Made by a program: the position numbers and the translations under genes. Below the pieces are notes generated by a model. The model worked only from the letters and a program-made list of their open reading frames with translations. It did not search any database and had not been told where the DNA came from. Source: a virus. From it: DNA of 64,000 bases. The DNA lies in the IMG/VR virus record IMGVR_UViG_3300035492_000309, positions 1 to 64,000 of that record; one strand, given 5' to 3'. Shown here piece after piece: positions 1 through 64,000 of this stretch (within the stretch, counting starts at the first letter, position 1; the number at the start of each line of letters is the position of its first letter).

Positions 1-975
1 TGGTTTGACTTTGACCTGCCAGTCGAAGAAGAAAAGAATGAGGAAGGTCCTGCGTACCTCGTGCAGTTCACCTATAAGTTCAGTTATAGCAAACCTGTTG
101 AGCTGAATGTGGTGTATCCGCAGGTGGTGCACAACCAATTGATTTCACCTCAGTTCATGGTGGTCAAACCTAAGGTCGAAGACCCGCTGCTGCTCCCGTC
201 GTACAAAAGTGACTATCGGTTTTCCTTGGATCATTTCGACTACCTGGCCCGCATTCCTCAGCGCCCTATCGGCGGTCAGGTGGTACCGGACTACGATGAA
301 TGGATTCCTGCCAGCATCGTACCGTACACGACGACATTCATCAGCTGGATGATCGTATTCGAACCCAAGGATTTGCATCTGGCCTTCTCTGCCGATGATG
401 TATTGGCTACCAACTACCTTCCAGAGGTACTGGTCTACCTCAAGCGTCAGGGTAACAAACTGCTGCGCTTAGGTCAGAGCCCGATCCACTTTGCCTTGTA
501 CCGTGACGACCAGCCTATCGCTGACGGCGATCTGGAATACGTCGACACCCCTACGGCATTCGAGATTCGCACCAAGACCCCAGCCGATCTGCGTCAGCGT
601 TATCACCTGCGCATGAGCTTTTGCACTGAACTTGGCAAGTATACCGAAGCCGCTCTGATGGACATGCATGAGAACGGATGGGTGACCTTGCGCTTGTTTC
701 AAACAGTGCTCAATCGTTTGGACGTTGAGGATGCCATTGCCAATCACATGACCGAAGACGGTAAGCTTAGTATCATTTACATCAAGAAGTTCTTCGGTTT
801 CTTGCGGGATCAGGCAGTCGGACGACCGGCCAACAAACCCAGCTTAAGCAATATCAATAACAACCGTCTGGATGATCCAAGCTGGTATAACGATGACACC
901 AGTTTCGGTCGTCGTCTGGACACCCCTTACGTCGAGATTCTGACGATCATCGCTCAGAACCGTAACAAGGTATAA
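1..975 (+). CDS. hypothetical protein, 5' end outside window
   Basis: Frame is open from nt 1 (no stop before the GTG at 61); stop TAA 973-975; next gene starts 5 nt later. No motif recognised. Confidence 0.7.
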   Translation, partial: WFDFDLPVEEEKNEEGPAYLVQFTYKFSYSKPVELNVVYPQVVHNQLISPQFMVVKPKVEDPLLLPSYKSDYRFSLDHFDYLARIPQRPIGGQVVPDYDEWIPASIVPYTTTFISWMIVFEPKDLHLAFSADDVLATNYLPEVLVYLKRQGNKLLRLGQSPIHFALYRDDQPIADGDLEYVDTPTAFEIRTKTPADLRQRYHLRMSFCTELGKYTEAALMDMHENGWVTLRLFQTVLNRLDVEDAIANHMTEDGKLSIIYIKKFFGFLRDQAVGRPANKPSLSNINNNRLDDPSWYNDDTSFGRRLDTPYVEILTIIAQNRNKV

Positions 976-979
976 TCCC

Positions 980-2377
980 ATGCCCGTTCCAACGATTCAG
1001 AACATCGACACCGTAGTCAGACCACCGGAAAACGAACCGGTCAAGATCCAACCCAAGACGTACGTTGGCGCCAGCGTCGATACCAAGGAAGTCCGTTTCG
1101 ATCAACTGACTACCTATATCGCCGGTCAGTCCTGGGACGTGGATTTCTTCTCTCTGGTCAAAGGACGAGACGACGATGCGCGCCCCTTCGAGTCTGACCT
1201 GCACCCGGTCTACCAGCAATACAAGCTGATCAAGGGTTTTGAACTTAAGGTCACAAGTCCCTTGCAGTCGTCACAAGACAGCACCACCAAGGACATGACG
1301 CTCAAAGGCTCTGCCAATGTCTACGGTGTTCTGATCCCCAAAGAGGGTGACGTCTTTCTGGCTGACATCGGCGATGGCCGCGAAGGGATGTTCCATGTGA
1401 CCTCGTCGAACAAGCTGTCGCATTACATGTCGGCAGTTTATGAGATCGAGTACAGTTTGATCAAGTTGTCTAATGAGACGGTTCGCAAAGAGTTGGTGTC
1501 AAAGACGGTTGAGACCGTGGTCTTCCACAAGAACTTCCTTGACACCGGTAACACGCCACTGCTCAGCGAAGAACACACCCAGCTCGTCAACAACATGACC
1601 GAGCACTATGCCAGGTTGATCCAGTTGTACTTCCATGATTTCTTCAGCCGTGAGCGTAAAACCCTACTGGTGCCGAATCAACCTCGGGTTACGTATGACC
1701 CGTTCTTGGTACGGTATGTGAAAACCATCCTGACCACGGACGACCATCCGCTCCTGCGACACATGGTGGAACTTAATGTACAGGGTGACCAGACCATGTA
1801 CGAGTTCACCCTATGGAACTGCCTGGAAACGATGGATCATGCATTGCTCTCCATGAGTGTGCACCAAGCAGGTCTGGTAGACGTCAGTAAGTTCTTCAAT
1901 CGTCGCCCAACCTTGAACAGCATTTACTATTCAGGTGTCGAGGCGGTGGTGTATCCAGACCTGACGCCAACTCATGTCGATGCCGGTTACAGTGGGTTTG
2001 TCGATCAAGAACTCCAAGACCTGGTTCGCGGTTGTGCGCGTTTCCGCGAACTCAATCGTCTGTTCAAACCGACCTTGGAACTGGACCCGACCTTCGAGGT
2101 CTATGAGTCCATCGCCCCCGAGCGTGCGCCTCAGATCAAACGTGTGACAGTGGATGACTATTACGTCCTCAGTCAAGCGTTCTATGAGCACACAGCGACG
2201 ACCAAGCTCAGCAAGCTTGAGACGCTAACCCTCGCTGCACTCAAGGGCGAGGCGATCGATATCCGTCTGTTGGATCTGCTCTGCACCCATGCCCCTCGTT
2301 GGGATAACGTCGAGCGGTTTTACTACTTCCCTATCCTGTTCACCCTGCTTCGGGTGTATCGTCGGAGAATCAAATGA
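980..2377 (+). CDS. hypothetical protein (465 aa)
   Basis: ATG 980 right after upstream stop; ATGA overlap with next gene at 2374-2377; long ORF with only short antisense shadows. Confidence 0.8.
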   Translation: MPVPTIQNIDTVVRPPENEPVKIQPKTYVGASVDTKEVRFDQLTTYIAGQSWDVDFFSLVKGRDDDARPFESDLHPVYQQYKLIKGFELKVTSPLQSSQDSTTKDMTLKGSANVYGVLIPKEGDVFLADIGDGREGMFHVTSSNKLSHYMSAVYEIEYSLIKLSNETVRKELVSKTVETVVFHKNFLDTGNTPLLSEEHTQLVNNMTEHYARLIQLYFHDFFSRERKTLLVPNQPRVTYDPFLVRYVKTILTTDDHPLLRHMVELNVQGDQTMYEFTLWNCLETMDHALLSMSVHQAGLVDVSKFFNRRPTLNSIYYSGVEAVVYPDLTPTHVDAGYSGFVDQELQDLVRGCARFRELNRLFKPTLELDPTFEVYESIAPERAPQIKRVTVDDYYVLSQAFYEHTATTKLSKLETLTLAALKGEAIDIRLLDLLCTHAPRWDNVERFYYFPILFTLLRVYRRRIK

Positions 2378-2949
2378 GTCGGAAATACGATGACCCCGCA
2401 GAAGTGCGTCGGCATATTTTCCACACCACGTACCTTTATGCGATCCCAGGCTACTACCGCTATTCGAAAGAATACAACGAGAAAGTTGGTCATCTGCACA
2501 CAGGTTCGAAAGAGCTCAATCAGCGCTATATGACCGAGTACGTCAATATTGGTGGCACCATCGCCGATATTCTCAAGCTCTACAAGCAAGGGGCTGACAT
2601 CAAATTCCAGAACCCCCGCGAAGACCTCGTTACCATTTACGAGGTGATCAGCGCACACCTGGGATTTTGGGCGGATTATGTCAACAACGATCCGAACGTC
2701 AAAGATGCACCCCTCGATTCCCTGTACCTGATGTCCGACTTTGCCCAGACCATCAAAGATCAGGTCGTCGGCTTCAAGCCAGATATCAAAGATGTCCCTG
2801 AACTGCGTCGGGTCTCCAGCCTGTTTGGTAACCTGCCGGGGGCTCATGAACTGTTCAACACATCGGCAGTGGGTGTGGACGTGCAGGAAACTTCACCGCT
2901 CATGGACCGCATTGAGCGGCTGCTGGCTGAGCGCAACAAGAGACACTAA
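2374..2949 (+). CDS. hypothetical protein (191 aa)
   Basis: Translationally coupled ATGA start; uninterrupted ORF. Confidence 0.75.
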   Translation: MSRKYDDPAEVRRHIFHTTYLYAIPGYYRYSKEYNEKVGHLHTGSKELNQRYMTEYVNIGGTIADILKLYKQGADIKFQNPREDLVTIYEVISAHLGFWADYVNNDPNVKDAPLDSLYLMSDFAQTIKDQVVGFKPDIKDVPELRRVSSLFGNLPGAHELFNTSAVGVDVQETSPLMDRIERLLAERNKRH

Positions 2950-2964
2950 ATCAAAAGGGTGCGT

Positions 2965-4332
2965 ATGGAATTCTCCCAAACAACCCTTGGAGCAGAACTT
3001 GAGCTGATCCAGCGTGAGGGCGTTGATTCATATTACGCTTATGACGCTGTATTTGTCACTGAGCGGGAAGAGATTCCCGCCTTGACTGTGATCAGTCGCG
3101 ACGTCATCCGTGATTACCGCAAGGCGATCACGGATGAGGTCTTACTCAAGGTTGCTGTCCAATGGGGTCAGTATCTTCATCGGGTTTTGCCATTTAAGGA
3201 AAACCTTAAGCTTACGCTCACTCGTCGGACCCTCTCACACTCAGGTGTGGAGGTGACCGACAGTGTATTGGAGCAGACATATCTCGTACGCCTGCCCCTG
3301 GAGTCTGAAACCGGGATGCTCGCCGACAGTCCCGAGACCTCTAGCGAGTATGCCTCAGACCTGACTGGCATAAGGATCGTTCAGGTTCAGCTTCAAGAGG
3401 AGGCATTTGACCAAATACGCACCGAGATTGTCGGTGGGGTGTTTCGCGACAGTCGGCCTTACGATGTCCTCCTTTCCCTACTCATGAACTCGATGCGCAA
3501 CATGGACATCGATCAAGAGAACGCGATTCGAGGGATCACTGCGGTCGAACCGAACAATCAAGTCAAACGCAGTAACATAGTTCTGCCGCACGGCATCCCG
3601 CTGGTGCAGGTCGCCGATAAGCTACAGACGCAATATGGCGGCATTTACAGCACTGGGATCGGGTGTTACCTGCAAAAGGACATGTGGTATATCTGGCCTC
3701 TGTATAACTACAAACGCTATGATGAGGCTGAACGCACGGCACTGTTCATCCTGGCGCCTTCTAAGCGTTACCGCGGCATTGAGTATACGTACCGGGTTCA
3801 GGATAAGCATTTTGTCGCCTTGATCACCGGTGGTGTCAATCGTCTCGATCCGTCTGAGACCCGACTGCTCAATGAAGGTAATGGAACGCGTTTCGTCGAC
3901 AGCAGCACGATGATGCAAGGGTTTTTTGAGGTCTCTGGCAATAAAGCCGTGGCAAAAAGAACTAACAATGCAAATGAGTACGAGGCAATCCAACGCAAAG
4001 GCACTAGCATGTCCAGGGTTTCTGAGAACATGGCTCAGTCCAATGCGTTTCATGAAGCCAGTCGCTTGGCCGAACGAAATGGCGCCTACTTTGTCATGAA
4101 CTGGGAGAACAGTGATCCTGATCTGATCATTCCAGGCCTTCAGTGCGAGGTAGGGTTTATCGTCAATGGAGAGCCTGCGTTTGTCAATGGTGTAGTGGTC
4201 CACGCCCATGCGTACTCGGCGTTAGCGGGTACCGGGTTGCATCAGAAAGCTCATCAGACCACTACAGAAGTCGTGGTCATGGTCGATCGCCTAGCCCCAG
4301 GCTACCAAGCCTTCCTAGACGAACAGAGTTAA
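2965..4332 (+). CDS. hypothetical protein (about 455 aa)
   Basis: ORF opens at GTG 2959; ATG 2965 has AAGGG 6 nt upstream; long ORF. Confidence 0.8.
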   Translation: MEFSQTTLGAELELIQREGVDSYYAYDAVFVTEREEIPALTVISRDVIRDYRKAITDEVLLKVAVQWGQYLHRVLPFKENLKLTLTRRTLSHSGVEVTDSVLEQTYLVRLPLESETGMLADSPETSSEYASDLTGIRIVQVQLQEEAFDQIRTEIVGGVFRDSRPYDVLLSLLMNSMRNMDIDQENAIRGITAVEPNNQVKRSNIVLPHGIPLVQVADKLQTQYGGIYSTGIGCYLQKDMWYIWPLYNYKRYDEAERTALFILAPSKRYRGIEYTYRVQDKHFVALITGGVNRLDPSETRLLNEGNGTRFVDSSTMMQGFFEVSGNKAVAKRTNNANEYEAIQRKGTSMSRVSENMAQSNAFHEASRLAERNGAYFVMNWENSDPDLIIPGLQCEVGFIVNGEPAFVNGVVVHAHAYSALAGTGLHQKAHQTTTEVVVMVDRLAPGYQAFLDEQS

Positions 4333-4380
4333 TTTCAACCCTACATTATAGAACTGAACCACAACCTGAGGTCCACAGCC

Positions 4381-5223
4381 ATGTATGAACATCATACGCT
4401 GGGGAGGATAAAGGTCCGGGCAGGAGAAATACTTACCTTTACATACGACGAATCCATCCCCGAAAAGAAACGTCATATCACAGTGGTGGCCCTTGCTGAC
4501 ATCGATCTCAGTGATGAGATGGCCACCTTCTGTGAGGGCGTTAATCGATCCTCACGCGATATATTCACTGAAGAAGCCTTGCCCGGCTTCGTTCAGTACC
4601 TGACAGAGAAACGCCTGCTGCACATCGGCAATGAGGTGAAAGTTCACTTCGGTACCATGCGCCGTCCGGCTGCTCGCTTGATGGATGAATATCGCTTCAA
4701 GCTCAACCCAGAGTCCTTCTGGGAGGCTAAACTGCTTCACCGTTATGAGTCGAACTCGTTTACGGTGTTCAATCATCAGAACCATTTACTGACTGTGATG
4801 GCGGGTATTGATAGCCCGTTCGTTGCACTGGCCAGTATCATTGATCTACAAGGAGAAGTATTGGGTACGGCTCGGTTATCCGTGATATCGGATCACCGTC
4901 ATACCCTCATCGATGATAACGACATCGAAAGGCTTCGACTGGCCTTGCAGGCCGATATCTCATTGCACGTCGATGAGATCGCTGTGCTGGTAACTGAAAT
5001 CGAGATTATTTCCAATCCTGATTTTGGCATCAATGCATTCTCGCGTCACTTAGCACCACCTTCTTCTAACCCCATTTCATCCACACATGACACAGGGAAA
5101 CTCGATGAACACGTCCACGCTATCTCGGAAGCCACGCCAGCCCTCGCGCACCAGCGATCTGAGCAGCCTCGGGGAGCTGATGAGCCTCAATGGGATCAAG
5201 CCGGCACCGCAGCCACAGCCTGA
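4381..5223 (+). CDS. hypothetical protein (280 aa)
   Basis: ATG with GAGG 9 nt upstream; low-complexity C-terminal tail overlaps the next ORF out of frame. Confidence 0.7.
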   Translation: MYEHHTLGRIKVRAGEILTFTYDESIPEKKRHITVVALADIDLSDEMATFCEGVNRSSRDIFTEEALPGFVQYLTEKRLLHIGNEVKVHFGTMRRPAARLMDEYRFKLNPESFWEAKLLHRYESNSFTVFNHQNHLLTVMAGIDSPFVALASIIDLQGEVLGTARLSVISDHRHTLIDDNDIERLRLALQADISLHVDEIAVLVTEIEIISNPDFGINAFSRHLAPPSSNPISSTHDTGKLDEHVHAISEATPALAHQRSEQPRGADEPQWDQAGTAATA

Positions 5224-5398
5224 ACCCTTGGTGTTCACCGGCGAGCTGAACAAGTTCTATTCCACCACCCGCAACGGCCAGACCACCCAAATCTTCCTGA
5301 TCTCGGTCAAGAAAGATACGGTGACCTATAAGAACAAGCCAGAAGACAAGCATGCCAACACCATGCCACTGGCCAAGTTCCTGAAGTTCTACAAGTAA
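5105..5398 (+). CDS. hypothetical small protein
   Basis: ORF 5087-5398; ATG 5105 preceded by AGGGAAA. Start uncertain (5087, 5105 or 5180). Followed by hairpin 5401-5434. Confidence 0.5.
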   Translation: MNTSTLSRKPRQPSRTSDLSSLGELMSLNGIKPAPQPQPEPLVFTGELNKFYSTTRNGQTTQIFLISVKKDTVTYKNKPEDKHANTMPLAKFLKFYK

Positions 5399-5400
5399 CA

Positions 5401-5434
5401 GCATACAGGGAGGGCGTCGGCCCTCCCTGTATGC
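5401..5434 (+). terminator. 15-bp perfect hairpin of the CATA(C/G)AG...TATGCCG family
   Basis: GCATACAGGGAGGGC-GTCG-GCCCTCCCTGTATGC; TATGCCG at 5430-5436; no U-tract. Confidence 0.55.
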
Positions 5435-5454
5435 CGTCTATCATGAGGGTTGTC

Positions 5455-5841
5455 ATGTATCGCATTACTCAGCTATACACTCGTACTCGTCACGGTTGGG
5501 TTCCAGCTACCTCATTCATTGTTAACTTAAAGACCAACGATCAAAGCGTTCGCAGTTATTTAGGTGCTTTTTTCGGTCCGTTGGTTGAACGTAGTCAATC
5601 AGAATGGGAATCTGAAAGCTGGCCAACAGAACAAGATGTCATTTCCCACGGGCCAAGAGGCACTATCAGCGCTAAGCAGTACGATGAGTTAGAGTCTCGT
5701 GCCGCTGCAGAATACAACGCCTTGTGGAATGAGCGACAAATCGCTAAGAAACAGTCCAAGCAACAGCCCCGCAAACGCTGGCCCTGGGTCGTTACAGGGA
5801 TACTCATTGCCACGGCTCTGCTGCTGTGGATAGTCTTATAA
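5455..5841 (+). CDS. hypothetical protein with C-terminal transmembrane anchor
   Basis: ORF from 5431, but that ATG lies inside the hairpin/TATGCCG motif. ATG 5455 follows GAGGG. C-terminus WPWVVTGILIATALLLWIVL is hydrophobic. Confidence 0.6.
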   Translation: MYRITQLYTRTRHGWVPATSFIVNLKTNDQSVRSYLGAFFGPLVERSQSEWESESWPTEQDVISHGPRGTISAKQYDELESRAAAEYNALWNERQIAKKQSKQQPRKRWPWVVTGILIATALLLWIVL

Positions 5842-6564
5842 CTGATCGTTGTACAGTGCTGTAATCTCAGCCTGGGTCAGTTCTCGGTCGAATCGTGAGA
5901 CATCACGCTGGTAACCATTGGAGGCTTCTTCATTATGTCCGACACCCATTCTCATCTGACCTGCCGGGACAGTGAGCGTGATCGAAAATGTACTCGATAG
6001 CACACCGTTGACGTATATTCTCAATCGTCCAGCAGTGTAGGTGAACGTCACCATCGACCATTGGTTCATCGCCAGAGCGGTGGCCGCAACTTGAGATCCT
6101 CCAAGACTCTGCGCGTACAGATAAGGGCGGCCTGGAAACACCCCGGTCGCACCGAGTTTTAGAGCAAAATAAGCTTGGCCATCTGCGTGCGTCAACAGAT
6201 GACTGTATGAGGCGATACTGACTGGGTAATACCAAAGGTTGATTGTCCAAGGCCCGCTACCTAAGGCAATGCTGGGTGTGGTCGCATAGCCACCACTGAC
6301 CAGCCTCAGGGCGAGTTTCCCCGCAATGGATTGAAAGCTTGCGCCAGCAGATAAAGCCACTGATGTCATGGTGATGTAATCGGCCCTGACACCATCAAGC
6401 CCCCACCAGTTAAGTAGACCGTTGGACACAACCAAGCGTTTGTAAAAGGTTCTCCACGTCCCACTTACTTTGACCGAGCCTCGAACCACTTCTTTCCATG
6501 ATGAAAGGACCTTGATTCGTAAGACAACATTGCGCCAGATCCCTGACACCTTAGTTTTGAACAT
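5836..6564 (-). CDS. LamG / concanavalin-A-like lectin domain protein
   Basis: C-terminal pattern ...WSMVTFTYTAGRLRIYVNGVL...GYQRDVSRFDRELTQAEITALYND is typical of Laminin_G_3 domains. N-terminus has KVSG(I/T)WR repeats. Lone minus-strand gene. Confidence 0.6.
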   Translation of the reverse strand: MFKTKVSGIWRNVVLRIKVLSSWKEVVRGSVKVSGTWRTFYKRLVVSNGLLNWWGLDGVRADYITMTSVALSAGASFQSIAGKLALRLVSGGYATTPSIALGSGPWTINLWYYPVSIASYSHLLTHADGQAYFALKLGATGVFPGRPYLYAQSLGGSQVAATALAMNQWSMVTFTYTAGRLRIYVNGVLSSTFSITLTVPAGQMRMGVGHNEEASNGYQRDVSRFDRELTQAEITALYNDQL

Positions 6565-6661
6565 GGGACAGCCCTTACAGAAAATTATGTCATAGGATTT
6601 GGCTGTAAAAACAAACCCCCTCTCTCAATACTGTGATCATACCCTAGTGAGGCTGTAACGC

Positions 6662-7210
6662 ATGTCTATCACCAACCGTGTAATCAAGTTCGAAAGCCGC
6701 GCTGCATTGGACCTAGCGTTCCTTGACGGCAAATTGCATGCCGATGAAATCTTCCATACTGAGCGTGACAACCGTTACTGGAAGCTCGATATCACCGGTC
6801 GTGGCTTCGTTGAAACCAAGGGCCATGAAGAAACCCACATTCTTATTTGGTGGATGAACAACTGGGCGCTGATGGGTTCGCTACACATCCAGGAAGCGGC
6901 TGATCGTGGTGAAGGTAACTTCCCGGTACTGCCTGGACATCTGAAGATGGCACTGCGTCAGGCAGAAAACACCCAAGTGTATTTCGGCCAGCTGATTCCA
7001 CCGGTTACGCTGAGTGCGATCGTCGATACCGAACTGCTCACGGACGTGGAAGGCGAAGACACACTCACGGCCATCCTCAGTAATGGTTACTTCGGTATTC
7101 CCTTTGAGATCACCCATTACGACACGGTCAAGAAGTACGCGGGCATCGTCACCACCCCAGAGCTGAAAGTTCCGGACCTGTGCGCCCTGCGCGAACAACT
7201 GAAGGAATGA
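6662..7210 (+). CDS. hypothetical protein (182 aa)
   Basis: ATG start, clean ORF, no motif recognised. Confidence 0.7.
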   Translation: MSITNRVIKFESRAALDLAFLDGKLHADEIFHTERDNRYWKLDITGRGFVETKGHEETHILIWWMNNWALMGSLHIQEAADRGEGNFPVLPGHLKMALRQAENTQVYFGQLIPPVTLSAIVDTELLTDVEGEDTLTAILSNGYFGIPFEITHYDTVKKYAGIVTTPELKVPDLCALREQLKE

Positions 7211-7335
7211 ACCATGGTCGAACAGGTCGTTGACACGGCACTGATGTTTTCACAGGAAGGTTGGCTGATGGCCTACTTCGGCTTTATCGGTGGTTCGTTA
7301 TTGGGTTATTGGGCAGGTACAGCCGGGGGTTAGAG

Positions 7336-8034
7336 ATGGATTTGTGGAAGAGTGCGGGTTGGGAATGGTCGTTCACTTGGTGCGGTGTAGGCAGTCGTGA
7401 GGTTCCAGAGGAACATGTACCTACCCTGATGTGGGTAGGGCGGTGCATGGCCCTGCTTGGCGGGGTATTGTGCACCGGCGATGCGCCAGGCTCTGACACG
7501 TACTTCTACCTCGGGTATAACCAAGGTAAACGCGACAACATGCCACCGGCGCAGGTGTACTACACCCGTTTGAAGAAACAACGCGCGGGACTCTTCCACG
7601 ATCCACTCAACGGTATGCATGAGGCTGAACGTTACGAGACCTACGAGGCTGCTAAGGCACTGGCATTCAAAGCCCGTGGCAGTTTCGAGGGACTCTTCCC
7701 AAGTGGGATTGCCCTCCATACCCGCAACGCATTTCAGGTGTTGTCGGAGGAATTGTGTTTCCCACGTTGGGTAACGGTCTTTTGGGCAGAACCTGCCAAT
7801 AAGAAACAGACCAGATGGAAAGGAGGAACGAACACAAGTATCCAAATATCCATAATGCATGGAGTCCCTCGCGTTAACCTCTATGTTAAGGAGGAGCGAG
7901 AAAAGTTTATTGACTGGGTCAAGAAGCAATTGATCAAGAAAGGTATCACAATTCCTTCAATGGAGGCAATTGATGTCAACATTAGTCGACCTGAGCGGGA
8001 GGACATACGGTCGACTAACCGTAATCTCCCGTGA
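7336..8034 (+). CDS. DprA/Smf-like (SLOG-type Rossmann fold) protein, tentative
   Basis: CGVGSREVP...LGGVLCTGDAPGSDTYFYLG...HTRNAFQVL...KGGTNTSIQ follows the GSR / SG-A-G-D / RN / GGT order of DprA-like proteins. ATG 7336 follows GGGGGTTAGAG. Confidence 0.4.
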   Translation: MDLWKSAGWEWSFTWCGVGSREVPEEHVPTLMWVGRCMALLGGVLCTGDAPGSDTYFYLGYNQGKRDNMPPAQVYYTRLKKQRAGLFHDPLNGMHEAERYETYEAAKALAFKARGSFEGLFPSGIALHTRNAFQVLSEELCFPRWVTVFWAEPANKKQTRWKGGTNTSIQISIMHGVPRVNLYVKEEREKFIDWVKKQLIKKGITIPSMEAIDVNISRPEREDIRSTNRNLP

Positions 8035-8656
8035 TGGAAATATGTACGGGAAAACCGCATGGTCATGTAAGTGCCAATGTGGGGCTGAGTTACGGGTCTG
8101 TGGCGCTGATCTAAAAACAGGCAACAAGAAAAGTTGTGGATGTCTCAAGGTAGATGTAACTAGGCAGAAGAATTATTCACACGGTTTAACTGACAGTATC
8201 GAATATAAGACCTGGCGTCGAATGAAAGAAAGGTGTTATAACCCAAACGCGATAAATTACGCAGACTATGGCGGTCGGGGTATTTCGGTTTGCCCCAGAT
8301 GGCGTGAGTCGTTTGAGGATTTCTATAAAGACATGGGTCCTCGGCCCGGCCCAGGGTACAGCATCGAACGTAAGAATGTTAATGCCGGATATTCCAAAGG
8401 CAACTGTCGCTGGGCAACCAGGAAGGAACAAGACAGAAACAAACGCAACAACCGTTTAGTTGAATTCGAAGGACGTACTCTAACGGTTGTGGAACTCGCA
8501 GAAATGCTGGACGTGTCCTACAATAAGCTCTATCATCATTTGTTCCAGTGTAATTGGTCAGTTACCAAAAAAGAACTCACGAAACGCGGGATTGAAGTCC
8601 CTCCCATGCCACAGGAGCCTGTCCATGCGCAAACAGAAGATTTACATCGGTCGTAG
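7973..8656 (+). CDS. free-standing HNH/AP2-type homing-endonuclease-like protein (paralog of 14527-15237)
   Basis: GRTYGRLTV...W.C.CQCG...SCGC, then YKTWRRMKERCYNPN...YGGRGISVCPRW..F..FYKDMGPRP..GYSIERKN.N.GYSKGNCRWAT..EQ. GGAGG RBS before ATG 7973. Overlaps the upstream gene by 62 nt. Visibly lower GC. Confidence 0.5.
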   Translation: MSTLVDLSGRTYGRLTVISRDGNMYGKTAWSCKCQCGAELRVCGADLKTGNKKSCGCLKVDVTRQKNYSHGLTDSIEYKTWRRMKERCYNPNAINYADYGGRGISVCPRWRESFEDFYKDMGPRPGPGYSIERKNVNAGYSKGNCRWATRKEQDRNKRNNRLVEFEGRTLTVVELAEMLDVSYNKLYHHLFQCNWSVTKKELTKRGIEVPPMPQEPVHAQTEDLHRS

Positions 8657-8772
8657 AAGAAAGAATCGTCGCCGTGGCACACCCTGGTTCAGGAAACGGA
8701 TCAAGATGACATTTACCGAAACCACAGCCAACCCAGTTCGAGATTTTCTGGACCGGTGGTTCAATCTAGTTA

Positions 8773-9462
8773 ATGAAGGAACATCAAGTGAAAATACCCA
8801 GTCTCTCTAACGCCCCTGGATTCTTCATCGCCCTAGAAGGCATCGACGCCACCGGCAAAACTACCATTGCTAACATGGTGAGCGAGTTCATGCAGCGTCA
8901 TGAGGTCGACTTCATCAGGACCCGTGAGCCTGGCGGTACGCCTTCTGCCGAAATCCTGCGTGAACTGGTTATCTGGGGTACTGGCGAAGGCAAGGACGAC
9001 TGGTGTCACATGACCGAAGCGTTGTTGTACATCGCCAGCCGGGTCCAGCACACCGAAGTCTTGATCAAACCGCAACTGGAAGCCGGTAAGCTGGTCTTCT
9101 GTGAGCGTTACTATGATTCGACGTACGCTCACCAAGGCGGCGGGCGAAAGATCGATGTACCGACGCTCAAGCAGCTTCATGCCCTGACCATCGGTAGCTT
9201 CAAACCCGACCTCATCATCTTGCTCGATGGTGATCCCGTAGTCCTTCGTCATCGCATGATTGGCCGCGGCCGATTGGATCGTCTGGAAAAGGAAGGGCTC
9301 GAATTCCAACAGCGCAGTCGGCAGATCCACCTAGAGCAGGTCCGGGAAGATCCGGGTCGGTACCTAATGGTGAACGTCGAACGTCCTCTCGAGGAGGTCT
9401 TTGCCGAGATCGAGCAGGCGCTGCTGAGTGTTCTGAAGCACCACTTTAAGAAAGCGGTTTAA
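8773..9462 (+). CDS. tmk: thymidylate kinase
   Basis: P-loop FIALEGIDATGKTT, ERYYDSTYAHQGGG (DRY-like motif), LID region RGRLDRLE. Start could also be GTG 8788. Confidence 0.9.
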   Translation: MKEHQVKIPSLSNAPGFFIALEGIDATGKTTIANMVSEFMQRHEVDFIRTREPGGTPSAEILRELVIWGTGEGKDDWCHMTEALLYIASRVQHTEVLIKPQLEAGKLVFCERYYDSTYAHQGGGRKIDVPTLKQLHALTIGSFKPDLIILLDGDPVVLRHRMIGRGRLDRLEKEGLEFQQRSRQIHLEQVREDPGRYLMVNVERPLEEVFAEIEQALLSVLKHHFKKAV

Positions 9463-9470
9463 CCATACAG

Positions 9471-9490
9471 GCGGTGGGGTGTCCCACCGC
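9471..9490 (+). terminator. hairpin after tmk
   Basis: GCGGTGGG-GTGT-CCCACCGC followed by TTTATGC. Confidence 0.5.
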
Positions 9491-9540
9491 TTTATGCATT
9501 AACCAACTCACACGTGAACGAGAGCTAAAGGAAATCTAAA

Positions 9541-10311
9541 ATGCACACGAGTTCTGTTTCGTATCATCGCATCGTTTTCACCAATATCAATGACTACCCT
9601 TCTCTACAGGAGCTGGCGGTCGTCCTCGATCTGCAAGGCACGGATCATCCGGACATTTTCGACCTCGTGCAGGATGAAGGTTATAGTCTTTCGGTCAGAG
9701 ATGCCATCGAGGCATGTGGCGAGGCCTATGGGCTATACGACAGTGAAGACCAGGGTTTCGATGTTCTCTTGGCCGCGCTGCGCGATAAAGCCAAGGAACT
9801 GGCGTATGTCCCGCATACCCGCGTTTTCGAAGACAGCTACCATAACCCAGCTATCGAAACCGATATCAACCCCGATGAACTCTACGACCTCTTGGTAGTC
9901 ATGGCGGGTCCTTACTTTACCGTGGACAACATCACTACCCAATGGTCGGTGTTCAGCAACAAGAACGTCGCTGGGGGTCACTCAGGCGGTAGCCGGATCA
10001 CCACGCGCAACTTCAGCATCCCGGTCGTAATGGGGTGTGATGAGATGGAGACTATCGTCAACAGTCTGCGCAAACACACCCCTGAGGAAGTGGGAGATTA
10101 CTACGTCAACAAGTTCATCAGCCCACTGATCGATGAACATGCGATCAAGCACGATGCGTTCCGTAAGAGTGTTGCCCGTGCCTTGCTTCGGACGGTTTCC
10201 ATGGAACTCGATCCGAGCGAAGTGCATGATATTGTCTCGACGCCTGTATCGGACATGATCGATTTAGGCGACGGACCAGCAACTGAGTTTACTGATTTGC
10301 GCGGTAAATAA
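9541..10311 (+). CDS. hypothetical protein (256 aa)
   Basis: Clean ORF between hairpins 9471-9490 and 10339-10357. Confidence 0.75.
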   Translation: MHTSSVSYHRIVFTNINDYPSLQELAVVLDLQGTDHPDIFDLVQDEGYSLSVRDAIEACGEAYGLYDSEDQGFDVLLAALRDKAKELAYVPHTRVFEDSYHNPAIETDINPDELYDLLVVMAGPYFTVDNITTQWSVFSNKNVAGGHSGGSRITTRNFSIPVVMGCDEMETIVNSLRKHTPEEVGDYYVNKFISPLIDEHAIKHDAFRKSVARALLRTVSMELDPSEVHDIVSTPVSDMIDLGDGPATEFTDLRGK

Positions 10312-10338
10312 ACCACCGATTAATCTTCCAACATAACC

Positions 10339-10357
10339 GGAGGGGTTCGGCCCCTCC
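10339..10357 (+). terminator. hairpin
   Basis: GGAGGGG-TTCGG-CCCCTCC followed by CTTGTTT. Confidence 0.5.
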
Positions 10358-10390
10358 CTTGTTTCACGCATAGACAACAGGCCATTCATC

Positions 10391-11050
10391 ATGACAGATC
10401 GCAGCAGCTACACCGATTCCTTCGCCCAAGAGTCGACCATCCTCAAAGTCTTCAAGGATGCCAACCTCAAGAACCCCAAGAAGGTCCGCGCCATGGCCAC
10501 GCGCCTTCTTAAAGAGACGACACTGCCCATACAGCGTCAGCTGCTCATGGACCTCATTGCAGCAGGCAATCCGCTCAAGTACCTACATTACTGCATCGAT
10601 CACGTTGAGCAGTGCGCGGTGATCATCAAGCAGTTCATCGACGACGGCTGTCACGGCATGATCATGACCGGTCACAAGTGTCGAACCATCTATCCGGTGA
10701 AACTTGATACCCGTGAGAACTGGTTGAAAGCTGACGATCTCTGGAATGAAGAAGATGAGCTTCTGATTCAACACAACGCTGCTGAAATGTGGATGAAAGA
10801 ATACGATAAAGGTTACTTTCTCGGTAAAGTCGTGCTCTTCCCCCATTTCGGTTTCTCAGGTGTCCCGCGAGTCATTGAGATGCAATGTAGTAAGGACACC
10901 GCCGGGATGAAGCGTTATCCTGGCACCAATTATTTCGTTAAAGGCGACGATATACCGCTGGAGGAGCATGCAAATGTGCGTGCTATCAAAGGCCATATCG
11001 AGCAAATTAATCGCCTAAGAAGCATTCAATCGAGGAACGGCAAGGTATGA
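10391..11050 (+). CDS. hypothetical protein (219 aa)
   Basis: ATG start; ATGA overlap with next gene. Confidence 0.75.
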   Translation: MTDRSSYTDSFAQESTILKVFKDANLKNPKKVRAMATRLLKETTLPIQRQLLMDLIAAGNPLKYLHYCIDHVEQCAVIIKQFIDDGCHGMIMTGHKCRTIYPVKLDTRENWLKADDLWNEEDELLIQHNAAEMWMKEYDKGYFLGKVVLFPHFGFSGVPRVIEMQCSKDTAGMKRYPGTNYFVKGDDIPLEEHANVRAIKGHIEQINRLRSIQSRNGKV

Positions 11051-11667
11051 AAAAGCTCTATGTACTAAACGTTAAGAAGATGGCTGATCTTCTGGACAGC
11101 GTAGCGTTTACTGAAAACACGTCTGGTCGCTATGCACTGGACAACCTACTCATGGACGAACTCAAGGACAATGGTCAAGAGCTTGACTGTTTTACTGTCA
11201 GTGATGAACAACCCCCTCTGTATCGCCCTGTGGCGATCCATGTGGTGCCGTATACGGTTATCGAAGGGGTACGTCACTACTTCGTCTTTGAAGCCAACCA
11301 GGGCGCTCCTACGGTCTATGTGAGCTATGTGATCACCCCCGATGACTTCATCGCTAACGATGGCGAGCAGATGATGTCTTTGGCCAAGACCATCATCGGC
11401 AAAATCATCAGTGTTTTCAACCAGCCCCATATCGGCATTGAACTCGATACCAAGAACTTCCAATTCCCCGCTGTGCTTCAGGGTGAGTTTGTCTGGGCAG
11501 TCGAGGTCAAGGGTGAGAACAACTTTGTCGTCGACGAGTTGGTCAAGCAACTCGGGACCACATACGGTCGAGTGACTCAAGCCACGGCGAGCGAGGAGGC
11601 TAAGGAATTCAATAGCCTTTCCAAAGCCATCATCGAATACAAGAAGGAGCCTGTCGATGGCGTTTAA
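11047..11667 (+). CDS. hypothetical protein (206 aa)
   Basis: Coupled start ATGA at 11047. Confidence 0.75.
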   Translation: MKKLYVLNVKKMADLLDSVAFTENTSGRYALDNLLMDELKDNGQELDCFTVSDEQPPLYRPVAIHVVPYTVIEGVRHYFVFEANQGAPTVYVSYVITPDDFIANDGEQMMSLAKTIIGKIISVFNQPHIGIELDTKNFQFPAVLQGEFVWAVEVKGENNFVVDELVKQLGTTYGRVTQATASEEAKEFNSLSKAIIEYKKEPVDGV

Positions 11668-12400
11668 GACTCTGATGGGTATCGAACGCCTGTTGAGTGA
11701 ATTGGGCATCGATCTGCATTTGGAACTGGAACAGATTGCAGGTGAACGCCTGTCACTGTCTCAGAGTGTCTCCTGTCAGCGCGCGGTGCGTTTATTGACC
11801 GCTGCCGGAATCCCTTTTCCGGATGTACTGCAGGATGAGACCACACGAGCGCCACATTTCTGTGGACATCTGAATGTCCACGCTGGTGCTAACAAACAGG
11901 ACACTCAAATCGAATGGATCGCTTCGTTTAAGGATGAGGTTACCTCACGCTTTGAAGTGCTCAAGTTCAAACTCGATCCCTCATTCAAGGATGACGTGAT
12001 ACTTTGGCTGTACGAGGAACCGGTCCTGGAAGGTGACTGGCTCATCTTCAATGATATCGACGCAGCACAGTTCGTCTATGGGCGTGATCTGCTTAAGGCC
12101 GCCCACGGACAGCTTGTCAAGATGCTCTTTGGACTGGATTCGGCTTGGACCGATGTCGAAATGCTGGCAGAAGTCACGCCAGTTGTTGATCGAGCCTTCT
12201 CGGTGAGCATAAACGACATGACTACCCATCGCTTGGCAACCAACCGTCGACCCTTTCTCTTTGAATGGGAACCTACTCGAAGTGTGGATTACCTTGCCTT
12301 GGCTGCTCAGGTGTTTCTGCGCGATCAGCCTGACCACATCACCAAGGTCAACCTGACCTTCGATGACGAAACCGGTCTGATTGCCATGGACGGGGAATAA
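11657..12400 (+). CDS. hypothetical protein (247 aa)
   Basis: 11-nt overlap with upstream gene; clean ORF. Confidence 0.75.
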   Translation: MAFKTLMGIERLLSELGIDLHLELEQIAGERLSLSQSVSCQRAVRLLTAAGIPFPDVLQDETTRAPHFCGHLNVHAGANKQDTQIEWIASFKDEVTSRFEVLKFKLDPSFKDDVILWLYEEPVLEGDWLIFNDIDAAQFVYGRDLLKAAHGQLVKMLFGLDSAWTDVEMLAEVTPVVDRAFSVSINDMTTHRLATNRRPFLFEWEPTRSVDYLALAAQVFLRDQPDHITKVNLTFDDETGLIAMDGE

Positions 12401-12459
12401 AAGACAGGCTGCCGTGATCCTATGGTATACACCGGCCATGACAAGAAGAGGTTTTGGTT

Positions 12460-12927
12460 ATGGATCACAGCAGTCAAGTCCTTTGGGCTAAATATTTGAT
12501 CAAGGCTGCCATTGACTATTTTAATGACCGTACGGTGGGTGCGTGTCTTTTGATCGACAATGCAGTCCTCGGCGATACGGTTCTCGCAACATTCCAAGGC
12601 GGTACATACGGTGACTTTGTTGTATGCGTGTCGCCTGGCTTCACCACTTACTTGGATTTCCGTGATCTGGAAATGACCATCGCTATCCAGGTCGAAGGGG
12701 CTGACCATGTCATGTCTGTCCCCTATCATGCGATTCGCGCAGTGGTGGCCAATACAGGTACGGTTGATGTCAGAACCATGACAGAGAGAGGCCAGATCAA
12801 TGTGATTGCGATACCGCCTGTGGTCTATCCGCCGGGGTCGCAGTTTCGTCAGTCTCCTGACCAGGTAGAATCGTCAGACGCCCATACACAGCTCGTAAGT
12901 GAACCGCTTATCGCATCCCGGTCGTGA
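12460..12927 (+). CDS. hypothetical protein
   Basis: ORF opens at TTG 12454; ATG 12460 follows AGAAGAGG. Confidence 0.65.
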   Translation: MDHSSQVLWAKYLIKAAIDYFNDRTVGACLLIDNAVLGDTVLATFQGGTYGDFVVCVSPGFTTYLDFRDLEMTIAIQVEGADHVMSVPYHAIRAVVANTGTVDVRTMTERGQINVIAIPPVVYPPGSQFRQSPDQVESSDAHTQLVSEPLIASRS

Positions 12928-12934
12928 GGACCCT

Positions 12935-13249
12935 ATGATTGAAAAGATTTGGTACGAAACCTTCCAAGAGCTGGACAGCTTCACCCAAGAACTAGAGAAG
13001 GTCAAGTCCTACGCCGCACTGGAGCAGGTCAAGCCAATCTGGCGCATCCTGAAATCCGTACAGTTAAAGTATGTGCCGATGTTAAAACCCGAGGTTCAGA
13101 AACGCCTCGAACAGATCATGCAACGGTTGTCGATACGGGAGGTCGCCCCTTCTGCATTCACTACCGAAGAAGCCGTCTCATTGCTGACGCGCTTTGGCAT
13201 GTCCTGCAGCATCGACCCAGACCACTTTGAGACAGCCGACGCTGTCTGA
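12935..13249 (+). CDS. hypothetical protein
   Basis: ATG 12935 after GAGGA; in frame with ORF 12899. Confidence 0.65.
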   Translation: MIEKIWYETFQELDSFTQELEKVKSYAALEQVKPIWRILKSVQLKYVPMLKPEVQKRLEQIMQRLSIREVAPSAFTTEEAVSLLTRFGMSCSIDPDHFETADAV

Positions 13250-13278
13250 ACATTACCGTCAACACTAAGGGGAAACAA

Positions 13279-13953
13279 ATGCAAGAACAAGCCAACCCAC
13301 TCACCCTGCTGAGCCACGCTATCGTCTTCGTCGACTCTTATGAGCATGCCGTGGCAGTTGTCAATCGTCAAGCACAGGTGAAGGAGTTCTTCATTCTGGG
13401 GGATAACAACAAGCGACCCAGCGCGGCTATCAATGCCATCTTCAAGCAGCGTAATGCACGCGTGTTCCGTATTCGCCCTTCGGGTGCATGGAACGCGTTG
13501 TTCCGCGCCATGGGTGAGGTTGAACAAGCACGTGAACGCAATCATGCATACGGTCAAGCCGGTGACCTCATGTTTATCTCGATGCTGCCCGCCGCTGAGA
13601 TTGCCTCGGCCCTGAAACGTCATCGGGCCGTCAATCACCTGAGCTGCCGTGAGATGTACTTCCTCGACACTCTGGACCTGGGTGAAGCCGACGACGACGG
13701 CATCGCTCTGGCACTCAAGTGCATGCCGAATATCCCAGCCCCGATCCATTACAACAATCTGACGATTCAGCAGCGCTTTGACCTGACCTCCTTCGAGTTC
13801 CCGCGTTTCACACGCCCGATCCATTGTGTGGATTCGGTGGCGAACATGCAGGACTGTGTGCCATTTTACACTACCAAGACGTTCGACAAGACGTTCCAAA
13901 GTGTTGGCATGACGGCCTCTGGTGCCAATGGTCGACTGGAGAACGCGGTATGA
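13279..13953 (+). CDS. hypothetical protein (224 aa)
   Basis: ATG start; the long antisense ORF 13096-13899 is judged a shadow. Confidence 0.65.
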   Translation: MQEQANPLTLLSHAIVFVDSYEHAVAVVNRQAQVKEFFILGDNNKRPSAAINAIFKQRNARVFRIRPSGAWNALFRAMGEVEQARERNHAYGQAGDLMFISMLPAAEIASALKRHRAVNHLSCREMYFLDTLDLGEADDDGIALALKCMPNIPAPIHYNNLTIQQRFDLTSFEFPRFTRPIHCVDSVANMQDCVPFYTTKTFDKTFQSVGMTASGANGRLENAV

Positions 13954-14117
13954 AACTCCTCATCAAAGCGCATCTAGCCATGATGTTCATGGTGTTCTGG
14001 ATCGGAGGGATGGTATTGGCCAAAGGTTTCTGGTCGACACTATTCACCCTTGTCTTCTTTCCCTGGGCGTTCTATCTGATGATCGAACGTATCTTCCAGG
14101 TGATTGGCTTCATCTGA
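13950..14117 (+). CDS. small membrane protein (55 aa)
   Basis: ATGA overlap with upstream stop. MKLLIKAHLAMMFMVFWIGGMVLAKGFWSTLFTLVFFPWAFYLMI gives two hydrophobic helices. Confidence 0.6.
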   Translation: MKLLIKAHLAMMFMVFWIGGMVLAKGFWSTLFTLVFFPWAFYLMIERIFQVIGFI

Positions 14118-14149
14118 CATATGGGGAGGGCTTCGGTCCTCCCCTTATG
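14118..14149 (+). terminator. hairpin plus TATGCCG
   Basis: CATAT GGGGAGGGC-TTCG-GTCCTCCCC TTATG; TATGCCG at 14146-14152. Confidence 0.5.
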
Positions 14150-14175
14150 CCGAGTCGCCATGTGTTTTTGAACGT

Positions 14176-14207
14176 ATCTGACCTATCAGATAGCTGATGG
14201 GTCAGAT
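14176..14207. promoter_or_regulatory. 32-bp near-perfect palindrome (candidate operator or RNA hairpin)
   Basis: ATCTGACCTATCAG-ATAG-CTGATGGGTCAGAT (14 bp including one G-U pair). Lies in the spacer upstream of ATG 14252. Its sequence is unrelated to the GC-rich hairpin family. Confidence 0.35.
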
Positions 14208-14251
14208 GGAACATGAAGGCCAGTGGCCACCTATTAAAGGGAGTTACTTCC

Positions 14252-14524
14252 ATGTGCATTAAGGCTGTGTCTATTTTAGGCATCACCAGTGCACTCGTTG
14301 CCTTTGCGTTGATCATCTATTGGATGGTCGATGGCAACCGTACTGATGAGGAACGCCACGCCTTGATTCAATTTGCCTCCTGCGTGCATCTTCTAATCGA
14401 AGAAACACCCGCAGATGAAAGCACTAACCGGACCCCTGCTGAACACATCGAGCAGTGCCGCGTCACGGCCGGGATTGCTTTTGAGCAAGTAACGCCAATC
14501 CGACATAAACTTTATTTTCGCTGA
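14252..14524 (+). CDS. small membrane protein
   Basis: ATG 14252 after AGGGAG; N-terminal helix AVSILGITSALVAFALIIYWMV. Confidence 0.55.
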   Translation: MCIKAVSILGITSALVAFALIIYWMVDGNRTDEERHALIQFASCVHLLIEETPADESTNRTPAEHIEQCRVTAGIAFEQVTPIRHKLYFR

Positions 14525-14526
14525 AC

Positions 14527-15237
14527 ATGGCTAAGAAAAAGGATCTCACCGGCTTTCATTTCGGTAAATGGACCGTTATAGAGAAAGTCGGAGAAATCCC
14601 TAGGAAAGATTACGCTGAGTCTATTTGGCTTTGTCGATGCGAATGCGGAGTTGAGAAACCCGTTAGGGCTAGACTCCTCTTGCATAAGACCAGCAATAGT
14701 CGCTCCTGTGGATGTGCCAGAGCAGAGACACAACGGATCAACCCTTCCAGACTCAAACACGGATTAAGCAAGAAGCACCCGCTGTATAAAGTTTGGAAAA
14801 CCATGCGGCAGCGCTGCAGCAATCCGAATCACAAGAAATATCACCGCTATGGAGCTAGAGGCATTCGAGTTTGCGAACGATGGGGCGATTTTGAAAACTT
14901 TGTGGAAGACATGGGTCCTTCATACGTTCCAGGATTGACTATCGATCGACGCGATAATGACTTAGGCTATTCCCCTGACAATTGTCGCTGGGTGAGTCAT
15001 CTCATTCAAGCCAATAACACTTCCAAGCAGCAGCGTCATTTAGTCATACTGCCATCACACGGATTTACTGAAGAAGATTGGGCTGCCGGAAAAGAAAACC
15101 CTGTAACATGGGCTATTGTAGAAAAACTACTCGCCAACACAGCTGACGTCCCTGACGACGTTAAGTTGTACAGGTGGGTCGACGAAGACAACGTGGTTTT
15201 GGAATTTACTTGGAGGGAGCATGAAAGAGTATCTTGA
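14527..15237 (+). CDS. free-standing HNH/AP2-type homing-endonuclease-like protein (paralog of 7973-8656)
   Basis: Same motif order as 7973-8656: GFHFGKWTV...W.CRCECG...SCGC; [37 protein letters not shown]...[21 protein letters not shown]. Overlaps the thyA start by 17 nt. Confidence 0.5.
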
Positions 15238-16336
15238 TCTATTGAGGCATGTCCGGTCCAATGGCGTTTTCAAAGAAGACAGGACTGGAACAGGAACGTA
15301 CAGTGTTTTTGGCTATCAGATGAGATTCGATCTGAGCGGTGGGCAGTTCCCGCTGGTCACGACCAAGAAATGCCACCTGAAGTCGATCATCCATGAACTG
15401 CTGTGGTTCCTTCAGGGTGAGACCAACATCCGTTACCTGAAAGAGCACGGTGTCTCGATCTGGGATGAGTGGGTCAAGCCGGGTACTGAAGAATATCGAC
15501 CAGCTACGCTTCTTGAGGTTAATGCCCGTATCAAAGCGGCAGGACTGCAAGAAGAATTCATCGAGTGGGTCAAGCCGTATTGGCTTTCCGAGTATAAGGA
15601 AGGCTATGAAATGATCCAAGGCAAAACCATGCATGTCAAGGATGGTCCGGACATCCCAGGTACTATTTACTGGGCACATCCTGATTATGACGCCATGGCA
15701 TTTGCGTGGGCTGAAGAACGTGGTGTCTCTACCAAAACGCTCATCGCCGGTGAACTCGGTCCAGTCTATGGTTCGCAATGGCGCAGCTGGCCTGATGTTC
15801 GGGAGAGCTCTAAGGGGGTTAACCTCACCATCGCTGAGCGCTGCGAAGAAGCCAACCAATACGGCGATTACTACCTGCGCCTGGGCAAGGCCTATTCACA
15901 TCCATCGGGTGAAGAGCGCCGTAAAGCGCTGGAAGCACTTTCCAGTGAACTCGACGCCATGGGCATCCCTAAGGAACGTCGCATCCCGTCAGTGAATGCA
16001 AGCACTATCGATCAGATCAGTAATCTGATCGAGATGCTGAAGAAGAACCCAGACAGCCGTCGTCTGATCGTCTCGGCCTGGAACCCTGCCCTGGTGGATC
16101 AGATGGCATTGCCACCCTGCCATGCCCTGTTCCAGTTCTACTCCACTGAACTGACTCGAATGGAGCGTGAGCGGATCATTCAGCCGGGTTGGGATGGCTG
16201 CTACACGGAATACTCGACATGGTTGTGCGATCTGGATGCCGATATCCAAGGCGATGAGCTGGGTAAACTGATCGACGCTAAGCTCGATGAGCTGGGTGTT
16301 CCTAAGCGTCGTTTGTCGTGCCAGCTGTACCAGCGT
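15221..16336 (+). CDS. thyA: thymidylate synthase, exon 1 (aa 1-372)
   Basis: [58 protein letters not shown]. Homology stops at QR and the frame then runs into a stop at 16361-16363. Confidence 0.9.
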
Positions 16337-17434
16337 AAACACCACTGCGCCCTTGCAGCGTAAGCTGCATTGAATAACCTCTCTAAAACGGGAAACTCTC
16401 CTAGGAGACAATCCGTTGCTAAAACCGTAGTTCGTTTCCTTTACCAGAGGAGATGAACATGTATTTCGTTTACGTAATCACTGATTTGAATACTGGAAGT
16501 TACTACGTCGGCAGTACTGGAGAATTGGATAAACGTCTTGATCGTCACGAGCGTGAACTCAGGACAGGTAATCACCACAATCTGATTCTTCAGCAACTGT
16601 ACGCCGCCGGCCATGAAATGCGGGTTTCAACCCAGGAGTTCCCAACTCGGGAAGAAGCCTACGCATGCGAGGACCACCTCATTCGTCAAAGTACGTTGAA
16701 CCGCCGCTGTGTAAATATAGGTTCTACCGCCATCGGCGGCGATAACCTAACACGGCATCCACTCCGCGAAGAGATTATCAAGCGGATAGGTGATGCGTCA
16801 CGATCGAGAATGAGTAGCTTAGGGGAAGAAGAACGCTGTCGCATGTACGGGAAGTCGGGCGATACCAATCCAATGTTTGGTAGAGTACATTCACCAGAAG
16901 CTAGGCAGCGCATCTCCGAGGCTAATCGTGGTAATAAACGAGGTTTGGGCAGGAAGTTATCTGAAGAACATCGTCAGAAAATCTCTTTAATGGCTTCCAA
17001 GCGTATCGGGGATGCAAATCCCTTCTACGGCAAGTCCCACTCCTTAGAAACTCGCCTAAAGTTGTCAGAAGCCCGTAAAGGGAATGTCCCACCGAACACA
17101 CTCAGTGTGATCATCGATGGAGTCATTTACCCTTCGCTGGCCGAGGCAGGCCGGCAATTGGGCATTCCAGTCCCAACGATCCATTATCGGATCAAGAGCA
17201 AGAACCCTAAATACAGTGGATACGAACTACGGTAAAGCCCAACGACTAACGAAAGGCGCCTCATTGATGAGTCAGGCGAACCGAGTAGTGTAGGGTCCAA
17301 GTGGACTCGAAATGGGAGGACTCCACACGGAAGTGGAGTGTGATATAGTCTAAACTGCATGGTGACATGCAGCGGTCGAGAACTAGCCAATCTCGACGGG
17401 TCAGGTCTAACGAACCTGATTGAAGGTCTGCGTG
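16337..17434 (+). mobile_element. group I intron (td-like, IA2-type) carrying a GIY-YIG homing endonuclease ORF
   Basis: 5' splice site after U (CAGCGU|), last intron base G. 16383-16424 and 17342-17373 resemble conserved core segments of the T4 td intron as I remember it (AAUCCGUUGCUAAAA; GAUAUAGUCU; GCAUGGUGACAUGCAGC). Joining the exons restores ..QLYQR|[18 protein letters not shown].. Confidence 0.85.
16453..17235 (+). CDS. intron-encoded GIY-YIG homing endonuclease (I-TevI-like)
   Basis: FVYVITD..GSYYVGSTGELDKRLDRH (GIY-YIG). Two NUMOD3-like repeats (NPMFGRVHSPEARQRISEANRGN; NPFYGKSHSLETRLKLSEARKGN). C-terminal HTH (SLAEAGRQLGIPVPTIHYRIKS). AGAGGAG RBS. Confidence 0.9.
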   Translation: MNMYFVYVITDLNTGSYYVGSTGELDKRLDRHERELRTGNHHNLILQQLYAAGHEMRVSTQEFPTREEAYACEDHLIRQSTLNRRCVNIGSTAIGGDNLTRHPLREEIIKRIGDASRSRMSSLGEEERCRMYGKSGDTNPMFGRVHSPEARQRISEANRGNKRGLGRKLSEEHRQKISLMASKRIGDANPFYGKSHSLETRLKLSEARKGNVPPNTLSVIIDGVIYPSLAEAGRQLGIPVPTIHYRIKSKNPKYSGYELR

Positions 17435-17731
17435 AGCGCGGACATTGGCTTGGGTGTTCCATTCAACATCGCTTCCTACGCGTTGCTGACAATGATGGTG
17501 GCACAAGTCACTAACATGGTGCCAGGTGAGTTCATCTGGACGGGTGGTGATTGCCATATCTACAAGAACCACCTGGAAGGTATCGACCTGCAACTGACGC
17601 GTGAACCGCATCCGCTACCGAAGATGAAGATCAACCCGGAAGTGAAGGATATCTTCTCCTTTACCTACGGGGATTTCGATCTTGTCGGATATACATCCGA
17701 TCCTCACATTTCCCTACCGGTTGCAGTCTGA
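17435..17731 (+). CDS. thyA: thymidylate synthase, exon 2 (99 aa)
   Basis: [18 protein letters not shown]...[11 protein letters not shown]...QL.REP.PLP matches the ThyA C-terminal half. Asn in PFN indicates dUMP specificity. Confidence 0.9.
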
Positions 17732-17738
17732 CGACATA

Positions 17739-17760
17739 GAGGGTGGGTAATCCCACCCTC
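17739..17760 (+). terminator. hairpin after thyA exon 2
   Basis: GAGGGTGGG-TAAT-CCCACCCTC followed by TTCATTG. Confidence 0.55.
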
Positions 17761-17779
17761 TTCATTGTAAGGAGTCACT

Positions 17780-18067
17780 ATGGGCAACGAGACGCTTTCT
17801 GAGCAGTGGGGTAATCTGAACGCAACCACTGTCAGCACCCGTATTCGTCAGTCGCGTAATCTTCGACGCATGTCGCTAGCCGAGTTCGATAAACGCATTG
17901 AAGAGACCATCGACGCTGAAAATGATAAATGCGAGCGAGAGCAATCCCGTCCGACTCGTAGCTATTGGAAAGCAGCGGCCGTTGTCCTGGGTGTTACAAC
18001 CAGCTGGATTGTGCTGGGAATCCCGCGCACCGAGGACGACATACAAGCGTCTAGGATGCCACTGTAG
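17780..18067 (+). CDS. possible XRE-like HTH protein
   Basis: AAGGAG RBS. TRIRQSRNLRRMSLAEFDKRI ... AAAVVLGVTTSWIVLG resembles a split XRE helix-turn-helix. Confidence 0.35.
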   Translation: MGNETLSEQWGNLNATTVSTRIRQSRNLRRMSLAEFDKRIEETIDAENDKCEREQSRPTRSYWKAAAVVLGVTTSWIVLGIPRTEDDIQASRMPL

Positions 18068-18122
18068 ATGAAGATGTCCCGATGGTCTATACCCCATTGG
18101 CAACAAGCAAGGTAGGAGTCAC

Positions 18123-18362
18123 ATGGATTTTAAAACAGCGGCGCGAAAATGTCGTATAGGGCAATATTTCAAACCGATTCATGGTGGCTGGTCTGAGAAT
18201 TCTGTCCAGTACGGGCGAGATTCAGACGGCAAGCTATTTTGGACTGCCGGTTGTACAGCGGGAGGTCCATTGGATTTAAATCAGAATCATCCGCGCCACG
18301 TGCTGGCTGCCGATTATGCTATTTACGATTCTTTTCATGCACGCAATCCGTCAGCCATTTAA
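18123..18362 (+). CDS. small protein, possible DUF2829 (Tad2-like) fold
   Basis: MDFKTAARKCRIGQYF...GGW...VLAADYAIYD resembles the DUF2829 start (M.F..A....G) and end (LLA.DW.I). Weak. Confidence 0.3.
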   Translation: MDFKTAARKCRIGQYFKPIHGGWSENSVQYGRDSDGKLFWTAGCTAGGPLDLNQNHPRHVLAADYAIYDSFHARNPSAI

Positions 18363-18475
18363 AAGAAAGGACTCCACAGGTACTCTGGGACTTGCATGCC
18401 CCACGGTACATGGAGTCACTGGTCGAGTATGTCGAACAACGCACCATGACCCAGAAGACTGAATGAGGCCAGTCC

Positions 18476-18859
18476 ATGAACGCCCCTATTCCAGTGAGTG
18501 TAAAGGTTGCAGTCAGTGATCTGTCCGGTCCACTATTGCGACACGCCATGGCACAAGCCCGCGGCGAACCGTTTGAAGTATTTCCACCGGTGTATGGATC
18601 GGGCCATCGCATCCTTGTATACAAGGACCGAGGATTCTACCGCCCGGATGTCAGCTGGGAGCAAGCCGGCCCCATCATTGACAAACATTGGCGCGAAATC
18701 ACAACCTGGCTCACCGAGCAGCATGGTGTTAACTGGCGTGATGCCATCGACGGTAAGCCCGGTGACATCCTCCTGTGGTTCTGCCGCGGCTTTGTCGGCA
18801 GTCGTCTAGGGGATGAAGTGACCCTACCTTTTGAATTGGTCAGTCATCCAAGTAGTTGA
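18476..18859 (+). CDS. NinX/DUF2591-like protein
   Basis: VSDLSGPLLRHAMAQARGE ... YRPDVSWEQAGPIIDKH matches the DUF2591 pattern (L.G..LD.AVA.A.G ... P..dW.q.GplIe). Confidence 0.4.
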   Translation: MNAPIPVSVKVAVSDLSGPLLRHAMAQARGEPFEVFPPVYGSGHRILVYKDRGFYRPDVSWEQAGPIIDKHWREITTWLTEQHGVNWRDAIDGKPGDILLWFCRGFVGSRLGDEVTLPFELVSHPSS

Positions 18860-18862
18860 GTA

Positions 18863-19051
18863 ATGAGCAATAAACCCCCGGATCAGGAACCTCACTGGTA
18901 CGCAGTCCTGGTCGCTGTGTTGTGTGTGATCTCCTTGTGGGTGCTTTACATGATTGCCCAGACAACCTTGGAGATGGAGGCGGCTGTCAGACAGCCGCTA
19001 CCCCTAACTATCGAACAGTCAAAGGAGACCTGTCCATGCGGGCAGAAGTAA
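18863..19051 (+). CDS. small membrane protein (62 aa)
   Basis: HWYAVLVAVLCVISLWVLYMIAQ transmembrane helix. Confidence 0.55.
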   Translation: MSNKPPDQEPHWYAVLVAVLCVISLWVLYMIAQTTLEMEAAVRQPLPLTIEQSKETCPCGQK

Positions 19052-19530
19052 AAGAATATTTTGACGCGCTCGAACCCCTCCTCCAGGCTATGAAACCGGA
19101 TGAGCAATCCAATGAGGTAATGATTGACTTCACCGAGTTTGGTAAAGTCTCGGTCGAAGTGCTGACCCGGCTGGTCAATCTGCTCAATGGTTCGCACAGC
19201 TTGACGATGCACGAGGCATTGAATGCAGTGTGCGATATCTTCGCTGACCGGAAGATCATCTGTCTGCTGCAGACACCAATCTATAGCAGTTTCAAGATCA
19301 TCGTCAATCGACAGACAGCATTTATCAATATCGTCACCGAGAACTGCGGGCGTTACGATTACGCAGTCAATATACAGGGTCTGGCGCAACGCATGTACCT
19401 GTGTAATCTACTCGGTGCTATCAGTGTCAAGGTGCCGGTGCGTAAATTCCTGCACAAGGATTTCGTTTTCGAATTCGACGGCGAGAATTTCCATCTCAAC
19501 GCTATCGATAACACCCCAGCCACCGCATAA
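19036..19530 (+). CDS. hypothetical protein
   Basis: ATG 19036 after AAAGGAGA, in frame with ORF 18922. Confidence 0.65.
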   Translation: MRAEVKEYFDALEPLLQAMKPDEQSNEVMIDFTEFGKVSVEVLTRLVNLLNGSHSLTMHEALNAVCDIFADRKIICLLQTPIYSSFKIIVNRQTAFINIVTENCGRYDYAVNIQGLAQRMYLCNLLGAISVKVPVRKFLHKDFVFEFDGENFHLNAIDNTPATA

Positions 19531-19593
19531 GGAGTCCATGACCATGCAGCGACGTAACCCACATCCTGTTACATGCCAGTCTGTGGGGTTGGT

Positions 19594-19848
19594 ATGACTG
19601 ATTATCAGATAGGTGACATCAAAGTCAGCGCCGGGGCGCTCGATGTGATGTACAAACTGCATTTCTACGGTCCTCAGGAAGACGGCGACCTTCCCAGTAA
19701 AGCAGGGATGTCCGAACTCATCACGATCGGCGTGGCCAAGAAAGATTACACCAAACGTCAGTCGAACCTCCTGACTGACAAAGGCATGGTCATGGCAGCC
19801 ATGCATTATCGTGATAACCCACCCGAACATAGAGGAAGCAACTCATGA
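19594..19848 (+). CDS. hypothetical protein
   Basis: ATG 19594 in ORF 19573; ATGA overlap with the next gene. Confidence 0.6.
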   Translation: MTDYQIGDIKVSAGALDVMYKLHFYGPQEDGDLPSKAGMSELITIGVAKKDYTKRQSNLLTDKGMVMAAMHYRDNPPEHRGSNS

Positions 19849-20141
19849 TCAAGATCCCGCAGACAATGACCCGCGCTGAACTGGAAGCGTACAAGGATCA
19901 TCCTGAAGTCAACTGGGCGGCGGACTGCATTGACAGTGTTGACGGTGAATTCATTGTCAGTAAAGTCAATGAATATACCGAACAGCACGGTGATGAAGAG
20001 ATCGTGATCACTGAGTGTGTGGGCGATACCGAGGAGTACGAAATCCGCATCGTGTTCCGGCCGAACGTGGAAGGTGGTAAGACGGACATTTCGGCACACT
20101 GCATCGCCGCTGGCGGTAATTTCGGTTTCGGTTCTATGTAA
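19845..20141 (+). CDS. hypothetical protein (98 aa)
   Basis: Coupled start; followed by hairpin 20154-20174. Confidence 0.65.
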   Translation: MIKIPQTMTRAELEAYKDHPEVNWAADCIDSVDGEFIVSKVNEYTEQHGDEEIVITECVGDTEEYEIRIVFRPNVEGGKTDISAHCIAAGGNFGFGSM

Positions 20142-20153
20142 CGCGGCATAATG

Positions 20154-20174
20154 GGTCCGGGGATTCCCCGGACC
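20154..20174 (+). terminator. hairpin
   Basis: GGTCCGGGG-ATT-CCCCGGACC. Confidence 0.45.
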
Positions 20175-20185
20175 TCTTGAACATA

Positions 20186-20401
20186 ATGGATTTTTTCTTG
20201 GCCCTACATTATTCAGGAGAACATTATCCCTTAGCGTGGAACCAGCATATGACTCGGGAGAACTTCGATAAGTTGTTCTCCCTCATCACCTATCATCTCG
20301 ATGGCGATCACAAATGGCGAGTGCCTTTATGCGACCTTAAAGAAGCCCTTGCTACCCTGCGCATCCCATCGGACACCCAAGAGAATAACCATGGAACATG
20401 A
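20186..20401 (+). CDS. hypothetical protein
   Basis: ORF opens at TTG 20177; first ATG is at 20186. Confidence 0.55.
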   Translation: MDFFLALHYSGEHYPLAWNQHMTRENFDKLFSLITYHLDGDHKWRVPLCDLKEALATLRIPSDTQENNHGT

Positions 20402-20660
20402 TGTCGAGAACACCGGTCCTCTGACTCCAGAGCAGTACGATGAATACACCAGCCATTCACTTCATGGCTGTGAGTTACATGACATGGAGGAGGATATCAA
20501 GTGGTATCGCAGTGTCCTGGCTAACACGCCGACCAGCGATCCTGCCTATGATCGTCTGAGTACTCAGTTGCAGATGACTGAACGTTACGTGCATCTGAAA
20601 CAGCGTTATGATCAATGGGGTACCGGCCCTGTGATTGATCTGACCGTGCCGCAACAATAA
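20391..20660 (+). CDS. hypothetical protein
   Basis: ATG 20391 in ORF 20301; overlaps the upstream gene end by 11 nt. Confidence 0.55.
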   Translation: MEHDVENTGPLTPEQYDEYTSHSLHGCELHDMEEDIKWYRSVLANTPTSDPAYDRLSTQLQMTERYVHLKQRYDQWGTGPVIDLTVPQQ

Positions 20661-20674
20661 TCTGATGAGGTCGT

Positions 20675-20697
20675 CAAGGGCGCAGACGGCGTCCTTG
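20675..20697 (+). terminator. hairpin, TATGTCG 10 nt downstream
   Basis: CAAGGGCGC-AGACG-GCGTCCTTG (one G-U pair); TATGTCG at 20707-20713. Confidence 0.4.
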
Positions 20698-20806
20698 TCG
20701 GCCCGTTATGTCGACCTTACCTAATGCAAGGATCATTAAGCATGTGTTTCGCCCTGGCTCAATTTGAAGTCTATCCTGAAATCGTTCTGAGGAAAATGAC
20801 GTGATC

Positions 20807-21034
20807 ATGAAAAAGGATAACCACGCCTTCATCCTCCTCGACCCCAGAATAAGGCGCAAGGTACGGCACATGTATCAGAACCTCTCGCTGGCCAAGAAGA
20901 TCGAATGTAGGCGCAGTATGGCGAAGACAGTCGACTCTCTCAGGAATGAATTCCCTCGGATATATCGGGAAGACGGCAGCATTGATATCTTTGAAGTCGC
21001 TAAGCGTTCCCGCTGGGGGCGTGGAGAATTGTGA
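20807..21034 (+). CDS. hypothetical protein
   Basis: ORF opens at GTG 20801; ATG at 20807. Confidence 0.55.
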   Translation: MKKDNHAFILLDPRIRRKVRHMYQNLSLAKKIECRRSMAKTVDSLRNEFPRIYREDGSIDIFEVAKRSRWGRGEL

Positions 21035-21555
21035 GTGATATGACAGAAGACGTCGTTAAGTATGTGTTCAATGACCAGGTAGCTGTAGCGTCGATGTGTC
21101 TTGATGCCGGTCTGCATAACGGCCGACTGGGTGCTATGCACGGCATTCTCGATGAAATCTGGGACGGACACAAACCCTCTCAGTACAAGGTTGTGGCCCT
21201 TGAGGTCAATGGCCGACTGGTGGGTTGTGCAGTGCACCATAAACGCACCAACAAGATCATGGCGTATGTGAAACCCACATTACGTCGTAAAGGCTATGGT
21301 ACGGAATTGATCCGTGCCTTAGAGCACCTCACTGGACTTCGACGAGACAAGTTTCAAGCCGAACTTGGTGAAGACGGCAGTGAGGTATTTTGGTCGGTCA
21401 ACGATGTGATTGTCTACGAGGACATTACATTGACGAACGATGAAACCCAGCAGGTGATCAGTGGCGAGCTGCCGATCAGAAAGCTGATCACCCGTAAACG
21501 CCGTGAGTTCCGACGAGCCTGGCTCGATCGGTTTTGCACACCGCAGAAGGAGTAG
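21031..21555 (+). CDS. GNAT-family N-acetyltransferase
   Basis: VALEVNGRLVGCAV...VKPTLRRKGYGTELIRALE is a typical GNAT motif A (R-x-x-G-x-G). Confidence 0.6.
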   Translation: MSDMTEDVVKYVFNDQVAVASMCLDAGLHNGRLGAMHGILDEIWDGHKPSQYKVVALEVNGRLVGCAVHHKRTNKIMAYVKPTLRRKGYGTELIRALEHLTGLRRDKFQAELGEDGSEVFWSVNDVIVYEDITLTNDETQQVISGELPIRKLITRKRREFRRAWLDRFCTPQKE

Positions 21556-21559
21556 TTCC

Positions 21560-21781
21560 ATGAGCGATATTCTTGACATGTCTATCGATGAATTCGATCC
21601 AGAGTCTCAGCACGACTATGGTCGCCTGTCAGCCCCAGGCGGTCCGTTGCACGGCAAGAGCAAAGAGTACATCTATCAGTATTACAAGGGGCTCATTGCC
21701 GATGAGCGCGAGCAGGAAGAGCTCGATGAAATCATCGGTCAAGAGGATGCTGAGGAGGATGCTGAAATAGGCCGTGATTAA
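21560..21781 (+). CDS. hypothetical acidic protein
   Basis: ATG 21560 follows the upstream stop; followed by intrinsic terminator 21794-21830. Confidence 0.6.
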   Translation: MSDILDMSIDEFDPESQHDYGRLSAPGGPLHGKSKEYIYQYYKGLIADEREQEELDEIIGQEDAEEDAEIGRD

Positions 21782-21793
21782 ATAATCACATCC

Positions 21794-21830
21794 GGTAGGG
21801 ATTCTATGAATCCCTACCCCATCCTTTTTC
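21794..21830 (+). terminator. intrinsic terminator
   Basis: GGTAGGGATT-CTATG-AATCCCTACC followed by CCATCCTTTTTC. Confidence 0.7.
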
Positions 21831-21842
21831 AGGCAATTAACC

Positions 21843-22208
21843 ATGTGGCAGTATTCCCTTACTTCAATCATCGCTCTGATTGGCACATTGCTAATCGCGT
21901 ACATTATTCACAGCACTCGATACCCTCAGATGTCGGGTGAGTTAAAGGCAGCAGACCAAGTCTGGCATTACCGGATTGGGCGTATTCCGTTTATCAACGC
22001 TGGACGTTTCTACCTTTGGGCGTTCGGTGCCTGGAATCCGGTTAATAAAGCCGATGTGACTTCATTGGCCGCCATGAGCACCAAACCAGTGGCCATCATT
22101 GATAAATCACTCGGTCGGCACATGCTCGACTGCGGTTTAAATTATCCGGCAGTGTACTTCTATCTTTGGTTCATTACCCACTATCTGCTAACAGGAGCAG
22201 TAGCATGA
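21843..22208 (+). CDS. membrane protein
   Basis: Hydrophobic N-terminus (LTSIIALIGTLLIAYII) and C-terminus (VYFYLWFITHYLL). Confidence 0.6.
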   Translation: MWQYSLTSIIALIGTLLIAYIIHSTRYPQMSGELKAADQVWHYRIGRIPFINAGRFYLWAFGAWNPVNKADVTSLAAMSTKPVAIIDKSLGRHMLDCGLNYPAVYFYLWFITHYLLTGAVA

Positions 22209-22510
22209 CCGACAGTCATATCGAAGATGATGACGTAACCGAGGGCGATGCACTGTTGTTCAACGCCACTGTTCGACTGCGCACGCAACTCAAGAAAGCC
22301 CGTGACCTAGTTGCGCAGGATGTCAGTCACTTCAAGAAGAACCATGCCTATCGTCTTAAGAGCGATCGACATCGAATCTTGCTGATCAATGATATCGGAC
22401 CCGATCCGGTATCACGTCTGCCAACAGGCTATGGACTGTTTATCACTGCCGATGGCTTCGAACCAGGTTATGCTGCTCTGGCAGACCTGCTCGAAGGTGC
22501 GTTCCGTTAA
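22205..22510 (+). CDS. hypothetical protein
   Basis: ATGA-type coupling at 22205. Confidence 0.6.
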   Translation: MTDSHIEDDDVTEGDALLFNATVRLRTQLKKARDLVAQDVSHFKKNHAYRLKSDRHRILLINDIGPDPVSRLPTGYGLFITADGFEPGYAALADLLEGAFR

Positions 22511-22523
22511 CAAGGAGGTTGCC

Positions 22524-22757
22524 ATGACTGTAAGATTGATGATTCCCAAGGCCGATACTCGCGCCGATTATACCATCGTTGCAGATGGTTACTACATCTC
22601 GGTTTCGGTGAGTGCTTGGTTCAAGCTGCGCGCGAAACTATCCAAGACCTGGGAGATCAGCGCACTTAAGGATTTCGCCATTGATCACGGCGTCGATCAA
22701 AACAGCGTCATCCGCATTCGTGATCAGCACGGCAAAGTGATCTTTTCCAAGCAGTGA
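22524..22757 (+). CDS. hypothetical protein
   Basis: AAGGAGG RBS before ATG 22524. Confidence 0.65.
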   Translation: MTVRLMIPKADTRADYTIVADGYYISVSVSAWFKLRAKLSKTWEISALKDFAIDHGVDQNSVIRIRDQHGKVIFSKQ

Positions 22758-22760
22758 CCA

Positions 22761-22788
22761 CATAGAGGCTCCTTCGGGAGCCTCTATG
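22761..22788 (+). terminator. 12-bp hairpin plus TATGCCG
   Basis: CATAGAGGCTCC-TTCG-GGAGCCTCTATG then CCGTCT. Confidence 0.55.
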
Positions 22789-22812
22789 CCGTCTACTCGA
22801 CAAGGGGGTACC

Positions 22813-23610
22813 ATGATCTATTTTCACGATGTAACAAACAAGCGAATTTGTCGCTTCGAATGTCTGCCGTTCGAAGGTCGGGTCATGATAGAGCTGTTTA
22901 CCAGGGCGGTTATTCGGCCAGTTAAAGCAGGTCGTGAATCGCTGGAAGAAGCTCTTACCAATGCGGTGGTGTTGGACGACTGGGTCGACATTTTACAAAC
23001 CCTAGACGACTACAGTAAGACCATGCGTAAATTGCATCGTCTACTGATTATGCATTCGACCAACCATGATGTCTTTGGTCCATCCGAGAAACAACGAGTT
23101 TGCGTTGAGGTGACAGATAAAGCCACCCGACTTGGAATGCTGGTGGTATCTGATTCCATGCTACGGGCGCTGGCTGTTCCGGTCGGCACTACGCTGTGCC
23201 TGAACGCTCAGGGACATCCAGTCCAGGGTGGTTCGCCTATACTGGTCACAACCTTGATCAGTGATATCGACACCTGGGCCAAGACATTGATTCGTCAACT
23301 GCCATCTGGGACGGCCATAGTCACACTGGCGCAATGGGAGCGTGGGTGGAATGAACAACTGGATGCAATCAGGCAGATCGTGCAGGTCGATGCTGACCGC
23401 CTTCCAGACGAGATAGATTGGAGTAGTCTCCTGTCAGCTGCCGAAGTGTTGAAAGTCCTGGGGATTGCTTCGACTACGTTGTCCCGTTACCGCGATGGCC
23501 GAGTCCCTTCCCACAAGCCTCCTTTTCCCAAACCGATTACTTATAAAGGCCGTTCCCCCTATTGGTGTAAGAGTCAAATCCGTACTTGGCGCGATAGCAC
23601 TCACCTTTGA
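22813..23610 (+). CDS. protein with C-terminal AlpA/excisionase-like HTH
   Basis: LSAAEVLKVLGIASTTLSRYRDGRVP..PPFPKPI...GRSPYWCKSQIRTW resembles AlpA/Xis-type DNA-binding domains. ATG 22813 follows AAGGGGG; the earlier ATG 22786 lies in the TATGCCG motif. Confidence 0.45.
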   Translation: MIYFHDVTNKRICRFECLPFEGRVMIELFTRAVIRPVKAGRESLEEALTNAVVLDDWVDILQTLDDYSKTMRKLHRLLIMHSTNHDVFGPSEKQRVCVEVTDKATRLGMLVVSDSMLRALAVPVGTTLCLNAQGHPVQGGSPILVTTLISDIDTWAKTLIRQLPSGTAIVTLAQWERGWNEQLDAIRQIVQVDADRLPDEIDWSSLLSAAEVLKVLGIASTTLSRYRDGRVPSHKPPFPKPITYKGRSPYWCKSQIRTWRDSTHL

Positions 23611-23613
23611 CAT

Positions 23614-23665
23614 CATGCAGGAGAGTCTTCGGACTCTCCTGCATGTATGCCGCCTCCCTTTTTTA
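23614..23665 (+). terminator. 14-bp hairpin plus TATGCCG plus T-tract
   Basis: CATGCAGGAGAGTC-TTCG-GACTCTCCTGCATG TATGCCGCCTCCCTTTTTTATTTT. Confidence 0.7.
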
Positions 23666-23729
23666 TTTTGGGCAATTCTATGTAAAAAAATACGAATATC
23701 CCCTTGTCGTACGATTAGGTAATCAAAAA

Positions 23730-24254
23730 ATGTCAACTAGAATCGAAGCCTTCAAGGCTAAGTTCATGACGCTGCTCACAGCAATCTCCGAAAAACTCGA
23801 CGACAAGCTCGGGAAGACGGAAGCAGCCGTCAGTGCCAATAAATTGAGTGCACCGTTCGAACTACGTGTGACCGGCGATGCCACTGGCAGTGAGATGGTC
23901 CATGGTGATGAAACTGTCGTTCTGGAAGTCACCCTGAGTGCCGTGGCGGAACAAAGACTACGTCCAATCACCCCGGTCAAGGAGATCGTTGCCCTGACCA
24001 TAGATCAGGTTAAGCAATACGACCTACAGACACTACTGGGCACTGCAGCTGCACTGTATGACCTGACAGCAGTCACCATCGAGGTACGTGTCAAAGACAC
24101 TATTGCAGGGTCTCCTACCCTCAATGCTTTTGTCAATGCCCATGCCTACGTGGTCTATGGAATCAAAGACGATCGTTATGTCATGGTGTCCAATGAATCG
24201 GGTAAGGCCATCGAGTGTTATGTTCGAGTGACAGTGCCGCCGAAACGTGTTTAA
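23730..24254 (+). CDS. tail-fibre-related protein sharing its N-terminal module with 25826-28072
   Basis: MSTRIEAFKAKFMTLLTAISEKLDDKL...SANKLSAPFELRVTGDATGS aligns with MSPQIQALKLKLTGLLTSISEQIASKL...SAYKLTNPFNLIVTGDATGT. Confidence 0.6.
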   Translation: MSTRIEAFKAKFMTLLTAISEKLDDKLGKTEAAVSANKLSAPFELRVTGDATGSEMVHGDETVVLEVTLSAVAEQRLRPITPVKEIVALTIDQVKQYDLQTLLGTAAALYDLTAVTIEVRVKDTIAGSPTLNAFVNAHAYVVYGIKDDRYVMVSNESGKAIECYVRVTVPPKRV

Positions 24255-24267
24255 GGGACTGTGAAAA

Positions 24268-25785
24268 ATGTCTAACGTATCGTTCGATAAACAGCCAGGG
24301 TTTTACGACGACCCTGCTACGGTCAATCTCGTGTTGTCCGATGCAGTGGAAAGCGTGCAGTACACGGTCAATGCCGGCGCACCGTCTATTTCCAAATACG
24401 TGGCCTACGACACCAGCAGTCCACCGGTCCCCTTTATTGCAGTCACCCAAGATGGTCTGGGCAATGTCGTGTACGACGGCGGATTCCCGAAGTTCTATAA
24501 CAGTGCTGCTCCGGCCGCTGGAACGCCCTTCGCGCAACTGACAGCCAGCTTTAAGTTCTTGTACAACACCCTGAACTTCATCGCCAACCCTGACAAGATC
24601 GCAGCAGGTAATCGCAAGGTTCTGCTTCTGGGCGACCAAACAACAGGCAACTACATGGTCAAAGACACAGCCAACAGCAGTGGCTTTGCTTTGAGCTTCA
24701 CTCGCCTGGCGCAGATTGCAGGTTTTGACCTGACCATTAAAGATGCCGCTGACTACCCCAACACCCAGCTCAACCCTACCTTGAGCGAGTTGAATCAGTA
24801 CGCTTGTGTCATCCTGATGTCGAGTACCAGTCTGGCCGGGTCCGATCGGATCACCGAACAGGCCATTGACGCTATCGTCCTCTATCGCGAGCAAGGTAAC
24901 GGGTTGTTTGTTGTCACCGACCATGGGGCAGTCATCAACACCATCGAAGAAGCCATTGTGTCGCGCGGCGGCTTCTTCAATATGGCTAACCGGGTAATCA
25001 CCCGTTTTGGTTGCTGGTTCTCAGGCGATTACAACCGGGTCCCGGTGAATGTAGGGTTCTTGCGCAGTACCTATGGCGATCATCCGCTTTATGCCGGGAT
25101 GACAGACAGCGAATCGATTTACGCCGGTAACTCTGAGAGTCGGGTATTCGTTGCCCAGACGCCCTCATACACACCGGGTAACGTACCTGCGTTTCAGATC
25201 GCCATAGGGCGCACTACCATTCAGGTTGCTGCTAACCTGAAAGACGGCAGCGTTGAGATTCTCCGAGTGTACTACTACGTCTTGGATTTCCAAGTGCTAT
25301 TTGGCAGTGCTGGGATCGGTGTGGTCAAGGGCGAAGAAATCGATGCTGGCCTGAGCAACGTGGTGGCCATCTCAGCTGCCATCAACGGGACCCCTCAAGA
25401 GACGGTATCGGGGATCGTCTACTTCAAAGATGTCCGCGTCGGTACAATCTCGTTCACCACAGCAGCCGGGTCACGGTTGACGTGGGACTCGGGTGTCTCG
25501 GGCACGTTCACGGTGCAAAACGGCGATGAGTTCAAGATCATCCTGACCGCGCCGTTGAACATGACCGCTGTACTTCGGGTCAAACGTTTCCAGCCTGAAT
25601 TGAACGTTACGCTAGTACCTGCGTCGTTTAAAACGTTGCAGGCTTACATGCCAACTGCCGCCCCTGTGAAACTGATGCGTCAGCTCTTTGCTGATCTTAA
25701 GACAGTGCCTGGTCATGCCACTGTCGAATTCACGCCGTCATTGCCACGGAACTTGCGTGCGTTACGAGCAATGTTTCGAACGTGA
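24268..25785 (+). CDS. putative receptor-binding / fibre-associated protein (505 aa)
   Basis: Sits between two fibre genes. N-terminus (FDKQPGFYDDPATVNLV....VQYTVNAG) resembles Fn3-associated (CHB_HEX_C-like) domains. Function unknown. Confidence 0.45.
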   Translation: MSNVSFDKQPGFYDDPATVNLVLSDAVESVQYTVNAGAPSISKYVAYDTSSPPVPFIAVTQDGLGNVVYDGGFPKFYNSAAPAAGTPFAQLTASFKFLYNTLNFIANPDKIAAGNRKVLLLGDQTTGNYMVKDTANSSGFALSFTRLAQIAGFDLTIKDAADYPNTQLNPTLSELNQYACVILMSSTSLAGSDRITEQAIDAIVLYREQGNGLFVVTDHGAVINTIEEAIVSRGGFFNMANRVITRFGCWFSGDYNRVPVNVGFLRSTYGDHPLYAGMTDSESIYAGNSESRVFVAQTPSYTPGNVPAFQIAIGRTTIQVAANLKDGSVEILRVYYYVLDFQVLFGSAGIGVVKGEEIDAGLSNVVAISAAINGTPQETVSGIVYFKDVRVGTISFTTAAGSRLTWDSGVSGTFTVQNGDEFKIILTAPLNMTAVLRVKRFQPELNVTLVPASFKTLQAYMPTAAPVKLMRQLFADLKTVPGHATVEFTPSLPRNLRALRAMFRT

Positions 25786-25825
25786 CGTTAGTCGTATGCC
25801 ATCCTTTTGTTAAGGTTGAATCTTC

Positions 25826-28072
25826 ATGTCGCCTCAAATCCAAGCACTCAAGCTCAAGCTTACAGGGTTGTTGACATCGATTTCTGAGCAAATTGCCAGC
25901 AAGCTCGATGCGACAGCCCCGGCGGTCAGTGCGTATAAGCTGACCAACCCCTTTAACCTGATCGTCACCGGCGATGCCACCGGCACCCAATCGGTATCGG
26001 GCGATACCAACGTCTCGATCGCGCTGACCCTGGCCAACACCGCGGTGGCTCCCGGTGTATACCCTAAAGTGACAGTGGACTCTAAAGGCCGCATCACCAA
26101 AGGTGAACTGCTGCTTGCTGCGGATATTCCGGCGCTGGATGCATCCAAAGTCACCACCGGTGCCTTCCACGTTGATCGGATTCCGGCCCTACCGACCAGT
26201 AAGGTCACTGGTCTGGATACCGCCCTTAATAGCAAGCTTAATGCGGCGCTGTATACTGCTGCTGACGTATTGGCTAAGTTGATCACCGTCGACGGTGCAG
26301 GATCGGGTATCGATGCGGACGCACTCGATGGTAAGCAACTGGCGACTATCGAAAGTGAGTACAAGGCATTTTGCAACGCCGCCATTGCTGCGCTGGTCGA
26401 CTCCTCCCCAGAGGCGCTGAACACACTCAATGAGTTGGCCACAGCACTGGGCAACGATCCGAACTTTGCCACCACCATCGCTACTCAACTGGGCACTAAA
26501 GTCAACGATGACGATGTCCGGTTGACCAACAGTCGTGAATGGACAGCCAGCACCATCACACAAGCCGAAGCCGAAGCCGGTATTGCGACGACTCGCCGTG
26601 CCTTTACTGCACAACGGGTCCGGCAAGCCATCGTGGCCTGGTGGATTGCCAGTGCCGAGAAAGCCAAATTGGACGGCATTGCCACCGGCGCTACCGCTAA
26701 CGCAACCGATGCTCAGTTGCGCGATCGTGCTACCCACACCGGGACTCAAGCCATCGATACAGTCAGTGGTTTGCAGACCGAGCTCGACGCCAAGGTGAAT
26801 CTGACCGATAGTCGTTTGACCGACGCGCGGGAATGGACTGGTGTAACCGTCGCTCAAGCCGAAGCCGAAGCAGGGACAGCAACCACTCGCCGAGCATGGA
26901 CAGCTCAGCGTGTTCGCCAAGCGATTGTAGCATGGTGGGCCGGGTCTGCTGACAAGACCAAACTTGACGGTATCCAGGCAGGCGCACAGGTTAACGTTGC
27001 CACTAACCTCAGCTATACTGCCGCCGCCAGCAACGGTACCGTAGCCAGTTCTACAGGCAGTAACGCCACTTTGCCGGCAGCCACTACAGCAGCGGCCGGC
27101 TTGATGACCGCCGCCGACAAGACCAAGCTCGATGGATTGAGCAATGTCGGTGGTACGGACCTTGGTTATACCTCATCAGCAAATGCCGGTACTGTGACCA
27201 GTTCCACAGGTGCCAACGCAACCCTACCTGCCGCTACGGCAGCAGCAGCAGGTTTGTTGACGGCATCTGACAAGAGTAAGCTGGATGGTATTCAACCCGG
27301 TGCTCAGGCCAACGTTGCCACTAACCTTACGTGGTCAGCTACTGCTACTGGCGGCACGGTCGCCAGTTCTACTGGCGGTAACGCAGCCTTGACCGCTGCG
27401 ACAACTGCTTTGGCTGGGCTGATGACCGCCGCTGACAAGAGTAAGCTCAATGACATAGACGCAGGCGCTACCGCCAACTCGGCCGATGCCACCCTGCTCA
27501 ACCGCGCTAATCATACCGGCTCGCAAGCAATCTCGACCATCACTAACCTGCAGGCATCACTGGATGCCAAGTTCAACAGCACAGGCGGCACTGTCAGTGG
27601 TGTTACCACCTTCAGCAATACCGGCAATGCGACCAGCGCGACCAGCGGCGCTGTGCGTGTTTCAGGTGGTCTGGGTGTTGTTCTGGATATCTATGCAGGC
27701 GGTAACATCACAGCCTACTCAGACCTTAGCTTGAAGACTGACATCCAGGTCATCAGCGATGCGCTGAGCCGTATCCGTCGTTCGCGTGGTGTGACCTTTA
27801 CACGTAAGGACACCGGTCAGGTCCAAGCTGGTTTCATCGCCCAGGAGATGTACAAAATCCTTCCAGAGGTTGTGGTAGGTGTACCGGGCTCCGGCAAGAT
27901 GGGTATCTGCTACGGCAATATCACGGCATTACTGGCAGAAGGCGTCAAGGAACTTGACGGGATTGTGATCGCACAGGGTGAGCGTATCGTTTCGCTGGAA
28001 GCCCAGGTCACATCCTTGAGTCAACGTATCGATGAACTTCAGGCTCTGTTCGAAGAGCTGGTTGCCAAATAA
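25826..28072 (+). CDS. long tail fibre with C-terminal intramolecular chaperone (peptidase S74-like) domain
   Basis: GVYPKVTVDSKGRITKG, PEALNTLNELATALGNDPNFA, repeated AGLMTAADK(T/S)KLDGI, and C-terminal SDLSLKTDI...GVTFTRKD...GFIAQE. Confidence 0.85.
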   Translation: MSPQIQALKLKLTGLLTSISEQIASKLDATAPAVSAYKLTNPFNLIVTGDATGTQSVSGDTNVSIALTLANTAVAPGVYPKVTVDSKGRITKGELLLAADIPALDASKVTTGAFHVDRIPALPTSKVTGLDTALNSKLNAALYTAADVLAKLITVDGAGSGIDADALDGKQLATIESEYKAFCNAAIAALVDSSPEALNTLNELATALGNDPNFATTIATQLGTKVNDDDVRLTNSREWTASTITQAEAEAGIATTRRAFTAQRVRQAIVAWWIASAEKAKLDGIATGATANATDAQLRDRATHTGTQAIDTVSGLQTELDAKVNLTDSRLTDAREWTGVTVAQAEAEAGTATTRRAWTAQRVRQAIVAWWAGSADKTKLDGIQAGAQVNVATNLSYTAAASNGTVASSTGSNATLPAATTAAAGLMTAADKTKLDGLSNVGGTDLGYTSSANAGTVTSSTGANATLPAATAAAAGLLTASDKSKLDGIQPGAQANVATNLTWSATATGGTVASSTGGNAALTAATTALAGLMTAADKSKLNDIDAGATANSADATLLNRANHTGSQAISTITNLQASLDAKFNSTGGTVSGVTTFSNTGNATSATSGAVRVSGGLGVVLDIYAGGNITAYSDLSLKTDIQVISDALSRIRRSRGVTFTRKDTGQVQAGFIAQEMYKILPEVVVGVPGSGKMGICYGNITALLAEGVKELDGIVIAQGERIVSLEAQVTSLSQRIDELQALFEELVAK
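26534..26644 (+). repeat. intragenic repeat unit 1 (REWT..QAEAEAG.ATTRRA.TAQRVRQAIVAWW)
   Basis: About 110-nt imperfect direct repeat of 26828-26938. Confidence 0.8.
26828..26938 (+). repeat. intragenic repeat unit 2
   Basis: Pairs with 26534-26644; shared strings include caagccgaagccgaagc and actcgccg. Confidence 0.8.
27719..28069 (+). other. S74-type auto-cleaving chaperone domain of the fibre
   Basis: YSDLSLKT (Ser-Lys dyad context), then a coiled-coil LEAQVTSLSQRIDELQALFEELV at the very C-terminus. Confidence 0.6.
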
Positions 28073-28098
28073 CCCAATTCGTTTAAGGTAACACGAAC

Positions 28099-28587
28099 AT
28101 GTCAATCCCCTCGATGGATTTCAAGTACAACAAGCAAGCAGCGATTGGTGACACCTGGAAACGGGCTTCGTCGATCATCATCTACAACGACTATGGTCAG
28201 GTTCCACGCGTGATGTTCGCTGAAGAACAGATCGTGGAAGTCGATGGTGGGATCTTCCGGCGCCCGGCGGGTGAGTTGATGATGGTCATCGACAACAGCA
28301 ACCTGTTCGAAGAGTTCGAGGTACTTAACCCCGACGGCACGCCCTCCGGACAGATGGCCAGTGTGGCTCAATTGGCAGCACTTCTCACTTCTTCGTACGT
28401 GCATTTTGCCGACAAGCGCGATGAGGAAGTTCGTCGTCTGCAAGAGTTGCTCGAACAGGAAGAAGAGCCTCCCGTCGAACCTGAACCCACCCCAGAAACA
28501 GACCCCGTGACTGAAGAGCCTGTAGTCGAAGAGCCGGTCACTGATCCGGCTCCAGTGGATGACAGTGGGTCGTCTGAAACAATCTAA
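28099..28587 (+). CDS. hypothetical protein with acidic Pro/Glu-rich tail
   Basis: C-terminus EEEPPVEPEPTPETDPVTEEPVVEEPVTDPAP. Confidence 0.7.
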   Translation: MSIPSMDFKYNKQAAIGDTWKRASSIIIYNDYGQVPRVMFAEEQIVEVDGGIFRRPAGELMMVIDNSNLFEEFEVLNPDGTPSGQMASVAQLAALLTSSYVHFADKRDEEVRRLQELLEQEEEPPVEPEPTPETDPVTEEPVVEEPVTDPAPVDDSGSSETI

Positions 28588-28596
28588 AGACGACAT

Positions 28597-28626
28597 AGAG
28601 GAGGGGATCGCCCCTCCTCTTTATTC
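28597..28626 (+). terminator. hairpin
   Basis: AGAGGAGGGG-ATCG-CCCCTCCTCT followed by TTATTC. Confidence 0.6.
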
Positions 28627-28651
28627 AGGATAGATATTCTCGGAGAATAAC

Positions 28652-29245
28652 ATGGCACTGCCATCATCAGGTCCTATTTCGTTAGCGAATGTCAGGTCGG
28701 AACTCGGCCTTTCAGGCCCTATCAGCCTTGGTCAGAGTAACGTGAGATCACTGGCAGGTCTAAGCTCGGGTGCTATCTCCCTAGCATCTCTGCGTGGTAA
28801 GTCCGCAGCACCAGTCGTACCCGGCATCGTGTCGTTTAGTCTTTATGCATCGAATTACACTGACGGTTCCGTCCTCAATACAGGTTTCTCAAATGGCGTT
28901 TATGGGTCAGTGAGCCCTGGAAGTGTTCTTGGTGCAGCCATCTTGCAAGTGAGGCTCTACCGTTTAACGAATACGGACGGCTCCTATGCATACATGATCT
29001 ACTTTCAACTTAATACCCCTGGCAATACCCAGACGGCGGCTGTACGAGGGATAAATATTGGCGGGATTACCATTGCCGGGTATGTAACTCGCGACCAAGA
29101 TATTAAAGGCGCCAATCTAAATACGTGTAGTTTTAAATCTACTAACGCGGCAGGTTGGATGGGTGGTGTGGTTCTGACCGTGTCCCAGTGGCAAACGATC
29201 TACAACGCTATCCTCAACAAGACAACCACAGTCACATTGGTCTGA
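28652..29245 (+). CDS. putative virion/fibre protein with N-terminal ISL..(V/L)R repeats
   Basis: GPISLANVRSELGLSGPISLGQSNVRSLAGLSSGAISLASLRGKS; lower GC by eye. Confidence 0.5.
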   Translation: MALPSSGPISLANVRSELGLSGPISLGQSNVRSLAGLSSGAISLASLRGKSAAPVVPGIVSFSLYASNYTDGSVLNTGFSNGVYGSVSPGSVLGAAILQVRLYRLTNTDGSYAYMIYFQLNTPGNTQTAAVRGINIGGITIAGYVTRDQDIKGANLNTCSFKSTNAAGWMGGVVLTVSQWQTIYNAILNKTTTVTLV

Positions 29246-29267
29246 CCATTTAAAAAAGGTATTGCAT

Positions 29268-29495
29268 ATGCTTAGGGTAGTCACTATCCGATCATCAAGC
29301 GCTGTCGTTCGTGATGATATCGGCGAATCAAAGATCGATTTTCTACCACTTGATCTCGGTGGACTGTCGGTGAAAGAAGCATTTGTTTTGGGTATGGCTT
29401 ATTCACTTCTCAAGAACAGAGGTCTCCCTATTGAGGAGACACCCCCATCAGTCCCGACACTCATAGACCGTCACCCTGACAGTGAGGAGATCTGA
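29268..29495 (+). CDS. hypothetical small protein
   Basis: ORF opens at TTG 29262; ATG at 29268. Confidence 0.5.
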   Translation: MLRVVTIRSSSAVVRDDIGESKIDFLPLDLGGLSVKEAFVLGMAYSLLKNRGLPIEETPPSVPTLIDRHPDSEEI

Positions 29496-29497
29496 CC

Positions 29498-30127
29498 ATG
29501 GAATTTCTACCTAAGGGTTGGGAAGTGCGCGTCCTGCCCAAATTCAAAGTCTACGAACTGAGCCTGAATAAAGATCAGTACGTGGTCTTGGCTATCGATG
29601 TCCCGCCGGAGTTTCGTTTCGAAGGCAAAGAGATTGGAGTCAACACCTATCGGGCCAATGCTATCGTGCGTGGCGCAGTGAAGTTTGTTTCGGCTACATT
29701 GCCTGACTTCGAACGGCGGCGCGGTGATACCACCCTTGATGCTCGCTTAACTGTCAAGGGTGAGTACCGGGTACAGGGCAGTGAGGATGACAGTAAGTTT
29801 GTTTGTATCATGGCCAACGACCCACTGGAGAAACTCTACGGTGCTCGTAACGTAGCTTTGGCGCCCGGCGAAGAAGTGACCTTCGATTTCTCTGAACTTG
29901 AACGCAATGTGTTCATTATCGAAGGGAGTGTGGACATTGGACTGACCACTCATTCAGCGTTCAAACACCTCAAGCTAACCAAACCCCAAGAATACACATT
30001 CATCAACAACAGTGAAGAAAATGCCTTCTTGGTGTATATGTATGAAGTGACGAAGGAGGAGGTCAAGTCCCTCTATCCTGAAGTGTCACCTGAGGCCATG
30101 GCCAGCGTACAAATTCTACAGGGGTGA
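29498..30127 (+). CDS. hypothetical protein, possibly a cupin-like beta-barrel
   Basis: Beta-rich sequence; starts 2 nt after the upstream stop; its stop overlaps the RBS of the next gene. Confidence 0.6.
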   Translation: MEFLPKGWEVRVLPKFKVYELSLNKDQYVVLAIDVPPEFRFEGKEIGVNTYRANAIVRGAVKFVSATLPDFERRRGDTTLDARLTVKGEYRVQGSEDDSKFVCIMANDPLEKLYGARNVALAPGEEVTFDFSELERNVFIIEGSVDIGLTTHSAFKHLKLTKPQEYTFINNSEENAFLVYMYEVTKEEVKSLYPEVSPEAMASVQILQG

Positions 30128-30135
30128 GGAGCTAC

Positions 30136-30933
30136 ATGAACATGTTCAAACCAACCAACACCAACATGGTCTGGGGGAACCGGATCATCATGACGTCGGC
30201 GGCAGTTGCGCCGATCGTTGCGTTCTTTCAGTTCAATCCAGTTCTGGTGATAGCAGCGCTCGTGCTGTGGCAAGTCCTGAACGTAGTAGGCATCAGCGTC
30301 GGAGTCCACCGGTACTATTCGCACAAGGCCTTTGAGACCCATCGGTTCTGGCAGTGGGTGATGTCGTACTGTGCCATGGTCTCACTGGTCGGGCCGCCCT
30401 GCATCTGGGCTGACACCCACATGACCCACCACCGCAAGGCGGATACGCCAGAAGACCCTTATCGTAAATTGCAGCTGACCGGTGAATCACCGTTCGACCA
30501 CAAGACCACTGTCAGCAAGCGCTTTCTGCTGAGCATGATCTCACGTGATCCGCTGCATCAACTGACGATCAAGTACTACTGGCTCTACGTGGCATCCTAC
30601 GTCGTGGGCATGACTGCGCTGGGTATGTTGGCAGGTTTGAACGCGTTCGAGGCTGTCTTCTGGCTATGGATGGTGCCGGCAGGTATGTCCCAACTGACCC
30701 TGCGTTTCGTCCTCTGGACTGGTCACGTCAAGGGGCTGGGTTATCAGACCTACGACAATGGCGACCTCAGCAACAACTGGTGGTTCGCTTCTCTGATCGC
30801 AGGTGGCGAAGGCTGGCACAACAACCACCACAAACGTCCCAAGCGCGCTAAGCTGGGCGAGAAGTGGTGGGAGTTCGATCCAGGTTACTGGTTCATCTGC
30901 CTGATTCGTTCCAAGAAGACTGAGGCTGCGTAA
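30136..30933 (+). CDS. membrane fatty-acid desaturase, Delta9 (acyl-CoA/acyl-lipid) type, copy 1
   Basis: Three His boxes in the canonical order and context: GVHRYYSHKAF, THMTHHRKADTPEDPY, GEGWHNNHHKRP. Hydrophobic helices flank them. GAGGAG RBS. Confidence 0.8.
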   Translation: MNMFKPTNTNMVWGNRIIMTSAAVAPIVAFFQFNPVLVIAALVLWQVLNVVGISVGVHRYYSHKAFETHRFWQWVMSYCAMVSLVGPPCIWADTHMTHHRKADTPEDPYRKLQLTGESPFDHKTTVSKRFLLSMISRDPLHQLTIKYYWLYVASYVVGMTALGMLAGLNAFEAVFWLWMVPAGMSQLTLRFVLWTGHVKGLGYQTYDNGDLSNNWWFASLIAGGEGWHNNHHKRPKRAKLGEKWWEFDPGYWFICLIRSKKTEAA

Positions 30934-31676
30934 TGCGCCTGCTCCAGTCTGACCACCGACAGGCTGCGGCGATGACCATCCTTGCGATGGTCATCTCTGT
31001 CGGGGCGCTTTTTATGCCGAACGCATGGTGGCTCTTAGGTTCGTTCTGCATGTTCCAGGTATACTGGATTGCAGGACTCTCGGCCGGGAACCATCGATAC
31101 TTCACTCATCGCTCATTTGAGACCACGCCGTTTTGGCGTGAGTTTATGATCTGGGCGACCTGCACCAGTTTATCTGGCCATCCCGGATTCTACGCGATCA
31201 TTCATCTGGAGCATCACCTGAAGTCCGATACGCCAGAAGACCCGCACCACTATTACGCTCAAAGCGGCATGGTGTCGTTTAAGAACATCAACGTCAAGAT
31301 GACTCCGGGCATGAAACGGCGCTTCATTTCCGACCCGATCATGATGCGCACCTACCGGTACTACTTCGCGTATTCGTTCGCAGCCATTGCCCTGCTGTCG
31401 TTGATCTCACTGGAAGCGCTCATTTACCTGTGGGCCCTGCCAGTGGTGGCGATGCAGTTTGCCCGCAAATACGTGACCATCAAATGGATTCACGAGTTCG
31501 GTTACGTGTCTTACGAGACAGGTGAGGGCTCGAAGAACTCCAAGCTACTGGGCTGGCTATTCGGTGGCGAGGGACTGCACAACAACCACCACAAGTTCCC
31601 TAACCGGTGGAACTTTGCCATCAAGAAGTGGGAAGTCGATCCCACCTCCTGGTTTGTGAGGATGATCAAGAAATGA
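30933..31676 (+). CDS. membrane fatty-acid desaturase, Delta9 type, copy 2
   Basis: GNHRYFTHRSF, HLEHHLKSDTPEDPH, GEGLHNNHHKFP. TAATG overlap with copy 1. Confidence 0.8.
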   Translation: MRLLQSDHRQAAAMTILAMVISVGALFMPNAWWLLGSFCMFQVYWIAGLSAGNHRYFTHRSFETTPFWREFMIWATCTSLSGHPGFYAIIHLEHHLKSDTPEDPHHYYAQSGMVSFKNINVKMTPGMKRRFISDPIMMRTYRYYFAYSFAAIALLSLISLEALIYLWALPVVAMQFARKYVTIKWIHEFGYVSYETGEGSKNSKLLGWLFGGEGLHNNHHKFPNRWNFAIKKWEVDPTSWFVRMIKK

Positions 31677-32596
31677 GACTGAACCCGATGCAACGGGCCT
31701 TCTCAGGCCACGGTAAACAGATGACCTACGGGGCATTGTTTATCCCGCAGTTCGATTGTCCGTCACATGTCCTGATGGAGGCGGCAAATGAGATCGCTCA
31801 GCAGATCCCGTTCATGCGTGCTGACTGGAAGGATGGCAAGGTGGAGCTGGCAGAACGGTTGGTACTGCTGACCGGCCATCCACGGGATCACCTTGATCAC
31901 CCTAGCTGCTTTAAGGTGATCGAGTGTGACGACGGCTACTGGATGTCCTTTACCCATGAGTTCCTTGATGGCTGGAGTTACAGTCGTCTGACTCAGGAAA
32001 TCTTCAGGGTAGCCGCTGGAGGCGAACTCGGTGTTTATGAGACGCCTTCGACTGTGCCTAAGATTGTACCGAACAGCTTGTTCAACCCACGGGAATTCAC
32101 CTTTGAAGGCATCGAGGGTGAGGCTGAGACTCACACTGTCTTTATCAGTGACAATTACTTAAAGCGCGCTAAAGCGGCTGGCATGCGTGTACAGGACTTC
32201 TTGGCTCAGGCGGCATGCGAGGCCTTGGGAAATCCGAACATCATCACCAGCAAGATTCTGGAAGGGTTTGAGCACTGTTATGGGCACTACTCTCTATACG
32301 GTTCCGGATCGCTTAAGAACGGTCGTTTTTCTCTGGACTGCAGTCATGAAAACCTGACTCGGTTGATGATCGCCCATGGTCAGAGCGAGACCACCGGTAA
32401 TTGTTTCGTGGGTTCGTCGCCGATGGGCATGACCAACTACGAGACCCCACAGATCTTTCAGATGTTGAAGAAAAATCAGATGGGTCGAGTGCAGGCGGTG
32501 TCTATGAATGGACAACATCGGGTGCGTATTGCACTCAATCAAGCTATTCAAGACAAAGATAAAGTCATCGACTCTATCCTTCAGGCATTTGCCTAG
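31673..32596 (+). CDS. HxxxDG acyltransferase-like (condensation / CAT-superfamily-like) protein
   Basis: ATGA overlap with desaturase 2. N-terminus LNPMQRAF and SFTHEFLDGWSYSRL resemble the start and HHxxxDG catalytic motif of condensation / WS-DGAT / PapA5-type acyltransferases. Confidence 0.4.
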   Translation: MRLNPMQRAFSGHGKQMTYGALFIPQFDCPSHVLMEAANEIAQQIPFMRADWKDGKVELAERLVLLTGHPRDHLDHPSCFKVIECDDGYWMSFTHEFLDGWSYSRLTQEIFRVAAGGELGVYETPSTVPKIVPNSLFNPREFTFEGIEGEAETHTVFISDNYLKRAKAAGMRVQDFLAQAACEALGNPNIITSKILEGFEHCYGHYSLYGSGSLKNGRFSLDCSHENLTRLMIAHGQSETTGNCFVGSSPMGMTNYETPQIFQMLKKNQMGRVQAVSMNGQHRVRIALNQAIQDKDKVIDSILQAFA

Positions 32597-32597
32597 T

Positions 32598-32634
32598 CGA
32601 CATATAGGGCGGGGTAATCCCGCCCTATATGTCG
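32598..32634 (+). terminator. 16-bp perfect hairpin ending in TATGTCG
   Basis: CGACATATAGGGCGGG-GTAAT-CCCGCCCTATATGTCG. Confidence 0.55.
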
Positions 32635-32677
32635 CGTGACCAATCCTACGTAACCCGTTAAACTCACTCAGGGATAA

Positions 32678-32962
32678 AGGAACTCCAATGAATTTGTTCG
32701 CCTGATTCTGCCACTGCTGGCTGGAGTGCAGAGCGGGCAGGTAGGTGATGATTGGGCCAACTTCTCGTACGCAGATTTGGGAATGGTTGACTCAGGTGCA
32801 CGTACAGTCATCCAAGAAGCGTCAATAGAAAAAGACTCTACTGGTGAGTGGTGGCGCTGGTATATGGGTCGGTCATTGGCACACGACTATGTTTACTACA
32901 CGTCCATGTCGGCTCGAGAGCCCGGTTACGGCTGGCGTCCGGTATTGGAGCTGGTCGAATAA
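32678..32962 (+). pseudogene. possible remnant or short member of the WRPVLEL fibre-module family
   Basis: Ends ...EPGYGWRPVLELVE like the three genes at 34059-36860. No in-frame ATG (GTG at 32726). An RBS-preceded ATG at 32688 is out of frame and stops after 5 codons. Confidence 0.3.
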
Positions 32963-33022
32963 CCTGACAGAGCCACCAATCCTATGAGACTGGATATTCC
33001 GCCTCATGCGAGGATTTGACTC

Positions 33023-33460
33023 ATGTTTGAGCTTTCGCTTCCTCAGTACACCGACACCTTGGGAATCGGGAAGTTCTCCCATTTCGACACCCGTGAACTC
33101 AAGCGTCGCCTGTATCTGATGCTCGATGATTTTACCTACCATGATGAAGTCTTCGGACCCATCACGGTCAAGAAAGGCTTCGAGACCAACTACGCCAGTC
33201 TGGATGCATTGCGCAATCTGTTCCTGTTTCCGCTCTACGCACTGTTGGCGGATTACGGGGATAAAGCTGCTACCATCCATGACTGGTTGTACAGCGGCAA
33301 CCCGGTCACACTCGCCGATGGCACGACCCGTGTCCTGACGCGTGAAGAAGCCGATGCCGTGTTCTATCGTGCTTTGCGAGATGAAGGTATTGCTCGCTGG
33401 CGCGCTGCGATTTTCTATGCCGGTGTTCGCATCGGTGGTGAAAGTCATTTCAAGGGGTAA
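33023..33460 (+). CDS. DUF1353-family protein
   Basis: FETNYAS...ATIHDWLY...TREEADAVFYRALRDEG...IFYAGVRIGG fits the DUF1353 pattern. Confidence 0.55.
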   Translation: MFELSLPQYTDTLGIGKFSHFDTRELKRRLYLMLDDFTYHDEVFGPITVKKGFETNYASLDALRNLFLFPLYALLADYGDKAATIHDWLYSGNPVTLADGTTRVLTREEADAVFYRALRDEGIARWRAAIFYAGVRIGGESHFKG

Positions 33461-33488
33461 CCCGTTTTATCTACACTGAGAGATCGAC

Positions 33489-34001
33489 ATGCAAGAAGCT
33501 CAAATGCAGGCGCTGTTGGCATCCCTTGCCAATTATAGCGGTAAAGTTAAAACCGCCATTGAAAATGGCGATGCGGCGGCGGTTGCCGAAATCGACCGAC
33601 TGATCGTCGAGCTGAAACAATCCTACGACGCTGAAAATGTCGAGATGGGTCTGTACAGCGGTGGCGACATCGGTGTGGCCATCACCGAGCGTTACGTGGA
33701 TCTGGCCGATGCGGCCGTGATCGATTGCTGGGTGGCGAACCATTTCGGCAAGGTCGTCTCGGCCCCGGTAGCCTTCAGCCTTGAGCGCGTACCGGATGCC
33801 GGCCGTGCCTACACCTTCACCCTGCGCCTGACCAACGGCGGTGCGCACGCCATCACCTGGTGGCCGAACATCTTCTGGTCGGATGGTACCAAACCAGAAC
33901 TGTCGGCAGCCGGTCGTGACACCCTGGCGTTCAGCACTGTCGATGGCGGCGCTACCTGGGATGGCTACTTGCTCGGCAAGGGCATGGTGCAGGTCGTTTA
34001 A
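33489..34001 (+). CDS. putative fibre/baseplate-associated protein
   Basis: C-terminus ITWWPNIFWSDGTKPELSAAGRDTLAFSTVDGGATWDG resembles C-terminal domains of phage fibre proteins. Confidence 0.45.
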   Translation: MQEAQMQALLASLANYSGKVKTAIENGDAAAVAEIDRLIVELKQSYDAENVEMGLYSGGDIGVAITERYVDLADAAVIDCWVANHFGKVVSAPVAFSLERVPDAGRAYTFTLRLTNGGAHAITWWPNIFWSDGTKPELSAAGRDTLAFSTVDGGATWDGYLLGKGMVQVV

Positions 34002-34011
34002 CCTTGGTTGA

Positions 34012-34040
34012 GGCCTGTGGGGTATCCCATAGGCCTTTAT
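34012..34040 (+). terminator. hairpin
   Basis: AGGCCTGTGGG-TAT-CCCATAGGCCT (one G-U pair) followed by TTATT. Confidence 0.5.
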
Positions 34041-34058
34041 TACCTGAGAGGTAACCCT

Positions 34059-35030
34059 ATGCTCTATGCACTTATGATGGCTGCTTCACGCCGTCGACAG
34101 GGGTTTAACCCGTTTCGATATACAGGTCCCGGCCCCGATCAACTGATCGCAGGAACTGTCGAGGCCGGTTACTTCGGAGAGGTGGCAGATAAAGACCTGA
34201 TTACCACTGCCGCCCTGTCACAATTGGTTGGAATGAACTCAGGTACTCTCACTGCGAACAATAGCACGTGGCTGAAGTTCATGCACAACCGCAAAACACT
34301 GTTCGTACCGAAGCTACCTGCTCGCTACGCAGTGTCTTGGGACATGTTGTACGAGGCGGGTCTGGTCTATGGTATCGATGGTCCTGGCCCATACGTCGGT
34401 TCAAACGGCCCTGTGAACCAAAACAAGGTCATTGTCATTGGCGGTAACGCGTTTGTTGTTCGCTTGATGAAAGGCGGTGATGTCAACCCGGCGACTAAGC
34501 CAGGCGGTGAATTCAATGACCTGATGCTTAAGTTGTGGGTGTCTGACCCGACTGGCGGCAATTGGGATAATCAGGAAGCGGCAGCCCTGGGTTTGAGCGG
34601 CACTGGCGGACTGAACTGGATGCAAGAAAGTCCGGCATCTAACGTAAATGCCGTTGGTGGATTCCGCATCTTTCGAAGCGGTCAAACTCAACTGACCGAC
34701 GTCTCCGCGTCCTCTGTCAGCTCAGCATCCGGGTCATTCGGCTGGCGTCCAGTACTGGAACTAATTCCAAACGATCTCTATACGTTCGCTATTGAGAAAG
34801 TAGAGTCGCTAGGCGGAACACCTACTCTGTTTGCTCCGGCAGGGTTGGAAGGGACTGGCATCGAAACGCTTGTAGCGATGCGGACCATTACCCCACAAGC
34901 GGATTCTCCATTGATTGTTGGTGACATTCAAGGTCAGCCATTCGAATCTGCTTTAGCACCGCGTCTCGTCATTGGCGGTGCTAACGAACCCCTGGTTTCA
35001 ATCGCCGATATCCAAGGCATCACTGTTTGA
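34059..35030 (+). CDS. WRPVLEL-family receptor-binding-like protein, copy 1
   Basis: GYFGEV...W.KF..N.KTLFVP...SWDMLYEAGLVYG...VRLMKGG...WRPVLELIP. ATG 34059 follows GAGAGG. Confidence 0.6.
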   Translation: MLYALMMAASRRRQGFNPFRYTGPGPDQLIAGTVEAGYFGEVADKDLITTAALSQLVGMNSGTLTANNSTWLKFMHNRKTLFVPKLPARYAVSWDMLYEAGLVYGIDGPGPYVGSNGPVNQNKVIVIGGNAFVVRLMKGGDVNPATKPGGEFNDLMLKLWVSDPTGGNWDNQEAAALGLSGTGGLNWMQESPASNVNAVGGFRIFRSGQTQLTDVSASSVSSASGSFGWRPVLELIPNDLYTFAIEKVESLGGTPTLFAPAGLEGTGIETLVAMRTITPQADSPLIVGDIQGQPFESALAPRLVIGGANEPLVSIADIQGITV

Positions 35031-35041
35031 GGTAGTTTCTG

Positions 35042-35995
35042 ATGCAGATTAAACTTGTTTGGGAGAACCCCAACGTCACCGCCACGACCACCAAGGTATA
35101 CCGTGGCACCCAGCCTCTGGATCGGGCTAACCTGAGTAACCCACTGGCTACGCTAACTCAGGGTGAGACCACCTGGACCGATGCTACGGCCATCGCTGGC
35201 CAACGGTACTACTACGTGCTGGAAAGCCTGTCGGCGCGTGATCGTGCAGTCTCGCACAACATCGAGGCCTGGGCTTTGCCACGTACGGGTCCTGGCCCCC
35301 AGACCCTGATGGGTGGTGATCATGAAGTCGGTTATTACGGCGACTTGTTATCTGTCAATTTCATCACGCTCACTGGATTGCGCGCAGCGTTGAATTTCAA
35401 TGTAGGCGGTACCGTTATCGACGCGCCAGTATGGATGAAGTTTGCTTACAAGGGCAAAACGTTGTTCATTCCATCACAGCCCCTGGCTTCCGGCATCAGT
35501 TGGAAAGCACTTTACGACGCAGGACTGGTCTACGGGACTAACGATGATGGATCGAGCCTCTACACTGGCGCTAAGGTTAATCAGCGCCGCACCGTCAAGA
35601 TCGGTCTTGAGACTTTTATTGTCCGTCTGATGACAACGGCTGCACCGAGGCCCGACCGCGGCATCGTCTACCCAGGCGGCGCTATTGAACTACCTACGCA
35701 GACAATCGGTTCTGAATGGGATGATCTGATTTATCGGGTGTGTGAATGGGTTCCTTCGACGCAACGTGGTTCGAACTTTGGCAGCAAGACACGAAGTGAC
35801 TTTAACAGCTTTCAACCGTGTCTGACGCAGGAACTTATAGTCGATAATCCTACATCCTGCGTCCTTCGTGGAACAGCCTCATTGGGAACTAAAGGCTCGT
35901 TGTCATACGCTAGCATCCTTCAGATAACGACGGGTGCCCACTGGCGTCCTGTACTGGAACTAATTCCAGACTATCAAGTTAACCTGTCCATCTAA
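35042..35995 (+). CDS. WRPVLEL-family receptor-binding-like protein, copy 2 (FN3-like N-terminus)
   Basis: N-terminus LVWENPNV..TKVYRG...YYYVLES; core GYYGDL...WMKFAYKGKTLFIP..ISWKALYDAGLVYG..VRLMT..SEWDDLIYRV...WRPVLELIP. Confidence 0.65.
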   Translation: MQIKLVWENPNVTATTTKVYRGTQPLDRANLSNPLATLTQGETTWTDATAIAGQRYYYVLESLSARDRAVSHNIEAWALPRTGPGPQTLMGGDHEVGYYGDLLSVNFITLTGLRAALNFNVGGTVIDAPVWMKFAYKGKTLFIPSQPLASGISWKALYDAGLVYGTNDDGSSLYTGAKVNQRRTVKIGLETFIVRLMTTAAPRPDRGIVYPGGAIELPTQTIGSEWDDLIYRVCEWVPSTQRGSNFGSKTRSDFNSFQPCLTQELIVDNPTSCVLRGTASLGTKGSLSYASILQITTGAHWRPVLELIPDYQVNLSI

Positions 35996-36008
35996 GGGGA
36001 ATTAAGAC

Positions 36009-36860
36009 ATGCCTCTCCAATTGACCTGGAAAGACCGTAACCTCTTTTCAGACGGCACGCGTATTTATCGCAGCGAACAGCCCATGAGCCCGGCGGCGCT
36101 GCCAGCGCCTTTGGTCACCCTAGCGCCCGGTGTCATGAGCTACATCGACAATGACGTGGTACAGAACAAACTGTACTACTACATCCTTGAAACGTTCAAG
36201 GGCAACGACAAACTACAGTCGTCTGAACATGTGCTAGGGTCGTTCCCGTACACTGGACCCGGTCGTAATCAACCACTGCGGGGAGACTTCCGCGATGGTT
36301 ATTTCGGCACCTTGACCATGTCGGAGATGTTCACCGATATGGAACTGTACGCGCTCCTGAGTCCAGGTGGCAACAGGTTAGCCAACGCAACCAAATGGTT
36401 CAAGTTTGCATTGGACGGTAAAATCCTGTTCACCCCCGATAACGCCATGGGCGTCGACATGACCTGGAATGCCCTGAACCAGAAGAATCTGGTGTTTGGG
36501 TTTAACGGACCGAACCCACCTGCTCAGGTTGAGAAGAACGGTCATCGTTTTGCGGTCAGACTGTTCACCGGCACTAACAATCCGACTGAAGTCATGTCGA
36601 GTAGCAACCGTCCGACCGATAAAAGCGAATGGGATCGTCTGATCTATCGTATCGTACAAGGTCAGGTTGCCACTGAGGGACCCAAATGGGATGATTTCAC
36701 CCATGCTCAGGCCAATGGCACTAACTTCTTTCTCATGCAGGATCTAGGTGCCAATACTTCTTCTCGAGTTTCCCGTGGCGGGAATGGGGTCAACGGCATT
36801 ACTTCTGCGGCCGCCACCAACCCCGGCCACTGGCGTCCTGTACTGGAACTCATCTTCTGA
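36009..36860 (+). CDS. WRPVLEL-family receptor-binding-like protein, copy 3 (FN3-like N-terminus)
   Basis: LTWKDRNL..TRIYRS...YYYILET; GYFGTL...WFKFALDGKILFTP...VRLFTG..SEWDRLIYRI...WRPVLELIF. Confidence 0.65.
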   Translation: MPLQLTWKDRNLFSDGTRIYRSEQPMSPAALPAPLVTLAPGVMSYIDNDVVQNKLYYYILETFKGNDKLQSSEHVLGSFPYTGPGRNQPLRGDFRDGYFGTLTMSEMFTDMELYALLSPGGNRLANATKWFKFALDGKILFTPDNAMGVDMTWNALNQKNLVFGFNGPNPPAQVEKNGHRFAVRLFTGTNNPTEVMSSSNRPTDKSEWDRLIYRIVQGQVATEGPKWDDFTHAQANGTNFFLMQDLGANTSSRVSRGGNGVNGITSAAATNPGHWRPVLELIF

Positions 36861-36871
36861 GGACATGCGCC

Positions 36872-37318
36872 ATGATCCGTATCTTACTGATCATCTTGGG
36901 TCTTTGCATTTATATCCCAAATACAAATGCCGAGACCATCGAACTCACGTCCATGAATGTGGTCAGGGTTTATGATGGTGACACCATCACCGTCAATCTA
37001 CCGGGTCAGTTGCCCGTCTTTGGTGCAGCACTCGGGGTACGGATCAGGGATGTCAACACCCCAGAGTTAACCAGCACCTGTTCCACAGCTGCCTTGAAAA
37101 CTGCTGAGAAGTTAAAAGCTCAGCAGGCTCGGCAATTAGTGGATGATCTGGTCAGTAAAGGACGCGTCATTGTCCTGTCTGACCTAGGTCGGGACAAGTA
37201 CTTCAGGTTGTTGGCGCGCGTATCGGTAGATGGTACCGATGTGGCCACCCGGCTAATTGAAAGCGGGCTGGCTGACCATTACACCGGTGGGACTAAGGTC
37301 TCCTGGTGCGGTCGGTAA
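36872..37318 (+). CDS. secreted staphylococcal-nuclease (SNase/thermonuclease)-like nuclease
   Basis: Signal peptide MIRILLIILGLCIYIPNTNA; VYDGDTITV, VRIRDVNTPE, GRDKYFRLLARV..DG.DV...LIESGLA. Confidence 0.75.
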   Translation: MIRILLIILGLCIYIPNTNAETIELTSMNVVRVYDGDTITVNLPGQLPVFGAALGVRIRDVNTPELTSTCSTAALKTAEKLKAQQARQLVDDLVSKGRVIVLSDLGRDKYFRLLARVSVDGTDVATRLIESGLADHYTGGTKVSWCGR

Positions 37319-37326
37319 GTGATAAA

Positions 37327-37358
37327 CATACGGAGAGGGCTTAAGCCCTCTCCGTATG
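37327..37358 (+). terminator. 14-bp hairpin plus TATGCCG
   Basis: CATACGGAGAGGGC-TTAA-GCCCTCTCCGTATG then CCGTG. Confidence 0.55.
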
Positions 37359-37408
37359 CCGTGTGAAATGGTATGTACCCTTACCCTTTTCATAATGGAG
37401 ATTGTCTC

Positions 37409-37954
37409 ATGGGCGCTGTTGTTGACGCGTATAACCGGTACGCCGCGAAGATTACAAGCTTGCTTGAAGCAGGGTATACCAGCCTGGTTACTCATGCTGA
37501 AACCGGTAGCTGGTGGCGGGCTCGAATCATGACACTATCGGTCTGGTCGCTAGGCGGTATCCATGGTCCGCCGAGTACCACAGGTCTCCCACCCGATGAT
37601 CTGGGTCAGACTGAGAACATTTACATCCATTTCAAGTTGCCCTTTACCCCTACTGATGATTTTTGTTGTCGTTTGGACATTGACGGTTATCAATACGGTG
37701 GCGGTAAGATTGTACGTGGGCAGTTTTTTGTAGGGCGATTGGCCGGTGTCGTTAACAGTCACGTCCAGGGAACCACTGCACACGGCCCTGCTGTGTATGT
37801 CGACGCCAACGGGTATGTAGTCTGTCGACTGTTCTTCAGCAGTGCCTATGTACTTAATCTGACGGTCTCAGGCTTTGCCGAGAACGATGCGCATCGTGCT
37901 GCTCTGAGCAACATCAGAGCTAAAGCCAGTTTGTCCACCACCCTTACCTTCTGA
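37409..37954 (+). CDS. hypothetical virion-associated protein, tandem paralog A
   Basis: Shares NIYIHFKLP, GYQYGGGKIV, YVDANGYVV and SSAY..NLTV with the next gene. Confidence 0.6.
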   Translation: MGAVVDAYNRYAAKITSLLEAGYTSLVTHAETGSWWRARIMTLSVWSLGGIHGPPSTTGLPPDDLGQTENIYIHFKLPFTPTDDFCCRLDIDGYQYGGGKIVRGQFFVGRLAGVVNSHVQGTTAHGPAVYVDANGYVVCRLFFSSAYVLNLTVSGFAENDAHRAALSNIRAKASLSTTLTF

Positions 37955-37961
37955 GTCAGTC

Positions 37962-38540
37962 ATGAATAGCACTATTTGGACCACCCTTAAAGACAAACTG
38001 AGCAACTACCTCTTTACCGTGCGCAACACCCTGACGCACTATGAGAACCAGAAGTTTATCATTGGGCCTGAAACGGCAATCGGGACCGTGTTTCGCAATG
38101 TCTACCGCCTGATGATCTACAGCATTAATGAAACCACGAAACGGGTCGGTGGCGACCCTGTGGATGTCTCCGGCATCAGTACACAAAACAACGTCTACGT
38201 TCACATTAAGTTGCCAGGGAACATCCAGCTCAATACCTGGATGCATCATGTCCGCGTCCGAGGATATTCTTACGGCTCTGCTAAAATAATTGACTGTACT
38301 TATGTTGGCTATAGTTACAGCCCGACCGGATCGTTCCTCAATCGAGAGGCGATCGGTACGATCACAGTCGATCAGTACACCGATACCAATGGCAATATTG
38401 TTATTTCGTTCCTATTGCCGGTGGCTTATTACACCTCGTTTGAAGTCGAGACCATGAAATGTGGTGTCGGCGCTGGAATTAAACGTGGTATGTTGAAGTG
38501 TAAGCTCTCGACGTCTAACCGGGTAGTGTTTCCAGTTTGA
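37962..38540 (+). CDS. hypothetical virion-associated protein, tandem paralog B
   Basis: NVYVHIKLP, GYSYGSAKII, YTDTNGNIV, VAYYTSFEV. Confidence 0.6.
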   Translation: MNSTIWTTLKDKLSNYLFTVRNTLTHYENQKFIIGPETAIGTVFRNVYRLMIYSINETTKRVGGDPVDVSGISTQNNVYVHIKLPGNIQLNTWMHHVRVRGYSYGSAKIIDCTYVGYSYSPTGSFLNREAIGTITVDQYTDTNGNIVISFLLPVAYYTSFEVETMKCGVGAGIKRGMLKCKLSTSNRVVFPV

Positions 38541-38769
38541 ATGAACAATCTTTCAACCCTACATTGTGTAGGGGAGAAATACCTATTGTATGTACAGGCA
38601 GTGATTCTGTCTAGTGAGGGGGTGATCCAGCTCAGCGATACCCGGTCCGCAAGATGGCCTCGACGGGAAGTCGTAACCTGCGACCACGGCGCCTGTACGA
38701 TGCTCTGCATGGTTTACGCCATGCAGAGCATTTATGCCGGCCGCCTACTCATTTACCTTAGGTAAAACT

Positions 38770-39159
38770 ATGAACGTTGATATTGCACCATTGCTTACCG
38801 CCGTTCGAAACTTTCCCAGCCGAATACGCAATCAGGTCGAAGGTGCTCGCCGTAAAACCTATAGCAAGAACGGTGAGATACACGATGTCAAAGAGTGGTA
38901 TGGGACTACCATGTCGGTCGACGGTGTTTATTCATTCGATATCTCATCTGCTGGGTTCAAGGAAATCCTACACGTCACGCCGGTGGTGGTATTTGATGAT
39001 GAGACATTCAATGCTCAGACATTCGCCTCGCTTAGTCAAGTCTCAACCAAATCTGTGACTGGGCGAATTGTAACTGGTGGGTCGGGTAGTTTTTTCACGT
39101 CGGTAGGGTTTCAAAAACGTAGTGTCGTCACCGTGATGATCAAGGTAGTCGGCATCTAA
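38770..39159 (+). CDS. hypothetical protein
   Basis: ATG 38770 in ORF 38734. Confidence 0.6.
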   Translation: MNVDIAPLLTAVRNFPSRIRNQVEGARRKTYSKNGEIHDVKEWYGTTMSVDGVYSFDISSAGFKEILHVTPVVVFDDETFNAQTFASLSQVSTKSVTGRIVTGGSGSFFTSVGFQKRSVVTVMIKVVGI

Positions 39160-39184
39160 CTACAAACAACGAGGATCAGTTACC

Positions 39185-39598
39185 ATGCGCAATAATACTG
39201 GGGTGAGTGTTGTGTTGGCGGATTCTGAAACTGAGGTAGACGCAATACTGGTCAAACTCGGCGTATCTCACGCGTATCCGTTGAGTCAGATGAGTGGTGA
39301 GGCGTTGAACGACCCTGACCCCGTCTTCTTTGCTGTACTTGCCACACAAGCAAAGATGGACCGTCTGATTCAAATGCTAAGCGTGAGGCGCGGGATTACC
39401 AGCGTTGCTGGCAAACGTAACTTCGTCGGTTTCAATGTCGACTGGATGGGTAAGCTTATGGCGGAACGTGATCTTGACAAGGCAATTGCAGAAGTCACTA
39501 AAGCTCCGGCTCAAGTGACCATGCCCAAGCCTGTCTTGGTTGTACCGTCCGATGAAGAACGCGATGATCCATATGCTGACCTTGGTTATCGGCGATGA
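39185..39598 (+). CDS. hypothetical protein
   Basis: Clean ORF, followed by hairpin plus T-tract at 39604-39653. Confidence 0.65.
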   Translation: MRNNTGVSVVLADSETEVDAILVKLGVSHAYPLSQMSGEALNDPDPVFFAVLATQAKMDRLIQMLSVRRGITSVAGKRNFVGFNVDWMGKLMAERDLDKAIAEVTKAPAQVTMPKPVLVVPSDEERDDPYADLGYRR

Positions 39599-39603
39599 TT
39601 GAA

Positions 39604-39653
39604 CATAGAGCCGGGGTAATCCCCGGCTCTATGCCGCCGCCTTCTTTTTTTTC
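39604..39653 (+). terminator. 13-bp hairpin plus TATGCCG plus T-tract
   Basis: CATAGAGCCGGGG-TAAT-CCCCGGCTCTATG CCGCCGCCTTCTTTTTTTTCTT. Confidence 0.7.
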
Positions 39654-39737
39654 TTGTTCCGTAATTAAAAATTCTGGAGCAATACATTATAAGCGTGATT
39701 AAACTAATGCCAACCATAACCTAGAAGGAATGTATAC

Positions 39738-40313
39738 ATGTCTGTTCAAGATCTGCTGGGTAACGAGGTTACACTCAAGTCCTCCAAAGCTTCAAGTCAT
39801 GAGATTCCGGATGCCCCTATCCTGCCGACTTTTGCCGAAGACGCCGGTTCCCTGGCCCGTGCAAAGGTCCAGGCGCGTGGCGCCAAAGTCAAGCAGGTGG
39901 TGGTGCGTACCTACGTCATCCTGACCCTGCTGTTGCTCGCAGCAATCGGTGCGGGTATCTATTACCTGTACCTTGAGTATTCCAAACCCGGTAAACGTGT
40001 AGTGGACTACCGTCCTTGTGAATACGTCGATGAGAAGCAGAACATCCGTATCACTGGGCGCCGGGAATACTCCTACATGCAGAAGTCCATGTTCGGTCAT
40101 GACTTCCGTCAAAGCGACAACGTTATCGAGACTACGCAGATCGACATCAATGGCAACGCGCTGACGATTGTTGGGCTCGACAACGGGAAGTGGTGGGCTA
40201 TCCCCGTGGGTATGGGCGAGAAAGGCATCCAATTGCTTAAGCCGGCTCACACCTACATCATCACCATGGATAAGAAGGCAGCCGTGATCGATTACACGCA
40301 GTTCTGCCAGTAA
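39738..40313 (+). CDS. single-pass membrane protein
   Basis: AAGGA RBS; transmembrane helix VVVRTYVILTLLLLAAIGAGIYYLYL. Confidence 0.65.
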   Translation: MSVQDLLGNEVTLKSSKASSHEIPDAPILPTFAEDAGSLARAKVQARGAKVKQVVVRTYVILTLLLLAAIGAGIYYLYLEYSKPGKRVVDYRPCEYVDEKQNIRITGRREYSYMQKSMFGHDFRQSDNVIETTQIDINGNALTIVGLDNGKWWAIPVGMGEKGIQLLKPAHTYIITMDKKAAVIDYTQFCQ

Positions 40314-40365
40314 AGTCACCTTATGCTGCCGGGGATTCTCGGCAGCACACCCAGAAGGAACCATC

Positions 40366-40812
40366 ATGAAAACCCTAGCGGTATATCGCGACAAGGAGAC
40401 GACATTCCAGCATCGCACCCGTATAGACTTTCCCTTGGGCGTCAGTCGGCAAACCACCCCCGATGACGTTCATTTTGCTGTCCATGGCAGCATCGATATT
40501 TTTATGGTCTGGCCAGACTATGACGACGGCAGCAATGAAAAGGTCGCCAGCATCAATCGTTATCGCCAGCCCACGTTGATCGGTACATTCAAGCCGGAAG
40601 TCATCAGTCACTTCCCCAATCTACCCATACCCTGGTCTGTCATCGGTATGGTGTGTTACCAACCCACCCATCAGTTCGATGAAAGTCGCATCCTGTGTAT
40701 GGAGTTGGTACCGATCCACTCATTCATTGATCCGGCTGATATCAGCAAGGGCTCCCGACTTCTACGCCTGGGGCACATCCTCGCTGAGATCGCCCCACCT
40801 GACAAGAGCTGA
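40366..40812 (+). CDS. hypothetical protein
   Basis: GAAGGAA RBS; clean ORF. Confidence 0.65.
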   Translation: MKTLAVYRDKETTFQHRTRIDFPLGVSRQTTPDDVHFAVHGSIDIFMVWPDYDDGSNEKVASINRYRQPTLIGTFKPEVISHFPNLPIPWSVIGMVCYQPTHQFDESRILCMELVPIHSFIDPADISKGSRLLRLGHILAEIAPPDKS

Positions 40813-40820
40813 ATATCACC

Positions 40821-41153
40821 ATGGACACACCAACCGTCATCAAATGGCTCCACTCCCCCAGTGGACGTAGTAAGCGCACAGAAGAAGTGCAAGACGGCTG
40901 TTTTGTGTTAGAGCATGATGCCACTGGACGTTTCTATCTAGGGGAGAGCGTCCATGTCAGCAAAGAGGTTGACAAACAACTTTCACAACTGGCGTTAGGG
41001 AAACACCCGCACAAACTGCTCAACGAGCTCTATGCACGCGATTCGGCCATTCGGGTATACGAGTACCCCATGAAGGCCAAGAAAGCGCGTAGCGGGCTTC
41101 TCAAAGAGCTTAAAGCCACTGCCAGCACCGATTACCTTTGCCTTAATCCTTAA
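40821..41153 (+). CDS. stand-alone GIY-YIG nuclease-domain protein (110 aa)
   Basis: GCFVLEHDATGRFYLGESVHVSKEVDKQLSQL..GKHPHKLLNE...IRVYEY fits a GIY...YIG...R...H..N core. No DNA-binding extension. Confidence 0.45.
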   Translation: MDTPTVIKWLHSPSGRSKRTEEVQDGCFVLEHDATGRFYLGESVHVSKEVDKQLSQLALGKHPHKLLNELYARDSAIRVYEYPMKAKKARSGLLKELKATASTDYLCLNP

Positions 41154-41170
41154 CGGGGGAATTCATCATC

Positions 41171-41650
41171 ATGACCGATCTTAATAATCTGGTCCGCCTG
41201 TATTTCGATGCCTGCCGCACCTATGTAGCGAGTCGTTCCGACAAGGTACACATCTTCGTGCGCGTCACCGACCATTTCATCGAGAAGCACCCTGTCCTCA
41301 AGAATGTCATCACCACCATCGATGGGATAGCATTTGTTATCCTCAACATCGGCTATGATGCCGCCCGTGACCTGGAGCACCATGAGCACGGGTTCAGCTT
41401 CATGGCCGCGTTCAAAGGCGAGAAGCACCGTCTGGACATCTGCTACGGGGATGTGATCGGCATGGGCGAACCCGGCCAGGAGTTTCTCTACGACTTCGCT
41501 ACGATTCCGATCACCGGTATCACAGGCGGTGGCATGGCATTGCGCCCCATGACGCACGATCAGCTGTTTGCGGCTGAACAGGAGCGTCAGGAAGTCGAGG
41601 CAGCTGCTCATAGGCTCAGGAAACGTCCGAAGCTGGTAGCGGTGAAATAA
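41171..41650 (+). CDS. SspB-like ClpXP specificity-enhancing adaptor
   Basis: Core FVILNIGYDAARDLEHHEHGFSFMAAFKGEKHRLDICYGDVIGM aligns with E. coli SspB IVLNIAPRAVGNLELANDEVRFNARFGGIPRQVSVPLAAVLAI. C-terminus RKRPKLVAVK compares with the SspB ClpX-binding tail GGRPALRVVK. Confidence 0.55.
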   Translation: MTDLNNLVRLYFDACRTYVASRSDKVHIFVRVTDHFIEKHPVLKNVITTIDGIAFVILNIGYDAARDLEHHEHGFSFMAAFKGEKHRLDICYGDVIGMGEPGQEFLYDFATIPITGITGGGMALRPMTHDQLFAAEQERQEVEAAAHRLRKRPKLVAVK

Positions 41651-41659
41651 GGGTCGGTC

Positions 41660-42142
41660 ATGAACGAGATGTTGTCGCTGGAAGATAAAGAGTATTTCGA
41701 AGCATACCTGACTCACGGCAGTCAGGTTTTACTCCCGGTCGCCCATAGCGAAGGGTTGAGTAAAGAAGAAATCGAACAGACCATCACCACGGCGGTAATT
41801 CCAGTCTACGGCCAGTGGCCAAAGCGCGATACCAGCCAGTATCCCAACCTCATTGATCTGTTCGATCGTCGTAAACCGTTCGTTCTGGGTGAGCTGCATG
41901 CCAAGGCGCTGGTAAAAGTAGAAGAAAGGTGGGTATTAGATGCCACAGTTCACTACCATGCCGGTGACCTGGTCGACACCAGTGCATTGATGATGATGCA
42001 GTTGATGGTCAACACCGTCGACCGCGACCCTAACGACCCGACACAAGGGCGTAAGCTCATTGGAATCTCCAAAGCCGTGGTAGTGCCTAATCCGGCATTG
42101 CCAATCGGACATTCCCAAGAGCGTCCCAGTTACCAGGAGTAA
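41660..42142 (+). CDS. hypothetical protein
   Basis: Clean ORF between the SspB-like gene and the ligase. Confidence 0.65.
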   Translation: MNEMLSLEDKEYFEAYLTHGSQVLLPVAHSEGLSKEEIEQTITTAVIPVYGQWPKRDTSQYPNLIDLFDRRKPFVLGELHAKALVKVEERWVLDATVHYHAGDLVDTSALMMMQLMVNTVDRDPNDPTQGRKLIGISKAVVVPNPALPIGHSQERPSYQE

Positions 42143-42146
42143 CCTA

Positions 42147-44138
42147 ATGGACAATCGTATCGAGGCGCTACGTGCTGAGATTCTGCGTCTGAATGATCTG
42201 TATTACAACCGCGGTGAGTCAGATGTCTCCGATGAGGTCTATGACTCGCTCAAGCGAGAACTGCGTGAGCTGGAAGGTGAGACCGACGATCCTCATTCGC
42301 CGCTCAATGTGGTGGGTGCAGCTTCGGATGGCGGCTTCGAGAAGGTTCGTCACCTGTCGCCTATGCTCAGTTTGGAAAACGCCTATAACGAAGAGGAGTT
42401 GACCGACTGGACCATGGGTCTTGGGGTACCTGCGCTGGCCGAGCTGCAATACAAGTTCGACGGGGCAAGCCTTAATCTCATCTACCGCAACAACAAGCTG
42501 ATCCATGCAGTCACCCGAGGCAATGGCATCGAAGGCGATGACATCACGGACAATGCGGTGTTCTTTGAAGGCGTGCCGCAGGAGTTGATCGGCAAGCCCA
42601 TCAAGGGCCATCTGGAAATCCGGGGTGAAGTGATCGTTCCACACAGTCACTTCCATAAAGCCAACGAACGCCGTGCAGCCGCTGGCAAACCGACCTATGC
42701 CAACCCCCGCAACATGGTGGCTGGTATCATGCGCCGTAAAGATGGAGAAACCATCCAAGGTCTGGGACTTAAGTTCATTGCGTACGAAGCCATCGTTCAC
42801 GAGGACAATGACTGGCTGGACAAGACCTTCCGTCAGGTGATGGATGATCTGGCCTGGCCGTTCGAGACCGCCAATCATGTCTGGCGTGGCTTGACCGGCA
42901 GCCTGGATAAGATCATGGATCGAATCTCGGCGGTGGCTGCCAGTCGTGACAGCATCGGCTTTGACATCGATGGCCTTGTCCTTAAGATCACCGATCCTAA
43001 GGTCCGCTTGAAACTCGGCTTTCGTTCCACGTCTCCTCGTTGGGCAGTGGCGTACAAGTTCGAAGCACAGACAGCCACCAGTGTACTTGAGCGCGTGGAC
43101 ATTCAGGTCGGCCGTACCGGTGTCCTGACGCCAGTGGCAAAGATCAAGCCGGTCAAACTCTGTGGTGTGACGGTCAGTAGCGTGACCCTGCACAACTTCG
43201 AGGAGATCAAGCGTCTCGACCTGCGTCTGCTGGATACGGTGGTCGTTTCTCGTCGAGGGGATGTCATCCCTAAGATCGAGAGCGTGGTCACCAACCTGCG
43301 CACAGATGAACACGGTCTGATTCATACCCCGACCGAATGTCCGGCCTGTGGCGGTGAGGTGAAGAAATCAGAAGCCAGTGGGGTCGAGCTGTACTGCACC
43401 AACTCTAAGCTGTGTCCTGCACAGATCATCAACAGCATGGTGTATTTCGTCAGCCGTGATGGTATCGATGTCAAACACCTAGGGCCTGCTGCCGTCGAAT
43501 CACTGATCGTCTCCGGGGTGTTGGGTTCATTCAGTTCGCTGTTCTATCTGGATGAGCAAGACTTCTATGCCGCCGGTATTGGTGAATCCATGACCGATAA
43601 GATCATGGGCAGTATCCAGCGTTGTAAGAAACTGCCGTTCTACAAGGTCTTGCGTGCAGTAGGTATCGCAGAAGTAGGTGATTCGACCGCCAGGGCATTG
43701 GCCGTGCGATTCCCCAACTTCGAACAACTCAGCACTGCGACCGCTGAGATGTTGCAGGAAGTCGATGACGTCGGACCTACCGTAGCAGCCTCTGTGATCG
43801 AAGCGTTTACCCAAGGCAGCAACGATCTGCTCGCGCTGGATACCATCCTGACCTACACCGATGAGATCATCAAGAAAGCAGAGGTTCAGGACCTGGCCGG
43901 TAAAACGGTAGTCGTCACGGGTTCTGACTTCGACGGACTCAACCGCAAAGCCATGGAAGAGTCGGTAATTTCTCGCGGCGGTAAACTGGTCAAGTCGGTT
44001 AGCAAGAAGGTCGACATCATCTTTGCGGGCACTGGCGCCGGACCAGATAAAATCAAGCAGGCCAAAGAGCTTGGTTTCTTCGAAGACGGGCTGATGCTCG
44101 TCAATCCCAACACCACTACACGCATTACCAAGGAGTAG
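42147..44138 (+). CDS. ligA: NAD-dependent DNA ligase
   Basis: Ia domain (YY....SDVSDEVYDSL..EL..LE), adenylation KFDG (LQYKFDGASLNLIY), OB fold, Zn finger CPACGGEV....YCTN..CPAQ, HhH region, BRCT (LAGKTVVVTGS). Confidence 0.95.
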   Translation: MDNRIEALRAEILRLNDLYYNRGESDVSDEVYDSLKRELRELEGETDDPHSPLNVVGAASDGGFEKVRHLSPMLSLENAYNEEELTDWTMGLGVPALAELQYKFDGASLNLIYRNNKLIHAVTRGNGIEGDDITDNAVFFEGVPQELIGKPIKGHLEIRGEVIVPHSHFHKANERRAAAGKPTYANPRNMVAGIMRRKDGETIQGLGLKFIAYEAIVHEDNDWLDKTFRQVMDDLAWPFETANHVWRGLTGSLDKIMDRISAVAASRDSIGFDIDGLVLKITDPKVRLKLGFRSTSPRWAVAYKFEAQTATSVLERVDIQVGRTGVLTPVAKIKPVKLCGVTVSSVTLHNFEEIKRLDLRLLDTVVVSRRGDVIPKIESVVTNLRTDEHGLIHTPTECPACGGEVKKSEASGVELYCTNSKLCPAQIINSMVYFVSRDGIDVKHLGPAAVESLIVSGVLGSFSSLFYLDEQDFYAAGIGESMTDKIMGSIQRCKKLPFYKVLRAVGIAEVGDSTARALAVRFPNFEQLSTATAEMLQEVDDVGPTVAASVIEAFTQGSNDLLALDTILTYTDEIIKKAEVQDLAGKTVVVTGSDFDGLNRKAMEESVISRGGKLVKSVSKKVDIIFAGTGAGPDKIKQAKELGFFEDGLMLVNPNTTTRITKE

Positions 44139-44145
44139 TCCATCC

Positions 44146-44598
44146 ATGAGCACGGAATTGATCAAGTTCCCTGAACCTGTATCGATCCAAGCAGCTGTAG
44201 CCAAAGCGCCTGACCTCAGTCAGGCCTTGGGCTGGGGCATCCAGTCCCTGCTGCGCGATACAGTACGGTCTATGGTTCTGCTGGCGACCGCCCGTTCTGA
44301 ACACTACCGCTATGCATTGGCCGTGACACCAGGCATTGCCCAATTGTTGTATGACATGCCGGAAGGAACCATCGCTTCGCGCGACTGTTTCATTCGGTGC
44401 GTGCAGCAAGACACCCTCATCGGTCATTATGACACGATGGAGATGCATGTCATCCAAGAGTTGGTCGATGAAGACAAACAGTCACTGATGCTGTTAGTCC
44501 TTAACGACGAGCATCTGGTTGACAGCTATCTGCTGACCCGTCTGCGTGAATACTCCGACCATGTGGTCGTCAACAACATCCTGCCTAAGAAGAACTAG
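44146..44598 (+). CDS. hypothetical protein
   Basis: AAGGAG upstream; clean ORF. Confidence 0.65.
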   Translation: MSTELIKFPEPVSIQAAVAKAPDLSQALGWGIQSLLRDTVRSMVLLATARSEHYRYALAVTPGIAQLLYDMPEGTIASRDCFIRCVQQDTLIGHYDTMEMHVIQELVDEDKQSLMLLVLNDEHLVDSYLLTRLREYSDHVVVNNILPKKN

Positions 44599-44599
44599 C

Positions 44600-45193
44600 A
44601 TGACTGAACAACTGACCCGTGTGTCGCCTTACCTGACGGCATTCCATGACGTCAAAGCCAAACAAGCCGATGGTTTGGCGGTCGACATCAGTGCGCATGG
44701 TCGTGCTGGTTTCGGTAACGAATTCTTCCGGGTTCGTTATGGGCAGGACCTGATTTCCAAAACCACACTGCGTTTCGACCTCGGCAAACTGGGGTCTCAG
44801 TCCGAAGCGATCGAGCAATACATCGCCGCGATTAAAAGCGATCGGTTCCCATGGACTGAGCTGCCAGCAGATTTCGAACTGCCGGTCATTCCGATGATTG
44901 CCAAGATCGACGAACAAACTCACCTGGACGAATCGCTGGAAACAGCTAAGGTATTGTTCGAAGCACTGCAGCCCTTCCCGCGGCGTGTAGCCTTCATGCG
45001 CCAGTGGAACGCTTCCGGTAAAGGCCAAGGCATTGAGTTGATTCTGGTCTTGGAAGACGAAGGCGTTCTGGACGTCCTAGAACTCTCGGTGAACTTCTAT
45101 CGGCTGACCCAACAGCAGCTGATGCTGCGCAACCTGCAACGACTGGCAAACAACCCGAACGCCAACCAGCAGAAAGAAGTACCTACCGAATGA
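44600..45193 (+). CDS. hypothetical protein
   Basis: ATG 44600 one nt after the upstream stop; ATGA overlap with the DHFR gene. Confidence 0.65.
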   Translation: MTEQLTRVSPYLTAFHDVKAKQADGLAVDISAHGRAGFGNEFFRVRYGQDLISKTTLRFDLGKLGSQSEAIEQYIAAIKSDRFPWTELPADFELPVIPMIAKIDEQTHLDESLETAKVLFEALQPFPRRVAFMRQWNASGKGQGIELILVLEDEGVLDVLELSVNFYRLTQQQLMLRNLQRLANNPNANQQKEVPTE

Positions 45194-45711
45194 AAATATC
45201 TGTAATCTTCGCCCAGAATACAGCCGGCGCTATCGGGGCATTGGGTCCACATCCGTTACCATGGCACTATCCTGAAGACCTGAAACGCTTCAAAGAGCTG
45301 ACCAAGGATAAACCGATTATCATGGGTAGCAATACCTTTGACAGTCTGCCGAATTTGCTGCCCGGACGGTATCACTACGTGGTCACTGGTAGCAAAGGGT
45401 TGGTGCGGTTAGGGCCGATGGATCGGGTGCAGTTCGTCAACTCGCTGGAGCAGGCACTGGCGTTTGCCATGCCGACGACTGACGAAGTGTTCATCATCGG
45501 TGGCGCTGGTTTGATCGATGCCGGTATCAAGATCGCCGACACGGTTTATCGTACCGTCGTCCTGGGTGATCATGAGATCAATGGTCGTCCGGCTCTGGTG
45601 GAGCAACCTGGACTTCAAGCCCCGTACTGGGGGCGTTACGAGCAAACAGACCGCGTTCTGATCGGTGCGTCGCTGTTCTTCGAAACGTACGAAGCCATCA
45701 CGACAGAATAA
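45190..45711 (+). CDS. folA: dihydrofolate reductase
   Basis: ISVIFAQ...AIG....LPWHYPEDLKRFKELT..KPIIMGSNTFDSLP..LPGR...V.....EVFIIGGAGL. Confidence 0.85.
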   Translation: MKISVIFAQNTAGAIGALGPHPLPWHYPEDLKRFKELTKDKPIIMGSNTFDSLPNLLPGRYHYVVTGSKGLVRLGPMDRVQFVNSLEQALAFAMPTTDEVFIIGGAGLIDAGIKIADTVYRTVVLGDHEINGRPALVEQPGLQAPYWGRYEQTDRVLIGASLFFETYEAITTE

Positions 45712-45713
45712 AG

Positions 45714-45752
45714 GGAGGGGCTTCGGCCCCTCCTTCTCTTTATTTTTTTTTT
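45714..45752 (+). terminator. canonical intrinsic terminator after the DHFR gene
   Basis: GGAGGGGC-TTCG-GCCCCTCC followed by TTCTCTTTATTTTTTTTTT. Confidence 0.85.
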
Positions 45753-45916
45753 GCGTGGAATTAATCCTAGGGTATTGTTTTAGTGTCATTTTATGAAGCG
45801 AGCAATACGACTCGACTAAAATAAGACGCTACATTATCCTGCCGAGCAAACCAATACATACAACTAAATGTCCGGTGGGTAAGTAGTGATCAAATGACAC
45901 TCAGGGAATTACCACC

Positions 45917-46396
45917 ATGTCTAAGGGCAAGTATGTAATACCAGTGGTCATGGGGCAACCGGGAAGTGAGCTGTTTCTCGTGAAAGGGGAAATTCCACGC
46001 GGTCAATCCATGGTCCTGATCCGGCAAATGGGCATTCGTGCTCTGTCGCCGAAAGATGAGCGCGCAATGGAAAAGCTCCTTGAAAAGAGCTATAGTGAAA
46101 GTCGTCCTACCCGCGTCAAAGAACTCGTTCTGGTTGACGCTGAGTCCATTGGTGAGATCAGTGCTCATGAGGCCACTCTGGTCCATGGCTACATCATGAA
46201 TGTACTCCCAGGTGCCTTCAAAGCCCCTGAACTTCAAAACTGGTATCTGTTCGAACGACCAGGTGAAATCACCTCGTTGAAGATGGCGCGGTTTGCCATC
46301 AACCTGCTGGAACGTCAGGAAAAGCATGATCTTCTGGGTCTGCTTAATACTCACCGTACAGCTAATCATGCGTCCAAGTATGACCAGTACCGGTAA
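45917..46396 (+). CDS. hypothetical protein
   Basis: First gene after an AT-rich 164-nt spacer; the antisense ORF 45890-46369 is judged a shadow. Confidence 0.6.
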   Translation: MSKGKYVIPVVMGQPGSELFLVKGEIPRGQSMVLIRQMGIRALSPKDERAMEKLLEKSYSESRPTRVKELVLVDAESIGEISAHEATLVHGYIMNVLPGAFKAPELQNWYLFERPGEITSLKMARFAINLLERQEKHDLLGLLNTHRTANHASKYDQYR

Positions 46397-46398
46397 TC

Positions 46399-46432
46399 AT
46401 AGGCGGCGTCCTTAGGGGCGCCGTTTATGCCG
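46399..46432 (+). terminator. hairpin plus TATGCCG
   Basis: ATAGGCGGCG...CGCCGTTTAT (10 bp including 2 G-U pairs); TATGCCGTCT follows. Confidence 0.4.
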
Positions 46433-46485
46433 TCTGTCAAAGAAAACGAATGCATCATCATGTATGTTCAGTCAAGGAGTGCAGC

Positions 46486-46986
46486 ATGTCAGATTACTAC
46501 GGAGCCGCCACCCTAGAGGACTGGCTCAAAGAAGAAGTCTTTGCTCAGAACATCCCCGTGCCGGCTGAGGTCGTTGCCCACTTTGAAGAGTGGCGTGAAG
46601 ACGTAGAGCGTAACATCGAGGCATGGATGAACAGCGACGACGGGGACGGTAACAATTTGAGCTGGCGTGGCTGGGGTCGTGGTTTCAACGCCATTTCAGA
46701 CGAAGACACTGCGCGGTTCGACGCACTGGTCGCTAAGCTGCGTCCGCAGGCAAAGCCCGATACCCCAAGTGCTTCGCTCCCCATCGACACTAGGGTTCCG
46801 ATCTACGACACTACTGACCAAGCTGCGCAATCTGTACACTGCCTCGCGCGCCAACAACGAACTGCCTGGCTAAACCGTTTAGCTTCCAAGTGCGTGTTCC
46901 ACCTGAACGCCATCGAACAGACGTACAACGCATCCCTGTATCAGAAGTTTCACGATGCCTTCTTCGGCAAATCTACCAGCATTTAA
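46486..46986 (+). CDS. hypothetical protein
   Basis: AAGGAG RBS before ATG 46486. Confidence 0.65.
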   Translation: MSDYYGAATLEDWLKEEVFAQNIPVPAEVVAHFEEWREDVERNIEAWMNSDDGDGNNLSWRGWGRGFNAISDEDTARFDALVAKLRPQAKPDTPSASLPIDTRVPIYDTTDQAAQSVHCLARQQRTAWLNRLASKCVFHLNAIEQTYNASLYQKFHDAFFGKSTSI

Positions 46987-47008
46987 CATCACCCCAAGGA
47001 GTGCTCCA

Positions 47009-48082
47009 ATGAGCCAGCAACAAGCCAAGCTGTACACCCGCACCAAACGCGACGAAATGACGTTCGGCATTCTGCCTGAGTTCGTTCCACACAACCTGGT
47101 CGGCAACCTGAAAGGTGATGCCCGACTGTACAGTTCCAATGAGGTCCATGACCTCATGATGCAGATGGATGAAGGTTTCGTCGGCATGCGGCGCTCGCTG
47201 ATCGATAAGCTGGAAAACGTCCGTCAGCTGATCCTGTACACAACCGCTGGCATGATCGATGAAAACGACGAAGTTCGTTTCGCCGTGTACCAGCGCGCTG
47301 CCGGTTCTGAAGCCCGTCTGAAAGATGGTTTCTCCATGGGTTTTGGTGGTCACGTCGAGTGCAATGACCTGGTTGGTCATTACATCAAGACCGACCACGG
47401 CATGATGCAGGTTCCTGAAGTGCCCTCAAGCTTCTACTCCACTATGAACTCTGGCATGCGTGAGCTGCAAGAAGAAGTGATGTTCTTCACCAAGGGCGAT
47501 GTGGAACGCGAGTACACGGTCGAGGAGATGATCGAAGACATGCGTATGGGTTTCGCCTTCGAGTCGAAACTCAACCATGTTGTCATCGAAGGTGCGTTCA
47601 CCAAAGAACACACCGAAGGTGCATTTCTCGTCACCCCAGCGGCGATCATTCATCGTGACGATGAAACCATGGAAGGCTACCTCTACACCTTGGCTGACGG
47701 CCCGACCCTGCCCGAAGTCTTCGCCATGTTTTCCGGCAAGACCCCGATCAAGCAAGTCGAAGCGCTCGAACTGCACAGCAACCTGGTGCCGTACGGCTTC
47801 GTCTCGGATCGCGACATGGACAAGCCGGGCTTCGTGGGCAATACCCACCTGGGCGTGCTGGCCATGTTCCGTGTGGATTCGACCGTGGACTTCAAGGTCC
47901 TAGAAGAGAAGTACACCACTATCGGCTGGAAGACCAAGGACGAACTGCGTGAGATGCATGCACGTTGCGAGCCTTGGACTCAGTATCTGATCGAACATCT
48001 GGACGGTATGGAAACCATCCTGCGCGAACAGTGCAAGACCGATGCACGTCAGCCGGCGGAACAAGGCGCCCTCGCAGGCTAA
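47009..48082 (+). CDS. Nudix-fold (YmaB/COG4112-like) protein, tentative
   Basis: VRQLILYT....VRFAVYQRAAGSEARLKDGFSMGFGGHVE ... GMRELQEEV. A Nudix-box-like GGH.E and RELQEE are separated by about 35 aa. AAGGAG RBS. Confidence 0.45.
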   Translation: MSQQQAKLYTRTKRDEMTFGILPEFVPHNLVGNLKGDARLYSSNEVHDLMMQMDEGFVGMRRSLIDKLENVRQLILYTTAGMIDENDEVRFAVYQRAAGSEARLKDGFSMGFGGHVECNDLVGHYIKTDHGMMQVPEVPSSFYSTMNSGMRELQEEVMFFTKGDVEREYTVEEMIEDMRMGFAFESKLNHVVIEGAFTKEHTEGAFLVTPAAIIHRDDETMEGYLYTLADGPTLPEVFAMFSGKTPIKQVEALELHSNLVPYGFVSDRDMDKPGFVGNTHLGVLAMFRVDSTVDFKVLEEKYTTIGWKTKDELREMHARCEPWTQYLIEHLDGMETILREQCKTDARQPAEQGALAG

Positions 48083-48090
48083 GTGACACA

Positions 48091-48125
48091 CGGTGATGGG
48101 CAGCACGCCCATCACCGCTATGCCG
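48091..48125 (+). terminator. 11-bp hairpin, then TATGCCG outside the stem
   Basis: CGGTGATGGGC-AGCAC-GCCCATCACCG CTATGCCG. Confidence 0.5.
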
Positions 48126-48173
48126 CATCGATCAACCATAAATACCATAACCCATTCATCAAGGAACCTTATC

Positions 48174-48341
48174 ATGCAGAAGTCATCCATCACCATCAAC
48201 AACTACGACAACATCCTGACCATCTCGGTCACTGACCAATCCAACACCATTGATCATGTCCCCGCGATGGTGTACAAGGCGCTGGTAGCAAAGGTTACGG
48301 GAAGGGGATCAATTTACGCAGGACGGACGGCGGTCCGTTAG
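48174..48341 (+). CDS. hypothetical small protein
   Basis: ATG 48174 after AAGGAA. Confidence 0.45.
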   Translation: MQKSSITINNYDNILTISVTDQSNTIDHVPAMVYKALVAKVTGRGSIYAGRTAVR

Positions 48342-48470
48342 AGCCTGAGCGCTCTCGCAAGCTGACGTATATATCTGCCCTTCCCAAGACTTTCTTTATT
48401 TTTTGCCTCGCTGTTTTTTTGTCCTGTCATCCTATGAGACTTACCATATTACCAATTTCATAGGTGGCTT

Positions 48471-48749
48471 ATGAGCAACTCCTCATTTGCAGCTGCCGTA
48501 CTGTCTATCCAACGTATGACCACCGCTATGCTGACTCGCCTAGGGGGTAAATTGGATGTGACCGGTACCGCTACTGCAGCCCAGCGTTTGAGCACTGCTC
48601 GCAAGATTCAAGGGGTGGATTTCGATGGGACTGGAGACATTGACCTAGGGCTCAAATCCATAGGCAAACGCAATGTATTCATCTCCACTGCCTCGCCCAC
48701 TTCGGCCGACGGTGCCGATGGTGATATCTGGCTGACCTATCTTCCCTAA
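48471..48749 (+). CDS. short tail-fibre-like protein (92 aa)
   Basis: AAQRLSTARKIQGVDFDGTGDIDL is a typical fibre N-terminal repeat; ends GDIWLTYLP. Confidence 0.5.
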   Translation: MSNSSFAAAVLSIQRMTTAMLTRLGGKLDVTGTATAAQRLSTARKIQGVDFDGTGDIDLGLKSIGKRNVFISTASPTSADGADGDIWLTYLP

Positions 48750-48767
48750 TCACTGGAGCAATGTAAC

Positions 48768-49424
48768 ATGATGTATTATTCCCCTAGTAGAAACGCCTTC
48801 ATCAATGATGGCTCTATCTGGCTAGATGTTGTGCCGGTACCCGACGCTGATTACAATGCCATCATGGCGCAGTTAGAGACCGGTACCAAGGTTCTACAGC
48901 CGGGTGATGATGGATATCCTGTATTGGTCGATGCGCCGATTGCAGAGCCTGTGGTTCTGCCTCTCAATATCCTGCTCCAGACCCGTATCCATCAGTTGAG
49001 TGAAGAATACGAGTCGGCTGTAAATTTCATCAAGTCAGGTTACCCGTTGGCAGAAACCATCACCTGGCCGGTGCAGATCGCCGAGGCGCGTGTAGTCATC
49101 AACTGGATGGTTGCTGACCCAGCGCGGGTCATCGCAGATTTCCCTCGCAGTGAAGCACCGTTTCTTTATGATCTGGCACAGAACCGTCAGATCAAAGGCC
49201 TGGAAAGCGATTTGCTTGATCTGGCCAACCGGGTGATCCACAACGACAGCCAGTTCTCACCCGCCATGGCGCTGTTCACGGCCGAGCGTCATGCTGCTGA
49301 AAAGCGCCTGCTCATGGCCTATGAACTGGAAGACCGTGCCGCCCTGGAAGCAGTCACGTGGTCGTTCTACCTGGTGCCGCCACCTGACATGTCGATGACG
49401 GTCGAACCTACCGAATCCGTTTAA
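48768..49424 (+). CDS. tail fibre assembly chaperone-like protein (DUF4376-like C-terminus)
   Basis: MMYYSPSRNAFIND..., ...YPLAETITWPVQIAEARVV. Confidence 0.5.
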   Translation: MMYYSPSRNAFINDGSIWLDVVPVPDADYNAIMAQLETGTKVLQPGDDGYPVLVDAPIAEPVVLPLNILLQTRIHQLSEEYESAVNFIKSGYPLAETITWPVQIAEARVVINWMVADPARVIADFPRSEAPFLYDLAQNRQIKGLESDLLDLANRVIHNDSQFSPAMALFTAERHAAEKRLLMAYELEDRAALEAVTWSFYLVPPPDMSMTVEPTESV

Positions 49425-49432
49425 TTACAAGG

Positions 49433-49735
49433 ATGACACTGATGCACGTCTCTATCTCTCCGGCTAATCGTACGCCGCCGGGGTTTCTTGACAACCGAGA
49501 GCGCTGGATGGCAGCGCGAATCACGGCCAGTCATTTGCGGGTATTTCTGGAGATGTGGCGTGATGCGCCCAAGGAACTGCTCAAAGGTGATGAATTCGAA
49601 GCCGCACGGGAACTGTTGATCCACATCATGGCCTCGAGCGGGGTGTTCATTGACCGGATTCAAACGGTAACAACCATACAGGAAATCCTCGATGTACATG
49701 AGGAGTTCTACCGCATGTGTGTGGCTAAGTCGTAA
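49433..49735 (+). CDS. hypothetical protein
   Basis: CAAGG before ATG 49433; followed by hairpin 49745-49764. Confidence 0.6.
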   Translation: MTLMHVSISPANRTPPGFLDNRERWMAARITASHLRVFLEMWRDAPKELLKGDEFEAARELLIHIMASSGVFIDRIQTVTTIQEILDVHEEFYRMCVAKS

Positions 49736-49744
49736 GCGGATACA

Positions 49745-49773
49745 AGGAGGGCTTCGGCCCTCCTCTTATGTCG
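49745..49773 (+). terminator. hairpin plus TATGTCG
   Basis: AGGAGGGC-TTCG-GCCCTCCT CTTATGTCG. Confidence 0.5.
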
Positions 49774-49808
49774 ATTCGACTTTTTTACAACGATACATGA
49801 TAGCGGTG
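49773..49808 (+). promoter_or_regulatory. 36-bp perfect repeat, copy 1 (candidate phage promoter/regulatory element)
   Basis: GATTCGACTTTTTTACAACGATACATGATAGCGGTG, identical to 53573-53608. Lies immediately after a hairpin/TATGYCG element and 52 nt upstream of ATG 49860. Confidence 0.5.
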
Positions 49809-49859
49809 AACAAGGAGAATAATCTCCGTTCATTACCTTCGTTCTTAAGGAGAACACAC

Positions 49860-50618
49860 ATGACTAATGTCGCTATGATTGTTGCAGGTGCTACTGTGGC
49901 TGTTACTTCGGCCGTTGTAGGTGGTCTGGGCTGGAAGAGTCTGAAATCGCGTAAAGTGGCTCGTGAACTGGGCAACAGCTTGCAAAAGAAACTGTCTGCT
50001 GAAGAGATCGTACTGCGTAAACAGGAAATCCGTGCCCGCATGATGGGTCTGTATGACGTTCCTAAGGCACCGCTGGCCAAAGCTGTAGCTGAGGTGACTA
50101 AGCCCGAGATCGTTGCACCTGAAGCGCCTCAGGAGCCTCTGGATATCATCAAGCTCGATGATGACACCGGTCTGACCTCGGTATCGCGGATGCGGGTGGT
50201 GGAAATCAGAAAGCCGCAGTACAAGGCACCCGAAGCCGTAGTGGAAACGGTAGCGCCGATTGAAGTGAGTGAAGAAGTTGCTCAGCCTGAGGCCGTGACC
50301 GAAACCGAACCTATGGATGTAATCGCTCCGATGTTCTGGGATCATTTCCTGCGCAATATCCGTCGGCCTGAGGGTATCTTGCTTGAGATGAACGACTTCG
50401 AGAATCGGCCGACGGACTTGGCCCGCGGCTACCACCGTGCAACGCTGAACGATACCTTCCATGGCATCTTGCATGTCACCAAAGGCAATATCTCGTTCGT
50501 CTACTACATCGGTGACAACCAGTTTGCTGGTATCAGTTCTGCCGCCAGCCGTTTCGGCGGTAAGGGCATGCAGAACCTGACCGCCAAGCAAGCCAAGGAC
50601 TTCCTCAACGGTCGTTGA
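49860..50618 (+). CDS. N-terminally anchored membrane protein
   Basis: AAGGAG RBS. MTNVAMIVAGATVAVTSAVVGGLGWKSLKSRK; sits downstream of the 36-bp repeat. Confidence 0.65.
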   Translation: MTNVAMIVAGATVAVTSAVVGGLGWKSLKSRKVARELGNSLQKKLSAEEIVLRKQEIRARMMGLYDVPKAPLAKAVAEVTKPEIVAPEAPQEPLDIIKLDDDTGLTSVSRMRVVEIRKPQYKAPEAVVETVAPIEVSEEVAQPEAVTETEPMDVIAPMFWDHFLRNIRRPEGILLEMNDFENRPTDLARGYHRATLNDTFHGILHVTKGNISFVYYIGDNQFAGISSAASRFGGKGMQNLTAKQAKDFLNGR

Positions 50619-50637
50619 GGGAGAAACAAAATAGATC

Positions 50638-50670
50638 GAGGGGCCACAGCCCCTCTTTCTTTTTTTGCTT
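50638..50670 (+). terminator. bidirectional intrinsic terminator between convergent genes
   Basis: GAGGGGC-CACA-GCCCCTC with TTTCTTTTTTTGCTTTG downstream and an A-rich tract (AAACAAAATAG) upstream. Confidence 0.8.
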
Positions 50671-50707
50671 TGTCAGACAATCTGGTTCGAATAAGCTTCG
50701 TTCTCAA

Positions 50708-51172
50708 TCACCAGTTCATGCCGGCGTTTTTGGCCAGCAACTTGACCTCTTTACGACTGAGCCAGTGTCTAAGGTCAACAGCAGTACAGCTATCGATGAC
50801 ATCCTTAAGGATGGCCTGTGTCTTGTACTCGTTGGTCATACCGTTGTGCAGGTTATCAACCTTAACCCACTGGTCTTTAATCCAGTCGATCTTGTACAGA
50901 TAGACCGAGAGGGCGTGAAGTTGTTCAATCGACGGTACTGGCCCATCGAAGACCAATTCAAGATGTTTCCCATGCGTTTTATAACGCGCCAGCTTAAAGT
51001 GTTTCTCGACCGTAGAAGCAAACCCTTGAGCGATGGCTTCTTCCATTGAGGTGGTTGCATAAAGCCATTCGTTGGACTCTGTTTTATCCCAACGCACGAC
51101 CTCACCGGTATAATGCACACCGGGTTTCAGCTCAGTCTGCCGATAGCCTGATCCGTGATAAAGATGATGCAT
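50708..51172 (-). CDS. hypothetical protein with a PARP/ART-like H-Y-E motif arrangement (speculative)
   Basis: LYHGS (H6), WLYATTS (Y38), TNEYK (E115). Lone minus-strand gene bounded by a bidirectional terminator and a 61-nt divergent spacer. Confidence 0.6.
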   Translation of the reverse strand: MHHLYHGSGYRQTELKPGVHYTGEVVRWDKTESNEWLYATTSMEEAIAQGFASTVEKHFKLARYKTHGKHLELVFDGPVPSIEQLHALSVYLYKIDWIKDQWVKVDNLHNGMTNEYKTQAILKDVIDSCTAVDLRHWLSRKEVKLLAKNAGMNW

Positions 51173-51233
51173 AACGTCCTCGTTAATAAATAAACTCTAG
51201 GCCGATAGTGTAGATTATCAAGGACACTACACC

Positions 51234-51752
51234 ATGAAAAAGATGTTGGTATTTCGTGAAGGCTCGTGTCCCGAACCTCATGAGATCGATGACCTGCTAT
51301 ACAATACTGAGGTGATCAGACAGGATTTCGTTGACATGACCCCAGACGATGAGACGCGCCGTTACTCAGGGACCCTGGGTGTGTACGATTCGACTTGGCA
51401 GATTGTTTTCAAAGACAGTGACAAGTACGACTATTGGCACATCCTGGCAGTTGGGACCGAAGGCTATGCATTTGAGGAACCAAGCTTTAAGGCTGCGGTT
51501 AACCTCCTGATGCCCTATCGCTGTGAACACCTAATGCTTCAAGCAGTGATCCACAAAGACAATACCATGTTGCTGATTTGCCGAATCAATAAGGCACTGT
51601 CTACCCTACTGCATCTTCATCTACCTAAGATTCTCGATAGCCTGCACGACGGAATTTATCACTATGCTGTACCTGACGATGCTCTGGGACCTGTTAACGT
51701 GGCGCTCGCGGAAAAGGAAGATGTTAAAGACGCTCAAGACGGTGGTGCATGA
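51234..51752 (+). CDS. hypothetical protein
   Basis: Clean ORF. Confidence 0.65.
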   Translation: MKKMLVFREGSCPEPHEIDDLLYNTEVIRQDFVDMTPDDETRRYSGTLGVYDSTWQIVFKDSDKYDYWHILAVGTEGYAFEEPSFKAAVNLLMPYRCEHLMLQAVIHKDNTMLLICRINKALSTLLHLHLPKILDSLHDGIYHYAVPDDALGPVNVALAEKEDVKDAQDGGA

Positions 51753-52218
51753 GACGGTCTTGAACGAGGCAACCTTTTACATCTTTCTTGATCTTAAAGG
51801 AGGCATGGGACGTGATTACGCCCGACTCATGCTCAAGAGTGCGGTGACCGACATGATCATCGATATCCTGGCGAAGAAAGGTCTACAGGCTGAGTTTTAT
51901 GCAGAGGGATATCCTGAGATCATCGATCAGTGGTACAACCAATTGATTATGGTGGGGACTTATCCACTTGGAATCGGTTCCTTCGGTAAAGAGAAATTCG
52001 TGTTTCATCGACCCCAGGGTGAACGTGCCAGGTTCATCTTCTTTCTAGTGGGTGATGCGATAATGAACAAACTAGGGGATGCCCCTGGTATGCGACTTGA
52101 GATCAGTAACCTCATGTTTGATCTCATTGTTAAGAAGAGCCATCCAGGTACAAAACCCGTGGTATTCGCTGACGGCAACCGTATTGTCAATCTATTTGCA
52201 TTAAAAAATACTGGCTAG
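51721..52218 (+). CDS. hypothetical protein
   Basis: ATG 51721 after AAAGGAAG; 32-nt overlap with the upstream gene. Confidence 0.6.
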   Translation: MLKTLKTVVHETVLNEATFYIFLDLKGGMGRDYARLMLKSAVTDMIIDILAKKGLQAEFYAEGYPEIIDQWYNQLIMVGTYPLGIGSFGKEKFVFHRPQGERARFIFFLVGDAIMNKLGDAPGMRLEISNLMFDLIVKKSHPGTKPVVFADGNRIVNLFALKNTG

Positions 52219-52286
52219 GTGCCATTATATGACAGACCTTAAGTCGGTCTGATGCATCACAATAAACCCAGAGAGGGAACGCCGAG

Positions 52287-52658
52287 ATGGCTACCAAGAA
52301 GACCGCTACCACCAGTGTGACCAAACCTGCTGTTGCCAAGAAAGCGCCAGCCAAGAAGCCCGTTGCCAAGCCAGCTGCCAAAGCCGCTCCGGCTAAACCT
52401 GCTGTTGCCAAGAAAGCAGCAGCACCAGTCAAGCCCGCTGCTGTAAAGGCTCCGGCCAAGCCGGCATCAAAGAAGACCGCGCCGAAAGCCAAACCTGCCA
52501 AAGCCGAAGTCGATCTGAGCAAGTTCCTGGCCGGTCTGGTTGGTGGCAAGCTGACCGAAGCTCAGCGCACCAAGCTGCGCGAAGAAGCCAAGCGTCGCAA
52601 GATCACGGTCACTGCCCTGCAAGCCGCGATCCTGGCAGCGTTCATCGAACAGCTGTAA
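52287..52658 (+). CDS. histone-H1/AlgP-like KPAA-repeat DNA-binding protein
   Basis: KPAVAKKAPAKKPVAKPAAKAAPAKPAVAKKAAAPVKPAAVKAPAKPASKK repeats, then a structured C-terminal domain (..KITVTALQAAILAAFIEQL). Confidence 0.65.
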   Translation: MATKKTATTSVTKPAVAKKAPAKKPVAKPAAKAAPAKPAVAKKAAAPVKPAAVKAPAKPASKKTAPKAKPAKAEVDLSKFLAGLVGGKLTEAQRTKLREEAKRRKITVTALQAAILAAFIEQL

Positions 52659-52670
52659 GTCTGCGCCCTG

Positions 52671-52704
52671 ATAGAGAGCGGCCAAATGGCCGCTCTCTAT
52701 GCCG
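52671..52704 (+). terminator. 13-bp hairpin plus TATGCCG
   Basis: ATAGAGAGCGGCC-AAAT-GGCCGCTCTCTAT GCCG. Confidence 0.55.
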
Positions 52705-52745
52705 GATCACTACTAATATGAGTCATGTCCTAAGAGGCCTATTTC

Positions 52746-53258
52746 ATGTTTACCAAATTGCTTGAACTGACGGGCCTTAAGGGGCTGGTCTTGAAAATAC
52801 TGCTGATCGGAGCAGTTGTCGGAGGGTTCGCCTTCTGGGTCAACTGGTCCTTTAACATGCATACCACTGTCGCCCAACAAAATACCGAAATCACACGATT
52901 GGAAGGGGTGATCAAAAAGTTTACCGACTCAATCGATGATCACACCAACACCAAGAAGAAAATCAAGTTGAACTTCGATGAGATCGAACAATCGCAGGTC
53001 GATCTTCTGTGTGCTGCTCGGTATGATGCCAAAGCGCCAGCACCAGTAGGTCCTCAGATTGTTGAGGTGATCAAATACCGTGATCGACAGACACAGTGTC
53101 CGACCACCGATCCAGAAAAGGCCGAGTTGTTCGATCCGGCGACCAGTCAACTACGTCCGGTCAATGAAGAACTAGCCAATCAAGTACTGAACAACACCTG
53201 GCGAGCATATTGCACTGCCACCAACAACGAGGACAATGTATGCGCACCCTTCCGATGA
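52746..53258 (+). CDS. i-spanin candidate (type II membrane protein)
   Basis: N-terminal transmembrane helix LVLKILLIGAVVGGFAFWV, then a polar helical periplasmic part. Its 3' end overlaps a lipoprotein gene. Confidence 0.5.
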   Translation: MFTKLLELTGLKGLVLKILLIGAVVGGFAFWVNWSFNMHTTVAQQNTEITRLEGVIKKFTDSIDDHTNTKKKIKLNFDEIEQSQVDLLCAARYDAKAPAPVGPQIVEVIKYRDRQTQCPTTDPEKAELFDPATSQLRPVNEELANQVLNNTWRAYCTATNNEDNVCAPFR

Positions 53259-53533
53259 CAGGTCGGCCCAAGTGGCCGCTGCCTGTGGGCTTTCTGATCA
53301 TGGCAATGGTACTGCTGGCTGCTTTGAGTGGTTGTCAAGCACAACCTTACCACGAGGTGCCAGAGTGCAGTGTAGCCAAGCCCCCGCAGCCTGAGCAGTA
53401 TTTGGATGCAACCCCAGATGAGAAGCTCGTCATCATTGGTGATGCCTATATTCATCAGGTCAAGTCGGTGATGCGTTGCAACAACAACATCCGACTGATA
53501 AACGCCCGCAACAACGCAGTGCAGCCTGATTGA
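53240..53533 (+). CDS. o-spanin candidate (outer-membrane lipoprotein)
   Basis: Signal peptide plus lipobox LLAALSGC|Q. GAGGA RBS. Overlaps the upstream gene by 19 nt. Confidence 0.55.
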   Translation: MRTLPMTGRPKWPLPVGFLIMAMVLLAALSGCQAQPYHEVPECSVAKPPQPEQYLDATPDEKLVIIGDAYIHQVKSVMRCNNNIRLINARNNAVQPD

Positions 53534-53537
53534 TACC

Positions 53538-53568
53538 TAGAGGAGGGCCGACGCCCTCCTCTATGCCG
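53538..53568 (+). terminator. 11-bp hairpin plus TATGCCG
   Basis: TAGAGGAGGGC-CGAC-GCCCTCCTCTA TGCCG. Confidence 0.55.
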
Positions 53569-53572
53569 ACTT

Positions 53573-53608
53573 GATTCGACTTTTTTACAACGATACATGA
53601 TAGCGGTG
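53573..53608 (+). promoter_or_regulatory. 36-bp perfect repeat, copy 2
   Basis: Identical 36-mer, immediately after hairpin 53538-53568 and 35 nt upstream of ATG 53643. Confidence 0.5.
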
Positions 53609-53642
53609 TATACCCATAACCCAAGCTATTGGAGCTTAGATC

Positions 53643-53798
53643 ATGATCGGACGTATTGCTGCAAGTATTGTTGTTGGTGCTGTTGTAGGCTGGGGCGTTG
53701 AGCGGCATTTGAGAAAGAAGCGGGAGAAAAAGGTAATTCGTGAAAAAGTCAGCCAATTAATTGCCGATGTACCTGAGATCACCAAACCATCGCGCTAA
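53643..53798 (+). CDS. small membrane protein (51 aa; absent from the ORF track)
   Basis: ATG 53643 8 nt after GGAG. MIGRIAASIVVGAVVGWGVERHLRKKREKK...; sits downstream of the second copy of the 36-bp repeat. Confidence 0.5.
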   Translation: MIGRIAASIVVGAVVGWGVERHLRKKREKKVIREKVSQLIADVPEITKPSR

Positions 53799-53842
53799 TA
53801 ACCTTGGTCCATTTGGGGACCACCCATCTACAGAGATTTATC

Positions 53843-54415
53843 ATGCAACTACCTGATCTGATGACTGAAGCACAACTCAAGGCACTCGTAGCTCGGGACC
53901 TGTCGGTCTCCGAGCTTTATGCCCTGACACGGACTCAGTGTTATTTCATGTTGTCCAAAGAGACTGTCGATATTCTCACAGGCTTCCTGAAGAGCCGTAA
54001 GACGATCGAGGTTGGAGCAGGTAATGGGTTTCTGGCCGCACACCTAAGACGACTGGGCGTGAAGCACTATGAAGCCTACGATAACCTCTCCAGCCATTAC
54101 ACCAACGCTGACATCAACTACGGGGTAATCCATCATGATGCCCGTGAGCTGGACCTTCGTCAGTACGATGTCGTGGTGATGACCTGGCCGCCTTGCAACA
54201 AGCCGTTTGCCAAGGACATCGTCAACAACATGCAGGTCGGTCAGTACCTCATCTATCAAGGTGAGTTAAACGGCTGCACGGCTGAGCAACAGTTCGAACA
54301 TGAACTGGAACAGAAGTTCGTCAAGGTACCTGTGCTGACCTACAGCCTGAATAAACACCATGTGACCTACGGGGACTACCGCGATGAGTGGCTGGTCCTT
54401 AAGAAAGTCAAATAA
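53843..54415 (+). CDS. class I SAM-dependent methyltransferase
   Basis: Motif I TIEVGAGNGFLAAHL, then YEAYDN (motif II acidic residue) and VVVMTWPP. Confidence 0.55.
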   Translation: MQLPDLMTEAQLKALVARDLSVSELYALTRTQCYFMLSKETVDILTGFLKSRKTIEVGAGNGFLAAHLRRLGVKHYEAYDNLSSHYTNADINYGVIHHDARELDLRQYDVVVMTWPPCNKPFAKDIVNNMQVGQYLIYQGELNGCTAEQQFEHELEQKFVKVPVLTYSLNKHHVTYGDYRDEWLVLKKVK

Positions 54416-54445
54416 CCTATCCACTGCTATTTGGAGCAGACACCC

Positions 54446-55105
54446 ATGCAGTATTCATTCATCATCGACCACACCGATTTCGAAGAAATCCGTCTGAACA
54501 CTACTGAAGTCTTCGAAAACCTCTACATCTCTCGTCAGCCATCAGTTGAAGAAGAGGTGGGCTATGAGATCAAAGGTGATACCCTGATCATGAAGTACGA
54601 GCAGAACGAAGACGGACGGATCATCCTTGACAGCGCCAAGAAGTTCAATGGCCTGGCGACGCTACTTCCAGCTATCTTCGGTGCAGTCATGCATCTGCAC
54701 AAGCTCAAGAAGCTCAAGGTTTGTGACCACGAGGTTGATGTCGAAGTATTCATCAATAAACCCAACGGCATCTACCTGAACGAGCGCGCCGCTGACGGTG
54801 ATGTCATCCGACATGAGCTCGGCGGGATGATTTATCGCCGGCGAGATGCGCTCTACTGCCAGATCAACGAGATGAAAGTGTTCAAGCGCATGATCCAGAT
54901 GCGTAAGAATGGCATCGGCAGTTTTATTGATCCGGAGATTCTGGTTCGGTTTGAGGCCAAAGGCAAGTTTGTCTATCAGCCTGCTGGACATTGCTATTAC
55001 GATCCGGTCGTGGCCCATTCGTTCAACCCGTCTATCACTGACAAAATGTGGCTAGACAAACGCGATGAACTGAACCATTTTCTCGATACGCTTTCTCAGT
55101 TCTAA
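54446..55105 (+). CDS. hypothetical protein
   Basis: ORF opens at TTG 54431; ATG 54446 follows GGAG. Confidence 0.6.
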   Translation: MQYSFIIDHTDFEEIRLNTTEVFENLYISRQPSVEEEVGYEIKGDTLIMKYEQNEDGRIILDSAKKFNGLATLLPAIFGAVMHLHKLKKLKVCDHEVDVEVFINKPNGIYLNERAADGDVIRHELGGMIYRRRDALYCQINEMKVFKRMIQMRKNGIGSFIDPEILVRFEAKGKFVYQPAGHCYYDPVVAHSFNPSITDKMWLDKRDELNHFLDTLSQF

Positions 55106-55116
55106 GGAGAACATTC

Positions 55117-55410
55117 ATGATCAACATCTATCACGAAGAAGAAGGTCTGGTCTTCAAGAAGATTCAGGCTGATACCGGTATCAGCTACCTTAGCATTCCG
55201 GTCGAAGAAGTCGACGATGCCCGTGATCTGCTGGTGCGTCACGGAACACCGCAGAAGGGCTGTGGCTACTATCCTGTAGGTCTGCTGTTCGAAGAACGCA
55301 CGGTACGCCGCAAGGTAGCCAGCCGTCTGTCCAAACGTCCACCCAATGAAACCTGGGTCAACCGCACGCGCCGGCTGCTGGAGACTCATGGCCTTCAACC
55401 CATCCATTGA
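55117..55410 (+). CDS. hypothetical protein
   Basis: AAGGAG RBS. Confidence 0.6.
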   Translation: MINIYHEEEGLVFKKIQADTGISYLSIPVEEVDDARDLLVRHGTPQKGCGYYPVGLLFEERTVRRKVASRLSKRPPNETWVNRTRRLLETHGLQPIH

Positions 55411-55457
55411 TCCAACATTGCGTCACCCAACACTCGATAACCACCAGGAGCAGTAGC

Positions 55458-55778
55458 ATGCCGTATAAAGCCGTAGCCAAAACCATCATCGATGCCGTCG
55501 AGTACCGCGTCAAACTCAACATCGCCAAAGGCAACTTTGCACCGATCGTCCTGACCATCTCTGAAGCTGAACTCAAAACCCAAATGGGTCTTGAGCGTCT
55601 GAAGACTGTCACCCGTAAGCGTCTGGTCGCCAGCCTGGCTGCTGCCGATTACATCGTGACGGACGAAGGCGATGGCCTGCTGATCGAAGTCGATGTTGCT
55701 GGCCGTGATACTCAGTTCGACAGCCTGGCTGCGCTGATCGAATCGACCCAGCCTGTCGGTGAGCCGTTTCGAGGCTAA
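55458..55778 (+). CDS. hypothetical protein
   Basis: ATG 55458 in ORF 55407. Confidence 0.55.
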   Translation: MPYKAVAKTIIDAVEYRVKLNIAKGNFAPIVLTISEAELKTQMGLERLKTVTRKRLVASLAAADYIVTDEGDGLLIEVDVAGRDTQFDSLAALIESTQPVGEPFRG

Positions 55779-55782
55779 CTGA

Positions 55783-55831
55783 CGGCATAGAGAGGGAGCC
55801 TAGGCTCCCTCTCTTAGCTGGTTCTTTTTTT
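55783..55831. terminator. shared hairpin between convergent genes; TATGCCG on the minus strand, T-tract on the plus strand
   Basis: CGGCATAGAGAGGGAGCC-TA-GGCTCCCTCTCT followed by TAGCTGGTTCTTTTTTTGTTT. Read on the minus strand, the hairpin is followed by CTATGCCGTC. Confidence 0.65.
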
Positions 55832-55833
55832 GT

Positions 55834-58800
55834 TTATTCGGTCAGAGATTGATCGTTGTCAAAGACATCGATTGGCAACTGTTGCTTGAGCTGTTCTATG
55901 AAGACTTCAGCATCAGCCAAGGTCGCATCGGGATTCTCCACCAGACTTTCCAGAGAGGCTTCCAGATCATCAGGAGCCTGCACCCCGAGGATAGCTTCCA
56001 CTTGGGATTTCGACCACTGCATGATGTCCTTGGAACGGGTCGAGATATTGCCTTCGGTTCCAGTGTCTAGGAAAATCTCCCAAACATGACAGCGGTGCTT
56101 CTGCCCGATACGGTCAACTCGAGCGATCGTCTGCGTCCGCTCGTAGTCACGGAACGGGGCGTTAGTGAAGATCTCGGTGTTGGCCATGGTCAACGGCACA
56201 GCAGTCGACAGGCTTTTGAAGGTAGCGATCAGCGGGTTGGCATCCGGGTCTTGTTCGAACTTCTTGACGATGTTGGTCAAGTCCTTGTTGGTGTCGCCAT
56301 AGACCAGCAAGGGTTTGTACCCGGCGTTACTCAGCAAGCCATCCAGCTCTTTCACAACTTCAACGTAGCTGGTGAAGATCACTGTCTTACTGGCCGCATT
56401 GTCGATGATGGTATCGAGCGGCATGTTTGGCAACATGTCCAGATGGCACTGAATACGCATCCGACCCAACACCTGGGACAAAGCCTCACCCATGACCTTA
56501 AGATCAACGTACTTGATGATTGCCCGGACATTCAAGAACGGCTTACGGAAACGCTCAGGCAGGGACGGTATAATCTTCTTCAGTTCGTACCGGTTGCAGA
56601 ACATCACCAGGTCTTTCATGGTGACTGGGTCGTACCCTTTACGGATCGTGGCAATGGCACGGTTGTATTCTGCAAACTCAGTCTTGGCGGCGTTGTTACT
56701 GCCAAGTGATTGAGCATGTAAATCCATGCACTGGGCATAGAGCGCTTCGTATTCCTTCATGCCTTTGCGGTAGAACTCCAGACGCTCTTCGATGAACTTG
56801 CTCATCTTGTCGCGCACACTGGTCAGAGTGTAGTCCTGACCATTTTTGATTGTGATCTTCTCCTCGTGATAGTCCACGCCAGGGGTTTCGATGTCCTGTT
56901 TCGGGACTTTAAAGGACACGATCCCGATGCGATTGGCCAGAATCTCCAGCGCACGCTTGGCCTCTTTACCGAACATCTTGCGGAAGGAGGCTTCGACATC
57001 CGGCGTGAAATCGCGACAGACCGTCTTGAGCAAGGTGATGGCTTCCGAACCCATGGCCTTGAACGGTGTGCCGGAGGCATGAACAACATCGCGTGCTTTA
57101 ACGACCTGAACCAGCTCGACAAGATAATTGGTACGGGCCGACTGTTCGTTGAAGTTGTGCGATTCATCGATCGCCACGAAGACCTGACCAAAGTTTCCTT
57201 TGTTGGCTTTGGCGAACGCCAGGAACTTCTCCAGGTAGTCATAATGGACAATGTAGTGCTTCTTACCGGCCACCGGATCAAGACCGCTCAGGCTGTGCCA
57301 GAACTCAGGGGTGTTCTTAAACAACATGTTAATGGTCTTGACCCAGACATCGAGTACCGCGTTCTTCGGTACCACCAAGATATTGGTGTCGGCTTTGAGC
57401 ACATGTCCTAAGGCGTAATTGGTAATGGTGTTGTGAGTCACGATGAAGTCATCGGTGACATACAGGTGTTTCGGATGATCCACCATGATGCACTGGGCTT
57501 CTTCCTGACCAACCAACTTGATCGACTTAACGCGAAGCTTCAGACCTTCCGCATACTGGCCATCGTCCTTACAGCGAGCTTTCTTGCGCCCCATACGGAA
57601 CAGTTCAGATTGCTTCTTGTAGCGGATGTTGACGTTATATGCCACCTTACCTTCGCGAACTTCGCCGTTGTACGTATATCGAGTACGTTTCTCGGCGATA
57701 CGTGCGATACCGCCAAGACTACGGACCAGGTACTGCACATCGAGAGCAAGCTGCTCACTGGTCGTACTGAACGACACTACGGCATGGTCATTGATGGTCC
57801 CATCTGTGTCCAGCAGGCCCTGGAGAACGCTCAGGCGCTGCTTACGAGAACCGTTCTTATAGATCTCTGGGACGAACTTCTCAAACGAGTATTTCCCGAA
57901 CAGGCCAAGGCCACGAATGATGTCGGTCAGAGCATTCTTCTTATGACGCTCGTCGGTGATGATGTAATCATACTCGCTAACGTGCTTCATGGAGGTGAAT
58001 TCAGGAAGGACTTTACGAACTTCGTCAAGAACGTCCTCATCTGCGCAGCTGAAACGCACATTGTAGCGAAGACCGCCGTCGCCGATCAGGGCACCGATCA
58101 GGTAAGGGTCGGCTGGAAGGTCGATGTCCGGACCATCCTCGGCTTCAATCAGTGGGATATACAGACGTTGGCGATTCTTCTCGAGAAGACGTTTCATCTC
58201 GAGAGTGTCGCGAGTAGCCCAACGATGAGGGTCTCGAACGGTCCCGTCGAAAGACTCCCACAGATGTTCTCCGCAGGCGCGGGTCTTTCGACCATCCCAG
58301 AATTCTACTTCATAGATGTCCTTGACACCCTGAGGGAATACACCGACAACAGACACAACAGAACCATCGGGAGCAACGATCTGGGAACCGACGTGTATAT
58401 CGCCCATCGTGGCCCAACCACCTGGTACCTTGATTTTAGCATCGAGAGGCTGTGCCTTGCCGCCACCTGCAGCGACATCCATCAACATTCCCTGAAGGGA
58501 ATATTCGAACGTGGTCCGATCATACTCACGTAAAAAATTAAGTTGATGGGGAAATAGTGTGATGTTAAGGTCTGCCAACTGCTTGTAATCAAGACGTGGT
58601 GCAAACCCCGTCACGCCGATATTGCGTAGCCATGTGCTGTGAGTCAATTCCTCAGCCACGCGAGTGAGCAACCTCCGTCCGACATAGGTACGCCGCGATT
58701 GGATCAGTTGTTCAATGATGTACAGTACTTCGATGGCATAGAACTTAGGAAACTTCACCGATGATCTGGACACCGATGTGAACAGATTGTTGTTGATTTT

Positions 58801-58926
58801 GCTGGTTTTCCAGTGGTTGTAAATATCTCTGGAAAAACGCAAACCGGGGATTCCGTTGACTATAATGTGAGAATCCGTCTCTTTGACAGAGACCAATCCC
58901 AGCATGCGCGAAAAACTGGCGTACAT
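55834..58926 (-). CDS. SNF2/DEAD-like helicase precursor interrupted by an intein
   Basis: Motif I is split: AAGGGK|intein|TITNYAL. Also DESH (VFVAIDESHNF), helicase C domain and motif VI ARVDRIGQK. Single 1030-aa ORF. Confidence 0.9.
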   Translation of the reverse strand: MYASFSRMLGLVSVKETDSHIIVNGIPGLRFSRDIYNHWKTSKINNNLFTSVSRSSVKFPKFYAIEVLYIIEQLIQSRRTYVGRRLLTRVAEELTHSTWLRNIGVTGFAPRLDYKQLADLNITLFPHQLNFLREYDRTTFEYSLQGMLMDVAAGGGKAQPLDAKIKVPGGWATMGDIHVGSQIVAPDGSVVSVVGVFPQGVKDIYEVEFWDGRKTRACGEHLWESFDGTVRDPHRWATRDTLEMKRLLEKNRQRLYIPLIEAEDGPDIDLPADPYLIGALIGDGGLRYNVRFSCADEDVLDEVRKVLPEFTSMKHVSEYDYIITDERHKKNALTDIIRGLGLFGKYSFEKFVPEIYKNGSRKQRLSVLQGLLDTDGTINDHAVVSFSTTSEQLALDVQYLVRSLGGIARIAEKRTRYTYNGEVREGKVAYNVNIRYKKQSELFRMGRKKARCKDDGQYAEGLKLRVKSIKLVGQEEAQCIMVDHPKHLYVTDDFIVTHNTITNYALGHVLKADTNILVVPKNAVLDVWVKTINMLFKNTPEFWHSLSGLDPVAGKKHYIVHYDYLEKFLAFAKANKGNFGQVFVAIDESHNFNEQSARTNYLVELVQVVKARDVVHASGTPFKAMGSEAITLLKTVCRDFTPDVEASFRKMFGKEAKRALEILANRIGIVSFKVPKQDIETPGVDYHEEKITIKNGQDYTLTSVRDKMSKFIEERLEFYRKGMKEYEALYAQCMDLHAQSLGSNNAAKTEFAEYNRAIATIRKGYDPVTMKDLVMFCNRYELKKIIPSLPERFRKPFLNVRAIIKYVDLKVMGEALSQVLGRMRIQCHLDMLPNMPLDTIIDNAASKTVIFTSYVEVVKELDGLLSNAGYKPLLVYGDTNKDLTNIVKKFEQDPDANPLIATFKSLSTAVPLTMANTEIFTNAPFRDYERTQTIARVDRIGQKHRCHVWEIFLDTGTEGNISTRSKDIMQWSKSQVEAILGVQAPDDLEASLESLVENPDATLADAEVFIEQLKQQLPIDVFDNDQSLTE
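57430..58455 (-). mobile_element. intein (342 aa, aa 158-499) with LAGLIDADG homing endonuclease; class 3 signature
   Basis: Starts AQPLDAKIKV.. and ends ..FIVTHN|T. LAGLIDADG motifs YLIGALIGDGGL and VLQGLLDTDGTI. Block B GEHLW (Trp B:12), block F AQCIMVD (Cys at F:4), block G THN (Thr G:5). Confidence 0.85.
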
Positions 58927-58973
58927 TCCTATATTCCTTGTGAATCAGGGAGTAGAACTAAGAGGGTCATAAG

Positions 58974-60362
58974 ATGACGCATAAAACCACCGCTCAACCG
59001 ACCGCCGTAGAACTGCTCCATTCGGCGCAGAACTATCGCACCAGCCTGGAATCGCTGATGGCAATCGGGAAGGTGATGTTGGCACAACCATCGTTGGAAG
59101 ACGATGCCGTCAACGCCTACCAAGTGCTGGCCGAAGGTGTTCTGGAAGAAGCCGACCACCAAGGCGATCTGGCTGCGGTCGAAGGCGTGGAAGAAGGTCA
59201 GGCTCGTGTCGAGCTGATCATGCAGGATGTCCTGACACCTCGACTGACTGAAGTCGAAGACATCGAACAAGCACTGCTCGAGAAAGCCGAATCCCAGCAA
59301 CCGGTACCGTTCACCACCCGTGACGTCGAAACCTCTGTGTCGCAAGAAGCTCTCTTCTCGGCAGAAGTACTGGGGCTGTATCGTGAAAATATCGGTACCG
59401 TGCGCCAAGTACTGTCCATGGAAGGGATGAATGCCGACCTGGCCCGCCCCATGGTCATGTCGGTGGTGCAGCGCGCCAAGGACAGCCTCCACTGGCTGGG
59501 CGTCTCCATGGAAGCACTGGAAGAGACCCAGGTGCTCGGTGACATGTCCGAGGCGGTCGAGCGTATCGAGGCACTGGTGACTAAGGCGCATGAACAAGCG
59601 CTGGAACATGCCGAAGGTGTCCGCAATGAAGCGGAGAACCTCGGCAGCGACGGCAGCGATCCCATGGGTGACCTGATCGAGAAACATCGGGGTGAAAACG
59701 CCACTGGCGCGGTTCTTGATGAGGAAACCAAAGTCACCACCATCGAGCACGAAGTCGATAAGTCCGAACCTGATGAAACTGATGCGGTCGTCGAAGGTGG
59801 CGAGGAGGCTTCGGCTGACCTCGACCTCGAAGATGCTGCTGACGGTGAGGTATCGGATACAACCGGTGACGAGACCTCGACTGACGTTGACATCGAAGAC
59901 GATACCACGATCGCCGATGTGGAAATCGATGCTGCTGAAAGCGAAGTCGATGCAGTCAACAGCGCTGCTGACAGCGAAGCTGAAGAAAACACCGATGAAA
60001 CGCAAGAAGAAGAAGAAAACACCGAGAGCGATGACGATGATGACGAAGAGGAAGAAACTGCTTCGACAGAGTCATTGGAACCGGTGGTCTTCGAAAGCCT
60101 GGCGACTCGTACCGAAGACAAGGATATCATCAAAGACATCCTCAACTCGCTGATGAGTTTCCTGCATACTCACGACCTGCTGACTGAAGTTGGTTATGAC
60201 GCACTGCTCAATGGTTTGGGTGATGAGTTTGTGTTCGACGACAGCATGGTAGCGCCACGCGCCGCTGACGTCTTGGCACGCCACTACCACACCTGGAGTG
60301 AAGCGTCGGTGCGTGACGGTGAAGCCAACGTACGTGCTATGGGTGTATTGCTCGGCCTGTAA
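58974..60362 (+). CDS. highly acidic protein (462 aa)
   Basis: AGAGGG RBS. Long D/E-rich tract (..EEEENTESDDDDDEEEETAS..). Divergent from the SNF2 gene with a 47-nt spacer. Confidence 0.75.
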   Translation: MTHKTTAQPTAVELLHSAQNYRTSLESLMAIGKVMLAQPSLEDDAVNAYQVLAEGVLEEADHQGDLAAVEGVEEGQARVELIMQDVLTPRLTEVEDIEQALLEKAESQQPVPFTTRDVETSVSQEALFSAEVLGLYRENIGTVRQVLSMEGMNADLARPMVMSVVQRAKDSLHWLGVSMEALEETQVLGDMSEAVERIEALVTKAHEQALEHAEGVRNEAENLGSDGSDPMGDLIEKHRGENATGAVLDEETKVTTIEHEVDKSEPDETDAVVEGGEEASADLDLEDAADGEVSDTTGDETSTDVDIEDDTTIADVEIDAAESEVDAVNSAADSEAEENTDETQEEEENTESDDDDDEEEETASTESLEPVVFESLATRTEDKDIIKDILNSLMSFLHTHDLLTEVGYDALLNGLGDEFVFDDSMVAPRAADVLARHYHTWSEASVRDGEANVRAMGVLLGL

Positions 60363-60918
60363 AGGACGTGGGGGTCATACCCCCACCTGCCTTAACTTTT
60401 TAGCAGTAAAACCCAGTATAGTATGTAGGACCTGTTCTTTCACAACTTGATCCTCACCCCCAATGCGCTTAAGTGCGTAAATCAGTGCAGATAATCCTCT
60501 GCACCGGCGTGACAGCCTACCCCCATAAGGCACTGATTGTCACCCACTACTCATGGAGGCTTCGGCCTCCTGGGTCTTCTTCGTTGCCCTTGGTGAACTC
60601 GTCGTGATAACCAAGGTTGTTGCTGTTCTGACGCCCTGCTTCCACCGCTACCTAGCAGCGTGTGTCAGTAAACGATGGTACGTTGAGCTGTTGTTCCGTA
60701 CCGCTGCAAGAAAGGCGTTGCTTGGGGCCGGCTAACCCAAAGCAGCGTGTGACGGTCTAGGTGCCACTCCTCGCTGAACCCGTCGCCAATGTGCAGCCTC
60801 CAGTGATCTGACTCTATCATGGGTTCGATCACTGGGGGATGTACATTGTTATTTTTTTTGTTTTGCCGTGATTTGAAATGAAGGCCACGTAACATATAAC
60901 GCATAGGAGCCGACCAGT
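60363..60918 (+). ncRNA. candidate structured non-coding RNA region (family unknown)
   Basis: Largest non-coding gap in the window (556 nt). Multiple nested stems: AATCAGTGC/GCACTGATT at 60480/60530, GGAGGC-TTCG-GCCTCC at 60555, CCTTGGT/ACCAAGG at 60588/60610, GCAGCG/CGCTGC enclosing GGTACG/CGTACC at 60655-60707. Ends with CAGTGATC...GATCACTG plus TTATTTTTTTTGTTTTG (60801-60865). Confidence 0.3.
60368..60386 (+). terminator. short hairpin after the acidic-protein gene
   Basis: GTGGGGG-TCATA-CCCCCAC. Confidence 0.4.
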
Positions 60919-61284
60919 ATGGAACTGTACACGATCGCAATACCGCAGTGGCGGAAAGCCAAAGAACGAGGGATCGAGCTGGTTGACATCACCGTTAAAT
61001 CGGGCCTCCAGCATTTTGCACCGTATAAAGACATCCTGTACGCATACAAGCGCGGTGAGGTGTCAGACGAGCAATATACCGAGGTCTACGTAAATAAGCT
61101 CAAAACGCATCTTAGGAGCTCTCCTGAGGACTTCCAACAGTTCCTTGAGAAGTCGGGTCCGGTAGCAGTGGCATGTTATTGTCGAGCCGGTAAATTCTGC
61201 CACCGTCATCTGTTTGTAGGATTTATCCAAGAGCTGGCAGAAGACAACGGGTACAGTGTCCGATACGCGGGTGAAATACTATGA
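60919..61284 (+). CDS. DUF488-like protein
   Basis: LYTIA..., GIELVDIT, ...VAVACYCRAGKFCHRHL resembles the DUF488 pattern (TIGHS / VDVR / C.C....CHR). AGGAG RBS. Confidence 0.45.
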   Translation: MELYTIAIPQWRKAKERGIELVDITVKSGLQHFAPYKDILYAYKRGEVSDEQYTEVYVNKLKTHLRSSPEDFQQFLEKSGPVAVACYCRAGKFCHRHLFVGFIQELAEDNGYSVRYAGEIL

Positions 61285-61311
61285 GTCTGTTATTTTAACC
61301 GCGAGTATGCC

Positions 61312-61869
61312 ATGGCCTGTAAAACCGATAACTTCAAGTTCGATCCCGATAAGACAGCGTTAGAAAACCTCTTTGCGCTGGTCTATCGGACTAACCGGGT
61401 GCGTCTTAGTCAGGACTTGATTGAGGTGGAAGCACCTCGCACAATCGAGGAAGATGAGCACGGCGACAACACAGTCATTCTAGTCAAGGCCAGGGCAGAC
61501 GGTCCACTGGACGGCCAGCAAGACCTTTACTATGCTCGTGCTGACATCAACACCCATTATCCGACCTTTCTGATTGATGCCCGTGAAACAGAAGGGATCA
61601 ACGATAAAGATGCCCTACTGACTTACCTCGATGGCAAGTTCAATCTGGTCGATGGTGAATTCGATGTCGACATCAGTGAACCCTTCGAGTCGTTGGTCGC
61701 ACACACAAGCATTGACATCTATGCCAAAGACGCATCGTACATCTACATCGGCCGTAAAACGATTCACATCTTCTGGTCGGGTGGTCTCAGACGAGTCACT
61801 GACGAAGGCAGAATACGTATCACCGATGAAGGGGCGGTACGCGTAATCGAAGATGAGACGTTGGACTGA
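61312..61869 (+). CDS. hypothetical protein
   Basis: Clean ORF; converges on a minus-strand fibre gene across hairpin 61873-61904. Confidence 0.65.
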   Translation: MACKTDNFKFDPDKTALENLFALVYRTNRVRLSQDLIEVEAPRTIEEDEHGDNTVILVKARADGPLDGQQDLYYARADINTHYPTFLIDARETEGINDKDALLTYLDGKFNLVDGEFDVDISEPFESLVAHTSIDIYAKDASYIYIGRKTIHIFWSGGLRRVTDEGRIRITDEGAVRVIEDETLD

Positions 61870-61872
61870 CAG

Positions 61873-61907
61873 CATACAGGGAGGGCCGAAGCCCTCCCTG
61901 TATGTCG
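61873..61907. terminator. 14-bp hairpin between convergent genes, TATGTCG on the plus strand
   Basis: CATACAGGGAGGGC-CGAA-GCCCTCCCTGTATG TCG. Confidence 0.6.
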
Positions 61908-61915
61908 TGTCGCCG

Positions 61916-64000
61916 TTAGACGGCAGGGGTACCTTCCAGCTCAGCCGCAGCGGAATCGAAGGCGCTGGTCAGTTCGATCACCAGTGCTTCGAGGTCGCTG
62001 GCTACCGTTGCAGTAGCAGTGTTTTGCTCGGCGAGCTTGACAGCCACCTGACCGGCATCTGCGAACTTGCCAGCACCAGCAACGCCGGTGGCATCTTCGA
62101 GATCAGCAGCAGCCGAGGTCAGCTCCGCTTGGGTTTTGCCGTTCAGCTTCAGGGAGTCTGCAGCTTGTTCGGTTTTACCCAGCTTGCCGTCGATGGCCGT
62201 GTTGACCGGAACCAGAGACGCGTCGATAGCACTCTGGACCTGCGCCGCGGTCTGCTTCTCGCCGATCTGAGTCATCAAGGTATTGATGACATCCGGATCG
62301 TTGTTCAGCGCAGCCGCCAGCTCATTGATGGTATCCAGCGCTTCAGGTGCAGTACCTACCAGATCAGCGACAGCCGCGTCGATTGCAGCTTTTGCAGCGA
62401 GGGCAGTGACGTACTTGACGTCGTCAGTGCCTGCAATGACATCAGCCCCGGTAGCCTTGGCAGCCACGAATGCATTGAAACTGTCCTGCAGTGCTTGCAG
62501 ATCAGCCGCATCACCGGCCGCAGTGATACCAGCCTGCAACTGGGCAATCAGCGTGCTGAGAGCTACCTGGGTAGCAGTTTCCCCTTCACCCTGGGTGACG
62601 GTGTTGGCATCGATATTATCGGTGCGACCTACCTTGGTGCCTTCCAGTACCTGGACAGCATTGTCAATCTTGATGTCCAGCGCCTGATCGGCCGCTTCAC
62701 GAGCACCTGCTTCAGCTGCAACCTGACCTTCCAAGGTCGACACTGCGGCAGCCAGGTTACCATTGACGGTGCCGAACGCAGCATCCAGAGTAACCTGTGC
62801 GCCATCGATGGTGACAGTATTGGTGTCGATGTTGTCGCCTTTCTCGACAACATTGGACATGTCCACGCCAGCCTGAGCAGCAGCGATGATCTGTTCGGCA
62901 GTCTGGCCGCCGAGCAACGCCGAGTCAACGGCCTGCGCAGTGGCGTCCAACTTGCTGTCAGCAGTCTCTTGAGCAGCAGTGATGGCGGCGTTCACCGGCA
63001 CCAGTGCAGCTTCGATAGCAGCCAGTACGTCAGCAGCCGATTGCTTCTCACCGATCTGGGTCATCAAGGTATTGATGACGTCAGGGTCGTTGTTCAGGGC
63101 CGCGGCCAGTTCGTTGATGGTGTTGAGTGCTTCCGGCGCGGTACCGACCAGTTCAGCAACGGCATGGTCGATAGCTGTTTTGGCAGCCAGGGACGTGACG
63201 TATTTGACGTCGTCAGTGCCGGCGATGACTTCGGCACCGGTGGCTTTGGCAGCGGCATCCAGCTTCTGGGCAAGATTCTGAATGATGTTGGAGATGGTAT
63301 CGCCTTGAGCATCAGCCTGCTGCTGCATGCCTTCGACACGGCTCTTCAAACCACTGACTTCACCCGTCAGGCGTGCATCGGTAGCATCCGTCTTGGTCTC
63401 AAAGTCTTCGACCACTTCTTTGAGGGTCTTGACCGAGGTGGTAACGGTGATGTAGTACGGAACATCCGGGCTCGCACCAGCGGTTTGCAGGGCGGTGGCG
63501 ATCGCCATGCCTTCGACTGCGCCGACAGTGGTAGGTACGAAGACGCCGTCGAGGTCAGAGTCTTCTTCGATGACCAGACCGCCTCCGGCGGTAGACATCG
63601 TAGCACGCAGGGTGGCAGTGCCGTCATTAGTGGCAGATGCCACGTAGGTGGACTTCGGCGTGCCAGCATTGACCGGGTTCAGGGACAGATCGGTCACACC
63701 GGTCTGCATGAAGTCGGAGCCTTCGCCCACTGCAGCTTGCAGGTCAGCGATAGCAGCAGCGTTGGCATCAACCTGACCCTGCAGGGCGGCGTCAGCGGCA
63801 GCGAACTCACCACGCAGAGCGGTGGCTTCAGTGGTCAGCGCGTCAGCAGCAGCGGCAGTCGCAGCGGCCTGGGCAGCATCGGCTTTGGCCTGAGCACCTT
63901 CCGGAGTTTCCTTGGTGCCGATCGCAGTCATCATCGAGTTGATGACATCCGGATCGTTGTTCAGGGCGGCGGCGATTTCCTGAATGGTGTTCAGGGTCTC
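61916..64000 (-). CDS. Ala-rich repetitive fibre protein, N-terminus outside window
   Basis: Stop at 61916-61918. Repeated GA(D/E)VIAGTDDVKYVT.LAAK.AID.AVA.LVGTAPEAL(D/N)TINELAAALNNDPDVINTLMTQIGEKQ. The same motif (..NDPDVINSMM) continues upstream of the tracked Met at 63934 to the window edge. Confidence 0.8.
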   Translation of the reverse strand, partial: ETLNTIQEIAAALNNDPDVINSMMTAIGTKETPEGAQAKADAAQAAATAAAADALTTEATALRGEFAAADAALQGQVDANAAAIADLQAAVGEGSDFMQTGVTDLSLNPVNAGTPKSTYVASATNDGTATLRATMSTAGGGLVIEEDSDLDGVFVPTTVGAVEGMAIATALQTAGASPDVPYYITVTTSVKTLKEVVEDFETKTDATDARLTGEVSGLKSRVEGMQQQADAQGDTISNIIQNLAQKLDAAAKATGAEVIAGTDDVKYVTSLAAKTAIDHAVAELVGTAPEALNTINELAAALNNDPDVINTLMTQIGEKQSAADVLAAIEAALVPVNAAITAAQETADSKLDATAQAVDSALLGGQTAEQIIAAAQAGVDMSNVVEKGDNIDTNTVTIDGAQVTLDAAFGTVNGNLAAAVSTLEGQVAAEAGAREAADQALDIKIDNAVQVLEGTKVGRTDNIDANTVTQGEGETATQVALSTLIAQLQAGITAAGDAADLQALQDSFNAFVAAKATGADVIAGTDDVKYVTALAAKAAIDAAVADLVGTAPEALDTINELAAALNNDPDVINTLMTQIGEKQTAAQVQSAIDASLVPVNTAIDGKLGKTEQAADSLKLNGKTQAELTSAAADLEDATGVAGAGKFADAGQVAVKLAEQNTATATVASDLEALVIELTSAFDSAAAELEGTPAV
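62252..62465 (-). repeat. fibre gene repeat copy A (about 214 nt)
   Basis: Imperfect direct repeat of 63041-63254, 789 nt (263 codons) apart. Confidence 0.85.
63041..63254 (-). repeat. fibre gene repeat copy B
   Basis: See 62252-62465. A third partial copy starts about 63930 and runs off the window. Confidence 0.85.

Follow-up and report, generated by a model that had tools for sequence, protein, structure and literature searches.

The desaturase genes known from cyanophages and Arctic viruses (vFADs) have been described as single genes and as membrane-fluidity AMGs. The cyanophage enzymes are Delta9 lipid desaturases by experiment (Roitman et al. 2017, PMC5776448). Membrane fluidity is the role that was read into the Delta9-type vFADs carried by Marinobacter and Colwellia viruses from Arctic brine and sea ice (Zhong et al. 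2020, PMC7300359). The latter report extends the sequence-only reading of the present DNA, which had correctly placed single desaturases in cyanophages: they also occur in viruses of heterotrophs. The locus described here has in common with these systems phage-borne accessory genes for Delta9-type (SCD1/DesC-like) desaturases with three His boxes. It differs in that two to three diverged paralogs are coupled to a condensation-fold protein and a bicupin, behind the fibre of a phiKZ-like jumbo phage. As had been supposed, no desaturase-desaturase-acyltransferase phage module was found in the literature searched.

The window, meaning the whole 64-kb stretch of DNA analysed, covers the beginning of a phiKZ-like jumbo phage, and its open reading frames lie where they had been claimed. 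Its nearest isolate, Pseudomonas phage pPa_SNUABM_DT01, is a jumbo phage of Pseudomonas aeruginosa, which makes the proposed heterotrophic Gram-negative host plausible. The block 25826-33022 is entirely missing from this isolate. The cassette sits among late structural genes and, as noted earlier, inside a tail-fibre cluster, to which the S74 fibre, matches to tail-fibre PHROGs and the adhesin-like p197 testify. All features below are on the plus strand (+).

The block opens with a 748-aa tail fibre (25826..28072), which carries a C-terminal Peptidase_S74 intramolecular-chaperone domain (PF13884 on record) and matches many tail-fibre PHROGs; it stands upstream of the cassette wherever the flank is long enough, and is not one of its enzymes. 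The fibre-adjacent position may merely reflect a cargo hot-spot. Next come p162 (28099..28587), an acidic protein (pI 4.05) with a tail rich in Glu and Pro, confined to the closest relatives, and p197 (28652..29245), a small fibre- or adhesin-like protein with N-terminal GPISLxxxRxELG repeats, whose N-terminus matches phrog_26817. Homologs of p197 adjoin S74 fibres in five other loci (L003, L007, L013, L015, L016); some are larger proteins with a common N-terminus, one of them with a faint GP38 match. Although co-conserved with the enzymes, p197 is the fastest-evolving gene of the module (dN/dS 0.24-0.27). The small protein p77 (75-77 aa, 29268..29495) is conserved, with orthologs in L003, L013, L016 and L009. 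We considered it as a carrier protein and rejected it, as its LGGLS, a lookalike of the phosphopantetheine site, is not conserved among these orthologs.

The two tandem Delta9-type desaturase paralogs seen from the sequence are borne out. DesA (263-265 aa, 30136..30933) and DesB (247 aa, 30933..31676) are compact di-iron membrane desaturases of the SCD/DesC type, both matching PF00487 (E=1.8e-18 and 2.7e-14, respectively). The His boxes of DesA read HRYYSH, HMTHHRKADTPEDPY and GEGWHNNHHK; those of DesB read HRYFTH, HLEHHLKSDTPEDPH and GEGLHNNHHK. All nine SCD1-type histidines are conserved in DesA (H58, 63, 95, 98, 99, 197, 228, 231, 232) as in DesB (H54, 59, 91, 94, 95, 187, 216, 219, 220). 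DesA matches the SCD1 structure 4ymk (E=7e-9), and the DesB family profile matches SCD1 (4zyo/4ymk) over residues 29-244 (E=8e-17). DesB is an old paralog of DesA, 33% identical to it, and the most conserved gene in the module, with dN/dS of 0.013-0.03 against 0.06-0.08 for DesA. Together with DesC, a third desaturase present in some relatives, they form separate orthologous groups (43-59% identity within, 26-35% between), so that each paralog has apparently been retained for its own role. On these sequence grounds, DesA and DesB are integral-membrane di-iron enzymes from the "first desaturase" family (stearoyl-CoA / DesC), intact and maintained by selection.

Gene X (31673..32596) encodes a 307-aa protein, predicted to be a soluble, stand-alone mini member of the condensation / CoA-dependent acyltransferase superfamily. 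It starts with MRLNPMQRAF and includes FTHEFLDGWS, in agreement with the LNPMQRAF start and HEFLDGWS motif pointed out before, and its xHxxxDG motif (H95, D99, G100) is invariant across 12 family members. X has no match in Pfam, PHROG or NCBIfam, and was not found in 185,579 species genomes or among BFVD viral structures. Its profile, run against 1.84 billion proteins, gave 11 matches: nine family sequences, including one 99-aa fragment, and two NRPS megasynthases, with one match for each C domain. In the PDB the profile matched NRPS C/E domains only; the hhalign alignment with C domains spans 83 columns (E=1e-4), with sequence likeness limited to about 40-80 residues. The structure model is moderate (pLDDT 58, the C-lobe being poorly modelled); it nevertheless gave 183 PDB matches in Foldseek at E<=1e-3, the top 50 all from the condensation superfamily, with a best E of 1e-9. 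Motif and model together identify X as a probable soluble, shrunken condensation-superfamily enzyme that has kept its catalytic His-x3-Asp-Gly. The earlier view of X as acyltransferase-like is thus upheld by the fold, the invariant HxxxDG and the PDB profile matches, but not by the expected Pfam match, which is absent, nor by its length, some 130 aa short of a canonical condensation domain. The Pfam scores and low dN/dS values (0.04-0.08 for X; 0.01-0.08 for DesA, DesB and X taken together) indicate that the cassette is no chance pattern, and the dN/dS values that it is under strong purifying selection.

Just upstream of DesA lies a soluble 209-aa protein (29498..30127), for which a cupin-like nature had been suggested. 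Its AF2 model (pLDDT 75, pTM 0.74) has a bicupin fold, matching DR1152 (1sfn, E=2e-7), BacB, AerE, YhaK and OxdC in Foldseek; as for X, structure prediction followed by Foldseek had been proposed at the outset. The suggestion needs one correction: the usual metal-binding residues are absent, the family alignment containing no conserved His/Glu metal site and H157 as its sole invariant His. Homologs form 7 clusters among 5.8 billion proteins, in phages only; orthologs are found in L003, L007, L013, L016, L022 and L024-L028.

Bicupin, DesA, DesB and X are all four translationally coupled. The bicupin stop codon falls within GGGGTGAGGAGCTACATG and hence overlaps the GAGGAG ribosome-binding site of DesA, as described before; DesA and DesB meet at gcgTAATGcgc (the predicted TAATG, a 1-nt overlap) and DesB and X at aagaaATGAgac (the predicted ATGA, a 4-nt overlap). 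In L007 the chain comprises five overlapping genes. Upstream, the unit is bounded by a GC-rich, terminator-like hairpin (28597..28620; 10-bp stem, dG -20.4, z -3.9) followed by UUUAUU. Its downstream boundary is a second hairpin directly 3' of the X stop codon (32598..32634; 16-bp stem, dG -31.9, z -7.0) without a U-run, whose 3' arm ends ...CTATATG, as in other intergenic hairpins of the same phage. Both hairpins invoked for a single transcription unit are real and bracket it; however, perfect stems of at least 9 bp number 19 in the 64 kb and serve as general punctuation of this genome, so they do not prove one transcript.

The search for the same synteny in other phages, also proposed beforehand, retrieved nine or more independent metagenomic loci with the module, which stand on two or more unrelated phage backbones; together with its absence from the nearest isolate, this points to horizontal mobility of the module. 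The conserved unit, p197, p77, bicupin, DesA, DesB and X, with DesC in some relatives, is larger than the desaturases, X and cupin first recognized. X and the bicupin are restricted to the module and always adjoin its desaturases: each of the contexts retrieved (the window, L003/L005, L007, L009, L015, L016, L020, L022, L024-L028) has a desaturase next to X. One locus, L013, has DesA, DesB and the bicupin and lacks X, which is therefore not indispensable.

In each of the 11 loci whose flank is long enough (L003, L007, L009, L013, L015, L016, L024-L028), the module comes after a Peptidase_S74 fibre and a p197-like adhesin, and this holds on different backbones. It is conceivable, if rather unlikely, that the module is linked to the virion or its receptor, either acylating a protein of the phage, for example the adhesin p197, or altering a lipid or glycolipid of the envelope recognized by the fibre; the latter would give superinfection exclusion or spare progeny from adsorbing to debris. 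The location among late structural genes would suit such a role, condensation-fold enzymes like PapA5 (1q9j, a fold match of X) acylate specific hydroxyl or amine acceptors, and another viral locus (L060) likewise joins an S74 fibre and a p197-like protein to a ketosynthase, five desaturases and an SDR of the enoyl/ketoacyl-ACP reductase type. This support is purely positional, however, and fibre-side regions are common cargo sites. Moreover, p197 recombines independently of the enzymes, having only 46% identity in L011, against 96-98% for the desaturases, and most other viral desaturase arrays have no fibre within 9 kb, as judged with a narrow S74 profile.

Among related viral contigs, desaturases normally come in tandem: 52 of 78 IMG/VR loci with compact viral desaturases hold at least two, and up to 10 occur per locus. 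Array members are diverged (median identity 27-40%), with the His boxes kept in most. The neighbours of nine arrays examined include genes for ketosynthase (3), ACPS (2) and Rieske proteins (2); 2OG, TauD and radical-SAM enzymes are also found near related arrays, and L034 combines a carrier protein, a PPTase, a type III PKS/KAS III-like enzyme and two oxygenases with seven desaturases.

These arrays bear on one alternative, an ordinary membrane-fluidity cargo whose desaturases raise host phospholipid unsaturation, for instance in cold or stressed hosts, with X and the bicupin accessory or unrelated. Such a role has been proposed for the cyanophage genes, whose products are Delta9 lipid desaturases by experiment (PMC5776448), and was read into the Delta9-type genes of Marinobacter and Colwellia viruses (PMC7300359). 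The enzyme family of DesA and DesB is the same, the window encodes no carrier or activating enzymes, and L013 does without X. Yet one enzyme would be enough for fluidity, and here there are two or three ancient paralogs, every one of them conserved; the desaturases are coupled to an acyltransferase-like X with an intact catalytic motif, which is never found without them; and their viral relatives can number as many as 10 in one array, with genes for ACP, PPTase and ketosynthase next to some of the arrays. Likely hosts, Pseudomonas for example, moreover produce unsaturated fatty acids anyway (through FabA/FabB, and DesA/DesB of their own). We regard this explanation as unlikely.

Our preferred reading, to which we give about an even chance, is a phage-specific lipid-tailoring operon: a specialised pathway of unsaturated-acyl tailoring and transfer, carried as accessory cargo behind the S74 receptor-binding fibre. 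In the infected cell, DesA and DesB would use O2 and host-supplied electrons, the 64-kb window having no ferredoxin, cytochrome b5 or flavodoxin genes, to give an acyl chain cis double bonds; the old paralogs, two here and three in some relatives, may differ in the position or the carrier on which they act. The general-base His of X would then move an acyl thioester, from acyl-CoA or host acyl-ACP, to a hydroxyl or amine acceptor. Because its metal site is missing, the bicupin more probably binds a ligand or the acceptor than performs redox catalysis. The product would be a defined conjugate carrying an unsaturated acyl group, or else a specific lipid of the envelope in remodelled form, and not a bulk change in fluidity. 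It counts against a pathway that neither the cassette nor the other 70 ORFs of the window encode a carrier protein, PPTase, acyl-activating enzyme or redox partner.

Among cellular enzymes, SCD1 (4ymk, 4zyo), cyanobacterial DesC / plant ADS and P. aeruginosa DesA/DesB belong to the same Pfam family as the phage desaturases. The nine His ligands follow the order and spacing of SCD1, the DesB family profile covers nearly the whole SCD1 core, and two hydrophobic hairpin regions, observed in DesA, are consistent with a four-TM topology. In contrast, the phage enzymes have 247-265 aa against 318-339 aa in the crystallised SCD1 constructs, with a very short N-terminus, a deletion of ~12-15 residues after His box 2 and a short C-terminal tail, and the genes nearby include none for a cytochrome b5 or oxidoreductase partner. 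The bacterial and plant enzymes have ~320-390 aa. Cellular relatives keep an Asn four positions ahead of the lone His (His-4), which is missing from DesA and DesB, and the two score 67 and 59 bits against an NCBIfam DesA equivalog cut-off of 400. Such compactness and divergence, an NRPS-type condensation fold as partner and the 2OG, TauD, Rieske and radical-SAM enzymes near related arrays would fit another di-iron oxidation (hydroxylation, acetylenation, conjugation or non-fatty-acyl desaturation), as in NRPS/PKS-embedded enzymes of the desaturase family. We hold this to be very unlikely: the set of nine metal-ligand histidines is complete and, like the GEGxHNNHH context, matches that of bona fide Delta9-type desaturases, and nothing speaks positively for a different chemistry.

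X has the fold of the NRPS condensation superfamily (VibH 1l5a, PapA5 1q9j, SgcC5 4znm; lipoinitiation starter C domains) and, like its members, a His-x3-Asp-Gly after a β-strand and before a helix, in a DGWS context. Its LNPMQRAF, IPxxRA and CFVxSxPxG regions, the last ~150 residues past the His, resemble what we take to be motifs C1, C2 and C5. At 307 aa, however, X is well below the ~400-450 aa of the matched solved domains, and the first His of HHxxxDG is replaced in its family by Thr, Ser, Asn or Asp. Unlike NRPS condensation domains, it has no carrier protein or adenylation partner nearby, and is found in phages only, beside desaturases only.

Desaturase-family enzymes also work inside NRPS/PKS pathways, such as the acetylenases JamB and TtuB, which act on acyl-ACP, and SylB of syringolin, whose pathway is the subject of PMC2773804. 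In both settings a membrane fatty-acid desaturase homolog, combined with thioester or condensation chemistry, would yield a specialised unsaturated product; the analogy is one of logic, not of family membership. The related phage arrays, like these pathways, adjoin ACP, PPTase and ketosynthase genes, whereas the window cassette has no ACP and no acyl-ACP synthetase.

No isolate-phage desaturase exceeds 24-28% identity, and only one genuine phage record was matched, the compact (216 aa) FA_desaturase of Pelagibacter phage Mosig (MT647606), 24% identical. It directly follows a gene with an Asp_Arg_Hydrox domain, which we take to be a β-barrel oxygenase, so that the order loosely parallels bicupin-then-desaturase. 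Mosig nevertheless has a single desaturase, no X homolog and no fibre beside it; the neighbouring genes, for aminotransferases, reductases and dioxygenases, belong to a different cargo cluster. Altogether, the cassette looks like a small lipid-tailoring pathway, unlike the single "membrane fluidity" desaturase genes known from phages.

The window is identical to the opening 64 kb of Ga0376444_000014, a JGI metagenome contig of 162.5 kb, and contigs of 254-270 kb, including UViGs of 253.7 and 269.8 kb, hold the same genes. Its structural proteins match those of phiKZ-like jumbo phages. Of the isolated phages, the 265-kb Pseudomonas phage pPa_SNUABM_DT01 (DT01 below) comes nearest, with amino-acid identities of 72.6% for one virion protein and 49% for another.

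All genes around the cassette lie on the + strand. A 505-aa virion protein (24268-25785) is followed by a Peptidase_S74 tail fibre (25826-28072; S74 fibre), the acidic protein p162 (28099-28587) and a hairpin (28597-28620). Then come the small proteins p197 (28652-29245) and p77 (29268-29495), a 209-aa protein named bicupin (29498-30127), the desaturases DesA (30136-30933) and DesB (30933-31676), and the acyltransferase-like X (31673-32596). Beyond a second hairpin (32598-32634) lie a DUF1353 / tail-assembly-chaperone-like gene (33023-33460), a tail-fibre protein (33489-34001) and three paralogous virion proteins (34008-36860). The same gene order, flanked by phage structural genes, is found in independent JGI, Logan, ENA and IMG/VR assemblies, which rules out an assembly artefact or host contamination. 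As expected of virus-encoded fatty-acid desaturases (vFADs), the Delta9-type desaturase genes of the window sit in a bona fide phage genome.

Some other genes of the window deserve mention. Between X and the DUF1353 gene, a 78-aa ORF with a GTG start (32726-32962, + strand) terminates in GYGWRPVLELVE, the C-terminal motif (WRPVLELIP) of the three paralogous virion proteins at 34008-36860, of which it is a small paralog or remnant. A 380-aa thymidylate synthase ORF (15221-16363, + strand) aligns with only part of its PHROG profile, which suggests an insertion. Pfam summaries for ORFs in 1-24254 and 36872-42142 include homing-endonuclease domains of GIY-YIG/NUMOD3/I-TevI type and LAGLIDADG type, as well as thymidylate kinase, DHFR and NAD-dependent ligase.

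DesA and DesB both match Pfam FA_desaturase (PF00487), as the sequence-only reading had anticipated, with 67.6 bits (E=1.8e-18) and 54.0 bits (E=2.7e-14), respectively, against a gathering cut-off of 29.7 bits. The three His boxes reported from the sequence are present in both proteins exactly as written there, and are complete when aligned. In an alignment of 17 phage sequences and five less closely related desaturase homologs (two of them carrying the source names stearoyl-CoA desaturase and plant acyl-CoA desaturase), the nine di-iron histidines of SCD1 type (2+3+1+3) are His in every DesA and DesB, in every DesC (a third desaturase of some relatives) and in all five distant homologs. DesA directly matches the mouse and human stearoyl-CoA desaturase structures in the PDB (E=7e-9), with boxes 1-3 aligned; a profile of DesB orthologs matches stearoyl-CoA desaturase structures at E=8e-17 over residues 29-244, nearly its full length. 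With the DesA-family equivalog model NF049918 of NCBIfam, DesA and DesB score 67.5 and 59.2 bits, far under the cut-off of 400 bits; they are therefore related to that family without being equivalogs. Judged by sequence, their place in the "Delta9-type" desaturase family is solid.

The phage desaturases are compact (247-265 aa): both termini are short and about 12-15 residues are deleted after His box 2. A crude Kyte-Doolittle scan, which is no true topology prediction, places hydrophobic blocks around residues 11-45 and 150-169 of DesA and of DesB; these two hydrophobic hairpin regions are consistent with a four-TM topology. An Asn that stands four positions ahead of the lone His, N265 in mouse SCD1, is absent in DesA (VLWTGH) and DesB (IKWIH) and kept in DesC; cellular relatives read VNSxxH at this position. 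In mouse SCD1, N265 positions a water ligand.

Protein X carries both motifs attributed to it, LNPMQRAF and FTHEFLDGWS. Its acyltransferase-like character stood as regards fold and the conserved HxxxDG, and did not stand as a Pfam assignment: no match was found in Pfam (E<=0.1), PHROGs, NCBIfam or, with the single sequence, the PDB. In a set of 5.8 billion proteins, homologs form only five clusters. Searching 1.84 billion representatives with a profile gave 11 hits: nine sequences of the family itself (eight of 287-321 aa and one 99-aa fragment) and two giant NRPSs, in which every condensation domain is matched once, at its HHxxxDG motif. In 12 members of the X family (24-79% identity), H95, D99 and G100 are invariant, and Thr, Ser, Asn or Asp takes the place of the first His in HHxxxDG. 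Against the PDB, the family profile matches only NRPS C/E domains, with bacitracin synthase 3 as the best hit (E=0.0026), followed by McyA, surfactin synthetase and McyB. Aligned with 11 C domains in hhalign, it spans 83 columns (E=1e-4, probability 58%), including a C2-like "P.LR" segment.

The AlphaFold model of X has a mean pLDDT of 58 and a pTM of 0.63, with a good N-lobe and a poor C-lobe (residues 187-252). Foldseek nonetheless retrieves 183 PDB hits at E<=1e-3, the best being 8f7g (1.2e-9, TM about 0.5), and the top 50 all belong to the condensation superfamily (C, Cy, E, CT, PapA5, VibH, SgcC5). The solved condensation domains matched are of about 400-450 aa, a size that the X family, at 287-321 aa, does not reach. 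By its sequence, X is soluble. No X was found in a scan of 185,579 species genomes, and no viral structural analog in BFVD at E<=1e-3. A pattern scan of JGI metagenome contigs gave none either, in a set that evidently lacks the known JGI contigs. We conclude that X is a stand-alone protein of the condensation / CoA-dependent acyltransferase superfamily, divergent and shortened, and no canonical Pfam Condensation domain.

The possible cupin-like protein noticed upstream of DesA adopts a bicupin double beta-barrel fold in its model (pLDDT 75, pTM 0.74), for which Foldseek finds DR1152 (1sfn), 3rns, BacB, AerE, YhaK and the oxalate decarboxylase OxdC at E=2e-7 to 1e-5. Among Pfam cupin families, only Pirin_C appears, below threshold (16.4 bits against a cut-off of 27). 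The family consists of seven clusters, all metagenomic. Conserved His/Glu metal motifs are not present, and H157 is the single invariant His among seven homologs; the protein is thus probably a bicupin without a classical metal site. Of its small neighbours, p197 has no significant match in the PDB. We considered p77 (77 aa) as an acyl or peptidyl carrier on account of its LGGLS motif, and rejected it, since orthologs do not conserve the Ser (DLGDKT, DLAGMD, DLTDKT) and a PP-binding match is lacking.

The close packing of the cassette described from the sequence was read again at each junction: TAATG couples DesA to DesB, ATGA couples DesB to X, and the stop codon of the bicupin gene lies inside GAGGAG, the ribosome-binding site of DesA. 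A single transcription unit between the two hairpins had also been proposed. Both hairpins bracket the cassette and are strong, with folding energies of -20.4 kcal/mol (z -3.9) at 28597-28620 and -31.9 kcal/mol (z -7.0) at 32598-32634; the window holds 19 comparable perfect-stem hairpins, however, so that a single unit is plausible only. A terminator scan called neither hairpin.

Several intergenic hairpins of the window share a common design, in which the 5' arm begins with CATA(C/G)AG and the 3' arm finishes with ..CT(x)TATG. They are placed at 5401-5434, 22761-22788, 23614-23645, 32598-32634, 37327-37358, 38700-38731, 39604-39633, 48091-48117, 52671-52700, 53538-53563 and 61873-61904. Directly after the 3' arm comes CCG or TCG, giving the motif (C/T)TATGCCG. 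Allowing at most one mismatch, CTATGCCG occurs 61 times, against 42 +/- 6 expected. These hairpins look like combined terminator/promoter punctuation of this phage.

The same synteny, sought in other phage genomes as the sequence-only reading had proposed, was found in further metagenomic loci. L009, L011 and L012 (= L024, L025) keep the gene order of the window after the S74 fibre. Elsewhere the small proteins differ and DesC is added at the end, as in fibre - p200 - p115 - bicupin - DesA - DesB - X - DesC (L007) and fibre - p182 - p73 - bicupin - DesA - DesB - X - DesC (L016/L017); L003/L005 read fibre ... bicupin - DesB - X - DesC. On another backbone (L015, equal to L019; 108 kb, with PhoH, DnaB and Hfq), the order is fibre - p207 - p185 - DesA - DesB - X, and neither p185 nor p206 was detected as a bicupin homolog. 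Shorter versions are bicupin - DesA - DesB - X (L022), DesA - DesB - X - DUF1353 (L020) and, without X, DesB ... DesA - bicupin (L013). The full module is also present in L026-L028, where an HMM scan of ORFs scored presence and not gene order. Across these loci the module is conserved and mobile, and it is confined to phages. The samples seem to be of sewage or wastewater type, and Pseudomonas is a plausible candidate host.

By BLAST, the desaturases fall into three orthologous groups, with 43-59% identity within a group and 26-35% between groups. Compared with three relatives, the window genes give dN/dS values of 0.06-0.08 for DesA, 0.013-0.03 for DesB, 0.04-0.08 for X, 0.05-0.18 for the bicupin and 0.24-0.27 for p197. 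In L011 (IMGVR_UViG_3300011868_000001), DesA, DesB and X are 96-98% identical to those of the window, against 46% for p197, 56% for p77 and 74% for the bicupin. This mosaic points to recombination breakpoints between bicupin and DesA, and p197 recombines independently of the enzymes.

In DT01, the DUF1353 gene comes directly after the homolog of the 505-aa virion protein; the region 25826-33022 of the window has therefore been inserted, or is a replacement, when compared with this isolate. In the compared stretch of DT01 (16001-19152), the homolog is longer, with 896 aa and a Laminin_G_3 domain, and abuts the DUF1353 gene; at its position, the window has a separate S74 fibre and the whole cassette. 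Between the two phages, this is a swap of the receptor-binding module.

That the cassette lies constantly behind the S74 fibre and an adhesin of p197 type suggests a connection with receptor recognition or superinfection. This evidence is positional, and we find it improbable that such a connection is the main role; the site offers a testable link between lipid chemistry and adsorption or superinfection.

A scan of IMG/VR with the DesB alignment yielded 196 stretches; 78 loci were kept and their ORFs scanned with HMMs. At least two compact desaturase genes lie within 9 kb in 52 of the 78 loci, and at least three in 26. The largest arrays count seven genes (L034, L041), eight (L044) and ten (L045). 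Array members are diverged paralogs with a median identity of 27-40%. When a strict pattern is applied, the three His boxes are kept in 156 of 189 desaturases. Only five of the 78 loci, the orthologous cassettes, combine X, bicupin, S74 fibre and p197. In loci L029-L101, compact SCD-type desaturase genes stand mostly in tandem, and some arrays number 5-10 diverged paralogs; examples are L034 (8845-14385), L045 (133-14173), L041, L091, L060 and L032.

Around nine arrays we found radical SAM proteins (six, three of them with B12-binding), ketosynthases (three), PPTases (two), KAS III-like proteins (two) and Rieske proteins (two), together with enoyl-ACP-reductase-type SDR, 2OG oxygenases and rubrerythrin. 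The gene order in L034 is carrier protein - TauD-like - type III PKS/KAS III-like - PPTase - 2OG oxygenase - seven desaturases. In L060, an S74 fibre and a p197-like protein precede, at some distance, a ketosynthase, five desaturases and an SDR; ketosynthase homologs also adjoin the arrays of L041 and L043-L045. Phage markers beside arrays include head maturation protease, late sigma factor, baseplate and tail-fibre proteins, and Acb1. A literature search found no description of compact desaturase arrays in viral contigs, and the cassette belongs to this wider, seemingly unreported pattern.

The enzyme-level reading of the cassette, two desaturases with an acyltransferase-like X, is supported. 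As to its role, we see an even chance that it encodes a specialised acyl-tailoring and transfer pathway. Three observations favour this prediction: each of several old desaturase paralogs has been kept, translational coupling joins them to an intact X that is never seen without desaturases, and related viral arrays adjoin carrier-dependent chain-building enzymes. The same observations speak against a plain auxiliary metabolic gene (AMG) function in membrane fluidity, which we hold to be unlikely. On the other side of the balance, no PP-binding match in the window supplies a carrier partner for X, a Pfam scan of 70 further ORFs of the window found no redox partner, ACP, PPTase or acyl-CoA ligase, and L013 lacks X; the missing carrier, activating enzyme and redox partner, in the cassette as in the rest of the window, count against a tailoring pathway.

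Extending the tailoring pathway to the arrays, the cassette could be one form of widespread, apparently undescribed phage lipid biosynthetic clusters, built on arrays (two to at least ten per locus) of miniature SCD-type desaturases, some with an ACP, a PPTase and a ketosynthase encoded by the phage itself. In the cassette, a mini condensation enzyme confined to phages would instead draw on host acyl thioesters, and the product would be polyunsaturated or otherwise tailored acyl conjugates that act jointly with the tail-fibre module in receptor binding, for instance as a lipidated adhesin or a lipid that masks the receptor. This full scheme is speculative and, taken as a whole, rather doubtful. 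If the enzymes act as inferred, infected cells would produce a defined lipid or lipoconjugate specified by the phage, and this would be virus-directed metabolism of a new kind for heterotrophic bacteria; enzymology and engineering would also gain a minimal condensation enzyme and desaturases of very compact size.

Until now, phage desaturases have been treated as single "membrane fluidity" helper genes; the cassette and its relatives are multi-enzyme lipid modules. That single desaturases are known in cyanophages, as the sequence-only reading noted, agrees with the literature: vFADs of cyanophages have been proven to be Delta9 lipid desaturases (PMC5776448), and Delta9-type vFADs are on record for viruses of heterotrophs as well, from Arctic brines (PMC7300359). 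No desaturase-desaturase-acyltransferase module of a phage was found in the literature searched, in line with the same reading, nor anything relevant on jumbo-phage desaturases or on phage desaturases combined with condensation domains, ACP or ketosynthase. Single phage desaturase genes are thus already known, and that literature appears to contain no description of the multi-gene module, the X family or the arrays.

Among 50,697 phage records, megablast with positions 28000-33500 of the window gave no match. Two desaturase hits labelled "Acinetobacter phage MD-2021a" were discarded as mislabelled records with a bacterial chromosome context (trpB, btuB, baeSR). In these 254-kb records, CAKLQH020000002.1 and CAKLQF020000003.1, trpB/trpC, btuB, baeSR and aidB surround the desaturase. 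The only genuine relative of DesA in the set, at 24% identity, comes from Pelagibacter phage Mosig (MT647606: 54720-65316), where a 216-aa FA_desaturase directly follows an Asp_Arg_Hydrox (LpxO-like) gene. The cargo cluster around the Mosig desaturase is rich in oxygenases, and comprises aminotransferases, FMN reductase, peroxiredoxin, a TauD-like dioxygenase and a methylase.

Follow-up and report, generated by a model that had tools for sequence, protein, structure and literature searches.

A divergent SspB-superfamily protein with a putative ClpX-docking tail encoded in a jumbo phage genome

A 159-residue phage protein was examined for whether it is a homologue of the ClpXP adaptor SspB and, if so, whether it would deliver substrates to the protease of the host or interfere with it. 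The gene is located in a 64,000-nucleotide stretch of viral DNA (the window), which comprises positions 1 to 64,000 of the IMG/VR record IMGVR_UViG_3300035492_000309. An initial annotation, made from the sequence without database searches, had described the product as an SspB-like adaptor with an apparent ClpX-binding tail.

The open reading frame and its claimed C-terminus, RKRPKLVAVK, were present in the sequence, and the encoded protein began with MTDLNN (Table 1). The gene before it ended with a stop codon at 41151–41153, two bases ahead of the Shine-Dalgarno-like element. Homologues with identities of 97%, 85%, and 56% were equal in length to the SspB-like protein. A longer open reading frame of 188 residues on the opposite strand (41150–41716) was without support and was rejected as a shadow ORF.

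Table 1. Coordinates of the SspB-like gene, the segments of its product, and the neighbouring features in the window
Feature	Position	Strand	Description and basis
GIY-YIG-like endonuclease gene, 110 aa	40821–41153	+	directly upstream; phrog_13862, E = 9.9e-30
Shine-Dalgarno-like GGGGGA	41155–41160	+	10 nt 5' of the ATG; read from sequence
SspB-like coding sequence	41171–41650	+	159 aa plus stop; ORF list and sequence
N-terminal helix, aa 4–22	41180–41236	+	DSSP of AF2 model; corresponds to SspB helix 1
Beta core, aa 25–99	41243–41467	+	homologous to the SspB substrate-binding domain; Pfam, PDB chains, Foldseek
Family-specific extension, aa 100–128	41468–41554	+	conserved motifs; two predicted strands
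Predicted helical spacer, aa 129–150	41555–41620	+	model DSSP; block pLDDT 88–91
Putative XB-type ClpX N-domain docking tail, R152-P-K-L-V-A-V-K159	41624–41647	+	sequence conservation and pattern
160-aa gene	41660–42142	+	9 nt downstream; always adjacent in relatives
NAD-dependent DNA ligase (LigA)	42147–44138	+	Pfam domains on window protein and orthologue
DHFR	45190–45711
Intrinsic-terminator-like hairpin	45712–45735	+	10-pair stem, 7 G-C, T-rich tail; strong

The similarity to SspB was weak in pairwise comparisons and was significant with profiles alone. BLASTP against the SspB translated from E. coli MG1655 gave 21% identity with an E-value of 0.058, and a single-sequence phmmer search of the PDB returned noise alone, with no SspB. 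These two results, together with the position of the gene at the fast-diverging end of its block (28% identity to the nearest cultured relative, against 65% for the ligase), would be compatible with a fast-evolving accessory gene or relic that has no role in ClpXP and whose tail resembles that of SspB by coincidence. The protein alone matched the Pfam family PF04386 (SspB) over residues 56–112 with an E-value of 9.3e-4 and 19.7 bits, below the gathering score of 27 bits; this was the sole Pfam family that matched at E < 0.01. PHROG 8945, 'stringent starvation protein SspB-like', was matched over residues 10–98 with an E-value of 3.7e-4. All five NCBIfam matches were SspB equivalog models, with 14–20 bits against cut-offs of 135–319; the best model, NF008769, gave 20.5 bits against a cut-off of 135, and E. 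coli SspB, used as a control, gave 322 bits in the same test. The SspB-like protein was under every curated family threshold and is no equivalog of cellular SspB.

Profiles built from the relatives of the protein gave a clearer result. A word-indexed search of 5.8 billion proteins returned three homologues and no more, and the 56%-identical homologue (P0003) carried the JGI name 'stringent starvation protein B'. When a four-sequence profile was compared with the PDB by HMMER, five SspB chains ranked at the top, in register, with an E-value of about 0.13. When 1.84 billion representatives were searched exhaustively with a profile, 33 proteins were returned at E ≤ 1e-3; P0024 was a repetitive false positive and was left out, and the remaining proteins were mostly 143–184 residues long, with a range of 126–248. 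Beyond the close clade, which consisted of four IMG/VR contigs, the family members shared 21–36% identity with the SspB-like protein. Individual matches to the Pfam SspB model were obtained for 18 of the 35 aligned family proteins (best E = 4.8e-12), and the distant member P0032 matched the E. coli SspB chains of the PDB with an E-value of 1.4e-6.

The cores of the two families were then aligned by hhalign, using the 17 closest family members and 76 distinct Enterobacterales SspBs from reference genomes, with the 12 C-terminal residues cut from all sequences. The scan for cellular sequences was aimed at diverse SspBs including those of Pseudomonas, and a Pseudomonas-like sequence was part of its bait; Enterobacterales alone came back, and the returned loci alone were used. 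The tail-less cores were aligned with 97% probability and an E-value of 8.7e-11 over 79 columns, in which residues 13–98 of the window protein corresponded to residues 15–93 of E. coli SspB. Because the alignment was still significant after removal of the tails, the homology of the core is independent of the tail. The 43-residue alignment with E. coli SspB proposed in the initial annotation was recovered in the same register by BLASTP, by HMMER with PDB chains, and by hhalign, with 11 of the 43 residues identical. The annotation had also named an SspB-family match in profile searches as a test of its claim, and such matches were found with PF04386, PHROG 8945, and hhalign.

The predicted structure pointed to the same family. 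A first AF2 model from a 4-sequence alignment had a pLDDT of 57 and was discarded for a model from the 35-sequence alignment without templates, which had a pLDDT of 91.3 and a pTM of 0.80. When this model was compared with the PDB by Foldseek, ranks 1–19 were all SspB, with E-values down to 6.8e-5, probabilities of 0.85–1.00, and target-normalised TM values of 0.42–0.61. The matched structures were from H. influenzae, E. coli (8ET3, the ClpXP delivery complex, among them), Agrobacterium, and Caulobacter, and the first match other than SspB had an E-value of 0.28 and a probability of 0.08. The profile and fold searches returned SspB and nothing else, and membership of the SspB superfamily is supported by both. 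The phage protein thus has a homologous core and the fold, in which a helix at the N-terminus packs on a small beta core, in common with SspB of cellular origin (b3228 of E. coli and the proteins of H. influenzae and P. aeruginosa), and it is similar in size (159 residues, against 165).

Helix 1 forms the dimer interface in cellular SspB. In the phage protein, the RAFYEW signature of this helix was gone, and only A14 and the aromatic Y18 corresponded to E. coli residues (A16 and W20, respectively). In the groove region, the beta-sheet skeleton was retained. The beta core contained the motifs L58-N59-I60...A64...L68 and F77-x-A79-x-F81-x-G83, and the motif skeleton LNI...A...L and F.A.F.G was common to the phage and cellular proteins. 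A column-by-column comparison matched these nine residues, L58, N59, I60, A64, L68, F77, A79, F81, and G83, to invariant positions of cellular SspB (L53, N54, I55, A59, L63, F72, A74, F76, and G78 in E. coli, respectively). The retained A64 corresponds to A58 of H. influenzae SspB, which is an affinity-tuning position in iLID (PMC7147098). Two residues of this region were changed. E. coli N73 was replaced by M78, and the arginine of the N-A-R-F motif was replaced by Ala80 in the SspB-like protein and its two closest homologues; an arginine was found at this position in nine of 17 family members. The position of Ala80 tentatively corresponds to R73 of iLID, as the published numbering and the PDB chain index differ by one, and the R73Q substitution in iLID lowers the affinity for the ssrA peptide about 6- to 10-fold (PMC7147098). 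In addition, the phage protein had conserved elements that are extra to cellular SspB, namely P41, G93-D94-x-I-G97, and GGxxALRP. The conserved positions of SspB lie mostly in its dimer interface and its ssrA groove (PMC9963277), so changes there would be expected to alter or weaken ssrA recognition. The loss of the N-A-R-F arginine, the loss of the helix-1 signature, and the new family motifs suggest a changed or weakened specificity for ssrA.

The segment between the core and the tail was predicted to differ from that of cellular SspB. Within the family-specific extension, P101, D108, and the motif G-G-x-x-A-L-R-P (119–126) were conserved; these motifs were invariant in the close clade and recurrent in the family alignment, and no equivalent was seen in the E. 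coli SspB sequence. The initial annotation had described this region as a flexible linker, in place of which the AF2 model contained two strands (112–115 and 120–123) and a 22-residue helix (129–150), with block pLDDT values of 88–93. The helix residues E136, Q137, E138, R139, V142, A146, and L149 were invariant in the close clade, where the overall identity falls to 56%. The spacer of about 40 residues was like that of E. coli SspB in length; the cellular linker is long, acidic, Pro-rich, and disordered, whereas that of the phage protein was predicted to be helical. A confidently predicted isolated helix may nevertheless be compatible with a flexible tether.

The C-terminal peptide was the best-conserved feature outside the core across the diverged family, and its pLDDT in the AF2 model was lower (66 over the last nine or so residues). 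The sequence RPKLVAVK (152–159) did not vary within the close clade, whose identities go as low as 56%. In the wider family, 24 of the 35 proteins ended exactly in [LFMIV]-x-[VILA]-[VI]-[KR], and in four more this pattern lay a few residues at most from the C-terminus. Based on composition, the chance of such a motif at a given position was 0.0016. The spacer preceding the tail was not alignable across family members. The tail, kept next to this unalignable spacer, is thus a separately conserved module. The tail pattern, kept at this frequency and invariant where the flanking spacer varies, also counts against a coincidental match, as do the profile-profile, fold, and transitive comparisons that converged on SspB. 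A chance resemblance is effectively excluded, and an accessory gene or relic with no part in ClpXP is very improbable.

The docking peptide type RPxLxxVK is common to the phage and cellular proteins. Among 80 sspB loci of Enterobacterales, 77 ended in GRP[AST]LR[VI][VI]K. As the initial annotation had proposed, the tail resembled the XB peptide of SspB: RPKLVAVK and RPALRVVK have R, P, L, V, and K in common (5 of 8 positions), and the phage tail matched the cellular tails in general. It kept the Leu, the Val at the second-to-last position, and the C-terminal Lys, while Val-Ala replaced the [RKTS]-Val of most tails, so that two of the last four positions differed (VAVK against RVVK). L161 and V164 were reportedly found by Wah in 2003 and Park in 2007 to be critical contacts of the E. 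coli XB peptide. The sequence comparison supports a tail of the XB type, which would serve as a docking peptide for the ClpX N-domain. Each SspB subunit binds the ClpX N-domain through a short terminal segment (PMC9963277), and replacement of the eight-residue tail of P. aeruginosa SspB (R128–K135) by alanines weakened ClpX binding (PMC13251409). On the identity as a whole, an SspB-like protein with an XB tail, the profile, fold, and tail conservation agreed with the initial annotation.

A tail of this kind could also act without delivering anything. In the main rival explanation, the protein would be an abundant decoy or anti-adaptor: with its XB tails on the ClpX N-domains, access would be denied to host adaptors (SspB and the RssB type) and to N-domain-dependent substrates. 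The SspB XBR peptide competes at ClpX's zinc-binding domain, where the binding consensus is LKxh, and both SspB and the XBR peptide alone inhibit RssB-mediated breakdown of sigma-S at this domain (PMC7226468); these competition data make a decoy plausible. The conservation of the tail above every other non-core element and the loss of an arginine important for ssrA affinity fit such a role. A functional precedent is Gp53 of the Bacillus phage SPO1, an adaptor-like modulator of ClpCP (PMC6873191), in which a phage protein acts at the docking site for adaptors on a host Clp unfoldase and thereby reshapes proteolysis in the host. Gp53 is an unrelated protein that has experimental support and acts on a different unfoldase (ClpC) in Gram-positive hosts. 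However, titration would need the tail alone, yet the groove skeleton and the core motifs were kept at 21–36% identity. This conservation argues that the folded domain binds something and speaks against a pure decoy, which we consider unlikely, though plausible. Its consequence for the infection, the shielding of phage proteins from ClpXP or the freezing of host stress responses, has a similarly low likelihood. Delivery and competition at ClpX are both possible together.

The gene was located among genes of DNA metabolism. The neighbours named in the initial annotation were confirmed as the phrog_13862 endonuclease, which corresponds to the GIY-YIG protein of the Pseudomonas aeruginosa phage pPa_SNUABM_DT01 (DT01), and the NAD-dependent ligase. 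The GIY-YIG-like protein had no Pfam match of its own; it was 70% identical to PA10_00270 of DT01, whose annotation is GIY-YIG homing endonuclease. The 160-residue protein downstream had no Pfam, PHROG, or PADLOC match, and its gene was syntenic in six related loci (L001–L006) and in DT01. LigA was 65.5% identical to the DT01 ligase. These genes belong to a tightly packed co-directional string at about 39.7–45.7 kb, which includes LigA and DHFR and is closed by the terminator-like hairpin. This packing with genes of DNA metabolism means that the SspB-like gene is probably co-expressed with the endonuclease, ligase, and DHFR genes. A sigma-70 promoter scan gave background level, Rfam and tRNA/tmRNA scans of the window found nothing, and PADLOC gave no matches. 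The cellular gene adjoins sspA, whereas the phage gene adjoins genes of DNA metabolism.

The window belongs to a jumbo phage genome of some 254 kb. On a 253,653-bp NCBI contig (GCA_031993525.1) and a 253,747-bp IMG/VR contig, a protein of 97% identity was encoded in the same gene order, and syntenic 56%-identical homologues were found on a 269,790-bp IMG/VR contig and on JGI contigs. The nearest cultured relative was phage DT01 (265 kb), with a helicase of 78% amino-acid identity, followed by PhiKZ-like phages at about 36–41%; a megablast search of the locus against phages returned nothing. Taken from the nearest cultured relative alone, the host would be a Pseudomonas-like gammaproteobacterium. 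Compared with DT01, the identities were 28% for the SspB-like protein, 65% for LigA, 70% for the GIY-YIG protein, and 53% for DHFR; compared with the 270-kb relative, they were 56% for the SspB-like protein and 81% for LigA. Two small accessory ORFs of the same block, g160 and g198, had identities of 34% and 32% to DT01 and of 54% and 58% to the 270-kb relative, respectively. An exceptionally fast evolution of the SspB-like gene was rejected, as the other small genes of the block diverge similarly; the gene is fast-evolving, though not unusually so.

The positional orthologue in DT01, PA10_00271 (168 residues), is annotated as 'putative ClpXP protease specificity-enhancing factor (PRK11798)' and lies in the order GIY-YIG, SspB-like gene, small ORF, LigA, and later DHFR. 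It was aligned over its full length with the window protein at 28% identity (E = 4e-13). PA10_00271 was nearer to cellular SspB, with an E-value of 3e-9 to E. coli SspB and 44 bits with NCBIfam, and it had a Pro-rich linker where the window protein has a helix. Its tail, RERPSLKVVK, was of the XB type and ends in the same RPSLKVVK that we take to be the tail of P. aeruginosa SspB.

Phage SspB homologues closer to the cellular protein were numerous. A tblastn search with E. coli SspB matched at least 78 phage records, mostly jumbo phages of Pseudomonas, Erwinia, Ralstonia, and Xanthomonas. In many of these records, the gene already carried the annotation SspB or 'SspB-like ClpXP adaptor'. These phage homologues were 30–53% identical to E. 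coli SspB, much closer than the window protein, which was not reached by this search. With the window protein as tblastn query, Psa21 was the sole match among 50,697 phage records. The fold search of BFVD extended the range to PhiPA3 gp270, Psa21, Phabio, Noxifer, 201phi2-1 (two proteins), PhiEaH1, Rebecca, phiA8-29, and others. Among the phage SspB-like adaptors, a class with existing annotations, the window protein is a new member and an unusually divergent one.

Two members of this class have been described in the literature, in which no experimental test of function was found for any phage SspB. In the Erwinia jumbo phage RAY, gp039 was reported as a cytoplasmic 'SspB-like ClpXP adaptor' (bioRxiv 10.1101/2023.02.24.529968), and gp18 of the Pseudomonas phage pf16 was proposed, on the basis of docking, to compete for RseA (PMC5587285). 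Both are SspB-fold proteins of 128–150 residues with functions assigned from homology alone. The published pf16 proposal leads to another reading of the present protein, as a sequestrator that binds a host peptide (for instance, the cytoplasmic fragment of RseA/MucA, an anti-sigma factor, or ssrA-tagged proteins), competes with host SspB, and blocks the RpoE/AlgU envelope-stress response. The delivery of the AlgU–MucA complex to ClpX by host SspB in P. aeruginosa (PMC13251409) speaks in favour of this reading. For a sequestrator, however, a conserved ClpX-docking tail would be needless and counter-productive. The pf16 proposal came from modelling alone, and KKPTLRVVK is the C-terminus of pf16 gp18; the translated tails of RAY gp039 (KKPTLTVVK) and of the PA7 homologue (PKLTVIKGGKK) were likewise of the XB type. 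We regard sequestration as improbable.

The explanation we favour, and hold to be rather likely, is a divergent adaptor of the SspB superfamily, of phage lineage, which acts on host ClpXP. Among 25 of the 26 Pfam families in the 86 ORFs of the window, there was no Clp, Lon, or HslU; therefore, as far as the window is concerned, the partner must be the host enzyme. The SspB-like protein would probably be dimeric through helix 4–22, as SspB is, and the groove of its folded domain would bind a short peptide on the substrate. The two tails would dock on ClpX N-domains and tether the substrate to host ClpX, from which it would be passed to the pore, and degradation of that substrate by ClpXP would be raised during infection. 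Polypeptides with an ssrA tag are candidate substrates, as is some other protein of the host or the phage. The retargeting or titration of ClpXP, as proposed in the initial annotation, would be a possible effect on the host.

A more specific form of the adaptor reading is that the diverged clade has been retargeted, rather than copying the host ssrA adaptor, so that it would bring a specific protein to host ClpXP. This form is possible but doubtful. It draws on the loss of the arginine, the core motifs of its own, and the conserved helical spacer. Its targets might, just as tentatively, be a host defence or stress-regulatory factor or a phage protein whose removal is timed.

Many jumbo phages carry SspB-like genes, and since such genes are already annotated and published, the present gene is less novel than the initial annotation implied and opens no new category. 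The divergent clade shows an XB tail that is constant while the core drifts, which helps in picking candidates for tests. If the retargeted reading is true, the protein would be a natural viral 'degrader' on an SspB chassis. If chosen proteins are in fact led to host ClpXP, phage adaptors of this class would represent natural targeted-degradation tools and a mechanism of host takeover or counter-defence.

The SspB-like protein contained a G-G-x-x-hydrophobic-L-R-P motif about 30 residues ahead of its tail, which was recurrent throughout the phage SspB-like family in the family alignment and had no counterpart in the E. coli SspB sequence. The L-R-P-M segment of the window protein loosely resembled the LKxh consensus for binding to the ClpX zinc-binding domain (PMC7226468); despite this likeness, it lay within a β-strand in the predicted model.

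The C-terminal ends differed among the diverged family members. The RPxLxVVK terminus was absent from the sequences of five relatives (P0017, P0018, P0023, P0027, and P0032), whose C-termini instead consisted of an 'NVVxL...' motif and, after it, a terminal stretch rich in Lys/Arg. These tails may be of the ClpX-binding type of the alpha-proteobacterial SspB-alpha. Long SspB-fold proteins of 238–302 residues were present in PhiKZ-like phages, namely Pseudomonas phage PA7 (locus L095, 871–1779) and the sources of P0022 and P0033. These three proteins had an extended middle region, ~110–170 residues long, and their XB-like motif, LT[LV]I[QK], was non-terminal and was followed by GGK[KA].

The gene string containing the SspB-like gene ended at a strong terminator-like hairpin located directly 3' of the DHFR gene. 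A staphylococcal-nuclease-family gene was located ~4 kb upstream of the SspB-like gene on the same strand.

Features of the window, with positions in nucleotides
Feature	Position	Strand	Description
GGGMALRP motif of the SspB-like protein	41525-41548		aa 119-126; G-G-x-x-hydrophobic-L-R-P pattern
Terminator-like hairpin	45712-45735	+	bidirectional; 10-bp stem, 7 G-C pairs
Staphylococcal-nuclease-family gene	36872-37318	+	PF00565, E=2.6e-8
Thymidylate synthase	15221-16363	+	380 aa; PHROG match, apparently interrupted
I-TevI-like homing endonuclease	16453-17235	+	full-length; GIY-YIG, two NUMOD3, I-TevI DNA-binding domain
SF2 helicase	55834-58926	-	1030 aa; LAGLIDADG_3 at aa 364-419, E=1.4e-11
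Fatty-acid desaturase family gene 1	30124-30933	+	PF00487, E=2.2e-18, above gathering score
Fatty-acid desaturase family gene 2	30933-31676	+	PF00487, E=2.7e-14, above gathering score

Elsewhere in the window, the I-TevI-like gene came directly after the thymidylate synthase gene, an order reminiscent of the td/I-TevI pairing of T4. The SF2 helicase matched that of the nearest cultured relative, Pseudomonas jumbo phage pPa_SNUABM_DT01, in two separate pieces, which covered 67% of the query with 78% identity. Because the match was split and covered only this part, and a LAGLIDADG_3 domain was present, the sequence suggests an intein or homing-endonuclease insertion inside the helicase. The two fatty-acid desaturase family genes adjoined each other, and as a pair of auxiliary metabolic genes they are uncommon in a phage.

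Follow-up and report, generated by a model that had tools for sequence, protein, structure and literature searches.

In the window (the whole stretch of 64,000 nucleotides that was analysed), the gene of a jumbo-phage SNF2-like SF2 helicase is interrupted between the Lys and Thr codons of Walker A. The insert is very probably a class 3 intein of full length, in which a double-motif LAGLIDADG endonuclease is nested within the HINT domain.

The interrupted helicase gene

The precursor is encoded on the minus strand by an ORF of 1030 aa plus stop (55834..58926). Its start, MYASFSRMLG, is common to the ortholog of Pseudomonas phage pPa_SNUABM_DT01 (QTH80505.1, 706 aa). The ORF is intact, and Logan SRA contigs encode an identical 1030-aa protein. 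The N-extein (aa 1-157, 58456..58926, minus strand) ends in AAGGGK, the N-terminal half of Walker A. It is followed on the same strand by the intein (342 aa, protein aa 158-499, 57430..58455), a HINT domain split by the endonuclease domain, and by the C-extein (aa 500-1030, 55837..57429), which begins TITNYALGH. The junctions read MDVAAGGGK/AQPLDAKIKV ... FIVTHN/TITNYALGHV (slashes mark splice points), and the insert is in frame and without stops. This ORF and both junction strings are as described in the sequence-only reading, which had also proposed that removal of the insert restores motif I and that intein-less alleles should be sought in related phages. Such an allele was found in DT01. 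The two proteins are 78% identical over 687 aligned residues, with a gap of exactly 342 residues separating K157 from T500, where DT01 reads uninterrupted GGGK/TITNYALGH; the boundaries of the insert are thus unambiguous to the residue. After excision, the window protein reads GGGKTITNYALGH, the same as DT01. After splicing in silico, Pfam ResIII scored 31.7 bits instead of 20.0 (cut-off 22.5), with a match spanning the junction; together with the DT01 gap, this bears out the proposed restoration.

The GC content of the intein (52.6%) was compared with that of the window (52.2%), and composition gave no sign of recent arrival; GC3 was uninformative. No second intein copy was detected in the window by tblastn (nothing better than E 1.4). 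When 24 kb of the window were used as a megablast query, DT01 was the sole match, covering the helicase and one neighbouring gene, and no closely related sequenced phage was found in the collection searched.

The spliced extein has an SF2 core, with AAGGGKT, DESH (57157-57168) and SGTP (57064-57075), and also contains RVDRIGQ (56101-56121), the last three in the C-extein on the minus strand. The joined extein matched Pfam ResIII (1.7e-7) and Helicase_C (1.6e-5), without any match to SNF2_N, and phrog_62 DNA helicase (4e-98). All 15 of its sequence matches in the PDB were SNF2-family proteins, aligned over the C-lobe only (Fun30 at 7.6e-7, CHD1L, Sso Rad54-like). Weak NCBIfam matches to DrmD and ZorD were also obtained, and orthologs are annotated as SNF2 or DEAD-like. 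The earlier label 'SNF2-type' therefore stands in part: the C-lobe matches and the DESH, SGTP and RVDRIGQ motifs fit it, but Pfam gives ResIII and Helicase_C instead of SNF2_N. It may be kept as a reasonable, only moderately supported description. Orthologs of the helicase were detected in 204 jumbo-phage records. Among the 60 that were listed, only those of the PhiPA3-like clade and of SL2 are interrupted.

Class 3 signature and predicted splicing route

In the insert, the four HINT blocks (A, B, F, G) follow one another in sequence; B:10 is His, the C-terminus is a His-Asn pair and +1 is Thr. Intein residues are numbered here from Ala1 (Ala158 of the precursor), and all blocks lie on the minus strand. 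Block A (AQPLDAKIKVPGG, 58417..58455) opens with Ala1, a non-nucleophilic first residue, in the same register as ALALD of MsmDnaB1. Block B (GRKTRACGEHLWES, 58252..58293) contains Cys61 (B:7), His64 (B:10) and Trp66 (B:12), with H64-L-W66 opposite HQW of MsmDnaB1 and MchDnaB1 and HGW of MP-Be. Block F (EAQCIMVDHPKHLYVT, 57454..57501) carries Cys322 at F:4, the predicted class 3 nucleophile, opposite Cys118 of MsmDnaB1 and Cys320 of MP-Be. Block G (DFIVTHN/T, 57427..57450) comprises Thr340 (G:5), His341, Asn342 and Thr+1. The latter (Thr500) is at the same time the Thr of Walker A in the helicase. Ala1, Trp B:12, Cys F:4, Thr G:5 and Thr+1 match the published definition of class 3 (PMC2807308, PMC3196547, PMC5050341), in which +1 is typically Thr or Ser, with one Cys+1 exception (PMC2807308). 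The triad had been read as GEHLW (B:12), AQCIMVD (F:4) and THN/T (G:5), with a shift of the block assignments as the possible error. Alignment to MsmDnaB1, MchDnaB1 and MP-Be "DnaB", all three proven by experiment to be class 3 inteins, placed the blocks in register and the three residues, as well as Ala1, on the expected positions.

The nearest characterised relatives are class 3 inteins, whether ranked by PDB sequence, by mini-intein fold or by similarity to MP-Be, and class 3 is reported as monophyletic. The best three phmmer matches in the PDB were MsmDnaB1 (6bs8, E 1.1e-10) and MchDnaB1 (6rix, 2.7e-10; 6riy, 7e-10); engineered gp41-1_WCT (2e-5) ranked ahead of native gp41-1 (1.4e-3). The MP-Be prototype was aligned end to end by blastp (E 9e-28). 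The insert also had matches in Pfam and NCBIfam. The AlphaFold (AF2) model of the intein (pLDDT 93.7, pTM 0.92) predicts a HINT fold. Its top Foldseek matches were the TliVMA, PI-SceI and PI-PfuI inteins (PI-SceI and TliVMA at E 1e-17 to 1e-16), and the best mini-inteins were class 3 Mch and Msm DnaB1 (TM 0.80-0.84, normalised to target).

Conservation was counted in an alignment of 113 family members. His B:10, Cys F:4, Ile F:5, Thr G:5 and the terminal His and Asn are invariant (113/113). Trp B:12 is present in 111/113 and Ala1 in 106/113; over 100 of the 113 have the AQPL motif. The flanks are also constrained, with K at -1 in 102 members, G at -2 in 106, and T (99) or S (14) at +1. Cys B:7 is found in 93/113, often as part of a Cys-Cys pair B:6-B:7 in the AQPL subfamily; the other 20 have S, G, T, D, E or N at this position. 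No significant covariation was seen between Cys B:6 and Cys F:2, examined as a possible structural disulfide (Fisher p = 0.12).

From these residues, the following route is proposed. The 1030-aa precursor would be translated with a split ATP-binding loop and presumably be inactive as an ATPase. Because residue 1 is Ala, the first attack on the Lys157-Ala158 bond would be made by Cys322 (F:4), helped by His64 (B:10) and Trp66 (B:12), giving the block F branched thioester. Transesterification would then move the N-extein onto the Thr500 (+1) hydroxyl, and the block G branched ester would result. Cyclisation of Asn499, with His498 assisting and Thr497 (G:5) packing the hairpin, would free the intein. 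An O-to-N acyl shift would finally yield a 688-aa helicase with AAGGGKT intact. Searches of the literature found no splicing experiment on the window intein or on other inteins of the AQPL subfamily.

It is improbable that the signature has been kept while splicing was lost or became conditional, leaving a decaying or regulatory intein in a mostly inactive precursor whose function is dispensable or supplied in trans. There is precedent: the Arsp-FB24 intein clusters with class 3 and yet is dead (PMC3196547), class 3 MsmDnaBi1 is blocked reversibly by oxidation through its catalytic Cys (PMC6195587), and grafting of WCT onto gp41-1 did not produce a splicing class 3 intein (PMC7664689), so that WCT alone is insufficient. 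However, dead Arsp-FB24 is without Cys F:4, the residue that is invariant in the window family. All residues found essential in MP-Be are present (His B:10, Trp B:12, Cys F:4, Ile F:5 and Asn G:7), and the Tyr that replaces MP-Be F330 is a substitution that was fully active in MP-Be (PMC2807308). In addition, an intact ORF and a host gene kept across the 204 records mean that an unspliced P-loop would be selected against. Together with the identity to DT01, this suggests that the helicase is under selection for splicing.

A conditional form would also suit Cys61, which lies beside the active-site His. Splicing could come under redox control if Cys61 and Cys322 formed a disulfide reversibly, or if there were a metal site. 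We regard this as a tentative and unlikely idea, based on the conservation of Cys61 and its expected proximity to Cys322. The AQPL subfamily mostly has Cys at B:7, where Ser (MP-Be) or Asp (Msm and Mch DnaB1) is found in the class 3 inteins that have been characterised, and the redox partner of MsmDnaBi1, Cys48, is opposite an Ile in the window intein. If true, gating would control activation of a conserved jumbo-phage helicase and would be a phage counterpart of the Cys48-Cys118 switch of MsmDnaBi1, using a different residue.

Splicing without the block F thioester, either by direct attack of Thr+1 (class 2-like) or with Cys61 as first nucleophile, is much less probable still. The conservation of Cys B:7 would suit the second route, but its replacement in 20/113 members, set against Cys F:4 in every one, fits an accessory role and not an obligate nucleophile. 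Class 2 inteins were known only from KlbA genes as of 2011 and are defined as without WCT (PMC3196547, PMC2807308), and for homologous class 3 inteins the use of F:4 has been demonstrated (PMC2807308, PMC5222942, PMC6195587). Finally, the reading of the insert as a LAGLIDADG endonuclease gene (free-standing or fused), or as an annotation or frame artefact, has a negligible probability: a 366-aa antisense ORF (57433..58533, plus strand) nearly coincides with the insert and the helicase is annotated as two genes in some relatives (SA002), but this reading is refuted by the in-frame HINT blocks A/B and F/G ending in HN/T, the DT01 gap, the predicted HINT plus LAGLIDADG fold and the codon usage of the sense strand. 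The antisense ORF was rejected as a gene, being in phase with the sense codons and open because TTA, CTA and TCA codons are rare (only 8 in 1031).

The endonuclease domain and predicted homing

The preferred reading, a full-length class 3 intein, includes an apparently intact endonuclease. Both LAGLIDADG motifs that had been noted earlier were recovered (Pfam LAGLIDADG_3, E 1.4e-11), on the minus strand and with both catalytic Asp intact. Motif 1 (block C, PYLIGALIGDGG, 58072..58107) contains LIGALIGDGG with catalytic Asp126; G125 is conserved in 113/113 members, D126 in 108/113 and G127 in 111/113. Motif 2 (block E, LSVLQGLLDTDGT, 57796..57834) contains LQGLLDTDG with Asp216 and Asp218; D216 and G219 are conserved in 113/113 and D218 in 110/113. 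D126, K193, D216 and D218 match near-invariant positions in the family. In Foldseek, the domain matched I-DmoI (E about 3e-5) as well as the corresponding domains of PI-SceI and PI-PfuI. The conserved motifs suggest that the endonuclease is active.

In a co-infection, the endonuclease would cut the P-loop-coding sequence of intein-less alleles, and repair would copy the intein in. This proposal fits the patchy distribution among orthologs and the presence of the family in unrelated P-loop ATPase genes. The natural DT01 allele defines the predicted homing site, …GGTGGCGGCAAA/ACCATCACCAAC…. It is identical to the joined flanks of the window gene at 45/60 nt and is a candidate substrate of the endonuclease. 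The pair could be a convenient system for class 3 splicing or for homing between co-infecting jumbo phages.

Relation to known inteins

The sequence-only reading implied that such an intein is rare, which was not the case. The family matches 857 phage records and 516 metagenomic proteins (E <= 1e-10), nearly always at GK/T or GK/S of P-loop ATPases. Phages commonly carry inteins of this type, and PhiPA3 has one at this very position of the same helicase. The PhiPA3 product, gp233 (AEH03656.1, HQ630627, 'putative SNF2 domain helicase'), is an orthologous host (38% identity over 655-661 aa, E 5e-159) interrupted at the identical point (GTGK/AQPL…VTHN/T). Its intein has 345 aa, an AQPL start, a THN end and a LAGLIDADG domain, and belongs to the same family as the window intein, to which it is only 45% identical. 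Counterparts of this gene with the intein are found in PA1C, PS119XW, phiHQ, BRkr, phiLBG22 and HHBS36_1. The annotation of the PhiPA3-type records fetched names neither an intein nor class 3. The intein has more weight for annotation: it often causes the genes of relatives to be split wrongly or given wrong labels, for instance 'terminase large subunit', 'DarB-like antirestriction' or two separate helicase CDS.

The closest inteins, aligned over the full length, are those of Xanthomonas phage LucasX LUCX_80 (54.5%) and of the Salmonella phage SA002 RAD2/SF2 helicase (52%). They share the AQPL…THN/T signature and a P-loop site (GKGK/T) with the window intein, but their host is the RNAP-linked Rad25-like helicase of phiKZ-like phages, which is without detectable homology to the window helicase (best E 0.12). 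The LucasX ortholog of the window helicase is intein-less, and a LucasX-type Rad25-like helicase was looked for in the window and is absent. Since the closest inteins sit in a non-homologous helicase and the same-site PhiPA3 intein is more distant, the intein may be mobile between host genes, with the reservation that the pairwise identities differ only modestly (45-54%).

The two published examples given in the sequence-only reading, the MP-Be "DnaB" and Deinococcus radiodurans Snf2 inteins, are those named in PMC3196547 and PMC2807308. The latter intein (Brace et al. 2010) is described in PMC3196547 as a class 3 intein of a Snf2-family protein with an experimentally shown block F branched intermediate; its likeness to the window intein in class and host family is drawn from that citing paper's description only. 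The Msm and Mch DnaB1 inteins (DnaBi1; 6bs8, 6rix, 6riy) share the P-loop site (GK/…/S or T), Ala1 (ALALD for AQPLD) and WCT in register (PMC6195587, PMC7664689), but they are mini-inteins without endonuclease, in bacterial DnaB. The class 3 prototype, MP-Be of Mycobacteriophage Bethlehem, has the same HINT-LAGLIDADG-HINT architecture and almost the same length (341 aa vs 342 aa) at 26-29% identity. Its H65/W67/C320/T339/N341 (numbering of PMC2807308) are opposite H64/W66/C322/T340/N342, with Thr+1 in both. It differs in having Pro1 for Ala1 and an N-extein ending in …SQDQ in place of GK. The MP-Be intein was not found in the DnaB-like gene region of Bethlehem. Its host in GenBank is gp11 (903 aa), just upstream of the portal gene and not an SF2 helicase.

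The value of the present case is modest: it is probably one more class 3 intein of full length from nature, whose LAGLIDADG endonuclease seems intact. The concept is unchanged: class 3 and its signature, the preference for P-loops and the proposal of a phage origin have been in print since 2010-2011. The case adds to the known pattern in which class 3 inteins concentrate in the P-loops of phage helicases and ATPases and move between non-homologous host genes.

Helicase gene, insertion site and genomic setting

The precursor ORF (1030 codons, 55834-58926, minus strand) carries an insert of aa 158-499 (nt 57430-58455, minus strand), with the product junctions …MDVAAGGGK/AQPLDAKIKV…FIVTHN/TITNYALGHV…. 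Both the ORF and its P-loop insert had been proposed in a sequence-only reading and were borne out by comparison with Pseudomonas phage pPa_SNUABM_DT01 (DT01), the one phage in the collection that is closely related at the DNA level (77% nucleotide identity, match in two pieces). Across 687 aligned residues, the 706-aa DT01 helicase QTH80505.1 and the window protein share 78% identity, with a single clean 342-residue gap exactly at K157/T500, where DT01 reads uninterrupted GGGKTITNYALGH; the intein-less site at the insertion point is CTGATGGACGTGGCAGCCGGTGGCGGCAAA/ACCATCACCAACTACGCTCTTGGTCATTGC. QTH80505.1 is the intein-less allele that the earlier reading had suggested looking for. Since the flanking K and T differ from the insert termini A and N, the boundaries cannot slide and the position of the insert is confirmed to a single residue. 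Before in-silico splicing ResIII scored 20.0 bits, too low for the Pfam cut-off; afterwards it scored 31.7 bits, with a match that spanned the junction.

The predicted spliced product (688 aa) contains AAGGGKT, DESH, SGTP and RVDRIGQ and was matched by ResIII and Helicase_C in Pfam and by phrog_62 (DNA helicase, 4e-98) in PHROGs. The earlier label 'SNF2-type helicase' was upheld in part: PDB sequence matches were SNF2-family throughout (Fun30, 7.6e-7; CHD1L; Sso Rad54-like; Fft3; ISWI; SWR1), but Pfam SNF2_N did not match the spliced helicase and 'SNF2-like SF2 helicase' is therefore the safe wording. Orthologs were found in 204 jumbo-phage records (among them 201phi2-1, Phabio, Ea35-70/RAY, RP12 and PhiPA3), consistent with PMC7824862, which reports Snf2/Swi2 helicases from jumbo phages of the phiKZ-like kind ('group 1'). 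The exact window protein was found only on SRA-derived (Logan) contigs.

Two genes about 2.4 kb past the helicase start confirmed the phage context: the one at 61916-63934 (minus strand) codes for a tail-fibre-like protein (phrog_1197, 2e-24), the one at 61312-61869 for a virion structural protein (phrog_1037, 7e-11). The divergently transcribed neighbour (58974-60362, plus strand) encodes a very acidic 462-aa protein with a poly-Asp/Glu tract (…DDDDDEEEE…) and without a PHROG match. It may be partly conserved in DT01: the megablast match runs beyond the helicase toward this ORF, as far as ~59334, and on the DT01 side it overlaps a 'hypothetical protein'. Downstream of the helicase, the opposite (plus) strand carries short ORFs of 224, 97 and 123 aa at 54431-55778, all three without a PHROG match. 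DT01 has a 371-aa same-strand gene in their place (6164-7279 of the DT01 stretch), and local synteny with this nearest relative ends directly after the helicase.

Class 3 signature and domain organization

Judged by its sequence and its modelled fold, the insert is an intein. LAGLIDADG_3 was detected in the window protein (Pfam, E 1.4e-11), and the NCBIfam models of DnaB, RecA, GyrA, RNR and RFC proteins with inteins were matched in their intein portions only. Using phmmer against the PDB, the HINT halves of the M. smegmatis and M. chimaera class 3 mini-inteins MsmDnaB1 (6bs8, 1.1e-10) and MchDnaB1 (6rix/6riy, about 3-7e-10) were retrieved, then PI-SceI for the endonuclease part. An AlphaFold2 model was built from a 77-sequence alignment (pLDDT 93.7, pTM 0.92). 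Its best Foldseek matches in the PDB were the endonuclease-containing full-length inteins TliVMA, PI-SceI, PhoVMA and PI-PfuI (E 1e-17 to 1e-11), followed by the class 3 DnaB1 mini-inteins (TM 0.80-0.84 normalized to target); its endonuclease core resembled I-DmoI.

Class 3 inteins lack Cys, Ser or Thr at position 1, have Trp B:12, Cys F:4 and Thr G:5 (the WCT triad) and are usually followed by Thr or Ser at +1 (PMC2807308, PMC3196547, PMC5050341). The window intein (342 aa) has Ala1, His64 (B:10), Trp66 (B:12), Cys322 (F:4), Thr340 (G:5), Asn342 (G:7) and a +1 Thr, aligned with Pro1, His65, Trp67, Cys320, Thr339, Asn341 and a +1 Thr in the class 3 prototype, the mycobacteriophage Bethlehem 'DnaB' intein (MP-Be, 341 aa). 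MP-Be was placed at aa 141-481 of Bethlehem gp11 via its published flanks VSQDQ and TKNTF, with residue numbers from PMC2807308, and aligned end to end with the window intein (E 9e-28). Ile F:5, critical in MP-Be, is conserved, and MP-Be F330 is replaced by Tyr; MP-Be F330Y retained full activity (PMC2807308). The register was also checked from residue 1 against MsmDnaB1, whose published cloning primer encodes GK-ALALD (GK-AQPLD in the window intein), and HQW, RCVEVD and THN of Msm/Mch DnaB1 lie opposite HLW, QCIMVD and THN.

A family alignment (n = 113) combined the window intein with 112 relatives, all full-length, from a 5.8-billion-protein database. H(B:10), C(F:4), T(G:5), H and N were invariant (113/113), W(B:12) was present in 111, A1 and G at -2 each in 106, and K at -1 in 102 sequences; the +1 residue was T (99/113) or S (14/113). 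Because the registers against Msm/Mch DnaB1 and MP-Be agree and the family is conserved, the block assignments are not shifted, an error that the earlier reading had allowed for. Its WCT triad holds, and the window intein bears the class 3 signature in its sequence. The two LAGLIDADG motifs that it had named are also there (LIGALIGD126G and LQGLLDTD218G). The near-invariant family columns D126 (108/113), K193 (110/113), D216 (113/113) and D218 (110/113) all match the window intein, and the endonuclease domain is full length against all relatives (100% coverage); endonuclease activity is plausible.

As read from the alignment, a single feature goes beyond the characterized examples, namely a subfamily-conserved Cys at B:7 beside the catalytic centre (Cys61, encoded at 58273-58275). 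It occurs in 93/113 members of the subfamily starting with AQPL, whereas B:7 is Ser in MP-Be and Asp in Msm/Mch DnaB1. A B:6-B:7 Cys-Cys pair was found in 59/113 and Cys F:2 in 50/113 sequences; covariation of the B:6 and F:2 Cys in this alignment was not significant (p = 0.12). Cys B:7 might, with low probability, be the sign of a redox or metal site by the catalytic Cys F:4.

Predicted splicing route and alternatives

In the precursor as translated, the Walker A loop would be split. Cys322 (F:4) would attack the K157-A158 bond, with activation by His64 and Trp66, and the block F branched thioester would result; transesterification would then move the N-extein to Thr500. Thr500 would double as the Walker A Thr of the helicase; the equivalent P-loop Ser of MsmDnaBi1 was described in the same double role (PMC6195587). 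Asn499 cyclization and then an O-to-N shift would restore AAGGGKT. The anatomy and homology of the insert were observed in the comparisons above; this chemistry is inferred from MP-Be, Msm/Mch DnaB1 and the mini-inteins of class 3 in PMC5222942 (PMC2807308, PMC5222942, PMC6195587, PMC7664689), and from Dra Snf2 in the form in which PMC3196547 cites it.

A dead or conditional intein is unlikely, given that every residue known as essential is present and that the host helicase gene is widely conserved. Splicing by a route other than Cys F:4 is highly improbable, as this residue is invariant in the family and Cys B:7 is replaceable. An insert that is not an intein, or is an antisense gene, was refuted: the 366-aa antisense ORF near-coextensive with the intein (57433-58533, plus strand) and the additional in-phase antisense ORFs at 56866-57411 and 56086-56709 are not genes but codon-usage artefacts, which follow from how seldom TTA, CTA and TCA are used in the sense frame (8 of 1031 codons).

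Distribution and comparison with known class 3 inteins

Searched with tblastn, the intein alone matched 857 phage records, 299 from mycobacteriophages and the main part from jumbo phages of Pseudomonas, Salmonella, Erwinia, Vibrio, Klebsiella and Aeromonas; the features under the matches were annotated helicases, terminases and other proteins. At E <= 1e-10 it matched 516 database proteins, whose exteins were PhoH, DnaB, AAA_30, RecA and ABC-type P-loop ATPases. Intein-bearing genes of relatives are often mis-annotated: in Salmonella phage SA002 (2058-4648 of the SA002 stretch) the helicase is annotated as two CDS, split around the intein start, and gene labels in other records included 'terminase large subunit', 'RNA polymerase beta subunit', 'DarB-like antirestriction' and 'DOD-type homing endonuclease'.

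Among the best 60 of the 204 helicase ortholog records, most matches were in one piece of ~2 kb (DT01 and LucasX included) and are therefore intein-less; seven phages gave two-piece matches. Those of phiHQ, PS119XW, HHBS36_1, BRkr, phiLBG22 and PA1C covered ~3 kb. In Pseudomonas phage SL2 (MF805716, 74235-77027) the two pieces span ~2.8 kb, which implies an insert of ~0.8 kb, under the 1.03 kb of the window intein; a different intein or a reduced one, at the same or another site, could account for it.

The closest inteins (54.5% and 52% identity) were found in LucasX and SA002, in an RNAP-linked Rad25-like helicase without detectable homology to the window extein (E 0.12), and the intein of the PhiPA3 ortholog gp233 (helicases 38% identical, E 5e-159) was only 45% identical; intein similarity thus does not follow the host gene. 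This pattern would fit homing spread among P-loop-coding sites; homing-endonuclease-driven spread was proposed for class 3 inteins (PMC5050341, PMC3196547).

The prototype 'MP-Be DnaB intein' sits in Bethlehem (AY500153) gp11 (7260-9971; 903 aa, 'hypothetical protein'), directly upstream of the portal gene, and the DnaB-like gp62 (273 aa) has no intein; for both reasons gp11 probably represents the large terminase, and the established name of the intein misleads.

Publications of 2010-2011 already covered class 3 inteins, with their WCT signature, preference for P-loops and helicases (SNF2 explicitly included) and proposed phage origin. The class 3 finding in the window helicase is correct, but this kind of element was already known and the window intein is an additional member: on direct inspection, the PhiPA3 genome record (HQ630627) has an intein of this family at the identical site of its orthologous helicase (GTGK/AQPLTS…VTHN/TYMTS in gp233).
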